A stretch of DNA of 61,566 nt, filler included, from Bipalium vagum (taxonomy: Eukaryota): the NCBI GenBank assembly GCA_037834085.1. It is 3 parts of 3 records of this genome, joined end to end, with 100 filler letters (N's around TTAATTAATTAA, not from the genome) between each part and the next. Parts side by side here need not be neighbours in the genome. Positions count along the whole stretch, not along the records: positions 41,148 to 61,566 come from JBBMKC010253721.1; 2 more parts are not named here. One strand, written 5' to 3'. Made by a program: the position numbers and the translations under genes. Shown piece by piece: positions 1 to 61,566 of the stretch (the first letter of the stretch is position 1; each line of letters begins with the position of its first letter). Under the pieces are notes generated by a model, which saw nothing but the letters and a program-made list of their open reading frames with translations, had not been told where the DNA came from and did not search any database.

Positions 1-610
1 GGCAATAGCTATCTCCAAATGAATCAGCTCTTTCGTATCCTAAACTCCGAAGATTTGACAAAAAGGTTATGATTTCCTTTTTTTGAAACTGTGACGATAT
101 GTTGTTTTTTGAACTTCTCTCAGATGGTCAAAGTATAACCTCGGACACTTACTCATCACAACTGAAAAATCTACATGATGTTATGAAAGTAAAGTATCCT
201 TATTTAATCAACCGGAAAAGAGTTTTGCTACAAGCGGATAATGCTTAACCGCATAACTCGCGGAAATCAATGGAAACCCTAAAAAATATTGACGGAATTG
301 AACTCTTACCGCATCCGCCTTACTCGTCTGACATTCTAGCCTCTGACTTTCATCTGTTTCGTTCCATGGCACATTTTCTCAAAGGTCGGCGGTTTGAAAA
401 TAATGAAAACCTTCAGAAGAACCTCCAACTTTTCTTCGACTTCAAACCATCGGATTGGTACAAAAGTGGGATCCAAAAAATTGCAGAACGTTGGGCCCTT
501 GTTTGTGCAAATGATGGATATTATTTTAGTAACTGATATTTGTTTTGTGCAATAAAATTTTTAAAAAGAATTTTTTATTCAAAACGCTCATTTTTTATAG
601 GACCCCCTAA
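1..610 (+). mobile_element. mariner (DD34D) transposase remnant, 3' half with right TIR
   Basis: Translation gives KKVMISFF*, LLQADNA*PH and HPPYSSDILASDFHLFRSM (degenerate YSPDLAPxD), with in-frame stops. Ends in a TIR-like ...ataggaccccctaa followed by TA. Confidence 0.9.
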
Positions 611-859
611 TAATAATTATTATTATTTTATTAAACAAATTATATTTTAAAAATATATAAAAAAAATTTGTATTTAAAATAAAAATGAAAATTATAAATA
701 ACTACAAATAGATATTAGAGTAAATAAAATACAGAAAGAAAAGTTTTTTGTTTAAGTGCATCAAATTATTACAATTTGACGAGGTATAATTAAATTTATT
801 GTTAATTACATTTTATTGTATATCTATCTTTTATATTAACAATATTATTGCGTTATCAT

Positions 860-1530
860 TTTTTTAAGAAGTTGAATTCGTATTGATGTGTGGTCGAGAT
901 GGTACTACAAATAGATCTGTAGCTGACAGATTTAATCAAACTCATCCTGATCAAAACCATGTCTCTCAAAAAGCAATTGGACGATTGCTGACTAAATTTC
1001 GAAAAGCTGGCAATGTCATAGACAAGCCAAAGAGAGGACGGCCCCGAATTCTTGAAAAAACGCGGATGCTTGTCATTCAAAAAAATCAGAAAAGCCAAAT
1101 GAAATCCGTGCGGAGATCTTCATTGGAGCTTGCCGTTCCAAGAAGCTCGGTGCGGCAAATTATCAAATCTGAAGGTTTCCATGCATATGAACTTCATTAT
1201 TTGTTCAAGCTATACGAAAATAACCCTGATCGACGGCTGAAATGATTAGTTGGTTTAAAAATCAATTAAATAGGAACCCCATGTTTGTAGAAGACAACGT
1301 GTTGTTTAGTGAGGAAACTAATTTCTTTGTGAACGGTGAAGTCAACAAGCAAAACTGCCGCTATTATTCAGTCGAAAATTCACATTAGACAGATGCTAGT
1401 AAGAAACACTCAAGTTCAAAATTTATGGTATTGTGCGGAATATGGAGAAATCATATCTTAGGTCCTTTCTTTTTCTGTGAGACGTTAACCGGTGGGGTAT
1501 ACCTAAACATGCTTCAAGGACCTCTGAGCC
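860..1530 (+). mobile_element. rosa/DD41D-like Tc1-mariner transposase remnant (5' part)
   Basis: HTH region with KPKRGRPR, then VLFSEETNFFVNGEVNKQNCRYYS, resembling the FSDEAHFxLxGxVNKQNCR motif of rosa-like elements. Contains stops. Confidence 0.75.
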
Positions 1531-2349
1531 TAAGTATGAGAAAATTTTTCATAAATAATAATTACAATTAACAAAATCAGATTTATCAGTCAGAATCGAT
1601 ATCACCCATTTGTAATAATAAACTTTATTTTGAACCAAAATAAAAGTATTAGAAGCCTAATCGCTCTCTTAGTTAATTTTAATAAATCAAGCCAAACACA
1701 TTCATCAGCAACCTTCAACCGTTAAAGCCTAAGTATTACAGTAAGCTCCACTTTTAACTTCAACTTATCTCATCTCTTAGGATCGTAACAATTCATTAAA
1801 AAAATATTAATATTGTAAATATTAATAATATTTACCAATGGATTTTTTAGTACTAAAGATTCCTTTTAACTAAATACTCGAACCTTCTTTCGAGGTTCAA
1901 ATAACTTTTTACTGTTTCTCCTTCATTGCTTCTTGTTTTAACAGTTTATATAGACGTTAACTGGTGAATTGCTGAGGGCTTTTGCGCACTAAGCTTAGTT
2001 TGTGCCAAAAGATTTTCTTTAACTGTGATTAATCCCTTAAATCAAAAAAATGTAAAAATAATAATTTCAAATAACAATTATAAAACATTTGTGTTCTTTT
2101 AGTTATTTTAAATTTTCGTTATCGATTAAGTTTAACACTGTGACAATACAATTTTATATTTTGAAATTTTGTTTTAACGTTCATCCGTAAGTCCTTCTGA
2201 TCACAATAACTCTTGTTATGTTACCTAAGTCCAATTTCGATATTTTTAAACAAATATTTTTTTTACCACAAATTTCAATTAACTTAGCATAAGTTTACTG
2301 AAAGTAAATTATTTTGAAAATTTAAACTTTAACAATGTCATCTATTATA

Positions 2350-3308
2350 CAGTACATTAACTAACACCATGAACAAAAAATTATGAAGATAATTTTTATG
2401 TATTTGGGCAAACGAATTCCATTTTCTCACATAAGATACAAATACAATAAACATCAGCAAATACTATTTGAGTCTTTAATAATTGAAGGAACCATCTTTA
2501 ACCTGAAAAACCCCTCAAGTCTTGGTGGCATGGAGCAGACTATATTAGGTAACATTGATTTGAGATCTGATTACATAAAGTTTCCAAGATATGCAGCTTC
2601 AATTGGTCTTCATTATGGATGAAGGGCTTCTTCAGCAGCTGTAACGATGATACTTGGACATAAAATACCTTTAAATACCAGCAAGTTTTGCACTTTTCGT
2701 TAGATTTCATAAATCTTAACCTGGTGTAGTTATTTGAAGTGAATGTTCACTAAAGAACAACACTATCAGAAGGATTAACTGTAGGGGAAAATATATATTT
2801 CCTATGGATAGGAAATATTCAAGTATCATAGTTACAGCAGCAGTGTTTTAAAAATAAGGATTCATGGATTCTCTTTCAAAATTGTGCTTCGTGTCAAAGA
2901 AGTCAGGAGGTGAAAGATTGCATGGTGATAAAAGGGTGGAATGTGCTAGACTTTCCTTCACAAAGCCAAGATTTAAATCCAATAGAAAATCTATGGGTAT
3001 CAATTGAAATGACTGCTGAAGAAGTCCTTCATCCATAATGCAGACCAATTGAAGCTGCATATCTCAGAAGATTTATGTACTCATATACCAAAACAAAAGT
3101 TATATAATCTATCTTGTTCCATGCCATCAAGATTTGCGGAAGTTATCAAGGCTAAATGAAGTTCCATCAATTATTAAAGAACAAAATAGTATTTGTTCAT
3201 GTTTTTTCTATTATAATTGGATCTTTATGTTAAAAATAAGGAATTTATTTGCCATAATACATGATTTACCTTCATAATTTTTAATTCACAGTATTAGTTA
3301 GCGTATTG
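2350..3308. mobile_element. non-autonomous Tc1-derived element with ~290 bp inverted arms
   Basis: Left terminus is TA-CAGT... and the right terminus is its degenerate reverse complement followed by TA. 2350-2640 is a diverged reverse complement of 3013-3308. The + strand encodes a Tc1 C-terminus (PDLNPIENLW...SMPSRFAEVIKAK). Confidence 0.8.
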
Positions 3309-3514
3309 TATAACCATATAATTATTATATATTATTGAATTCCTTTGTTCCAAAATATAAAATTTTTAATTAAATAACTTCCAAAAATTTAATAAAGTTA
3401 GTTTTTTACATAAAAAATATATAAAAACATTTCCATAAAGTTTCTTGTTTTAATATATTAATAGAAAATCTTCTATAGAATTGAAAAATAGAAAAAATAT
3501 TAAATTTATTATTA

Positions 3515-6500
3515 ATGTTTCTGTTTATTGTCGCCTCTTCCAGTTTTACATTTTTTATTATTTCATCCAAACTAATCAAATACTATTTTAAACCAACTAA
3601 CATCAACCACTTGAAATTAGCTGAATGTGAAAATTACATTATCTCATTAACGCATGCAATTGTTTCTTCAATTAGTGCCATATTTGTGTAAAATTTTACA
3701 GTATTCTTTTGCATTAAAAGGTATAATTATTTTAGAATTTTGAACTTTGAAAATATTCGCAATGACTTCAAAGCTCGTAATCTTTATGCAGAGAGTCTGT
3801 TGTCATTTTCATTAGGTATTTTAATTTATAATTAATTTTTTTTAAATTATAATTTTTTAGGTTATTTCATTTACGATACAGTTAATTTGTTACAGAAAGA
3901 CATTAGAAAAGAGCGTTTGTTCATCATTTTCCATCATATTTCAGTAAGATATACTTTTTTTGTCAATAAAGCACCGATAATAAACCTCATCACAAACTAT
4001 CATTAAAAATTTCGTACAGTTCGCAAAATGTAAGAAGGCTGTTTTATGATACTCAATCAATTATTTTAATTTTCGATTTTCGGCTTTGATTCATAATCAA
4101 TAATATTTCCTAAAGGATTTCGAAGTCAGTAAAATCGATCTTCGAATTATTCTAAAAATTATTTTCTTTTCACTTATCGATTTATCACCTTGTCTCTTAG
4201 AAAGTCGATTCAATAAAATCAATTACAGTTTACTTATAGTTCTTTATATTTTCTGAAGCCTTGTTAACTTCCTTTTTAGTCCTAACCTCTCTTTATATGC
4301 CAGTCTGGTTATAATTTTGTGTTATTGTTACTCTGAATTAGCTTGCTGACATGTTTTCCATACTTTCCATACTTCCATATTTTCAAATCGATCTCAGAAA
4401 AATAATTCTGATATGAATTTTAGATTTTAACGATCTATATTTTCCCATTTGGTGATCGATTAATGTATATTGATTAATCTTCGGTCATCGATTTTTTTTT
4501 ATCGATCATAGTACGATTTTAAAATCGCAGAGACCTTGATCTCTTTTTTGGACAAGTAGTTATCAATGGACATTGTCCTTGCCAATTAATTTCCTGACCG
4601 ATTTCTTGATATTTGAGAACGGAACTTGTTTAATCAAGATTTTCAATTAAGTAGCTACAGTTCAAATGGTAAAAAAATTTCATTTATAATTATTTTTATT
4701 AATTTTTTTCATCATTGAAAGCTTTTCGTGATTGGTTCAATTATATTTGTGATATTCATATGGTCTTTAATACGTTCACCGAAAATTTTAATTCTTAATT
4801 TTTGTAAATATTTCAAATAGTCTGTTAAATTTGAGTCTCTGTTAATGTCTTAGGTAATATTAGCTCTGGTGATTGCACTCACCCATCAGATCTATGTTTC
4901 ATTTTCTCTTCACGGCATGGTAGTGGAAATGAACAATGTCTTTTTGCATATCAGGAAAATTATGCGCTGTTATAACGTTAACAAGGCCAATTACCTTTAT
5001 TCTTTGAATGTTGTCTGTATTCTAAGTGAGTTGTTTTTAATCAAATCAATAATGATGTTCAATTACAAAATTTAATCAATATTAATAATAATTGATAATA
5101 GTAAAATAATAATAGAAATCAACAAATAAAATAACCGTGATAGAAGTAATTATAACGATTTTAGTCAGGCCATGGATACTTTTAATTTTAAAAATTTAAT
5201 ATAAATATTTCAATTAAGTACATTTCAATACCATAGATACTCGAGTTTAACGTTACCTTAGGAATATGCCATTGATAAAAATTATTCATGAAATTAAATA
5301 AGTTCAAAATACGATTACAACACATCTGCTAATTTCCAAGAGTGATTTATTCTAGACCAGGTAGTAAAAAAGTAACACGAGTCGCCGTGGCCATCAGCCA
5401 AGGGTTTTTAAAGTTAATCATTACATCAGATGAAAATGGATATTTTATGAAAACAATAACTGAAAGCGACAGTGATTAAGTCCTGATCACCCCCTGAGAC
5501 CAATGCATAAAAGGAGTATTCATGGAAAAATAGTCTGATGGAATAGTCAGAGATTGGTCTATTTTGAGATGCTGTAAAAGAATCAGACGGTTTATATTGG
5601 ATCTATACTCACAACAATTAAGTCGTGTGGACTAAGCACTGAGCATCCAGAGTACCAATACAAAACTGATAAGAATCTTCCATAATAATGCCAGGCCAAA
5701 CATTGGGAACGTCTCTCAGAAGAAAATTGAGGAATTTCAATGGCAAGTTCTTCTTGCCATTCACCATACAGTCCGGACCTTACCATCTGAATAATATATG
5801 TTCTGGTTCATGCAGAATGTTTTAGCTGGAAAGAAATTTAAAACCCGAGATGAGATCGAAATTTTTGTAACCAATTTCGCCTCAGACCGATTTCTTTAAG
5901 AAGGGCATTTATTCTTTACTGGAACGTGGGGGACATATTATTGATCTTTGTGGAGTTTTATATTACAGTAATATTTTAGTGTTGTTTTAATAACAAATAT
6001 TTTTTTTGACAAAATTCGAAATTTCTAATCCGACAATCTGATATATGGCTTTTAGCTTAAATATTTTCTTGTTCAATTTGATGATTAAATTATCAATTTT
6101 AAATAATGATTTTCATTATTATTTTCAATAAATAATTTGCACTAAAAATATTTTCACTTTATTAAAGTGATAACAATAAAAAATGTCAATAATCACCAGA
6201 TTTTGTGAAATTCTTAATAATCCAATAGTCGAATTAAACAATAGCATTCAAAATTAGAAAAATGTACTTAACTCATTCATAAAATTATCTCAGTTTATCC
6301 ATTGATTATGAATCAATATTATCTCCTTTAATCATTTTATCCCTGTTTTACAAATATAGAATATTATTTACCCAGAAATAGTCACACACGAATAATTCAT
6401 AATTAAATAATATAATTAATATCAAACTTCTTGTGAACTTTAATAATAATCAAATGGGTCTTTATTAATTCAAACAATGTTATACAGTGTTTTCACATTA

Positions 6501-8114
6501 TATACATTAATTAAATATCGATAATTAAGTGCTTGTGTATTGTTAGCTACGGTTACCACAGTTTCATTTTTGATATTTATCATTTGCCATATTTTTTGCT
6601 GTTTTCAAATGTGGACTATTATTATAGTTCATTTTTCAATTTTACAATTATTATTTCTATCATCTCTATCAAATATAAATGACACTTGGTTTTCACATCA
6701 CAATAATTCTATGGTTTTAGAAATGATAGACCAATGTATATTATAGAGAAAAACCGTAACCATCAAATCTAATTACTAATTTGGTCACGACTTCTTTTGC
6801 TCTTATTTTGTGATTTTGAGAAGTTTTTCACCAATGAATTTACAATTATTTTTCTGTGGATTTAATTTGTCATAAATTTGAAAATAAAATAAATAATAAA
6901 AATAAATTAGAATCAGAAATAAGTAAATGTAAATTTTTAACGTTAAAGTTTCTGTCATCATGCTTATTTCACAAAACATCATAAGTAATAATGAAAAACT
7001 TTTAATCGTAACCATTTTGTGGGAGAACTGGAAATTGGGAACTTATTTATCTTCTAATATTCTGTCTATAACAGAAATTTTATTGATCCGGAAACTGGAC
7101 CACGCCCTTTGTATAAATAGAGCTAATATTAAAACTTATTCATGAATCGATAATGAAAAACTCAAAAATTATAGATAAATTTGTTGAACAATAAATAAAA
7201 AAGTACAAAGAGATTGAAAGTATTTTTCAATAATTTTTGGACAAAGAAGAGTTGAGAAAAGTATTTTAAAGTTGATAAATAAATGAAGAGCGGTTCACTT
7301 AAAACTAATAACTTTTGATAATAAAATACTTGATTAAAATAAAATATTATCATTTACATCAGTCACTTACCAAATTGGAATGTCATATAATTTATTTTGG
7401 TTCTTTGAAGCTGTTTTTATTCTGATGATATTGAGGGTTTTAAAAAAATAATCAACCTTAACTACGTCTACTGGCGATCTGAAAGTATTTTAGAATATTG
7501 TCCGATAAATCGTAGTAAGAACAATACATTGATGAAATTATACAGCACTTATAAAATATAATAGTTTAAATTTTCAAAGAAATAATTTGAAACAATCAAG
7601 AAATCATTATTAAAGCTGATTTGACATTTTACGGGGTGTTTCATAAACAGTGAAAATGAATTTTGATCGTAATTTCCAGGACCCAAAAAAGTCAAATAAT
7701 TAATTGTATATAAACATCTGAGACATTGTGTATTTTAATCACTGCCTACTTCAAAATAAGTGCAAATCAATATTAATTAGTAATAGTAATAGTAATCGAT
7801 AAAGTAATAATTTATATAAATTAATATTATTAATAGATATGAAAAATTCATCTCAGAAAAATAAATGTTGGTTATGTTTTGAATTAATTATGTTCTTTTA
7901 TTTTCTAGTCACCTTTATCATTATGAGATGGGGCTTGTTAACACCGTTATCCATTTATTTACTCAGAGAAGTGCTAAACGAGAAGCTGGTTGTGATAATA
8001 ATATGCTATCCAGCTTTCATAGGGTTTCTTATTCTCAATGTCTATATGTCGTATTTGTTGTTGTTTAAAACGGAATTGTGGTATTGCTTGAATCCGAAAA
8101 ATTGGATATATTAA
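3515..8114 (+). CDS. TLC (TRAM/LAG1/CLN8) domain membrane protein, TLCD1/2-like; 5 exons: 3515-3687, 3736-3815, 3861-3943, 4854-5025, 7909-8114
   Basis: GT-AG introns with compatible phases. The spliced protein has HAIVSS, SLGYFIYD, IFHH, EMNNVFLHIRKIM and TFIIMR motifs typical of TLC domains, plus several hydrophobic helices. Confidence 0.88.
5380..6041 (+). mobile_element. decayed mariner in intron 4 of the TLC gene
   Basis: IITSDE/WIFYEN and HSPYSPDL motifs with frameshifts. 3' TIR-like ...aatccgacaatctga followed by TA. Confidence 0.8.
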
Positions 8115-9899
8115 TGGGAAAATATTCGGGAATTATTTTCCAAAATAGATCTGTCACAAATGATGTTGCGATTGTATTTTTGAAGTAATTTTTCTTTTGT
8201 ATCGTTTTGGATTGTAGTTTTGATATCGAGACGATTTGAAATTATTTCATGTTTCGCAGCCTGGGAAACAGTTTCAATAGCGCTGACATTGCTCAGACAT
8301 TTTCTTCTATTGTCTTTTAGAATAAATTATAAAATTAATTTTTACATTTTGTTACTTTATTTTCTTCAATGAAATATAACCTTAACTTTAGTTCAAAACC
8401 TTTCTAATTCCTTACTTCTTAACTATCGTAACTCAATCAAAACAATCACAGAAAATCACAATAAATGTTCGAAATTAACAAAAATTGCATTATAAAAGTA
8501 ACCGAAAATCACTTTGATCAAATGTGTGAAGGTCAATCAAATGTTAATAAAATAAGAATAAAATGTTAATTATATAAAAATTAAACCAAAAAACGCAATA
8601 AAAAATTCTATCAATCTGAGCGACAACAGGTTCCCGGGTCGTCCTCTAGATCCTGTTCGGTCCCAAACCCGACGAGAGACATTTAGAAATCCTGCTGCAA
8701 ATTAGTCATAACAATAAGAATATTTACTATGATTCTCCAACGTTTGAAACATCTGAAACAAAAAAATCTTTCTCACACTGGTTCCAAATAAACCAATCTT
8801 CCAATTGATTTCCCCGAATAAATAATAAATAAACACAAAATCTTTTCTGCGAAATTTTTGTTGAACAAATTTCTGGAGATAATCTCCGTCTTATGTAATC
8901 TACGATCACCAACCTCTATGTTTAGATGGTTATTTAAATTAATAATAATATTATGTCCAAGAGATCTAACTTATTTAAATCAATTAATTACTTTTTTTAT
9001 TATTGATAATTTTGTTTTAATTTTATATTGGAAATTACTTTAAAATTGTTACTATAACAAGAGTCACTTGTTTACTTGTAAATTTCACTATCTAAATATT
9101 TGCACTTATTTTTATTTTTAAGACTAATCTTGTGAGCTTAATGTGCTAATCTATTACAATTTTATTTGTTATGATTTTCGGAGCTTAAACCTTAAAACAA
9201 GATGAACTAAGAACTAAGTGTAATGTTATAATAATTTTTAATCAATTACTTAGCAATAGGTTTGAGATGAGAGTTTTAATGGTGTGATCAATAAAATTTG
9301 TTATCAACAATAAAATTTTTAATCAACAATAACAATTTTAAATAACGAAAATTAAGATTTTTCAAATATATATTCGTAGGTCAGTCGAAAAGTTTCAGGA
9401 ATGACTGCCCCTGGTATTTTATGTTAAATGTATTGTAACATATTTTTTCAAAAGACTTTTTTTTAATATAATACAATATTTTATTTGAATTCTTTTTCGA
9501 AGAAAAGATTGAAGCACTGCAATCGGTAATCGATAGACCTCAGTATAAAAAATCAGATCAACACTCTGCTAAGTATGTGATTGAAAATTAAAAAGGAAGA
9601 GAAAAATAGCTAAAATAATTTTCTTGATTTATAGGTAGTATAAAAATAAAAAAATTACCATTCCGATACCCTTTAAAAATAGACACTTTCTAACAATTCT
9701 TCATTTCTAAAATACTTTCATAATTAATGAATGAACAGTCAAAAAATAATTGAGAAACTGCTGATTTCATTCCAAGCCTTTTATTTTTGATGGTTTTACC
9801 CACAACCCTTTACATAATTATATATTATGTTACAATCTTTTCTTTAGGTACAACATATACAAATTTCCGAGTCGTTTGAAAAGATGTTTAAATGAACTT

Positions 9900-10600
9900 C
9901 TAATTATTGATTTCAGGATTTCGTTCCAAACTAGAACAACTAAACAAGACACATTTTTCTAACTGATATCTGTAAATGATGAAAAAACTCCATTATTGAT
10001 GCCAAAAGCTGCAATTGTTTTGTCTACATGTTCACAATGGCGCTGTTTAAGCGATTTGATTACATTGTGATTTACCGGTTGTAACTATGGCGTGTTTTCA
10101 GGTGGGAAGAAAAGAGCTTGAAAATTTAGTTTATCAGCAAACATTATTTCATTACCATGACATGTTGCATTATTCACTAATACAAGTTCTGTAACGGGAA
10201 CTTGCAAAATTTCGACTGCAAAATATGAAAAAACTCTAGGGATAAATATATACTTAAGCATTCTTTGAAGAGTGAACAGGGTTTTCGAGCATTTTTTATA
10301 ATAAAATGACAATTGCAATTTTTAAATCAACATGGAGATTTCGATTTCCATATTATCATCAAATCACGCTTATGAGTACCCATTGCATTTGTGGATAGAA
10401 TCACTCTTTCTTTTATAGCTTTCCCTCCATATATTGTCTTTTCAACGATTGCGAATTTAGTTTGTTATCTAAACTTTTATAATAAGACCTTTTTCATCAG
10501 TGCTATGATTGTAAATATAATAAACATATTTAAAAGAAAAGGTATTGACAAAAGAATATTAATTAAGGGTGCCAGAAAACATCTGTGAGGCGTGATTATG
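9900..10600 (-). mobile_element. pogo/Tigger-like (DDE_1) transposase remnant
   Basis: Minus strand reads STDEKGL, LVLVNNATCH and FFPPENTP*LQPVNHNVIKSLKQ, matching the pogo DNAxxH and FLPPNTTxxLQPxD motifs. Confidence 0.75.
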
Positions 10601-10839
10601 AGAATAAATATAATGAAACTAAATTAAAATATTTTTCAACCATATACTGTAGAGACTGAATTAATAGGGATACTAATTAAATTAGTGTTATTATTTCTTT
10701 AATTATGTATTACAAAATTTGAGTATATTTATTTTTTCTATATTTGTTTGGTTCAAGTAATTGTGTTTTTAAAATCTATAATTAAATTACATTTTCAAAT
10801 TTTGTAGCTTGAATTTCTTTGAAAATCGATATTAAAATA

Positions 10840-11265
10840 GAAAAACGTGCTGGAGTGAACGGTTTGTTTGATGATGGCTTATCACAGATGGATACTCAAT
10901 ACAAGTTAAAAATGTCTGACAACCATTAATCACTTCGTGATATTTTACAAGAAAATTGGGTCAATAAAAGCTCGATGAATTTGAGAAGAATGGAAGAAAA
11001 CCAAGGCTTTCCAGACCAGATATTAGAAAAGCAATTCATTACAGCAAAGCAAATCCTCAGTGGACAGTTAAAGACCTTTTAGCGAATAATCTAGGGTTGC
11101 CCATCATTTCTAAAAGGTACATGAAGGACGTATTTATTAAAGAAGATTGCACTTGCATCGAATTGTCATAAACAATTTTTGCCATGTGATCACATTTTGC
11201 AGCAGAAGAAGTCGGTAAAGTAATTTAAAAATTGGACTGAACTAGATTGGCGAAAGGTCATCAAG
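10840..11265 (+). mobile_element. Tc1-like transposase 5' remnant
   Basis: NGRKPRLSR (GRPR-like linker) and WTELDWRKVI, frameshifted. Confidence 0.6.
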
Positions 11266-12340
11266 GGCACACCAATACACTCCGGTTTTTTCCTTTCAAT
11301 TTTCTTATTTACTGCAACTGATTTCCTGCCAGAATCTTTTCCCATCTGAATAGAAAGGGTTTTCTTATATGTTAGTAAAACATTTAGAACTGCTGATCAA
11401 GGTATTTTCAATTATTTCACTGTTACATTGTGAATTAAAATCCATTAAATATGAGTTAGCAGAGATCCTGTGATTCTTTCCTTTTAATATACAAGCGTAA
11501 AACTTGAATTCTATATAAACAAGATTATTACCATCAAAATAATTCTCTTTCACATCATACATTTTATTCTTATCATTACAGCACTTATGTCGCATATAGT
11601 TTTTGTACAATAAATAAATTTTCATGAAAATTGTAAAAAATGCAAATCAATTATTGCACGATTTTGCAGACTAAAATCAAGAACATTAAAAAATCGATAT
11701 CACTGAAATTTATTTTAAAATATTAATAATAAAAAATTACAATGAACAATAAATATTTAACATGACTCGTTAAAAAAATTGGATTTTTTATCGTTCTCGT
11801 ACGTCCAAAGTGAGGTTTGTTTTAATTTGTTAATTTAATCAGTTATAACTAATACATAATTATCTATTTAAACTAGATAAACAAAAGTGACCCTGGGGTA
11901 TGAGAACGGAATTTTAACCATAAAATTAAAATAAAGTTACAATAAAAATAAAATGACTTACTTCATACTCATATAGAAGAAAATTAAGAAATAAAATCGA
12001 TCCCAACTATTGAAGAATTCATTCCATATTGATTGCCAACGAAAAGTGTAATAGCAGCACATAGAGATTGTGATTAGCACAGAGAACGAAGTAGAGAAGG
12101 AACAAAGCTTTCCACCCCACAATGAACTAATGGATGGCATTTGGAAACATTTGGAATCACATCTCAAAAAATATCATTCAGATATCATTAGTTTTTTTAT
12201 AAAAATATACTTGTAAATTTAATTTAAAAAATTAACTTCTCAATGGATTAAAATTTAATAAAAGAGCAACTAAGGTCTTTGATAAAGGTTTTTATTGACT
12301 GATCAGATGTTTGGGTTAATAATAATGAAAGGAATGTGGG

Positions 12341-12851
12341 TTATTTACCGGTTGATAATATTAAAGCAACAATTAGACCATAGAGACCCAAGACCTCTGC
12401 GAAAATCAAAATCAGAATCATTCCCACAAATAGACGGGGTTGTTGGGCCTGACCACGCACTCCTGCATTACCAACAACACCAATTGCAAATCCCGATGCT
12501 AATCCGCTAAGACCCACACTCAATCCAGCTCCAAGTTGTTTTAGGGACCTGATCATTGTGTAATTATCGTCAATCGATTGAGCAATAAGAACCGCCACCA
12601 CAAGTCCATATATAGCTATAATACCAGCCATTACAACTGGTATAATAGACTTCATAATTAATTCTGGTCTCAACACTCCCATCGAAGCAATACCAGTTCC
12701 TGACTTCGCAGTACCATAAGCAGCACCAAGGGCTACAGATTATATTATTATACAATTAAAATGACAAAATATTCTTACTACAAAACACCATGGCAGAGGT
12801 TGCACCCATTATGCCGAAGAAGGGAGTATAAATAGGTTGTTCAGGTGACAT
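12341..12851 (-). CDS. ATP6V0C: V-type H+-ATPase 16 kDa proteolipid subunit c; exons 12851-12779 and 12732-12341; 154 aa
   Basis: [24 protein letters not shown]|[12 protein letters not shown]...[23 protein letters not shown]...[26 protein letters not shown]. One 46-nt GT-AG intron. The proton-carrying Glu is retained. Confidence 0.98.
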
Positions 12852-13759
12852 TTAGATTTATTATTAAGAATTTTGGTTCTAAGCTCGAAATTAACTAAAT
12901 TAGTGAAACAAATATTAATAAATTTATTTTTAAAAAAATTAAAAAATGCGGAATATATTTTAAATGAGGAACATAATCAATAAAATAAAAAAATTAAATT
13001 ATTTATGAAGATAATTAAAATAAAATAATTTTAAGTTAAAGTTTACTAAATATCAAGTCATGGCCACGGTTTATTTGTAAACTTTATTAATATTGAGACT
13101 AGCGCATGTGCATCCTTACAGGTAAACTAATGACATGTATAATAAAATTTTTGAAATAAACAAATTTAATTCGAGAAAATCTTTATATATTTATTATTAT
13201 TATATTACGTACTTTATGTTTCTATAAGTCATTTTAAACCTCTTAGTATGTCAAAAATATATAAAGCTTTATTTTATTGATTTTCCTTATAATAATAACA
13301 GGAAATATTTCTCCTTAACATTCGTCCGAATGTTTGTTAAAAGAATTTATGATGTTCTCAGAAACTGATTTTCTATTCTGTTTCAAAATACACGTTTATC
13401 GTCCTTGATAAACTTTCTTAACTTATTTATGTTAAAGTTTAAAAAAAAGAAATTTCTTTTCGCTCAGAGATCCTCAGTGAAGAAAATCAATTCGCATCAA
13501 CACCCTAATTAGTGTGTGAGATAATAAAATTAAAAGAAAGAAATGGAGAATAACAAAAAAAGTAACAGGTACGATTAAAACAATATAATTAAACTTAATT
13601 TTTTTTCATAAAAATGTTCGAATTGTATTAAAATAATCGTAAACACGTTCAATTTATAGTCCAATGTGATCAAGTGATTCTCCAAAAAATATATATGACA
13701 TTTTAAATTTAATTTAGACTCTTTTAATTTTGCCTATCTTCAAATTACAAACTGTAAAA

Positions 13760-14800
13760 ATGAACAATTACAGAGGTAGCATGTTATTCATACTATATAC
13801 ATTGTGTAAATTTACTACAAGCTTAAGAAAAAAAGAGAACATCAATCGAAGATAGAAAGAGAATAGCTGAATAACACATGGTTTCAGCTATTTCAGAATT
13901 TTTTAATGTTAAACGAAAATAAATATAATACTTAAGGAAGTTATGAAAAAATAAAAAGAGGCGCATTAGGACCAAAAAAATTATCGGCGGAACAGCAAAA
14001 TGTTAGTGAAAAATGAATTGATGAAGAATGTTCGATCGCTTTAACAAAATTGCTGATAAATGTTAAAAAGAACTCAATGTAACTAATGCAATAACTTTCC
14101 TCATTTTCTGAACTTCATTTTCAGTGAGCAGCCTTGATCTTCCAGAACGTTCACTTTCTTTCACCGATCCAATCTCACAAAAACGATGAAAAGTCTCTCT
14201 TATAGCACTTTCACTTAGTGAGGTTTTCCAAATACATCATTTAATTTCCTTTTAACAACACAAATTGAGTTGAATTTATTGACGAAGTTGGCTTTAATGG
14301 AAGCATGAAAGCTAAAAGAGATCGACCTTTTAAAGGAAAAAAACCTATTCTGTTTGTTCAGTCTTTAAGATTAATAAACATATATGTTTGCTGTGCACTG
14401 AATAGAGAATCCTTATTATATTTTGCTGCTTGAACTCGTCCTTTTAATGATGACTCTTATTGACTATATAGAAAAACTATCAGCTTTGCTTAAAAAATAT
14501 GTATACGAAATGAGTTTTAATAATTGACAATGTTCCTTTCCAAAAAACAACAAAAATAAGGAAATTACTAGAGGAAACAGTTTCAGTTTATTATCTTAAC
14601 CTCTATGATCACCTTTTTAAAACCCCATTGAAAATTTATTTTCAAAATGGAAGAAATTTATACGAAGAGAGGGAGACCAGAAAATGAAGGATCTTTAATG
14701 GAATAATAATAAATAATCGCATATTACAAGTTGAGATTACTCCGATTTCTATTTTTTTATATATGCTTTCATACATTCCAAGATGTTTGAACAAGGAAAC
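13760..14800 (+). mobile_element. IS630/Tc1-type DDxE transposase remnant interrupted by an inverted HTH fragment
   Basis: FIDEVGFN, IIDNVPF and PFLNPIENLFSKWK. About 14090-14250 reads on the minus strand as SESAIRETFHRFCEIGSVKESERSGRSR, the HTH of a second element. Confidence 0.75.
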
Positions 14801-15366
14801 TATTAATGAATAAATGTATTTCTGTTTGAAGTTTTTGATTTTTAAACGTTATGTACATATACCTGTTGTAATTAACAGTTTGTCAAAATAGACCTTTACA
14901 ATAGAGGTGAAAACGAAGTATAACCATGGGATTATTGGGATTATAATAAAAGGTTTACATTTTATTATAAATAAATAAAACAAAATTGTTACTTGATCAA
15001 ATCAATATAAATTTTATTTCTTTCTTTTCTATATTCTTCGATTTTCCTCTTGCTTTATTATTATATCCAATGTCTATCTTTATAAGATTGAATGTGCCGG
15101 TCCACTGGTACTACGTTTAGATTTAGATTTTAAACTTTTTTGTTGACTAGTCAGGTTTGATCTTGCACTTTATATTTATTTTTCTATTTGGTTTTTCAAA
15201 GTCAGTGCGTTTTTTAGTAGTTTTGATAATTTAAGAATTTTTACTTAATATACAGCGCTATTTATCAATATTTACAATTTATTGTTTATTTACATTAAAA
15301 ATTAAATTGTAAGTATAGTTTGGCCCTCATTTTTTAAACTTATCATGTTTTTATAGGGTTTCAAAA

Positions 15367-15800
15367 ATGGAGAACTCTGACGAACATGTGCGGAATATTT
15401 TATTTTTTTATTTCAAAAAATGAAAAAATGCCACTGATGCAAGAAAGCAAATAGTGAAAGTGTATGGCGAAGATGGCATTAAAGAAAGACAATGCCAGAA
15501 GTGGTTCACCCGTTTCCGTGAAGAAAATTTTTCCTTCAAAGATGCTCATCGGTCTGGCAGACCTGTTACGGTTGACATCGAAACAATTACGGATTTCGTG
15601 AAAGTAATAGACACTCGACGGTCAGAGAAATTGCGAGTGCTCTAAATATGTCCGATGGAAGCGTTTACGGTCAATTAAAGTCCGCTGGTTTCATCCAAAG
15701 ATTGAATGTCTGGATCCCGCACAAATTGAAAGAAATTCACAAAATCAATCGAATTGGTATTTGTAATCAACTCATGAAACGCGAACAATTGACCCATTAT
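15367..15800 (+). mobile_element. mariner transposase 5' remnant
   Basis: MENSDEHVRNILFFYFKK*KNATDA...CQKWFTRFR...RSGRP...WIPHKL. Confidence 0.9.
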
Positions 15801-15849
15801 TACACAATAGATCAATATTGTTTTTGTTATATTATTATTGATTGAAGTG

Positions 15850-16831
15850 ATTACAGAAGAAGTAAATGGCGAGTAATTCCTTCCTCTTGATGCTATATCC
15901 ATTCTCATGAAAACTCATCGCGTGTGATCCATAAGCTATTACTCTTTCCTACCCGTCTTTCTGCAATAACACAGCTTCTATAGCATCAAAACTGGCATCT
16001 GTATCCAGGATGAATTCCTTGGTGACATCTGGAAAACATAATATCGTTGACATTGTCAGGGCTTCTTTCTTCTTCCCAAACGTCTTTTCACAGTTATGTG
16101 ACCAGATTAATTTCCTGTTTGTTTTCCCACACATTATTTCTAGTGATCTTGATTTTTCCGAGTATCCTTTGATGAACCTTCTGTAATAGTTACAGATGCC
16201 AATAAAGCTGCGAAGACTTTTTACACTCTTTGGTCTTTCGTACTATTTAATCGCTTCTATTTTAATTGGATGCGTTTCGATTCCGTCTTTGCTGATGATG
16301 TGACCCAAGAATTTAATGACTTTTTATAAGGTGATACTTTTCTGGGTTTATGCGTAGTCCTGCTTCATGAATGCTGCTTAAAATATGATTTAAAATTTTG
16401 TAATGCATCTCTATGTTTTCGGTGTACACCAATATGTCATCCAGATATACGCATGTACCTTCCATTCCGTTGAGTACCTTAGTCATTAATTCTTGAAAGG
16501 TACCCGGTGCTGCTGCTATCTCGAAAGGCATTCTGTTAAAACAATATTGGTCTGATTTTGTTGAGAATGCTGTCTTCTTCATCGATTCTTCTTCCAATTC
16601 TCCCTGGTAGTATGCATTCCCCAAATCAATAGAACTAAAATACCGAGCTCCCCCGAGTTTATCTAACATTTCTTCTACATTGGGCATTGGGAAAGCCTGT
16701 CTCTCTGTAATTGCGTTCAATCTTCTGAAGTCTAAACAGAGTCGAATATCCTTCTTTTCCTTCTTCCAAACACAAATGAGCGGCGTATTCCAAGGAGAAT
16801 TGCATCTTTTAATGATTTTATTTTTATACAG
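15850..16831 (-). mobile_element. Ty3/Gypsy LTR-retrotransposon pol fragment (RT + RNase H), truncated by the contig end
   Basis: SPWNTPLICV, FSSIDLGNAYYQ, KTAF, RMPF, YLDD, then FILDTDAS and RKELLA. Contains stops and frameshifts. Confidence 0.95.
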
Positions 16832-16931
16832 NNNNNNNNNNNNNNNNNNNNNNNNNNNNNNNNNNNNNNNNNNNNTTAATTAATTAANNNNNNNNNNNNN
16901 NNNNNNNNNNNNNNNNNNNNNNNNNNNNNNN
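16832..16931. other. assembly spacer (N44-TTAATTAATTAA-N44, stop codons in all six frames)
   Basis: The same 100-nt structure recurs at 41048-41147. It is an artificial contig join. Confidence 0.95.
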
Positions 16932-17456
16932 CAAAATATTAATAATGATAAAGATAAAAAAATTTAATGGTGATTATGTGAATATCAATAAAAAATACAA
17001 AAATAATAATTATTATTATTATATTATAAATAATAATATTATTATTATTATAACCATTATTAATAATATTATTATTCCAAATAATAAAAATTCTTAATTA
17101 ATAATAATAATTAAAAGAAAAAATTTGAATATTTATTTTATATTTTAAGTGAGTCTTCTCTCAGTTTGCCAAATCAATGATAAATGGACTAACTTCCTGT
17201 GTGAGACCATATGATCCTCTGGTGATAATAAAGATCTAATCGAATTTATTATAATAATAATAATGATAATAAGTTGTTATAAAACTATTTTTCAAGCCAT
17301 CAGTTAGAATTAGGAGAAAATTTAATTAAGATTATAATAAGAAAAATTATCCACCATTGATTAGCTCATCTCTCAAAGCTTTGTTGATTGGTTGTAGAAA
17401 ATTAAATTCTTTTGCAGACCAGTCTTTTTTCATTGTTTTTCTGTGTCATTGATTCT

Positions 17457-18622
17457 ATGATTTCTAATTTCACTCTGTCAATAATCCTCTCAAGCCAGGG
17501 AAATTTTTGCAAAGCTTTCATTCCTCACCAACCAAGTTTTTATTTGACTGAGGTTTGCATTGTATTTGTCTGTTTCGTCGTTTTCATTGTTGGTCTGGGA
17601 GGTAATGTTTCCCTGATCTACCATCTGACAAGAGCTCCGGCTCGTCAGATACTTCCCAATCTTTTTCTCATCAATTTAACAATAGGTGATATAATATTTC
17701 TCATATTCAATGTTCCGTATACGGCTCTGTCGTTCATTTTGACACAATGGCAAATGGGAGAGGTTATGTGCAAAATATGGCACCTGATGAGGTTGCTCAC
17801 CCTCGGAGTGACGACATTCACACTGACTGCGTTATCCATTGAAAGGTGAATTATTTCGGTTGTTTTTTTTATGGTTTGTTAACAGTTTTTAGGTATCTTG
17901 CTACCATGTCGTCATCTTCAATTTTTATGAACTCTCCCAGAAAGTGGTTCGTAAAGATCTCTTTGGTATTGATCTGGATCATTCCTGTGATATTTGCAAT
18001 ACCGGTCGTATTGAATTCCACTGTCGTTCGATATTTGATCTCACATTGTATTTACATTCAGTTCTGTACTGCATTTAAGAAAGAAACGAGATCGTCGGTA
18101 AAAATCGCTATGGTTTGGAGTAAATTTTTCATATTCTTTCTGATACCAGCGATTCTCATAACTGTCTTCTATTCATTAATGGCAGTTAGATTGTACAAAG
18201 TTGACGTCTCACTTGATCTTCAATCGAACAATTGTAGAACGATCAAAGAACGTCGAAAGCTTGCTAAAATCGTTTTGGGCTTGGTCATTGTTTTCGTGCT
18301 GTGCTGGTTACCAGAACAATTGCACAGTTTGTCCTGGTTTATATTCAAGTATTCTCACATGGGTTGGAAGGTCTCAGCAAAAACCTTAACATACTTATAT
18401 GCCTGTAGCAACCCCATCACTTTGTGCGTGATGAGTAAAAGATTTCGGCAGCTCTATTTTCGTTCTGTGATGCCATTCATGTTTTCTAACAACAATAGTG
18501 TTTATGGAAATTTTGCAGTTTCACTGAATCCCGGAATTCGATCTCAAACATTCAGTAAAGAAAAGCGATTTAGCATAATAAATAAGAATCATAAATTGAT
18601 CTATAATCGATCGGAATTATAA
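17457..18622 (+). CDS. rhodopsin-class neuropeptide GPCR, CCHamide/bombesin/endothelin-receptor-like; exons 17457-17845 and 17893-18622; ~372 aa
   Basis: Seven TM helices. Motifs GLGGN, NLFLINLTIGD, MCK, GVTTFTLTALSIER|Y (ERY split by a 47-nt intron), ERRKLAKIVL, CWLP and NPI. TLTALS and RxKLAK are characteristic of this receptor group. Confidence 0.9.
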
Positions 18623-20844
18623 TTCGATTAATTTTAAGACAACCGTTTCTGTGATAAACTTTTAAAAAAACCAAACAAAATTGTTATTTCTCAACCAGCT
18701 CCATGGTGAGTCTGCGGAAATCATCCAACCATGTCCTGGTCGATTGTTTTCCAAAATCCCGGGAACTCCGGCGACTCTTGTTAATAATAACGTTGTGATC
18801 AATAAAAAGCTAATCAGAAAATCAATCAGAATAATAAAAGCCCCCTTCAATGCCAGCAACGACAGATGTCCAGTCTCACGGACAGTATTGATAATGGTTG
18901 TTTTTTTAATTTCAAAATTGATTATTTCCACCCAAGCCCTGTCTTCGTAATTTACTTTTGAGTAAAGAGCCCTTTATTGATCCATTATTAAATGGTTGTG
19001 ATGGACAATGTTTTCGAACTGTACAGTTTGTGAATAAAATATTATTTAATTAATACGGACAACTTTCCTACAAAAAATAATTTTTTTTTAATTGATAATA
19101 TTTAATTATTTTGGCTTAAGGAGACTTGGTGCCATTTTATTCCAGAAAATGCATGTAGCAAATTATTCTGGGAAATTAAGTGAAGCGTGAAACTTTTTAG
19201 ATTTCCTTACAGTTTAATAAATAGCAACGGTATTTTAATAGGACCTCAATCAATGGACGGTGTTTCGAGCTCGGTTTGGATTTTATTAAGTAATTTACCA
19301 AAATTCGCTATCATCTTCATTATCAAAGGAAAAAATGTTTTGCACTTCCATTTGAGATTTTACCATAAAATAATTATATTTGTCTTTGTCTATTAAATTA
19401 TGAGAGACGAGAAGTTTGGTCTGAGGAGTCGTTATTAATGAGTTGATTTAGTTTTTGTGAGAATTATGAAACGTTGTATACAGACTGGATTTTCTATTAG
19501 CATATTTATATTTTTAATCCATTCTCAAAGCACGACCAACCCTTACCACTTTATTTTTATGAAACAAAATAATTATTAATAATTTAAACATTTTTATACT
19601 TATCCACAAAACAGTACTACAAAAAATTATTTTAAATTGTTTCTTCATAATTTTATCAGGAAAAACTACTAACAATGAGATTATTAAATTTAATTAGAAT
19701 AAATCGTTCCTTTAGTTGGATTGCAAGTTTCATCTGACATTTGTTTGGTTTTATTAATATATTTAAATCATAAGCGCGGAATTTAAATTTGTTTGATGTC
19801 AACAATAATTAATTAAGTTATTCACAATATTTTAGTTGTTTTAATAATTCTTTTCGGTGGTTCAATTAAAGATAATTGAAAAAGCAAGATTATGAGGTAT
19901 GCTAGAAGTCGTGCTGACCTTTCGTGATATTGCAGAAAAATTTATTTATCAACGAAAAATGGTGTACAGTTCAGAAACGAATAATACTGTGATAGAAAAA
20001 GTGGATTTATTAGGCCAAGAAGATTAATCGATGTGTCAGAGAAAATTTTAATTATATGGCAACCACAAAAGATTAATTTAACAAGGAAATCCTAAAAAAA
20101 ATTTAAGCATGGGGAGAAGATTAGAGAAATATATATTAACAAAGGAGACTACAAATTATTAATTTCCAAATAGTAAGTGTTTATATGATGACTAATACAA
20201 TTGTTCTGTTGAAATCTCATTCTATAATGCTGTAGTACTGTTATGAATAATAGTACTGTAATATAATAAATATTATTATTAATTTATTAGAAAATTTAAA
20301 TTTATAAATGATTCCTGAAAAATATCGTTCTCAAAAAAGAAGTCAAATTTGTTTAATTCGATATTTTGCAAATTACAATTTTTTAAAATTTCTTTTTAAT
20401 TGTTTCATTAAATTTTTTACATTGTTAAATGTGTAGATTGATCAGTAACATTGTGAGAGTAATAATAATTTTTTAAAGATTAATAAAAAGAAATCAGATG
20501 AGAAAAAATATCACTTTACTATTATAGATTTTTAAAAACTAAAATCAATTCTTTTACTTGTAACATTAGTATAATTGATTAATATTACTTTGATAATATT
20601 TTTCCCTTAATAAACTAACTATTTATTTACATGAATTTATTGAGATACGTATCTTAGATTAATGTGTTATCAAATGCTTGCTAAATTTTTTTTTAAGAAT
20701 ATAACTCGTTTAAATTTATTTGTTTCATAGAAACTCAAGCCATTGTGATACATCCTAGTAAAAATAGAAAAGGTGGTCCCATATTCCTTATTTACCACGG
20801 AAATGATAAGTGTTAAACTTTAAAAACCTTAGTGTACTAGAAAA

Positions 20845-21152
20845 TTCGGTACTATTTTACTTTAACAACCCTGTGTTATAAGCAGACCAATCATAACACA
20901 GGGTTATTTTTAGATTTTTTATATAGGTATTAATGTTGCGAAAGTAAAATAGAACCAAATAAACTTTGCTGTGCTCTGCAACCCGTTATCATTTCAAAGG
21001 AACCATATTAGAAAATTGATTTGTATGGCGTAATTAGGTTCTATTTTACTTTAACAACATAAATGATCTATATAAAATAAAATCTAAAAATAACCCTGTG
21101 TTATGATTGGTCTGCTTATAACACAGGGTTGTTAAAGTAAAATAGTACCGAA
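20845..21152. repeat. foldback/MITE-like element with nested palindromes
   Basis: About 75 bp near-perfect terminal inverted repeats that extend imperfectly inward. Each arm itself contains the hairpin aaccctgtgttat...ataacacagggtt. Confidence 0.85.
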
Positions 21153-21329
21153 AATTCTCAGATAAAATAATCAATGTTTCATGACATTCGATGAAAATTA
21201 TTCATTATCATATGCTCAATTTCAATCAAAACGTACCACTAAAGAAATTAAAACTGAACAAATCATCAAATTGTGTGAAATAAATTAATTTATATCTAAA
21301 GGTTTTCCATATAAATTAATTTTAGGTTT

Positions 21330-22170
21330 TCCATATAGCATTAGATGTTAATAGCAAGTCATGTCACTGGTACAATCTTGGATTCGTTGCATATTATGAA
21401 TTCGATTTATTTCCCATTGAGTTATGTCTTCATAGTTGTTGAAGCTGATTTTTTTTATTAATTCAATGTTTCACAAATACCAAGCTGACGACCTTTGGTA
21501 TTCCACATTTTTTGAAAAGGCAATAAATCCAGTGAATATGTTGATCAAGTTATTGTTTACACTTCTGATTTTTGCTTCTTACAAAAACTGTTATACTGGT
21601 GGTATGTGGTCTTGCATTATCTTGTTAAAAACTACTGCCTAAAATTGTTTCCATTAATGAAAGCAGGGCAAGTCTCAGAATTTGATCTATATGTCGAAAA
21701 TTACCTCTGATAAATAAAATTGACCAAACCCAGTTCATATCGCACTCCAAATGATAACAGTAGATTTAACAGTGATAAGCACCCATCACCTTTCCGTAAA
21801 TATATTTTTGATTAATTGTTCTTAAAAATGATGCCATTAGATTCGTCGATCCATTGTTGTCCTTCTTGAAAAGTTTTGATTTCAATGTTAAGTATCCCAT
21901 TAGACGGTATAAACACAGAATAATACTAATCAGGCTTTGATATGCAGTGCTGAGGAACCAATTCATGACAATTTTGTGGTCTGTATGAATCTTTCTCTAA
22001 AACCAAGGATATGAAGGTGTCTATCTTCAGATTGGTTGTTGCTCCGATGCTTAAAGCCTTCATTAAAATTGTGAGATAATTTGTTCTTAAACTTCTATGA
22101 ACCTTATTCTATCTTCATTAAGTCCTACTATTCGATCATTTTCAAAGTCTGGTATTTGGATGAGATTTTA
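21330..22170 (-). mobile_element. decayed Tc1-like transposase
   Basis: Minus strand reads F*QDNARPHT and a VMGAY-like remnant of the VMVWGAI motif. Many stops. Confidence 0.65.
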
Positions 22171-23189
22171 TGGTTTTCATTCTATTTATATTGCTAAATG
22201 TAATATGGGTACATCTTATCATTCACATCATATATTAAATATTTAAATTATTCTCATAGAAAAATATTGATAATTAGCTCCATATAGCACTATCGATTAA
22301 ATACCTAACTTGACAAAAGTGTATAATTAATGACTTATTACGCATATTATCCTGTTTATCACATTATACAAATTCCATTTATAAAAGAAAAGAAGGTTTT
22401 TACAATAAATTAGATACACATCACAAGGATGCAAATAGTTTAATAAAATTGTTGGTTTTATCAAAGGCATAACCGAGGAAGAAATGGTAAAGAGATAAAA
22501 AGACTACCATATCTTCAATAATAATAATTAAGACCTTAATAATTAGTAAGGGTACTTAGGAGAATGATAAATTTTTTGTAATCACGAAGAGATTTGGTTA
22601 AGCTTTCATCGTCCATGAAAAGGAAATTAGATGTTGATGGATGGTCTGATTAATAAGAAGTATCAGATCAATAGATTAACAGTATATTATATAATTTATT
22701 ATAAGATGCAAATATTCGTTTGATGTTAAGAATTATGTGAAAGAAACCGAAGATCAGAGAATGGAATTGATGAAGTCGCGTTGAAGAGATAGATATGTCA
22801 GACGGAGAGATTTAGATGTCTAAGTAATTTTTCATTTTGATTATTTCTCTTTCTACATACCATATATTGAAAAGATCAGTCTTAACTTACCAATGAGTCC
22901 AAATTGTTATCTCTTGATTCTACAGTACCTGGCCATTGAAATAGACTCAAGTATTATTTTACAAATAATAATATTTCATTGAACTAAATTGATTGTGATT
23001 CCACCTGTTATATTTTTATTGTATTAATTTAGATATTGTCCATGAAATGAAGAGACCAGTTTGGGGACTGAAAATCAAACACTACGGAGACACACATTGG
23101 TCAAAAATAAATAAAAATTATTTTCTACAAAACGGTTTTCATTAAATCGATTTTATTCCTTACGTCAGATTTGCTTCTCGGATGAAAGC

Positions 23190-23345
23190 TCAGTCGTGAT
23201 TAACAATGAGCGTATTACATTTGTTCATCGTCAACCAAATAAAAGATACTTACCTGAATGTGTAAGCCAAAGGGTTAAGTATTCGACCCAATTAATGATA
23301 TGGTCCATTATATCTGCGAAAGGTTTTGGAAGTGTAAATAATAGT
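23190..23345 (+). mobile_element. Tc1-like transposase fragment
   Basis: ICFSDESSVVI...YLPECVSQRVKYSTQLMIWSIISAKGFG. Confidence 0.75.
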
Positions 23346-23989
23346 CATATGAGACCTTTAAATAGATAATAAGAATACAAAGAGAAAAAAGATTAGAATT
23401 TATTTTCTAAGTTGGATCGATTGATGAACAAAACTTTAAAAGCACTCAAATTCATATCGAAATCTAACTTACGTAAACAATTACCCAGGAGTTTGAAAAC
23501 TTTGTTTTTCATAAATTTCTCAATATTCTTTTTAAAAAAAAATAAAAAATTATTTTTTGAAATTTTTGAAAAAATTGTTTATTGCAGCAATTGTACTAAT
23601 TAATGAACCTTAGAGTTCGGAAAATGTACATATTTTAACAAAAAAATTATTTCTTTCAAACTTTTAAACACAATAAAAAATGTTCTCTTTAAATGTTAAC
23701 TCCTTTTTAAAAATTAAGATGAACTATGTTTACTATAATACCAGAGGTAGGCTTTCAATCATTTAAATTGACGACTATAACTGAGCTTAGCAAAGACATT
23801 TTTGATCGAAGAGTGGGGTTTATGAATTGAAATTTTTGAATTGACTTTTCTTGATAATCAAGATTATATGTAGAAAGTCCATGATAAATTAGGTAAATGA
23901 AATAAAAAAACAATTCCTGTTTTAACTCAAAACTTGTAGTAACAATGTGGTGTCGTTTAACTACTTAATTTTTCATTAAGCCGTACTTC

Positions 23990-24380
23990 ATCAAAGATAT
24001 TGCCATTGATGAATCATGTCTTGAGATGCTGAATGATTTTTATGGTCTAAGTAAATACTTACAACATAATATAGCACCGACATACTATTTGAATATGATA
24101 GGAAACTGTCTGCACAAAAGTCCCTAATTACTGTGTTGAAGAAATGGTTCAATTTAGTGGTCTCTCGTTCGTTAAACTTAACTCTTTTTGACTTCTTATA
24201 GTTGTATCTAAAAAGGAGATATAGAGGTATATCTTTTACAATCACTGAGTTTAAGGACAGAATCAATCATTCATGTAGCAATGTAAACATTGGAATGCGT
24301 CAACAAGTATAACTAAATATAGTGTCTCGATTAAAATATTAACGAACTCCAAATGGGTGTCATGTTGTAAAATCAGATAT
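23990..24380 (+). mobile_element. rosa/DD41D-like transposase 3' remnant
   Basis: LQHNIAPT, a decayed W..RS..LTLFDFL*LYLK (WPPRSPDLTPLDFFLWGYLK-like) and NGCHV at the end. Confidence 0.55.
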
Positions 24381-24779
24381 TTTAATTTTATTTCAAAAAA
24401 ATGTTCTAAAAATTGTATTAATGCCTTCAAATCTTGTAAGCTATTAACATTTTTAAAATGAAAGTATATTAACATACATAATAAACCCTTTATAAATTAA
24501 GAAGATCTGAATTTTTTACTGTTTGTTTTCCAAAAGAAATATTTTCTTATTTTAATAAATTGCGTATAAAAACAGGTTTAATTGATCTATGCACTTTTAA
24601 ATTTTTTAAAATTTCTTTGTGGTTTATAATTATGTTGAGCCTGTTTTCTAACTCAAAAATTATTATTTATATTATACATATAATATATATTTATAATACG
24701 TAATGTGTTTATGAAGCCCATTTTTATTTTTATATAAAACAAGATTACAATTTGACTTTTTTCTACTTATTTTTCTTAG

Positions 24780-27700
24780 GTTTAATTCATCCTTACTTAT
24801 CCGCAATGAAATGTTGTAATTACCAAGCGAACACTCACTGACATCAGGATGAAATCCTTGAATATATCGAAGGAAAATCCAGATCGAGGAGTAAGCATTT
24901 TCAATGTCTTAAAAAAGTTGAATCTAAAAGAGGGAAAAATTCACTTTGTAGATAGATTCCTTCCGCCAGAAAGCATCGATCAGATATTACATGTTCATCA
25001 TCATTAGCCAACAAAAATCCATTTTAAGCACAACCAATAATGAAAAATCCAGGAAAAAAAATTTCTTCAGTGATCGCTGATGAACATCAGTATAAAATTA
25101 ATAATAAAGATTACTGTCAAGTCTGTGCAAAATCGGAAGAATTAATTCTATTAGAAAACAACTTAGCTTGCTTTAGAATATGCAAACAATGCATCACACG
25201 ACTAAATAATGACTTTCAGGAAAGCGAATTAAAAAAAAATAATCAAAATGACAAAATCTCGAATGAAGTCTCTGAGAAACTTATAGAAAATAAAATTGAT
25301 TTTTTACCAATTTCAACAAGAACAAGATTGAAACTGGTTGAGCCACAAGTTCCCAGTACCTCAAATTGACAAATACAGTGCAACTTCTATTTTGGACAAA
25401 TTTCTGAAATGCACCATTTCTATAATTGGACCAAACTTTATATTTGGATCAATAATTTGTAAAATACTGTGATCCGATCTACGAACTTCATCTTTTCTTC
25501 TAAACAGCATCATGGCAAATCACGAAATTCCTAAGCGGTAAAAATCTTTCCGAACACAACTTATTCTAAAACCAATAAAGCAGGGTCAATATGATGACAA
25601 AAACTCATGGCGTCCAATAGCTTTTCTAGAATGCTCCTATAAAAATTTTGGTTCTGCTCTATGTCGTCAAATCTCGGTCTGGCTCTAACATATTTTTAAG
25701 TTATATTTGTCAAAAAATGTATAAATTTATTGTTTTAGATAAATAAAATGTCTAGAAATTTAACAGAATTACAAAGATGTTTCATTACGGAATAATGGAA
25801 ACTCTTGGACTGAAATATGTCAAAAAAATCTTGGAAAAGTACAACAAGACAGTGACAAAACGCGCCATGCAATATATTTGGAAGAAATATCTCGAAACAG
25901 GTTCGGTGAGTGATAGGATGAGAAAAGGCAGACCAACTATTATTTCACCACAAGCTTCACGAGCTATAAGACGCATTTGCAAAGCGAACCGCTTTGCATC
26001 TATTCCTTATATCACCAATAGGTACAATTCAAGTTATGTTCGAAATGTATCTGTCAGTACCGTCCAGAAAATTCTGAAAAAATATGATTTTCAAAGTTAT
26101 ACAGTAATTAAGAAGTCGTATTTGAAAATGTTTCAACGACTCAAAAGACGTTCCTGGGTTAAGACTTACAGTACTTAGGATGCTGATAAATAGGGAGATG
26201 CGGTATTCAGCGATGAGTGTTTCTTTCAATCCTATTAGTCATCAAATAGGTTATTGGTTCGAAGAACTGCATTGGAAAAGTATAACCCTGCCTTTACCCA
26301 CCCAGTTATGGGACATGGCCCATCCATTCATGTCTGGGGCTGCTTCAGCAGTAATGGAGTTGGACTTCTAAAAAAATCAATGGAAATATGAATGCCGAGA
26401 GAAATCAAAAAGACATACTTCATGACTTAGACATAGTTGACAAATGCTTAGTCTTTCCAAAAGCAGCATTCGTTTTTCAACAAGATTTGGCTCCTCTCAT
26501 AAGGCCAAAAGTACCCAGGCTTTTCTAAAAAATAAAAATATTGAAGTCTTACTTTGGCCAGATAATTTTCCTGACCTGAATCTCATAGAAAATACCTGGG
26601 GTATTCTTAAACGTCAACTAAGTCCAATAAAACAGAATTGTGCTGAAGATTAATAAATTTCATTGTTTAAAATATTCTTTTCAATTAAAATTAGTATTTT
26701 TATAGGGGATGAACAGACATTTTACGCGCTGTATTAAGTGGTGGAACTATGATAAGTGAATTTAGATTGTGTTTGGCTTATGCAGATGATCTTGTCCTTC
26801 TAAGCACAACTCAACCTTTTATGCAAAGACTGATAGACCGAGCGGTGGAAATTTCCTCATGGCTTCACCAAAAATTTCGAGCATCAAAATGTGCACATCT
26901 GAGAGTTCCAACAAGAAATGGAACACAATTTATGTTAACAATAGAGTCTACTCCAATTGATACACTTTCCATAAACAGTCATATAAATATCTCGGTATAG
27001 ATTTCTGTGAAAAACTTAATTTACCTCCGTTCTCATTATTTTCCGATGTCATTCACCAGCTAACCGAAATCGCAAATAATATTTTCTACTCCTAGAAAAA
27101 AATGGAAGGCATATACAATCTTTATCCACAGCAGACTACTTTTTTCTTTTCGCAATTGTTACTTGTCGCATAAAGATCTGACACACGGAAAGGATGCCAT
27201 TGAATCAAGTGTCCACAGAATATTTAAATCAATTCTTGGCCTTGGTCGTCAGTCAACTATTAAATACTTGTATTTTTCTCAAAAGGTCGTAGGGGTTGGC
27301 CTGGTCTCAATCTTAGATGAATATTATATACAATCACTGACACAAGACTTTCAATTACTGTCCTCTGTTGATGAAATCACTGCAAATATTTCTATTTCTT
27401 CTCTTTGTAATTCGACAAAAATTTCAACAGGTTCTAGATTGTGCCCAACTGAGGATGCTCTTATATGGCTAAATAAAGGCGATAAACATTGTCAACTGAA
27501 ATTCTGGTGGACAGAAATTAGAGCTCCTATCTTCCAATGGAAAAATAGGCATTCTATTACTTTATCATTCATTAAAAATTAAAAAGGCATTTGTTTTAAA
27601 TTTTCCCAATGCCTTGAACAAGACACGAAACGTGAAGATCTAATCAATCCTAAAGACTCAAAATGCTTATCAAAATTAATGCATACACTTGTACAAAACT

Positions 27701-28630
27701 TGTGGATCCACAAATGGAGTGGTCAACAAAGAGCTGGAAGATTTGCCACGAGTATTGGGTCTTCAAAGCTGTCAACAACACCAATATTTCAGGGGAAAAT
27801 ATCTATCTCAGGCTGGTATTTTATCCATCGAGCACGATCATACTCTATCCAAATAAATGCAAGGCATGGAAGCACAAACAGAGGATGTCGCAGATGCGCA
27901 GAATCAGAAGAATCACTAGGACATATTCTCGTTGGAAGTGTACGTTCAAGAATATTTATTCTCTCTCGTCACAATTCAATTCAAGATTATCTAGCTCAAC
28001 AACTTTTATCTTATACAGAGGTAAAGGTATATATCAATGTTGAGAGTCAATACACTCAATCAACACTGCGCATTGACCTCCAAATTGAATTCACGAAATC
28101 AAAAAAAACAATTTTTAATCGATGTCAAATGCCCATTTGATACTGAAAAGAGCATGCATTGGAAACATTATTAGAACCTGGCTCACTACGACGATCTAAC
28201 GACAAAAACTCAAAAACAATTCCAGGATGTATCGTTGAACTAGACACCTTTATCGTTGATTGCTTAGGGTCATGGCCAAAGAGGAATAACACTATACAAT
28301 CAAAACTGGGGCTGCAGAAGAAAGTCACCAATACAATTGCCTCATTTTGTGTCTCTTCAAATATTAAATGGAGCACCGCACAATGGGTCAATGTCAAGTT
28401 TGGTTGCTTCGGATGCCGATAAATAGCTGATAACATGATGATCGACCACAACAACGCCAACGACAATGAAGACAGCTCCCCATTAGACAATTGTGATGAA
28501 GATCTATTATGAACTATTGATTGTAGCAATAACTATCTGTGATACTTAACCATATTCGGAGATATTATCTTGTATAAAGATCTTAATTGTATTTATCTTA
28601 CATGTAAATTTGTTTTTGAAATAAAATTTT
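24780..28630 (+). mobile_element. decayed non-LTR retrotransposon with REL endonuclease (R2/NeSL/Utopia-like group), interrupted by a Tc1 element
   Basis: N-terminal CxxC..CxxC. RT motifs IPKR*K..TQLILK..SWRPIAF..YK and LAYADD. C-terminal CRRC..ESLGHIL..RHNSI, LRIDL, IDVKCPFD and CLGSW. Confidence 0.88.
25692..26733 (+). mobile_element. Tc1 (DD34E-type) element lacking its left TIR, inside the non-LTR RT
   Basis: KGRP HTH linker, VFSDECFF, HVWGCFSSNGVG, FQQDLAP and PDLNLIENTWG. Right TIR ...gaacagacattttacgcgctg followed by TA. Confidence 0.9.
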
Positions 28631-29234
28631 GTAAATAATCAATACATTTACCTATATCCTGAGAAATCATTGTGCTGAAAGGTTACTAAAATTTATATGT
28701 ATATTTAATAATCCATGGCTGCAGAATATAAAAGTCAAAATAATTTTTTATTGGAAAAATAGTAGTGCGGGTTATAATCTGAAAAAGAGGGTATAAATAC
28801 ATTTATTATATCGCTTATTAAATATGGCATACACCACATTTTTTCACGTGATAGCTTGAAATAAATAATAAAATGAAATTAGATAATTATTATTATTTTC
28901 ATTCAATATAAAATTAAAATTATTTCTGTTTTTAATTATAATATTGAAAAAATTTAGTTTTTATTTTTTATAACTAAATTACAAGTAATAAAATTAAAAA
29001 AGTAATTAAAATTTTTAAAAATAATATCTGGCTCAATTCTTAAAATAATATTACTTATTATCAAATGAAAATATGTTTTCCATGCTACTTATTAGTTTAT
29101 AAATTAATGTTAATATTAACTCTTAACAAGATTTGTTTTATTATTCATAAGTCACAAATTTTTTAATTTGAATTTATATATAATGTTATAATAATATTTG
29201 TTGATTTTTAATAATTTTAAATCATTCATAAATC

Positions 29235-32200
29235 ATGAAAAATAATTCTATTATTGTTCTCATTGATATGGACTGCTTTTATGTTCAAGTTGAATTGAAA
29301 GAAGCACCTGAATATATTGGTAAAGAAACTGCTGTTGTTCAATATAACTCTTGGCGAGGTGGCAGGTTTTGTGCTTACCAAATAATCTTGAAAAATTAAT
29401 CTCATCCAATTAGCATAATTGCAGTTAGTTATGAAGCTAGAGCTGCAGGTGTAAATCGCTCATTGAAAGGCGACAAAGCCCAACAACAATGTCCTAATTT
29501 GCATTTATTTCGAGTTCCAGAACTCAGAGGAAAAGCCGATCTTAGAAAGTTAAAATGAAAATTATGAAATTATAATTTTATTACATCATGTGAAGGTATC
29601 GCAGCGCAGGAGCAGAGGTTATCAAATGTCTCACCAAACATGCTTCTCGAATTGAAAGAGCCAGTATAGATGAGGCTTATATAGATTTAACTGGTATATA
29701 AATTATGTGAATTTTTGTTAATTTTTAATGATTTTGTTGATATAAGTATAAATATTTTGTTCAAAAATTGTATCAAGATAAATTTATCAAACTATGTTTA
29801 TTGATTCTAATTTAAAATTGATTATTTTTTACTAAAGTTATTATTTATTTTTATTTAAATTTCAAAATTGTCGTCAATTCTGTCCATATACGTTGGTTAT
29901 CGTCTAAAATGTTGAAAAAAAGGTATTTTGAGTGTTTTGAAGTTCTTGTTAATTTTTGGCTTAACATATTGATTTTTGTTAATAAAAGTGATTGCGTATG
30001 TTTATTTTAAAGTCATTTTTTTATTCTATTAAAAAAACTAAAAATACTTTTTACAATTTTAAAATTTTTTTCAGTGGTTTCATTTTAAAATATATTGATT
30101 TTATTCTTATAAAAATGTTATTAATTTTCCACTAGATGAAGTCGATAATCTTCTGATAGCTTCTCCGGATTCAGAGATAATGAACAAGTTCTGGGAAAAG
30201 TCTAATCATTCATCAGCCGGTTGTCATGTTGTCGGATACAATTCGTACAACGATTGGCTGGATCATATTTTCAAGATGCGATCAGCTGGAGAATTGTGTG
30301 ATGACATAAGACTGGCACTGGGAGCTTTTCTCGTTCAGCAAATTCGCGATGACATATACGATACTCTGGGTTATCGGTGCTCCGCTGGCATAGGTCACAG
30401 TAAGATGGTCGCGAAATACTCATGTGGCGTCAACAAGCCCAATCAACAGACCATCACTCCATTGGAAAAGGTTCAAGATTTGTTGGTCAATGCTCCCATT
30501 GAAAAAATGTATGAGTTCGGTTTCTATTGATTTACGAATTTATTTATTTCAGCCGTAATCTTGGTGGAAAAACGGGTTTTTATGTTCAAGAACAATTGAA
30601 AATATCAACAATGGGAGAGCTGGGTCAGTTCTCTATTGATGAATTATCGGAAAAATTTGGTGAAAAAACTGGGTGGGAGTTGATTTTTAATTGTGTTCAA
30701 AATAATCTCAAACATTTTTATGAACTTTTTAATTAAAAACTAGTTTTAATAATGATTTTGTTTTTCAAAAATTAATCTGAAAATTTTATTTTCAGTAATT
30801 TTAATTTCTTTTAAAATTCGAGTTTAAATAATATTCTAATTATTATTATTATTATGATTTTATTAAATAAAATTCTTCTAAAGATTTTTGATAATTTGAA
30901 AAATTATTATCGTTTTTTTATTAAAATCAAGTTTTTATATTGGTTTTTTTTATCCTTTATTATTTTGAAATTTTTTTATATTTGAAAATATTTTTATTGA
31001 CTTAATTTGATAAATGAAATTAAATAATTTATTATCAAATGAAATAATTTAATTTTTATAAGTATAGTGATTTTTTTATAAAAAAATTTTAATTTGAAAA
31101 ATAAGTCTATTAATATATGTTCTTATTTAAAAATCACAGATTTTTCATTTCTGGAACTATAAATATATTGATTTTTCGTCCTTTAATATATTTATTTATA
31201 CGGTTCTACAGGCCGTGGCTTTTTTATCTTTGTAGAGGACAAGATGACGAAAGTGTTTTGTCCAGACAGCTTGCCCAATCGATAGGCTGTAGCAAAATGT
31301 TCCCCGGATCAACACAGCTGAATACGATCCATCAAGTTCAACATTGGCTGACGCAAATGGCCGAAGAAATCGCCGAACGAATCGAAGAAGACTGTACAAC
31401 AAACGCTCGACTGCCAACGCACATGTGCGTTTCATATCGACAATTGCGTGCTGGGAACGGCACGAATTCCCATCGAAGCCTTTCCGGATCACGAGTCGTT
31501 CAGTTGAATGGATTTTCAGCCCAATCAATCAGCTCTGCAGCATTTGTCGTTCTGTCTGGAATCAACAATGCCAGCCATCACAATCTTGATGACGGAACCT
31601 GGTCTTTGTTTTGTGTAATCAATAATCGATTTTCTTCTGATATATTGGGGTTTAGGTTTCCGCCTTTAATCTCTTTGGGTCTGTCAGCTGGCAAATTTCG
31701 AAATCAGAAATCATCAAATGATATTTCTCGGTATCTAATCGATGCTCCGGTCACCCGATTAGTAGAAAAAGAAAACGCCCCCCAGGTTGTCAATGAGGCA
31801 TCCTCAACCAGAGATACAGTGAAGATGGAAGAGGAAAATGCCATGTCTGTTACTGAGACGGTGCCTACACAATCGGTACAAGACGATATCAAACCATCGA
31901 TTATTGCACAGCCGCAAGAAAAAACCATATCGATTTCTGATCAGCCAATTGTGAAGAAAAAGGCCAAAGGGTTTTTTGCCAGACTTCAAGAACAGAATGC
32001 GATTAGTCAACTGGAATGGAATCAGCCAGTTTCGCTTTGTCACATTGCAAAAGTTGATCGCATTCAATGGAAAACTGGACCAATCGTTCCGAAGGAATCG
32101 ATCGAGGAAAATCATACAGATTTAAGAAGGGGAGGAGAGGAATCATTTGTGGGAGATCTTATCGAAAAGGAAGAGTGGAACGAATCGAATTCATCTTGTT

Positions 32201-32469
32201 TGACCTCATTTACCAATGAAGACTATTTCAATTGTGAAGTTTGTGGTAAAAATGTTCTCATGTGGGATGCACCAGAACATAATGATTGGCACGTCGCGAA
32301 AAATCTCCAAAAACAGATAACGAAGGAAATCAATGACCAGATGGTGACACGATCGACACCAACAGCACGGTCGGCGATTGGTAATTGTAAAAAGAAAGAA
32401 CGAAAGACCAAAGGTATTCTTGCTCAATCGAAAAATCAACTGACTTTAGATAAATTTTTTTCCAAATGA
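29235..32469 (+). CDS. POLH: DNA polymerase eta (Y-family); exons 29235-29365, 29414-29548, 29596-29693, 30136-30508, 30553-30672, 31212-31601, 31656-32469
   Basis: DMDCFYVQVE, AVVQY, IIAVSYEAR, RGKADL, ERASIDEAYID, CSAGIGHSKMVAK, NKPNQQT, RNLGGK and SIGCSKMFPG. C-terminus has a UBZ finger (CEVC..EHNDWH), a basic NLS and a PIP box (QLTLDKFF). All splice phases are compatible. Confidence 0.97.
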
Positions 32470-33149
32470 TTATTCCTCGGAAAATAATTCTGTGATTATT
32501 TTTGCTAATGTATATTTGATATTCAGAACTAATTTGTCTTCCAACCAGTCATTTGATATTAAAAGGAATTGTTTATTGATAATTCATTTGATTTTCTCTT
32601 AATATAATTTTTTATTTTTATTTATATTAATCTTATTTTCATGAAAACCTGTTACTCAAAAAATACCAGTTCCAAGAAGAATATAAACTAATAATCCAAT
32701 TCCTAAAAAGAAATTCCTGTCTTTACTGCAATTCAATTTTAAAATTTCCAGTTATGACATTGCTAATTAGCTTAAATTTTGAATCAATATTAGAATTTTT
32801 TATAAGGATTTAAGATTCCACGTTGAGTTACTTATAAGTGGTTGTCGTTCCAGTTTAAGTATATGGAATAAGTACAGATATATGAATGTAGGATATAAAA
32901 CAAAATTACACATTCTATACCTTCCTATATCAGGATAAAATTACAAACTTATGGTGATCAATGATTTTCATTATCCAAAGTCTCTTTAGCACGCTTAATT
33001 AATATTCCTTCGTCTTTGATACAGTTAACAATTTTGTTAATTTCTTAGAATAATAGAAGTTATGCCTTCATCCATGTTCACCATCTAGTGATAATAACTT
33101 CTGGAAGCCTTCCTATGTCTTTGAAAAGAACTGCATTGTGGTTTTTTTA

Positions 33150-33494
33150 TTATGCCGAGAGATATCAAAAAGACATACTTCATGACTTAGATATAGTTGG
33201 CAAATTCTTAGTCTTTCCAAAAGCAGCATTCGTTTTTCAACAAGATTTGGCTCCTCTCATAAGGCCAAAAGTACCCATGCTTTCCTAAAAAATAAAAATA
33301 TTGAAGTCTTACTTTGGCTAGGTAATTCTCCTGACCTGAATCTCATAGAAAATATCTGGGGTATCCTTAAATGTCAACTAAGTCCAATAAAACAGAATTG
33401 TGCTGAAGATTAATACATTTTGTTGTTTAAAGTATTCTTTTCAATTAAAATTAGTATTTTTTATAGGGGGTGAACAGACTTTTTACGCGCACTG
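33150..33494 (+). mobile_element. 3' fragment of the same Tc1 family as 25692-26733
   Basis: Nearly colinear with about 26390-26733, including the right TIR (...ttttacgcgcactg followed by TA). Confidence 0.9.
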
Positions 33495-34099
33495 TAATAT
33501 AGCTTGACTTTATTCTCAAGTTATATGAAAGAGGACTTTCTTTGATTATTTAATAATTTAAAATTCATATATTTGACTGCGTCCGTAATTATTAAAATAA
33601 GCTTATAAATAGAAAAGATTTAATGTTACATCTAGATAATTGAAACATGGACCACTTCAATTACGTTTAATACAAATATATTACTGGCATTTATTATGGT
33701 ACCAGCTAATAAATTGTCATACTTATTACATCTAATTTTACTTTCGTCGACATAGAAGATATCAAAAATTAATATACATTTAATACCTCTTACATTTCTG
33801 ATGAGTATCCACAATATTTCTTATCATGCTTAACAAAAGTATCAAAAAATTTACAATATAACTTGTCTTGAGAATAATACACAAATTTATCATTAGATAT
33901 CACTATTTTTAGTTTTCGGTATTATATAGAATTTTAAAGTAGCATAAAATCTAATTATTAAAACAACCTTTAAATGCCATAAGTCTTTTTAAGATTGAAA
34001 TAATGCAAAAAATGGCATATATAAGGCATTTAACTAGCCCTAGTGATCTTTAAAACAATAAACACGTTTGATCTAATTTTTGACAATTGAAATAGATGA

Positions 34100-34700
34100 T
34101 TGTACTTTTTTTTTACATTTTTATACTGGTCTTTCGAAAGTTTGACTACTCTTGCGGTAACATAAAATGTACATCCTTATAGATGTATCTTGGTTATTCT
34201 TACGAATTTGTAAATTATAGGATACGTTTGTTTTATTTATATCATTTTTGGGCAAAACATTTTCCGAGGAAAACAATTAGAGAACAAGAATATTACTCGA
34301 GTTATATAACCTACTTAGAAACTCAGTCAAATCACTCTGGTCTACAAATGCGGTAACAAATCTTATTAAAACTTCATTCTTTGAACGTATTGTAACTTTG
34401 AGAAATCTAATTCTCTATTTTTCAAATACATGCTATAAGAAATATCTAATTTCCAATACCATCTAAAAATAGAAGACAGTTGGGATTGAGTCTTTACATT
34501 ATCTAAAAATCAATATTAGCTGTGTCACAAATCGTAAGTCAAATATTAAATTTATTTAAAATATTTCGCATACATTTTATGAAGCATGATTAAATGATAA
34601 ATTTATATACCTAATCCAGATTAAGCTGATGAGTCACCAGGTTTTAAGGCAAATGGCTGAAATTAGAGAAAGAATAAATAAAAGCTGATTAACTCTTAAT
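34100..34700 (+). mobile_element. probable Penelope-like element 3' remnant (GIY-YIG plus degenerate hammerhead core)
   Basis: FDYSCGNIKCTSL*MYLGY...RI resembles the GIY-YIG motif. CTGATGA (34626) and GAAA (34659) lie downstream. Heavily decayed. Confidence 0.4.
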
Positions 34701-36128
34701 CATTAATCATTGAATAAAGGACGGTAAAATCGATTGTTACAAATCTGACATTATTCTTAATCGGAAAAGTAGATGAGATGAATGCCGAGGTAAGTTAGAT
34801 TATAAAGACGAAAAAACTAAAGGTAGGACTTCATTCAAATTCAGTATAAAAAGATATTTCCTGATAAAGATATTATTGTGACTACAGTTTGGCTCCTTGG
34901 TTACACCGATATTAGAAGTAGACTGTTTAGTTTCTATGATGTTGATGGTCTGTTCAAGTACTTTTTAATTCTGTAGGCTTCTTTTTTTTGTTCAGACATG
35001 ATTACTGTGTTTAAATTTAGAAATCGATTTAAAATGCTGCGCTTTAAAAATTGCTTGTTTTTAAATGTCTTTCTTTTTCTGTCTGCCTATGTTCCCCCTC
35101 CTTTTTTATATTATTATTTCTACCTAGTTTTCTAAAGACAGTAGCTTTCTCTTTCCTCTAATAATTTTTTTATCTATTTTTGTTAGTCTTTCATTTATTA
35201 TTATAAAAATTTCCCTTATTATTTATTTTTAGTAATCTTTTGTTGCCTTATTATAAATTCTTTCATTATCGAATTCTTAGACTAATAATTTATATACTTT
35301 TAATTAATTAATTATTATTATTATTTTACTTTATTCATATTTATATACATAATAATAATTTATATACCATTAATTATTTATTATTCTATTTATATTATTT
35401 TATTTCAATCTAGTATGATTTACATGACGAATACATATTTTTGAAACTTTTATTATAACATACCAAATACAACATAAAAGAAAAGTTTGTTATATAAAAT
35501 TCATATTCACAAAAGAGGGACTTTTACATAAAATTAAGGAATCAGATAAATTAAAGGATCAGATTTATAGAATAAGTAATATTATTGTTATTGGATCACA
35601 AATGTTTTAACATATTGTTTTCATCACTTTGATTCTCCAGTCTATGGAATTTGGGATTGAAGATTCTGATCTTGGCTTTGATTTTGTTGGGATTGTTGTC
35701 CTTGAAGTTGTCCATAGATAAAGTTATATAAAATATTGAATAATAAGAATAAATGTTTTTCATAATAAGAGTAAATGAAATAATTTAAAAACCATGTAAA
35801 TATATTTTTCAAAAAAAATAATTAAAAAAGAATCACAAAAATCAATGTATAATGAAAGTTATTAATAAAAGAAAGTCATTTTTATTTCTTTCAATGTTAA
35901 CAAGAAAAAATTAAAATTATTTTGTAATGAAAAATTGTTGAAATTAAAAAATCTTTAAAATCAATTTTTTGTAATTTTTAACTATAAAACGATATTTAAT
36001 ATTGATTTAACATATGATAATAAAATTTTGTCAATAAAATAATATTTTCGATTTTGTTATTTAAAGTGCTTTAAATCAGCTTTTGTTTACACTTTGAATT
36101 CAATTTCAGCTGATCATGATAGAATAAA

Positions 36129-36461
36129 ATGAATGGAAGTGATAAAGAATCAGATTATGATTTTTCACAAGAAGGATGGTCCAAGCCATCAGATGAAAGT
36201 TCTCAAGGAAGTAATATGAAAAGTTCTTGTATGCATTTGCTTTGTAAACATTAAAAAATTGAATTTTTTTAATTTAACATTTTAAAGGATGTCTTAATGA
36301 TAATTTTTTTTCTATAGTGAATGAAAATGTTCATTTTAAAATATTGGTTCCATCAATAGCTGCTGGTGCCATTATTGGCAAAGGTGGTGAAGCAATTGGG
36401 CAAATACAAAAAGAAACTGGAGCTAAAGTTAAAATGTCGAAAGCTAATGATTTTTATCCAG
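36129..36461 (+). CDS. NOVA: Nova/Pasilla KH-domain RNA-binding protein, first two exons (36129-36228, 36318-36461); remainder not found in the window
   Basis: [43 protein letters not shown] followed by a G|gtaaag donor, matching the first half of Nova KH1. The expected GTTERV exon is not seen downstream. Confidence 0.92.
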
Positions 36462-37389
36462 GTAAAGTGTAATATAGTATATTGATTCTTATCCAATATA
36501 ATGATAAGCTTAAATTATAACGATTTTTTGTATTATAGAATATTTGTGAAATTATTGATAAAATATTGAAAATAAATATTTATTATTGTGAATTAAAATC
36601 GATAATTTTTAAAATCGGATTAAGTAGCTAATAATAATAAGTTTAGAAGGTATTAATATTAATAATAAGTTAATATTATTTTTTTGAATTTTTGAATATA
36701 TTAACAAATAGAAGGTTTGTCATCAAGTTGTTTTGGAAAATTTTCTTTGGAAAGAATTGACCTTAACAACTTTTAGAAGTACTTTGATCTATTTAGAAGC
36801 GATTGTAATGTGAACCATTTTATGTTGATAGCTTTGTGTAGTACAAAACCAAAGTTTAAAATTATGATTAAAAAATCATTTATCAATAAATAAAATAAAA
36901 CCACAAATTTGGATTATGATTTCGCATGTTACAATTTAATTATCACAAATGAAATTATACCTAAAGAAAATGTTAGTATAATTTTCTACGAATTCTGTGA
37001 ATAAATTTTCTCTTTCAAATTCAATAACGGCATAAATAAAAGAAGGAATAATGGTCAATCAATGTTAATGTAATGCCTTATTGTTTAGCGTCGAATGTTC
37101 GCCCTTTGACGAAACGATCAGTTAGAATTAAATATGATAACAATTTGTATGGCGATCATTTAGGTTTATATTGTATTCGTTGATATGGGCAAATTGTATT
37201 AAGATGGCATCAGTATGATGTTGAGAGAAATATTTAATCATTATATTTTTATAATAATAATAAATAAATAAAAATATAAAATGGGAACATTTAATTATTT
37301 TAAAAATTCAATATTGTCTGGTAATTATAATAATTTTATGGTTCGAGATGACATTTGTGAATTAATATTTCTAAAGAAATTGAAATTGG

Positions 37390-37441
<52 letters not shown>
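37390..37441. repeat. (AAT)n microsatellite
   Basis: Perfect trinucleotide run. Confidence 0.95.
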
Positions 37442-37443
<2 letters not shown>

Positions 37444-39378
37444 TTATTTTGAAAATGCTTAAGGAATCAGTCGAATAATAATTTGAACTCTCTCTTTAGG
37501 GAAAAAGAGTGAATTTACCATAGATATTGTTGTTATCACAAAATCCAAGTAATTTAATACTTCATGCATGATGTGTTTGATGGTTTTATGTTAATTAATT
37601 AATCTTATCTGCTCTATTTAAGCATCTGGACAAGCGACCTTTACATAATTTGTCGTAATAATTAACTCAAAACTGTTCATAGATCATTATTAAACTATTG
37701 TTTTGCTGTGTATTGATATTTCATGCCAAATTTATGTTGAAATTACTTGTATTACTCCTTTGTTTGTTTGTATGTATTACAGAAGTATTGATATTTGGTT
37801 TTAGAGTGACTGGTAAAGTACGACAGATGGATGATTGTGATTAGTGGCAAGAACGAAATATTTTTTGGTTCTTTAAGCTTCTAAGTCGAAATCACAATGA
37901 GCTGGCATTTTTGGGGTAGAGTATTTTCATATTGTTCTGATTAGATATTTAAGTACTTGAGAATAAAAACTGTTCAAAGCTGCTTCTAGTTTATTTTGAA
38001 AACAAAAACCTTTCAATACAAAAAACCTGTATTTTTAACGTTTAACTATGTGCTTTACTCGTTCGATTTGTGATCATTTGTTGATCATTTTTCTTGTTCA
38101 CGAGTAACACGTAGACTACAGAGCATAACGGGTCACGATTTTAGTCTTTGTGTCGAAACATATTTTCTGGCTAAAGTCTTGGGCAGCACTCATTCATTTA
38201 GTTTAATTTCTTAATTTTCTCGACTTTATAATCCAATATTTTGCACACATTTAACAATTTAGTTTGAGCCGTTTTCGATTTCCTTTAAGAAACTAAATTC
38301 TCTTTCACATATGCAATGTAGCTAGCAAGTAATTCATTGATTTAAAATCACTAGGTAGAATAAAACTCCTGGATTTCATAACCTATTTTAAGGAGTTTTT
38401 AGGGATCATTGTTATTATTTCACTATACCTTGACATATATTAGTTACACCCTTTACTGTTTCAAGATTCCGTGATATGAAGTCTTGCTATTTTTACATCA
38501 TTTCAACTTAAACTCAACGTTTTCCGGGATAGAAATAACTTTTGCTTCAGCACCCTTTAGAAAACATTTTTTTCTTCATTTAAGCACGACATAAACTTTA
38601 TTCTCATACTTTATTGAATTGTCTTTTAAGCATTTTCCACGATTCTTTGCACTCCTTATTTTATAAATAGTTACATAATTTATTTTCCAGACATTGCATT
38701 TAGTGGAACAATTGAATTATCTCAAAAGACGATGATGAACTTTTAATAAAGAATTCTAAGAAATATTTAACAGAGACAGTTTCACGATAAAGAAAACTAT
38801 TTTCAACATATGCTCAAGTCTCTGAAATCTCACAATTTTCTCATTTATCCGTTACATTACATAAGAAATAATCTAGTAGATCAATCTCCTATTTTCCGTT
38901 TCGGAAACTGATTTGTTCATTGCAATTTCAAACAAATATTACATTGTATATTTATAAACATTACAGTCACATCGACCATCGATAATTTCTACTTTGTTGA
39001 GGCATTTTGGTAGGAATGAAAACTGAAGAATTCCTCGCAGTTTTCCGTTGTAATTTATCGATGTGATTCTGATTCGTTGTTTGATCGATCAACACGAATT
39101 ACATTCTTCTACTTGTAGAAGAGGTTTTCATTGGGACTTAAGAAGGAGAATAAAGTGGAAGAAACATTAGTCTGTGATTTGAATCTTTAAATTTCGAGTT
39201 TACTTCTTTATTGAACGATTAATTTACTATAAGATTGGAAACGAAGTTCTTGCACTATTTTGTTATATGCCTTTTTAAAATTATTTATAACTAATTGATT
39301 TAAATATAGATATATATTTTGATACAAAATATTGTTTAAATATTAATTTTTATTTTAGCGCACATTTTAATATCCAAT

Positions 39379-40135
39379 ATGGCTGATAAAATCCTCTTAT
39401 CTCACGAACAATTTGCTTATGTTTTTATTATATGATTTCAATTCCGGTATAAACTGCAAGTCAGTCGCATCGTCGTATCAACGAAAAATTTGGAGAAGAT
39501 ACAATTGGTCGTCGTACAGCCTTTGATTGGTTTAAAAAGTTCAAGAGTGGTCATATGGACAACCAAGATAATGCAAGGAGTGGTCGACCTCCCCCATTAT
39601 CAACAATAACCTCTTGCGCTCATGTGTGGAAGCTGATGCACATATGACATCACGAGAGCTAGCTCAGAAGTTTGGCGTCAGTCACACAGCCATTTTACAC
39701 CATTTGAAGGAAATTGGGAAAGTTAGTAAACTAGACGTTTGGGTCCCCCACAAACTGACTGATTTTGATCGGCAACGCCGTCTGGATGCCTGCTTAACAT
39801 TAATGTCAAGAAAATGTCGGACTGATTGGCTGAATAAGTCACTTACCTCAAATGAAAAATGGTGTCTGTTCTCTAATATCACGCGCAAAAGAAGCTGGAC
39901 AGACAAAGGAGCAACTGCGCAACCTCAACCAAAGGCTGAAATGCACCAAAAGAAGCTCATAGTATGTGTGTGGTGGGATGTAAAAGGCGTTATTTATTGG
40001 GAAATGTTGGAACGTAATCAGACCATTAACTCAGATTTATATTGTCAACAACTGCAACAAGTAGCAGATGCCTTTGCAAAATGTCGGACAGGATCGTACC
40101 AAGTAATATTTCTTCATGATAATGTCCGACCAATA
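39379..40135 (+). mobile_element. mariner transposase remnant truncated after the second catalytic Asp
   Basis: WFKKFKSG, RSGRP, WVPHKL, TSNEKW, KKLIVCVWWD and FLHDNVRP. Confidence 0.92.
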
Positions 40136-40976
40136 GTCTCATTTGAAGCTGTCATATGTAATAAATCTCACAACTGTCAAGTAAATACAAAAAACTTTAT
40201 ACTTGATATACTTCGTATGTGAAAAATGTAACTCAAATATTTAAAAATGAAATGCCTCATTTGAAAATGACCTGTTAAACTCGGTATTAAAGTTAAATCG
40301 TCTAAATATCATTTTCATTATTTAAATATCGATTTTCTCAAATTAACGAATGAAATTAATAAAAATATTAACAGATCGAAATACAGGTTACTTCATTATA
40401 CTCTTACCTTATTTAAATATTTCCTTTTGATTACACGAGTGTATATTCAGAGTTCATTCAATGTAATCGAGTAGTCTTGTTTATTCTCTCAGTTGATATT
40501 CATTTCTCAAGGGCACAACATAATTTCTATAACTTAATTTTTAATTCTTATTACCATTGTCATACAAACATTTGAACTTTAAAAAGCATATCTTAAAATA
40601 ATGCGAAATGTACTTTTATTAATCGAAATGACCTTTAATGTAACTGTCCTTATTATGTATTAAAATATTTCTTCTTAATATGGGATACAAAAATTCAATT
40701 TTTTTGAAACCTAAAATCATGTTGCATAATTTTTTCAAAAGAAAATATATATTTTAATATTAGTGGAAGTAAATCGTGCGGATGTTTATTTATGATAATA
40801 TATAATGTTCGATTGTTTCTGATTTAAAATTCGAGTATAATTTTTAGTCTGTGTAATGTATTTTTTCAAGTAGTGAAGTGTCGTCATATATTTCAAGTGT
40901 TAAATTAGATTATTGACAAATTATGGATTTTTAACAAAATTAGTGAAGAATTGGTTTTCATTAAAAAAATTAATTT

Positions 40977-40978
<2 letters not shown>

Positions 40979-41047
<69 letters not shown>
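40979..41047. repeat. (ATT)n microsatellite at contig end
   Basis: Perfect run abutting the N gap. Confidence 0.95.
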
Positions 41048-41147
41048 NNNNNNNNNNNNNNNNNNNNNNNNNNNNNNNNNNNNNNNNNNNNTTAATTAAT
41101 TAANNNNNNNNNNNNNNNNNNNNNNNNNNNNNNNNNNNNNNNNNNNN
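41048..41147. other. assembly spacer (N44-TTAATTAATTAA-N44)
   Basis: Identical structure to 16832-16931. Confidence 0.95.
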
Positions 41148-41454
41148 TTGAGCAGTGGGATTTGATTAATACTGAAGAGCTCGACAAACTGATTTTATCA
41201 ATGCCAAACAGACTAAGTGAATGTTCATTACTAATTTTTATGTATAGATATGTATTGCATGTTTGTATTCATAATAAATTTTTTTGATTTAATAATTAAT
41301 AATGGAAACAGTAAGAATTTTTATATATAATAATAAATTTTCAAAATGATACACTGCAAAAAGAACAAAATAAGTATTTAATAAAATCTAATTGTATATG
41401 GAATAATAGATTTAAATGAAAATATAATAGGAAGGTTTTATGAAAATGATATAT

Positions 41455-41820
41455 AAGGTTGGTGAGATAAGGTTTTCTAATGTTTTGTCAAAGAATATCG
41501 ATTTCTCGCCACAGGTAATAATTCTTTTAATCATAGCCTGCTTTTGGTTACTTAGCAGTAAAGAATAGCAAATGGATAAACATTGATTTTTAATAATTCA
41601 TAATATTAAATGTGGACCCAATTTTTAAGTTTTTTTACTTTTCTAATTTGTTTAAGATGATCACAAACTGTTGTGTTGTCTACTTCAAATATATCTGCAA
41701 GTGCGCGAGTTGATTGTTGAGGATTGGGCTCAAATTTTGCTTTAAAGGAACTATTATCAATCGCTGATGGTCGACCTGAACAACACTGGTCTTCAACGAC
41801 ATGTCTAAATATTTTCATTT
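41455..41820 (-). mobile_element. mariner remnant
   Basis: SGRPSAIDN..NPQQSTRALA..TVCDHLKQI..KKLKNWV, with a TIR-like aaggttggtgagataagg near 41455. Confidence 0.75.
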
Positions 41821-42258
41821 TCTTTTGTGATCTTTTTAATTAACATTTGATCTTAACATATAATTATTTAATTATACATATTTGATCTTGACATTTAATT
41901 ACTTAATTATTGATTATTTATTTTCAGTGTGATACAATTGATTTTTATTTAAAGACAGTTGATTGAAATTTTAGTGATTGTTTGGAATATTTTGTATTGT
42001 TGTTGAAGCAATAAAGTGTTTTATTTAGTCATTTGATTCATTCAATTGCGTACACGTATAGGAACAAGTGAAGGGAACGTAACGTTTCGAGCTAAGGTTA
42101 CGACTGGGTTCATAGTGAAATAATATCGTAATAGTTCTAAAAATTTTACTCAATAAGAAGTATATGCACACACCCTTTATTTTTGTATATTTAAAATTAC
42201 CAAATATATATATATATAATCTATTGACAAGAAAGAAATTGATGTTCACTGTCATCAT

Positions 42259-45200
42259 CTAGATAAATTCAAAATTTTCGGTATTTATTGTCGAAAGGTC
42301 CTAAATATTTTTTCATTATATTTTAAATAAAAAATGTAAGAACCCCAGATAAACCTGAATTTATAAATTAGATCTGAAAAAAAAAACTATAAGTTTACCT
42401 TCAGTAGAAATGTCATCAAACTGAACAATAGATCAAATTTAATTAAATTATATTGTGATTATAAAATTAATCAAAATGTAATTAAAATTTGAACTAGACA
42501 ACATTGAAGTCTCATCAGTTTCTTCAAGCATTTAATGCGCTTCCTCTACTAATTTACACATATAAAATAAAATCATTAGTACATGTCAGAAATGTAATTT
42601 TGATCTATTCATTTATTTTACCTTCTAAGTGTTTTTTAACAAAGAGTATTCTAAACCTAAATTAACTTACATTAGACATTCCGACAATGTTTAAATAAAG
42701 TAAATCTCTTTATTTAAATTTAGTAAATTTATTTTAGTTAAAATAAAATCAAGTAATACATAATAATTTTCTATTTAATAATATAATAAACATTAATTAT
42801 AAACATTATATTATAATTATCAATAATAATATATAATTTTAGAATATACTAAATATAAAAGAAATATGAAAGAATGAAAAAAATTCCATAGGAAATGATT
42901 TACATTAACGAAATAGTTCGGAAATATAAAAGTGGAAGAACGATTGTTGATATTTGCTGCGATTTTAATAAGAAATACAAACCGTTATATGAATTATATT
43001 AATATATGATTTCATTATATAAAAATGGATTAAATTACAATGAATAATATTGTAAAATATTTTTCAGACTTTGTATTTTACAATTAATTCTTAATATATA
43101 TTTAAACAAATGGTAGTAGGATGCAGCCTATACTCTATTTTAGCCACTGATTTTTATTTCAATAACTCACTTGGAATCAAAATTCATTGTAAAAATAAAA
43201 ATATTTGATGATTACCAAATTATAAAATTTTAAGTCCTTAAAAATTAACTTTCCTAGATACAGGGTTTTTATACTCATCTCGGAAAAAATTACAATACAA
43301 ATATTTTTCATGGCTTCTTTATTAATGCATCTTGGTATGAAACTTATCATATGATGATAATGTAATGCACAATTACTTGACGATATTAATGTATAACTGT
43401 ATTTATAAGCTTAATTAAAGTTTCTCCATCTGATGGACACGATTGACTGATGATATTTTTCCACTGAGAATGACATTTTATTGGTTTTATGTTGATCCGT
43501 TTCATTATTTTTTCTAGAATCCTTTTTTGATTTAGGTTTACTTTATTCACTGGTATCAATATTAAAAATAAGATCCATATTTACGAAATTAGATCTTCTA
43601 TCTTCCAAAATATTTTAGATAATCTCTTGAAAGCTACCTGAAATTGCTGCAATTTTCAAAGAAATTTTTGTGATCCAATACTGCCACAATTTTTGCCAGG
43701 ATTTAAATATATCAAGTTCAGTCAAAAGTTATTCATGTTTTAAAGTAAATAATTTACTTACAATTTTTTTTAACACAAATCACATTAATTCTCAAAATAT
43801 AGTCCATCAGTTTCTATAACTCGAAGCCATCTCTTTGCCAATTGCTCATTTTCATGGCGATAACCCTCAGGTTTTTTGAGGCAAAGAATTTTGTTATTTC
43901 ATTTTTGAGCTCTTTCTCTGAACCAAAGCGTCTCCCTCGTAAAAAATATGAGAGACCGAAACATGTGATAATCAGAAGGAGTAAGATTCGGGCTATACGA
44001 TGGGTGGGGATGACTTGGATGCCTTGCAGTTCCTGATTTTCCACTTCACTATTCATGATGTATGAGCTGGAGAATTATCATGCTGTAGGAGTGTTCTACC
44101 GCGATTCAACAATGCTTGGTAACAAGTGCTCAAAGCATCATGAACTCGCTGTAGTTGTTCAGCATATAAGTCACCATCGATAGCTCGACTATCTGGAACA
44201 AGTTCCCAGTGCATAGGGCCCTCGTAATTCCACTAACGCACAACATCACTCTCTTTTAGAAGCGAACTGGTGAAACTACATGCTGAATTGGCTCGCCAGG
44301 CAGAAGCCACAACTTACCTCTACTAGAATTACGAAAGAAAACCAACTTTTCATCTCCTGTAATAATGGGCCTCCAAAAGCGGTTGTCTCTGATTAAAGCG
44401 ACGAAACCACCACTGAGCTGTATTTTCCTTGAGGACATCCTTGCCTTTCACGTCTTAAATTTCTAGAGTTGCAGCTGCCGCTGAGAGACTTTTTTCCAAT
44501 AATGATGTAATAGGATCCGAATTACTACTTTTTCTTCAATCATTCTAACTGTAAAAATAAGTAAATGGAATTTTATAAATTTAAAATGTAATTACATTCT
44601 TCTTTTCAAGGGCTTTTAAATGATACCAAAGTTTTCATATAAATATTATTATTAAATGACATGGTAAAACAAGAACTTTAAATAACAAAAAAACTTTTGA
44701 CTCAACCTGATAATAGGTCCACTGAATTGAAAATATGTGATTCTCTCAAAGTTTACAACATGTATTCTATATTTGGAATTGGAAAAGCTTGCCTTTAACT
44801 TAAACTTCATTTTTAATATTTAATATTAACTTAATTTTTATACTTAAAGGAAACAAAATTCCATAGTGTCAAAATTGTGTTAAATTGAATTCGATTGGTC
44901 TAATTATGTTTTTTGAGGAATGAATTTATAAATAAAATATTTTTCGAAATAAAGTATTCTTAAGACTACTTATTGTTAAAGTAAGAAAAATATTACAAAT
45001 CTTGTTTTTATAAAATTTAAATGTGTGATAAAATATATAATATTATTAATAATAAAATGAGACTAAAGAAATAAGTAAAATTAAACTACCTTTTCATTTT
45101 TATCAAAGACAATATCTAAAATAAAAATAACAATAAAATGGTATAAGTGACAAATGAGAAAGTTAATGGAAAGTTCTTTTCATCATGTTATTATTGGGTT

Positions 45201-48200
45201 GTTCGTAAATTCACTTAGCTTTTTTAATACCTGTCTTTAAATCTTAATTTAAAGTACTTAAGTCATTTTAAAGGTTGGAATATTACTGTCACACCACGTA
45301 TCTCAGAATTGAAATAATATATTCAGAAAATGAAAGCAATGGAAAACACAAAGTAAATATAAAACACGCACAATGTCTAAACTGTAAGTTTTAACATTTA
45401 AAAAATATTTTTATAAGAATTCTATTTACGGAATTGTTTTACATAAAATCTGCCTTACATATTTGTTAGAATAGTTTTAATTAGCTATCAAGGAATTTTA
45501 TATAATTTTTTATTTTCAGGATTTAATATATTTTTACCTTTAAACAAGTCAATGACTTGACAGAAATCATTTGAGATTGCCTGAAAAATAATTATTATTG
45601 ATAGAATATATATATTATTTCACAATAAAATATACCAAAAATCCAAGAGTAGAGTGGTATTATTATATTCATTTATAAAATTCATAGCATAAAAATATTT
45701 CAAAATAAATTATTATTGGGTTGTGGAATAAGCTCGGAATTATTTTCATTAAAATTAAAAGATGGAGTTCTTATACCATATACCACAACCCTTAGACTTC
45801 ACCATATGCATATTTCATGTCTCGCTTCTGCTGCATTCACCTTTTTAGATGAAAAAAAAGATGTGCCTAAAATTCTGCTTCAGATCTTCAGCGTAATTTG
45901 CTGCATTCATTATGAAATTACGAATGGCATAAAATTTTTTGTTAAACAATTAAATTACAAACAAACAAATTATAAACAAACCCAGATATTATTCATAATT
46001 ATTTAAAAATTGTATTTGAATTTAGCAGTTGAAAATAATGCAGAGCTTCTTCCACAACTTAATAAAATTATTAAGACCAAGGTTTATAAAATTTTTGGCA
46101 TAAAATTTCTTTCCTTGTTTTCTTTTTTAACAAAATAAGTTGAATACATCTATGAACTTTATTTATTTTTTAAAATTTTTTTAGAATCATAAAATTAGAA
46201 ATGTAATTTGTAAAGGTAATATTATGTAGACGTTCTTTTTGAGACGTAGATATTGATAAAATGCGGAATTTTACAATTTTAAAGATTTTTCTAAAATTTT
46301 AAAAATTCATAAATAGATAAATAAATAAGATAAAAACTTAAAAATAAAGCGAATTTTGAAAGCAAAAGGTTTTAATCAATTTTTTTCGAAGAAGTAATTG
46401 TACAAAAAGACAATAATTTGTTTAGGTGATAGTTTAGATGAAATATGTGGATTATACTGAAAATCGTATAAATTGAAATGTCTATAACTAAACCTATTAA
46501 GTTTTAAGGATTTATGAAAGAATTTTGAAGATATTTGTTGCCTCTTTTTTGGTTTTCAGTCATGATGGAGGGGATAATAATGATAATTAAAATTATTAAT
46601 AATAAATAAATTAATTGATATCAGCAAGTTAATGTAATATGTTTAGTAATAATCAAAACGATGCGAAACAAGTCTTCAATAATTTCATCGCTACCAGAGA
46701 TACGGACTTTTATGCAAATGGCATAAATAAACTTGTGATTTGTTGACGAAAGTGTACTGATTCAAATGGATCTTATTTTGATTAGCTGTGCTTTTTTATT
46801 AAAATATATGCTTTCATAGTTCTATATTAAAAAACAACATTATTTTTTGAACAACCTAATAATTATATAAAATACTAAAATTCAATGTTGAAAATTATAG
46901 GAAAATCTACAAATCATAAAAATATCGGACGTGATTAATGATAGGTAAATGAAACATCAACTAAAGATATTAATAAATTATCTTTAAGGGTTTCTCGGTG
47001 ATATGTTTATTAATTATCAATTATTGCTGATAATACTTCTGATTGAATATTACATATGATGTGCCTCCGAGAAAACCAGCAATCATTTTCCCAGAAGTAC
47101 AAAATCTTAGTTAGTCAACAGAATTGAATCAGTTTTGAGACATATCTCAATTTATCGATGAAAATATCAGTTTCTGACAAATGGGAGTGTAGAGAAAGAA
47201 ATAAGTACTGGAAGATCGAGTATTTCTAAGAAAAAGATTGATCGTATTAGTTAGGCCTTTACCAATAATCCAAAGCAATCATTGCGATATGCAAGTAGGG
47301 AATTACAAAATAATAATCAAGATTTCTTGATTTTACAATGTGGAGCACTGTACAAATACCGCGTTCTACAGTGCACAAAGTAATTCGTAAGCGCCTTCAC
47401 CTTTATCTGTACAAAATTCGACCTTTTCATATGTTGTATGCGAAGGACAAGATTAATCGCACTAATTTTGCTGTGAATATGCTGGAACGATTAGGTAACG
47501 ATCCGCATTTCCTTGAAAAAATCCTGTTCACCAATGAGTTAACCTTTCATGTGTCAGGGATTGTAATAGACATAATTACAAAAATGGGGTTCTGAGAACC
47601 CGCTGTTATTTCAAAGCATGAAAGAGATACTCAAAAATTAAATGTGTAGTGTGGCCTTTTTCATAATCAAATTATAGGTCCTTTTCTCTTTGTGGAGAAA
47701 ACCATAACAGCTGCAAGTTATCTTGCTATGATCCAACAAAAAATAGTCAAAAAGCTCCAAGGAAATAACTTTCACTCTACAAGATGGTTCACCGCTGCAC
47801 TGGAGTCTTTCGGTTCATTATTTCCTCAATAATTAGTTGCCTGAAAGATGGATAAGAAGAGGCGTCCTGACCAACACGATCACCAGATTTAACCCCCCTG
47901 TATTTTTTCCTCTGGAGTTATGTAAAAGATCGCGTGTGTTCAATCAAAATAAAAAATTTGGAACATTTGAAAAGTAGAATTACGGATATTGTTGCAACAG
48001 TGACTGCGGAAATGCTGCAAAACACCTGGGTTGATATTGAATACCGGCTTGACACACTACGCGTAACAAATGGCTCCCATCTTGAAATGTATTGATAATG
48101 ATTAATGTGCTAAAACTTTTATACATATACCATATACATCTATTAATTGTTTATGTAAATAATTTATGTAATTTATTCATTTCATAGTTATAATAAATTT

Positions 48201-51200
48201 TCATTTTTGTACGATTCTGTTATGGACACCCTGTATTTCACTTTGAATTATTACAAATTATTCCGTAACATATTTCGCATTATTATTTTATTTTTGTAAG
48301 CACTTTAAATTAATCACCATATTCTTTTATAGATTTTATAAAACCGTGTAGTCAATGAATTGCTAATTAATTATATTAGGTCGTCTCAAAAGTAATGTCG
48401 TTTTTTATAGTTAATATTTATTTGAATATCGATTTTTTTACTATATTAAAATCATAAGTAATTTGGCGAAGTACGTAATTAATAATTTTTTATTGTAAAA
48501 ATTTAAAGAACACATTAAATTTGTAAAAATGACAGACAAAATAGCAAGTGAGGAACACACGCAATTGCATGCTGTATGAATTTAACCATGAGAAAACTGC
48601 ATCAGAAGCAATGAAATCAATAAGTAAAATTTATCCAGATACTCTCGATCTGAGGACATGTAAGAGGTGGTTAAGACGGTTCAAAGACGAAATGTTGATT
48701 TATGCAATGCCTCTAAATCTGGTAGGCCATGGGCTGTAGATATGAATGCTATCAAGGCTGCTGTGAAAGAAAATTCATCTCAAACCCTGGATGACTTGAG
48801 TAATGAACTCAATTATGATAGAGAAAAAATTCGTCGACATTCACATGATATGGGAAAAACAAGTAGAGCAGGAATAAGAGTACCACACTAACTTAGCGAA
48901 AAACACAAAAATCAGCTCTTTTAAACTTTCAAAATGCTTATTTTAATGTAGAATAATGAAAACTTCTTGGACCGCATTATAACTGGTGACGAAAAGTAGC
49001 TTATGTATGTCAACTCTAGTCGTAAAAGGCAATGGTTCAACTGACCAAACACCTGAATTCACCGGAAAGCCAAATATTCATGGAAAAAAGGTTTTGCTGT
49101 GTTTGGTGGTTGCTCGTGGTATAATTCATTTCGAGTTGCTCCATAATGGTCAAATATTAACCACAGATATTTACCGCGCCTAGTTAGAAAGGTTAAAAAC
49201 CAAAAATAAATTTAGGAAAAAGAGAAAAGGAATCATTCTCCATCAAGATAATGAGCGACCGCATATCGCAAAGAAATCACTCCAGAAAATTAGGGTGTTT
49301 GACTGGGAACTTTTACCTCACCCTCCATATAGTCCGGACATTGCACCACCCGATTACTATTTGTTCCGACCAATGCAAAATTTTTTAGTCGGTAAAAAAT
49401 TTAATTCTTATGAAGCTGCTAATATGGCTATGCACCAGTTTTTCGATTCCAGGAGTGAAAACATTTACAAGGCTGGTATAATGAAATTATATTGTAAATG
49501 TAATGACATTGTGGAACATAATGGTGATTACGTTTGTGATTAATATATATGTATTTTAAGTAAATGTTTTCTCAAACTTTTTGTAAAAAAAAAATTACTT
49601 CTGAGACGACCTAATATTAAACAAACTAGTCGAATTTATAGGAAATGAATTTACCATATTATTTTCGGTATTGAACATATCATCAGAAACTTCCATCATT
49701 CCTGAATTGTTTTCTAAAATCAAAATTACTAATTGAAAGTATTACAAGAATATTCAATACTTAAAAAACAAATTTAATGTAGGAAATCTCAAAATTCTGT
49801 TTTTTACCCATTTTTAATCCAAAACTTTAAAATTCTGAAAATTATCAACAAGATATAAAGATAGACATGTTCATTTTTTTATTCCTTTCCTTTCACTTTT
49901 GTTACCTTTAGAGAAAAAAATTAATCTAGTTTCGTATATCATGTTACTTAATAATATTATACAAGGTCTTCCAAAAGAAGCTTTAATACTTTTAATATAT
50001 TAAGTACTAAGTAGTTTTTGTTTAAATAAATTAATATTTAACATTATTCTAGCTAAACATTTGAAAATAAAATATGGATCGTTATAATATGCAAAAAGGG
50101 ACAGAAATTGTCAAAATATTTTATCAAAGCGGTAGTTCAATTTCAGTAACCGTTAAAAAATTAAATGCAAAATTTGGGAAAAACAAATGTCAATCAAAAC
50201 CAACAATTTAGAGTCTTGTTAATGCTTTTGAAGCATTTGGTTCGGTAGCAGATAGACCAAAATCTGGACGACCTCGATCTGCGAGTATACCTGAAAATAT
50301 TGCAAGTACATGAGAAAGCATTGAAGACAATAAATGCACCCTCAATCAGTCATAGAGGCTTTCACATCATCCCACAATGGCTCAATTATATTCAGATCTG
50401 GTGATTGAGTCGACCAATCACTCAGTACGCATAATTTAGACTTTTCCAAAAATAAAGTCACCACTCTTGACTTATGGCATGGAACTACGCTTATTGAAAT
50501 ACATTGGCAGCAACCATTTCTTCAATACATCCTGATAGGCATCAGAATTCATCCGATCCTGACACCTTATGAAAACTCTGGATCCATCTTCTTTGATTGC
50601 GCCACAAGCCATCAATCTTTTTCTTCAAAATTTAACAGTTTTCGTGATATATTTTGGATTATACCTAGATCCCTGAGGTCTGTGGACATATTCTCTTCTT
50701 CTAGAAAACAGTTCTATCGGGGTTTCATAAGTAAAAATCACGTCATTCCAAAAAGAAGGAAAAAGTTTGCTATAATCTCTGCACTACTTTAAGAGATTCT
50801 TGATATGTCGCTCATTTATTATAAATATGGTTTCTTCGCTGCAATTTGTCCGAACAAGCAATACTTTCTCAGAATGCGCTTCACAGTACTAACTGAAAAA
50901 GTTTGGATGGATTTCCAATCGATAAAAAGATCTCGTGCTGTTTTCTGGGGATTTTGCTTTGACATTCGAATAAGTGATCTTTCTGTATTTTTCGGATTAC
51001 AACCATGTCAATCCTCATATTTTGCCTCCCATCTTCCCAAACCTAAATCTATTGAACTACTACGTGTTGGGCGTTATTGAGAAAGAGATCAATGAAAATT
51101 TTTATAATATTTTGAATTCACTATAAGCCACCTTACTCAGAGTAATGTCCATGATGAGCTAGGACCACACAGTATTTAATAAATAATTTTATCTCAGTTT

Positions 51201-54200
51201 TAAATTTCAATACAAAGATTTTAGAAATTCTTTTTTAAAAGTTTCTATGGATGAAATATTTAATCAATAAACATTGTAATACCACAAAATTAAAAAGTTA
51301 CCTTTGTGGTTTAGTAGATCAGATACTTGAGCACTTTGGTCCAAATTATTTTCCTAAATTAAATGATCATTTTGACTCGTGTATGAAATGATGAGAAGTG
51401 AATTAATTATACAAACATATCAATTATAATTATGTACATATAATACTTTAATAAAAAATTTAATAATATTGATTAATTAATAAATATAATAAATAATAAT
51501 TAATAATATAATAAATCAATGTTACATTCTAATATTGAAAATCTTTTAGTAATTGATTAAACATAGATAAAATTATACCATCTTCGTCATTCTTATTTTT
51601 TGTTTTATTAGCATTTCGAGATGATTTAAAAAATTTAAAAATTGAAACAAAAAAAATGGTCTTCAATAATATTGAAGTTTTGTATTTATTTATAATACGT
51701 ATATCAATATTTGTACGAAATTTATTTAGTTTTCTTACAAAAATAACTTATATAATATGCTTATTAACTTAGGAACAATCAAATAATAAAGTGAAGCCCT
51801 GTTGTAGGAATGAAAAATATAAAACTAAATATTAGATTAAATACTTAATTAATTTATTATTATTTATTATTTTAAATTATTTTTTTTTGCAATTCTTATT
51901 TATAAACATTGTATCCCAAGAGTGATTATCACTAACAAAAGATTGATGAATATTTTTAAAATATGAAAAAAAAATTTGACTTAATAATAATATATATAAG
52001 AAATATGAAAAGCATAAGTTAACTATATTCTTCTCTTCGAATTTCAAAACTTCTGAGAAAATAAAAAATTTATTACACTGTTGATATCTGAAATTATAAA
52101 AAAATCATTAGTGTTTTTGAAAATATTAATCAACTAACAGTCTTCATCAAGAGTATTCAATATTGGATCCTGAATTCGTGAAAAAATAAAATTTAATACA
52201 AGAATTTTGATAATTTCTTACATCTGGTCTTCCTGAAAAAAAATGAAAAAAAAGGTTAGTAGAAAGACTAATAGTAATCTAAATATTATTTAAGTCAAGT
52301 AATTAAAATTTTTTTCAAAATGTAAGAAAAATATTACTTTAAATACACGAAAATCATTATAACGAAAGGCCATTAAAAATAAAAAATTGTTTAATTTTAT
52401 TATTTTCTCACTAAATATATTAAACGTAAAATAATAATTTTTTTTATTTATACAAGTTTTAAATATCTTTGAAAATATACATGTTTTTTTTTACCAATAT
52501 TTTCTTCTAGATAATGATGTATCAGATAGTATTGGGTTGGCAAATAAGTCTATTCGTTATTTTTAATGAAAAAATAAGACTGCAATGATTTTATTGATAA
52601 AAAAATTTTAATCAATTATGTATTGACCATTTTGATTAATGACTCCATCCATATTTCTACAAATTTCATTATTTCCTGTTTGTAGAACTCCTCGCGCTTT
52701 AAATGACTCATCATCTTTTATGAAAGATGATCCTGGTTAAAGTATTTTTTAGTGACTTAAATAAATAATAGTCAGTAGGAGGTAGATGAGCCAAAACATC
52801 ACCAAAGCTCAGTAATCTGTTCCGGTTGACTAAAAAGAAGGTATGAGGTCTAGAATTGTCGCGCTGAAAAACCAAGCACTAGCGACTTGACATTTTTGTT
52901 TGTGTGGATGAATTTTGTTAATTGCAAGTAGTACACATTCAAAGTGATTGTTATGCTAGGTGGCAGTAGCATATAATAAATGACAGCTCTGAAATACTAC
53001 CAAATTGAAAGCATTATTTTTTGAGGTAAGAAAGTCTTCCGTAAAAGGTGATGGTGTGTATTGGACTAACCTTTGACGTATTCTAAGCTACCAAAACACA
53101 ATTCAGCAAGACTATATTTCGTTAAATCCTTGCAAAATATGAAAGGGAGCTACTTTGAAGCAGTTTTATCGATAAATAGGATAGTGCTAACTGTAACATA
53201 GAGATTGAAACAAAAAATTGAAAATTCAGAACTTTTTAAAAAAAACTAAACGATCACAGAAAAAAAACTGATTCATTCTGACAGAATTTTGCCTAAAGAT
53301 GGATAAAATGTTTATTAATAAAAAGTTTTAATTAAATACATTTCGACTTATTCTTTGTCAAAATTTTTTAAATGTACTGAGTTTTGATGTTCAATTGATG
53401 TCAAACGTCATTCAAAGATTTTATCATTCATTATTGGCCACCCGTTATAAAATGATGTCAAAAATAAAAAAGCAGGCTCTCATATTTATTCTAATTTCAA
53501 ATTAACTAAAGAACAATTTTTTTACTAAGTATTTCGTGATTTATTAAGATATGAAAAAAACTCACTTTTTTTAATTTTTCGCTTGGATATGTCTGTGGAA
53601 GGAAAATTATATGTTTGGCTTGACTTGCCAAAAGAAGGACACCGAAGGCTATATTCTAAACTTTCTCCAGATATGCGAAATTTCTCAGGAATGATAAATT
53701 TAAACACGAGAGTTCTATTTGGATATTCACCCTAGAATAAGGACTATGCATAATGAACTTAAACAAAAAATAAATATTTTGAAAGCCAGAAAAAATGTCT
53801 TTCGTAGATTCTTTCAATATAAAAATAGTTGGAAATGGAAGATATTTAATTTTACTTCTGTGTAGGAACATTTTAATAAGTCCTTTCCAAGTCGTAATCT
53901 CATTTCAGATGGATAATCTATAATTATAATTGTAATTTTAATTTCCAATATTATAAAATTTTTAGGCGTACATCCAACATATTTATCAAGTGTCAATATA
54001 AGAACTCCCCAGCTGTCACTGTTTGGAGGCAGTCCATTGGCGACTATATCCAAATTTTCACAAATTTCTTGAACTGAAAGAAGTTGAACAAGTTTAAAAT
54101 CCCTACAAATCAAAATCTACATTTGTGTCGGATAAGCTCAGATTGGATCATCAGTTTCTCATGTTTGCCGTGAATTTCTACCTGAAGTCTGGAATTATAT

Positions 54201-57200
54201 TTTGACCTGTTCGGTCCTAAAATGATTTTTATTAAAATATTAATCAACAATTTTTGAGATTAAGATATTAAACGCTATTTAACATAATTAATTAAGAAAT
54301 TGAAGTTTAAAAATCCAGCTTTTCATCTGGTACTCTAATAAATATAAGAAATAAGAATGCAAAAGTATTATACTGACATTTTCTATTTAAAAATGAAGTA
54401 ACTAATATTTTTAGTACTTTTTTTACTTATTATTCTTTCTTTATTCAAACTATTTTTAGTAAGAAATTATCTATTACAATATATTTTTTATAATTTTCTT
54501 ATCACAATTATCAGTTTTTTATGAAAGACGTAAAAACACTTGTGAAATGTTTATTGCTCAACAAAGAATAAGTCTACATCAAAATTTAATAAGTAATAGA
54601 AAATTGATTCATTTTGATAACCATAAATAAGAAAAAACATTTGCAACTCCGGCGAGCCACCAAGAGCAACTCCAAAGAGAAGTTTCCTCTGAAATAATGC
54701 TATTTTATGCATTTGGTGGAACCATTAGGGCGTAATTCATCATGAGGTGATACAACCTGGTCATACGATTACAAGGGATATATAAAAAGAACAAACAATG
54801 CGTGCGAGCTAGAAACTGCGCCAAAACCGACCATAGTTGGACAAAAGACAACATAAACTCATTTTGTTACACGACAATGGTCTGGCGTTTACTAAAAAGG
54901 AGTTCAGTTCCCCCCATCGATGGGAAGTTTTACCCCGCGCAGCTTTCTCACGTGTTCAACAGCACTTCAAATCCTTTGAAGAAGATGAAAATTGAGTACC
55001 TCACTGGGGAGCCACTAAGGATAAAGATTTTTTAGCTGCGGAATTTATAAGCTTCCTGAAAGATGGACAAGGTTATTGTTAACGATGGTCATTAATTTGA
55101 TTAATGCATATTTTTTTGTTTGTATATAAAATAGACATTGAGTTGTTAAGAAAGGCTCATTTTCTTTGCATGCATCTAATAAAAACTCAAATATGGTATT
55201 AACCATTATTCAAGTACATACGTTTTCTAAAAATCAAGTGCAAATGTTAAAGAAATAAAATGGGTGGATTTTATTGCCAAGAGTCAAGAAATTCCCTGTT
55301 GCGGAAAAATAATGAAAATTTTTTCACTGCTTTAATTTTCTAATACAATTAATTATCAGAAAAACAAAATAAGTTTTAGTGTTTCGGTCTTCTAACTTCA
55401 TTAGGTAATAAAAAACAAAAAAATCTACAATAGAAAACATTTAAATTAAGAGTAGTTTTATGAAATTTTTGTTAGTGATTTAAAGCATCACTATTTGGTT
55501 GAAATTTACTTTAGCCCAGTCTTCTTAAAATGAGCTAATACAAGAATGTTACTAATGATTACCATAAACTTCAAAGATTATATTACAGCATAGAAAATTA
55601 ACAAAAAATTATTATTATTATTAAATATAAAGATTTATAACTAGACTGCATACGATAAGTTTTTTCACCAAATTCCAAAATTAAGAGAAGATTAAGCGTT
55701 AGTAGAATTACAGATATTTTAATAAACATTGATTATTATAATAATAAAGAGAGAGATATGATAAAAAACCGTTTCTGAGAATAGGGTTGAGTTATCTCTG
55801 GCTTTACCAATTCAAGTGGCATTGATTCATACAATTCAAAATTTTAAGGTGTAGAGATGCTTCCTTTATTGTCTTCCAATATCCTTTCGAGGTGCTTGAT
55901 GTTGTATTTCTCAGTCTTCAAGACGGAGAGCTACGCAGGTATTCAAAGGAATTTGCATCTGGTGAGTTACCGGTCAATTAAAGGATCAACACATTTTTCG
56001 TGAAAAAATTTTGCTATGCTTTTGTGAAACATTTATTGGGGTGTTGTCAAGCATAAATCTGTAATGTCTCTTTGGATATATCAACTCCAATTATATCATC
56101 ATCATGCTTTGATATTCCTTAGAATTGGGAGATAATTTAATGCACCTAATAGGACCAACACCGTTAATAAAATAACAGCCAATACATCAACCTGGATGTC
56201 ATTTTTGACATTTGGAAATACAGTTTTTAAATTATATTTTCCTCTTTTGCTCGAGTAACAAACTGTAATCTCCTATTTGATTTTAACTGAAAGATGTTTT
56301 CATCTGAGAAAAGCAAAGAATCCAATCCATATCTGATTGGCCAACAGGAGAACATTGAAATTAAATCTTTTCTCTTAATAAGCTGTTTCATGTAGAGATA
56401 TGGTTTTGGAAAATCTCTCTTTAGGCTATTTAGGCCAAACATAAGCAGAATTTTGGAAAAAAGAATATATATTTATCATTCTAAAAAATTCTGATATAAT
56501 TTCATTGAATGTTGCAATGTTACCAGATACATTCTTTAGAGAAATTTTCTTCTGTAATGAGGATATTTTATGTCTCTCAGCTCTAAATATGTTTGCAATT
56601 GTCCCTAAAGAAATAAGTTTTTATATAATATTCTGACAACCACGTTTTGATTAAATGTAATGAAAGTTCTTTTTCAATAGATATAATACATCCTTCCCAT
56701 GGTTTTCCAACTTTTCATAACGCCAAAACCACTATTCCTTGAGATTCTGTTAAAAATTTACCATTCTATTAAATAGTAGGTCGTATCAAATGTTTCCATG
56801 ATTTTGATAGCTTAATTTTCTTTTATCAATATAATAATAATAATAACAATTCTTTAATAACAATTTTAAAAAATTGAGATCATTGATATTTTACTATCAA
56901 ACTATATTTGGAAGTTTTGTTTAAATAACCATATCAATGCATTTATTTTAATGTACTATACAGTAAAATGAATACAGAGAAATTCAATTCGAGGCTTAAT
57001 CTGTCATTATTGGAAAAGGAGATTTACTATTGCTGCCATGTTGTTGTCTATAGCACAGTCTCAGATTAGTTCAAAAAGTTAGAAAACGGAGATTTAAGTC
57101 TCGAAGATAGGCCCCCCCCACAAAGGAAGATCTTCTGTAGTAAATGAAGGGCTTCTACAGGAAGCATTAATTGACCATACACATGTCTCAACGTGTGATT

Positions 57201-60200
57201 TATCTACGATGAAAGAAATATCTAAAGACACCATTAATCGCCACCTGAGAAAACTTGGATACAACTATAAATGATTTCATATATGTTATTGCATTATATA
57301 TTATGTGTGATAGTTTATGCAAATTTTGATACAACCTAATATCATTGATTTAATTAAGCGAAGATTATAGTTAAAAACTATGAAAAATTAGTTTTTGAAA
57401 TTACTTTCATTCTTATTAATTTTGTAGGGATGAACAGTGTACGTGGTGCAATAAAGTAAAAAATATAACTGTTATGATTATTAATTATTATAAAGATTTA
57501 TAAATGGGTTTTATATTTAATATGAATTAATTTAATTAAATTAAAAAAGGCAAATTGTAGTTCTTTGACCAGAATCGTATTATTACAATAAATTAATATA
57601 AAAAACGTATTCAACACTTATGTAGTTTATTCTTGGTGTATGAAACAAAATTATTCTGTATCCGGGTATTATGTATAGATTTCAAGAATCACAGTAAAAT
57701 TCGAACTTCGGATAAATGAAACTGAACGATATTTAAAACCAGTGGGAATCAAAACTAACATTTTCAAATTGTTCCTAACTTCTGAAATTTGCACTTTTTA
57801 TGTTTCCTCACTACCTGTCATTGAATGTTTCTCATAAAATAAGATTAACCATTTTCTTGGAAAGCCAATTATTAAATGTTGACATATTAGTGATATTTAT
57901 GTCTTCTTTACGATATTTTTTTCCTTGTGACTATAATGTTCTACTCTTGCAAATCTCTTGAAAACAACTAACTGTAAAGCTACACAGAAATATTGTGACA
58001 GTTAAAATCTGATCTGATTCATTCTTTAAAAGATGATCTGTTTTTTTCACTAAAATGAAGATCTGAATTTCTCTTCGTGAATATTGGTAAAAATGTCTGA
58101 ATTCATATCAAATCAAGAATAAAGCTGACCGAAAAAGGAGAAAATGAAATTAGATAAATATATATTCATGGTGGTTACCAATGTTCTATAATAAATGGAA
58201 TTTATAGTTTTATAAAATTTTTAATTTTTTTTAATAATCAGTGAGAGTAATGATACTAAACTGGTACTAAAGTTCATTAATGATATTTTACTTACTATAA
58301 AGTATTATTTTAGTGAATCTCGATTTTGATAATCATTCATAATAATTTATTGATTTTATATTTTAATTTTAGATAAGTACAATAAATAATTAATGAAATT
58401 AAAAAAAAATTAATGAAAATTAATGAAATTGGTTTTGAGTTTCCATTTACTGTTTTATTGAAAAATTCAATAGTTAGAACATAGATCGATTTTCTTTGTT
58501 TTAATGTTTGTCAAAAAATATCTGATAAATTTTTCCTTGCCTTTTTTCTTTTCCAAAATTAGTTATGTATACAAAGTAATTATTTCTTTTCCAAACCATC
58601 ATATAATAATTATGTAGATCATAAAAGTATTGTTAAGTTTTAACTACTAAGTTACCATAACAATTTTCTATTTTACAATGTAAATATGAACACAATATTT
58701 TGTCAGTAATATAACCGCATGAAAACTAAATTTTGATACATGCATTTTAGATTTCTATTTTTAACAATATTTTTATCATACATAGAAATTAATTAAAGTG
58801 TAATTATTATGAAACAAAATTTTATGATCAATAACCAAAAATTTATCATAAAAATTAAATAATAATTATATTGCACATAAAGTGATTCAATAAATATTAA
58901 TTAATTAAATTTTGAAAAAGCTTTTACTAGGGTGATGAAAAGTTCGTGCTCAGAATCTGGAGCTGAAATCGGTGTGGTTTGTAAAGATTTTTTCGAATCA
59001 AAACAGAGAAATTGGCACTTTGACCGGATAAGAATGCTATCAGATCGGTGTAGTTATGGACTTTATTTCGAAGAGTAGTGTTATTTTTATAAATAAATAT
59101 ATAATTTTGAGCACGAAATTTTTGCATCACCCTAGTAATTAAAGAAACAAACAATGATTGTTTAAGTTTTAAAGTAATTGTCATTAATGATATAATATTC
59201 ACATGAACAAGGTTTAAAAAGGACGAGATTCAGCAGTTTCCTTTAATTTGTCAATTACACAAGGAAATATATAAGTGCTCACTCTTATTTGATTTAGATT
59301 CATATTCAAACTGAATTCCAATGAAATCTAATCTGAAACAAGCAACATTATAATTTGCTTCAAAGATTTCTTACTTTAAACAAGGAATCATAGTTTCATC
59401 AATTGTTCCTTCGATTTTTTTTTCAAATTTTTCTTTTTTCAAAATGAATTTCTCGTTTTTTTCTGAGTTGTACAATGATAGATGTGTACAAATTTCTTGA
59501 TCATCATAGTTGATCAATTTAAATGTGATTTTGGAACCAAGATATGGACTTAAATTCTGAAATGAAATACTTTTAAAATCACATTTATTTTCCATTGCTA
59601 TAATATCGACCTCAATACGCATAAACGTTGAGCTGCTGAATAGAAATGAGCAATTCCCCCTTTCTACATCTTTGGGATAGCGATATCTAAGAAGAATATT
59701 ATGAGATGGACAAATCTAAAAATTAAAAAAAAACAACATTAATTTATTTAGAAAATAGAAACATAAAATTATTATTTAAAAAATGGACAATTAGAATTAT
59801 TTTTCGTTCAATAATTTATATTGTCCTCAAAAACATTTGTTAAATTAGTTCAAAAAAATAAACCAATAAATACAGTTTTTATTTTAAATATTTTTTAAAT
59901 TGAAAATAAATATTAGAAAAATTATTTAAATTTATTTAATAGGATTCTTTATTAAATATATTTAACAGTAACACGCAAAGATAATGAAAGATGTAATTCA
60001 TTTAATTCACTTTGGAGTCACAAAAAATTCGTTTAAATTAAGCTTTTCAATTTTGGAAATAATTTCCTTTTTTATTAATTTTTTCAATTATTTAAATTCT
60101 CGGAGTGAATTAAATGAATTATGATTTTTGCAGATGATAAGGTGGATGTTCTGGCCTTAGGATTAGAAAAGGGATAAAAATCTTGGCCGAATGAACTTCA

Positions 60201-61307
60201 GAGTAAAGAGGACAATTGAAATCAGATTTCAAGATGAAAACATTTTCCTCAGCATATTAAGATCATTAGGTAAGATATTAGGTTATGCAGTAGGCTTAAT
60301 TAAAATTTTTATTTATATTATTCACATTACTCAAGTTATTCCGGAATTTTATTTTCGTTAATATTATTTTTATTAGAGATTTTTTTCATTTTGAAAATAA
60401 TTTTATAAAACATTAAGTTTGTGTTTTATTATTAAGAGAGTGTGGAGAATTCCAGCATTAGGTAGGTAAGTGCCCACAAAGTACGGGAAATATTGTACAA
60501 GGGGTCAAAATGAAAACTAGTAAATCTTAAGAAGATCAGCAATTTAAAGATAGAAACAATTGACCTTTCTATGGAATAACATTGATATAGTGATTCGTTT
60601 CTTTTTTCTTAGGATAAAAACATAAAAACTAAAGAGTATTTTTTCTAAAATTTTTACGTTTAAATTGCGGTTTTAAAAATCAAGGAATAAAGAAAAGCCA
60701 GTAAAACAATATTTTGATAAATGATTTACCATTTTGCAGTTATTGATGATTCCATTAATTATCCTAATACCATCAACAATCTTTGAAGCCAGGAACAATA
60801 AATTAAGATATATACGTGAAGTGTTAATAAATTTTTAAAAAGAACCTACATTTTATTGTGTATAAGTAAAGTAAACCAAACTATATTCTCTTTCGTAGAA
60901 CTAATCAAATTTTATTTTATTGAAAGAAGATTGCACAGTCAGAAATTATCCGAATATTTATAATTACAAACGATAGTAATTGGCAATCACAAAATACATA
61001 AATCGTTCACTATCAACTTTTTATTGAATGTTTCTGTCCATCTTTTTTTCATATATATTGGCTCAAAAGTTAATTAATACAATTTATTAATAAAAGGATA
61101 TTGGAAAAAAGAGAAGTAACATGTTTAATCAAAGTAATTTCCATTATTTTCTAAGAGGATTTGTCATCTTAAAAATAAATTCATTATCCTATTTTCTTTA
61201 ATGTAAAAAAGTGTCTAGAGTGCTTTTTATATCGTCCAGTAGAGTGAAAATGACTAGTTGAGACCACACCAAACCATTTTTAATTGGGCGCGATTTCCAC
61301 TAGCCAT
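42259..61307 (-). CDS. putative divergent Rel-homology-domain (NF-kB/NFAT-family) transcription factor; exons 61307-61275, 59715-59611, 59556-59375, 59332-59283, 54216-54121, 54073-53972, 53917-53856, 53731-53566, 52232-52222, 52169-52139, 52087-52077, 51353-51302, 49713-49655, 42420-42399, 42354-42344, 42300-42259 (~344 aa); possible short form ending at TGA 52044
   Basis: All junctions are GT-AG and phase-compatible, and many introns are 42-54 nt like the other genes here. The product has QLKMICP, LRYRYPKD, PYLGSKITFKLI, DFIGIQ, RLQVEI..SELIRHK..NLDI, LILTLDK, TLVFK, LRCPS..SQTYNF and KRKIKKRR in RHD/IPT/NLS order. The core (59715-52139) is more certain than the first exon and the last five exons. 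Confidence 0.72.
43712..44710 (-). mobile_element. decayed mariner with both TIRs
   Basis: TIRs tcaagttcagtcaaaagtt and aacttttgactcaacctga with TA flanks. Motifs IITGDEK, PMHWELVP and LLQHDNSPAH. Confidence 0.9.
45716..46062. mobile_element. internally deleted mariner (MITE-like)
   Basis: About 30 bp TIRs (ttgggttgtggaataagctc... and ...gagcttcttccacaacttaa) with TA flanks. The minus strand retains NAAEARHEIC. Confidence 0.8.
46650..46860 (+). mobile_element. mariner 3' end remnant
   Basis: DFYANGINKLVIC*RKCTDSNGSYFD* followed by TIR ...tgaacaacctaa and TA. Confidence 0.8.
47040..48233 (+). mobile_element. rosa/DD41D-like element, decayed, with right TIR
   Basis: LFTNELTFHVSG, IIGPFLF, QDGSPLHW and RSPDLTPLYFFLWSYVKDRV. 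Ends ...ggacaccctg followed by TA. Confidence 0.85.
48376..49614 (+). mobile_element. near full-length mariner (DD34D), pseudogenised
   Basis: TIRs ttaggtcgtctcaaaagtaat and attacttctgagacgacctaa, TA flanks, 1239 bp. Motifs ITGDEK, HQDNERPH and HPPYSPDIAPPDYYLF, with stops and frameshifts. Confidence 0.95.
49960..50340 (+). mobile_element. rosa-like element 5' fragment
   Basis: MDRYNMQKGTEIVKIFYQSGSSI...FEAFGSVADRPKSGRPRS. Confidence 0.75.
50340..51000 (-). mobile_element. Tc1-like transposase remnant
   Basis: FWNDVIFTYET..YVHRPQGSRYNPKYITKTVKF..MNSDAYQDVL. Confidence 0.8.
51010..51170 (+). mobile_element. maT/DD37D-like 3' fragment
   Basis: PPIFPNLNLLNYYVLGVIEKEIN resembles WPPNSPDLNPLDYYVWGVVE. 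Confidence 0.55.
52532..53150 (-). mobile_element. decayed mariner inside the intron of the minus-strand gene
   Basis: TIR ttgggttggcaaataagt near 52532. Minus-strand remnants DNSRPH, PTDYYLF and NQNGQYIID. Confidence 0.75.
54600..55180 (+). mobile_element. mariner 3' remnant
   Basis: CIWWNH*GVIHHEVIQPGHTI, LLHDNG, IYKLPERW and a 3' TIR-like end. Confidence 0.75.
55780..56765 (-). mobile_element. decayed Tc1-like element
   Basis: LLFSDENIFQL, GCYFINGVGP and SPDANSFEYL-like motifs with many lesions. Confidence 0.7.
56777..57339 (+). mobile_element. internally deleted mariner
   Basis: TIRs taggtcgtatcaaa and tttgatacaaccta. Encodes FKKLENGDLSLEDRP..TINRHLRKLGY. Confidence 0.75.
58927..59135. 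mobile_element. 209-bp Tc1/mariner-type MITE
   Basis: TIRs ctagggtgatgaaaagttcgtgctca and tgagcacgaaatttttgcatcaccctag, flanked by TA. Confidence 0.85.
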
Positions 61308-61566
61308 TCTTACTCTACTACAACATTAGATCATCTTTTTTTTATATACCCATATTTTTCTTTATTAAAATTAAGATCACGAGTTTTATATTTTGGTAGT
61401 TTCTTAAACAAATATTTATTATAACGTTCTTCCTTATTTTAATTGTTCATTATGATTTTTTGATTTTTAATGACTTATTGATCCAGTTCAAGTTTGAAAA
61501 TTTCTTTCACAGTTTTCACAATTACACTTTACTTTTTGATCTCTATTTTATTGGTTATATTATATA

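Follow-up and report, generated by a model that had tools for sequence, protein, structure and literature searches.

Predicted small exons of alternating phase encode a putative acidic tail in a probable, highly diverged Rel/NF-kB-like gene of a land planarian

Results

A Rel-like core identified by intron register

We analyzed a 61,566-nucleotide stretch of Bipalium vagum DNA (the window; assembly GCA_037834085.1), of which positions 41,148–61,566 derive from contig JBBMKC010253721.1. On the minus strand of this contig we predict a gene of 357 amino acids, every junction of which is a DNA-based prediction. One sequencing run compared with the gene proved to be unspliced DNA, nearly identical to the window and perhaps its source; it contains no splice joints and has no bearing on the model. 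A candidate start codon at 60730–60732 would end a first exon; it is in frame with the following exon and has a phase 0 donor at 60729 (6.9 bits). Four putative Rel-homology exons lie downstream, at 59611–59715 (105 nt, phase 0>0), which carries an RYRY DNA-contact-like motif, 59375–59556 (182 nt, 0>2), 59283–59332 (50 nt, 2>1), whose GIQ motif is in register with RELA, and 54121–54216 (96 nt, 1>1; z 2.5 against the matching RELA segment). IPT-like sequence follows in exons at 53972–54073 (102 nt, 1>1), with an LDK motif in register with RELA, 53856–53917 (62 nt, 1>0) and 53566–53731 (166 nt, 0>1). The last of these ends in KRKIKK, to which splicing adds two Arg, so that an NLS-like basic cluster lies directly behind the IPT-like region. 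The host belongs to the hammerhead-type land planarians, its COX1 matching that of Bipalium adventitium at 94%. The contig terminates 1.1 kb past the stop of the gene.

All five junctions compared are in register with RELA, with phases 0, 2, 1, 1, 1, and similarity anchored on them yields p = 0.007; two of the five RELA positions and all RELA junction phases are ones that we take to be correct. Anchoring on only the three RELA junctions backed by isoform indels gives p = 0.013. The RYRY, GIQ and LDK motifs and the basic cluster occur in the expected order along the core. Within the RxRYxCE recognition loop, RYRY is kept at its expected place and CE reads KD (C to K, E to D); the segment matching the basic CVKK of RELA is acidic in this gene.

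Sequence searches do not recover this relationship. Single exons had no match in Pfam, where the PF00554 (RHD N-terminal domain) profile did not recognize them, and a genome-wide PF00554 search scored one candidate, a mammal-like RELA scrap. The PF16179 (IPT dimerization domain) search matched solely an NFAT-like gene, and the IPT segments reach z-scores of 0.8 and 2.0 against RELA. Neither Smith-Waterman alignment nor an HMM built from mammalian RELA found a significant match in the joined core, and global alignment of the whole core to RELA gave p = 0.17. Comparison of the core with PDB sequences and 1.84 billion representatives returned only spurious matches to repeat proteins, and JGI metagenome contigs contained no homologue. 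A 114-residue piece that includes an intron folded, from the single sequence, as an all-beta structure with pLDDT 50, for which Foldseek found no match.

We conclude that this is likely a single-copy, extremely diverged Rel/NF-kB-like gene, its identity indicated by intron positions and not by sequence search. Searches of the genome with three protein and two DNA pieces returned the gene itself only, among best candidates, a scope that makes them weak for distant paralogues. No ankyrin-sized ORF lies downstream within the 1.1 kb to the contig end, and the inferred product is a class II-like Rel factor: RHD, IPT, NLS and tail, without ankyrin repeats.

A chain of small exons behind the NLS

The first-pass annotation had placed eight small exons behind exon 53731–53566. 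All eight are present in the sequence: AG precedes each, GT follows all seven internal ones, and the introns between them measure 52, 51, 723, 1588, 7234, 44 and 43 nt. Joined after exon 53731–53566, the frame stays open to a TAG at 42261–42259 and yields a 79-residue tail. The chain is probably incomplete, however, as we add two exons, 45580–45538 and 45115–45090, within the 7.2-kb intron. The extended tail accounts for 308 of the 1,074 coding bases (29%).

We scored candidate exons with a splice model trained on 83 introns from the myosin genes of this genome, after 22 doubtful introns had been dropped by eye. Exon 1 (52222–52232; 11 nt, 1>0; acceptor 10.1 and donor 8.0 bits) ranks 2 of 401 candidates with a posterior of 0.97–1.00 and is very likely real, as is exon 2 (52139–52169; 31 nt, 0>1; posterior 0.75–0.98), in which four of ten residues are acidic. 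Exon 3 (52077–52087; 11 nt, 1>0) has a posterior of 0.23–0.87 as a spliced exon and of up to 0.48 as a read-through terminal exon, varying with coding weight. Exon 4 (51302–51353; 52 nt, 0>1) scores 15.2 bits against an opposite-strand maximum of 14.7. Exon 5 (49655–49713; 59 nt, 1>0) scores 12.3 bits and has five acidic residues in 20. Exon 6 (45538–45580; 43 nt, 0>1) lies outside repeats and, at 18.2 bits, ranks 1 of 401; exon 7 (45090–45115; 26 nt, 1>0; 12.2 bits; three of nine residues acidic) is less certain. Exon 8 (42399–42420; 22 nt, 0>1) combines a donor of 8.7 bits with an acceptor of 3.3 bits, and three of its seven residues are acidic. For the last two exons, exon 9 (42344–42354; 11 nt, 1>0) has a strong acceptor (9.9 bits) and a weak donor (3.2 bits, the 10th percentile of true donors), and terminal exon 10 (42259–42300; 42 nt to the stop) has a weak acceptor (2.9 bits, 13th percentile) behind an intron of modal length (43 nt). 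Candidates at 43646–43638 and 51798–51739 were set aside, as were 44721–44707, which overlaps a repeat end, and 52732–52628, which lies inside a repeat.

Although these had been labeled microexons, only four of the eight exons originally listed fit the 27-nt definition in PMC4978528, the other four exceeding it; in the extended chain, five of ten are ≤27 nt. Because 56 of the 83 myosin introns measure 40–66 nt (median 50), the four short tail introns are of modal size. The long introns had been described as mostly filled with transposable elements. This holds for the 7.2-kb intron (at least 53%) and not for the others (at least 42% and 16%). Dispersed repeats, mariner-like by eye, occupy 43701–44715 and 47147–48243 in the long intron and 48372–49617, the last with 33-nt terminal inverted repeats. 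Copies of the 43701–44715 repeat match at 79–89% on many other contigs, and its fragments had no Pfam match. The 1.6-kb intron holds a minus-strand remnant of a Tc1/Tc3-type transposase at 50409–51080, an extent taken from ORFs (PF01498, E 1.2e-8 on 50822–51007).

Joint support for the chain

The first three tail exons together score 45.8 bits, compared with a maximum of 44.4 in shuffled sequence (40 of 40 beaten) and 32.8 on the opposite strand. Across 6.25 kb of unique sequence, candidates of ≥11.5 bits number 28 on the sense strand and 10 on the opposite one. We also searched blindly, over 5176 repeat-free bases, for the most acidic splice-plausible chain. This search picked exons 4 through 8 (51353, 49713, 45580, 45115 and 42420) plus an acidic end, with a net acidity of 16 against ≤8 in 450 shuffles (none of which reached 13) and 1–7 in natural controls. 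Without repeat masking, the observed acidity was reached by 0/40, 0/40 and 1/40 shuffles at three thresholds; in this unmasked test a control statistic, the most basic chain, also beat 39–40 of 40 shuffles at two of the three thresholds. Since the acidity statistic came from the hypothesis of the first-pass annotation, and since the basic-chain control also beat shuffles, these p-values are too optimistic.

Taken one by one, the distal exons score no higher than control candidates, and with composition added only 45580 exceeds them. A gene model without a composition term assigns posteriors of ≤0.54 to 51353, ≤0.27 to 45580 and <0.1 to 49713 and 42420. We regard the predicted tail exons as most likely coding, their product being an acidic tail that follows the NLS in a Rel-like protein.

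Alternating phases and their consequences

With the two added exons included, all ten tail introns alternate between phases 1 and 0, a series with a probability of 1.5e-4 under the phase frequencies of this genome and absent from all seven of its myosin gene models. The internal tail exons measure 11, 31, 11, 52, 59, 43, 26, 22 and 11 nt, none a multiple of three. It had been proposed that removing certain exon pairs would preserve the frame, and this is true of all eight adjacent internal pairs (42, 42, 63, 111, 102, 69, 48 and 33 nt): phase alternation therefore makes any adjacent pair skippable in frame. In the predicted structure pair skips are frame-neutral and each single skip would truncate the tail. 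Among 512 exon subsets, 50 leave each exon in its home frame, and the resulting tails range from 17 to 102 residues. Alternative splicing of the tail is thus possible, but it is needed to explain nothing observed.

Composition, predicted activation and internal repeats

The tail proved acidic, as had been claimed, with D+E accounting for 19 of 79 residues in the 79-residue chain versus 6.9% in control candidate exons, and with a net charge of -16 to -19. Its proposed role as an activation domain received a mixed answer when a predictor was applied to the long and short tails: the original Staller rule called 0 tiles and a relaxed rule 4 of 41, all at the edge of the rule and in the distal half of the tail. 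Expressed by the equations of PMC10550315, the counts are 0 for equation 1 and 1–7, at its edge, for equation 3. These predictions weakly suggest that the tail may be an activation domain. Removing the 11+31 pair leaves the number of predicted tiles unchanged (4 versus 4), which makes this pair a poor candidate for tuning activator strength.

The tail is self-similar (p 0.004–0.007). An N[ST]EN motif occurs three times, with one copy arising only across the 52077/51353 junction and the third lying in exon 10, and an exact in-frame 12-mer is common to exons 49713–49655 and 42300–42259, present twice on the minus strand of the contig and never on the plus strand. It had also been suggested that the tail grew by exon-pair duplication. 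Examined at the exon, peptide and module levels, this idea found no clear support: one of 15 module comparisons and three of 21 exon pairs at the nucleotide level gave p < 0.05, and the N[ST]EN repeats do not fall in register with the exon pairs.

Alternative ends

A shorter product had been predicted from reading through the donor of exon 52087–52077, and a stop does follow at 52044. This predicted short form has a net charge of -2 and no predicted activation tile (0 of 1). The donor concerned, at 52076, sits at the 33rd percentile for this genome and is ordinary, not unusually weak. At the distal end the last exon is uncertain, with three candidate ends. Besides exon 42300–42259, an acidic stretch of 12 codons at 42221–42258 on the minus strand could serve as the terminal coding segment, entered in phase 1 (acceptor 3.2 bits); the AG of its acceptor is supplied by the final bases of the stop codon of exon 42300–42259, and the blind acidity search prefers this stretch over the last two exons. 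Alternatively, translation could continue past the donor of exon 42354–42344 to a stop. Because AATAAA occurs here at 2.7 per kb, poly(A) hexamers cannot discriminate between these ends.

Discussion

Under our preferred explanation, which we consider probable, the locus represents the 3′ portion of a very diverged, single-copy gene, likely of the Rel/NF-kB family, with about ten predicted small exons of alternating phase that would encode an acidic, disordered tail of about 100 residues. All tail exons would normally be included, by constitutive splicing across the modal 43–52 nt introns and also across the longer, transposon-swollen ones, and the tail would act as an ordinary activation region, its weak activation signal lying in the distal half. 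The exons could instead form a regulated combinatorial set, with 0>1 and 1>0 exons skipped pairwise by cell type, so that splicing would set how strongly the factor activates; the read-through form would then be an activation-less, p50-like repressor. Frame preservation by all eight pairs and 50 subsets, a short form of net charge -2 with no predicted activation tile, the regulated microexons of Schmidtea (PMC4978528) and the Dorsal/Dif C-terminal swap (PMC4500392) are consistent with such regulation. Alternation of phase, however, brings frame-neutrality with it automatically, extra machinery would be required to skip in concert two exons that introns of 0.4–4 kb separate, the 52076 donor is ordinary, and the predicted tile count stays the same when the 11+31 pair is lost. 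We hold regulated skipping to be doubtful. That a two-class cassette of asymmetric microexons yields, by pairwise selection, up to ~50 in-frame activation tails plus a tail-less repressor form strikes us as unlikely; if true, it would be a splicing dial on activator strength and an asymmetric counterpart of schistosome micro-exon genes. Pairwise skipping would be an unusual route to varying an activation domain; with constitutive exons the gene is a structural curiosity, and the main gain is to annotation.

The gene could also end early: only the first three small exons would be real, the protein would stop at 52044 (or, following exon 45580, at 45477), and the more distal exons would be relics or matches that arose by chance in AT-rich sequence. 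With the coding term removed, precisely the 52044 short form comes out as the best gene model (posterior 0.48), half coding weight moves the end to 45477 across a modal 53-nt intron, and the distal exons taken singly overlap with the range of the controls. Chance would nonetheless have to supply jointly the chain acidity (16 versus ≤8), a motif completed across a junction, the 12-mer of 49713 and 42300 and an unbroken phase series, and we judge an early end quite improbable. Less probable still is that the exons are real while the protein does not act as a DNA-binding activator of the Rel type: it would be a degenerate RHD protein serving as decoy or cofactor, or else a beta-sandwich protein of unrelated origin, with the tail a spacer, degron or DNA mimic. 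The failure of every sequence search to link the core to Rel, the lost motif Cys, the acidic CVKK-matching segment and the marginal activation prediction would fit such a protein; against it stand the junction register and phases, the motif order, and the long branches reported for planarian RHD factors in PMC13563047.

The predicted order of RHD, IPT, basic NLS and C-terminal tail, without ankyrin repeats, resembles that of class II Rel proteins (RELA/p65, c-Rel, Dorsal/Dif). The tail of RELA is encoded mostly on one long exon, whereas here ~100 Asn/Asp/Glu-rich residues would be distributed over ~10 exons of 11–59 nt. Drosophila Dorsal and Dif are described as exchanging C-termini through intron retention (PMC4500392).

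Runs of very small exons also occur in other flatworm genes, including schistosome MEGs, whose symmetrical exons make up as much as 75% of the coding sequence of mostly secreted products, and SmVAL6, in which four normal exons encoding a conserved domain precede small ones (as described in PMC4015677). In contrast, none of the internal tail exons here has a length divisible by three, 29% of the coding sequence falls in the tail, and we predict a nuclear factor whose modeled N-terminus is an RHD-like exon. Triclads share exons of ≤27 nt: PMC4978528, on the CELF/MBNL program, describes 262 alternative microexons in Schmidtea, 64 of them regulated between stem and differentiated cells, and reports that 68.5% of regulated exons keep the frame, whereas here each single skip would break it. 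Both divergent Rel genes and microexons have already been published for planarians; our literature search on alternating-phase microexon tails and on how planarian Rel genes are divided into exons found no report, the alternating layout included.

The extreme divergence of planarian RHD factors leaves their class and function open. Intron register can identify such genes where profiles fail, and their tails will probably escape automated annotation. According to PMC13563047, Schmidtea mediterranea has seven highly divergent RHD factors, among them SMEST009320002.1, and one is essential, its RNAi being rapidly lethal. The tree in Fig. S4C of that paper could include an orthologue of our gene. 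The likeness between our gene and these factors consists of a triclad host, an RHD gene too diverged for ordinary searches, and a conserved NFAT5-like gene beside it; a well-conserved NFAT5-like gene is also present in the B. vagum genome.

Identity of the gene and its contig

The gene region lies in the third part of the stretch (41148-61566), which is the whole of a 20,419-base contig. From the single-copy depth of this contig (~22) and its matching base composition, we infer that it is the host's rather than that of a second flatworm (COX1 L007). The assembly contains several COX1 genes; the one that broken nuclear copies match (88-94%), L008, uses the flatworm code and is 94% identical to that of Bipalium adventitium and 86% to that of Obama nungara, which makes a land planarian of the hammerhead type the most likely host. 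L007, a second flatworm-code COX1, is 79% identical to the host's. The assembly is mixed (L007, L009, L011): besides the second flatworm's COX1 it contains no fewer than two other invertebrate COX1 fragments, and these extra sequences possibly come from prey or co-sampled animals.

Seven upstream exons encode an open 254-residue core, for which profile and pairwise searches returned no link to any family. Five consecutive core junctions (phases 0,2,1,1,1) are in register with those of RELA, and the flanking residues resemble each other more than they do in random registers (p=0.007 overall, and p=0.013 when limited to the three RELA junctions confirmed by annotated isoforms). The other two RELA junction positions and the RELA phases enter the comparison as general background. 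RYRY, GIQ and LDK motifs and a basic cluster occur in the expected order. Judged on these sequence features, the gene is very probably a Rel-family member, and it would work in the manner of the class II Rel factors. Within reach of our genome searches the gene is single-copy.

Two other contigs carry well-conserved NFAT5-like RHD/IPT exons (L004, G000:C25431; L005, G000:C51428), probably of one gene; in contrast to the Rel-like gene with its small tail exons, that gene seems to have its tail on long exons. A 229-nt fragment (L003, G000:C175846) of 58% GC, which differs from mammalian RELA by several substitutions (86% identity), is a contaminant and does not belong to the worm. A study of Schmidtea lists seven RHD factors, with long branches for all but NFAT5 (PMC13563047); the pairing here of a diverged Rel-like gene with a conserved NFAT-like gene resembles that set. 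A survey detected no p50/p105 among flatworms (PMC11432056).

A predicted tail of small exons

The first-pass annotation had proposed eight small minus-strand exons, from 52232 to 42259, following the exon at 53731-53566. All eight, with their flanks, intron lengths and product, were verified in the sequence. To see whether this goes beyond chance, we trained a splice model on introns from this genome's myosin head loci, using a spliced aligner restricted to GT and AG and removing 22 doubtful introns by eye. Because 56 of the 83 remaining introns measure 40-66 nt and donors are degenerate, introns of 43-52 nt and gtt-type donors are ordinary in this genome. The myosin II loci (L046-L064) include at least seven muscle-type and at least five non-muscle ones, which may reflect gene expansion or a second flatworm in the assembly.

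The splice score of the first three exons (starting at 52232, 52169 and 52087) exceeds that of 40/40 shuffles and of the opposite strand, and a simple gene model assigns exons 52232 and 52169 posteriors of 0.75-1.00. Distal exons have posteriors of at most 0.54 in that model, and just one, taken singly, scores above controls; splice signals alone are insufficient to settle them.

For the distal exons taken together, a search ignorant of the annotated exons covered the 5176 repeat-free bases beyond 52076 and sought, among all phase-consistent chains with plausible splice sites, the one with the greatest excess of acidic over basic residues. It returned exons 51353, 49713, 45580, 45115 and 42420 plus an acidic end at 42258, with net acidity 16. 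Shuffles (450, three kinds) gave a mean of 3 and a maximum of 8. Natural sequences used as controls, namely a 5-kb intron of the same gene, myosin introns and the opposite strand, gave 1-7. With repeats unmasked the best path strays into transposon pieces, and the acidic excess is still present (matched by 0, 0 and 1 of 40 shuffles at three thresholds). Run as a control for basic instead of acidic residues, the unmasked search likewise exceeds most shuffles at two of these thresholds, and the shuffle p-values are therefore too optimistic; the acidic excess is nevertheless the larger (22 vs 6 on the opposite strand, against 40 vs 34 for basic). There are independent hints as well: the tail shows internal similarity (p 0.004-0.007); it has three copies of N[ST]EN, one of them arising only by joining 52077 to 51353; and an exact in-frame 12-mer is common to exons 49713 and 42300. 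We consider it likely that the distal chain is real.

The annotated chain stands as given and is slightly incomplete, lacking two predicted minus-strand exons outside repeats. One (45580-45538, 43 nt, phase 0>1) ranks first by splice sites among 401 candidates in 12.4 kb; the other (45115-45090, 26 nt, 1>0) brings the phase back before 42420. A 353-nt MITE-like element (45713-46065), with 36-nt ends 86% complementary, lies between these exons and mariner-like copies. With both exons, the tail comes to 102 residues with a net charge of -18, in a model protein of 357 residues. The ten tail introns have phases 1,0,1,0,1,0,1,0,1,0, a series with probability 1.5e-4 from the genome's phase frequencies, although the pattern was spotted post hoc. 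None of seven myosin models having seven or more introns shows this alternation, and a literature search found no match for an alternating-phase small-exon tail.

The 3' end has several candidates. The annotated end has modal introns (44 and 43 nt) and the third N[ST]EN motif, yet its donor and its acceptor are both weak. The AG within the stop codon there doubles as acceptor for a 12-codon acidic phase-1 stretch (42258-42221, minus strand), which the blind search favors; read-through of exon 42354 to a stop is a further possible end. The sequence of 42300-42221 (minus strand) may represent two coding pieces left by a past imprecise intron deletion, or else a small indel or alternative acceptor.

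Function, origin and splicing of the tail

The annotation regarded the tail as a transactivation domain built by exon-pair duplication, with splicing tuning its strength. Its position and acidity make an activation domain plausible, and by rule the case is marginal. We applied equations 1 (original) and 3 (relaxed) of PMC10550315 to 39-residue tiles: none passes the original rule, and the relaxed rule is passed, at its edge, by 4/41 tiles of the annotated form and 1/64 with the two added exons, all distal. No tile of the predicted short form, which would arise by reading through donor 52076 to a stop at 52044, passes either rule. According to the same paper, these rules miss most true domains (sensitivity ~0.36 on acidic lists).

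Phase alternation is the trace expected if a unit of two exons had been copied several times. At the sequence level, however, exons and modules have little in common, and the N[ST]EN copies are placed differently relative to junctions; duplication is thus a guess, somewhat less likely than not. Pair skipping is indeed frame-neutral, each adjacent internal pair summing to a multiple of three. Skipping any single tail exon truncates the tail, and 50/512 exon subsets retain the home frame for all exons. Regulated skipping would be compatible with the frame, with precedents in regulated planarian microexons (PMC4978528) and Dorsal/Dif C-terminal switching (PMC4500392). Most likely, this planarian gene is a divergent Rel member whose acidic tail is finely divided and constitutively spliced. 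It is not of the schistosome micro-exon type (PMC4015677): its exons are asymmetric and the tail makes up 29% of coding sequence.

Other features of the window

A pol eta-like Y-family polymerase gene (30099-32469, plus strand) has IMS, IMS_C and UBZ domains, its nearest database proteins being only 38% identical. Two long plus-strand ORFs (17406-18622) encode a rhodopsin-family GPCR (PF00001), neuropeptide-receptor-like by eye, and a minus-strand exon (12341-12739) encodes the V-ATPase proteolipid c subunit (PF00137). Decayed elements comprise a non-LTR-like retroelement ORF with a weak zf-RVT match (26713-28140, plus strand) and what is left of a reverse transcriptase, truncated where the first part ends (15949-16831, minus strand).
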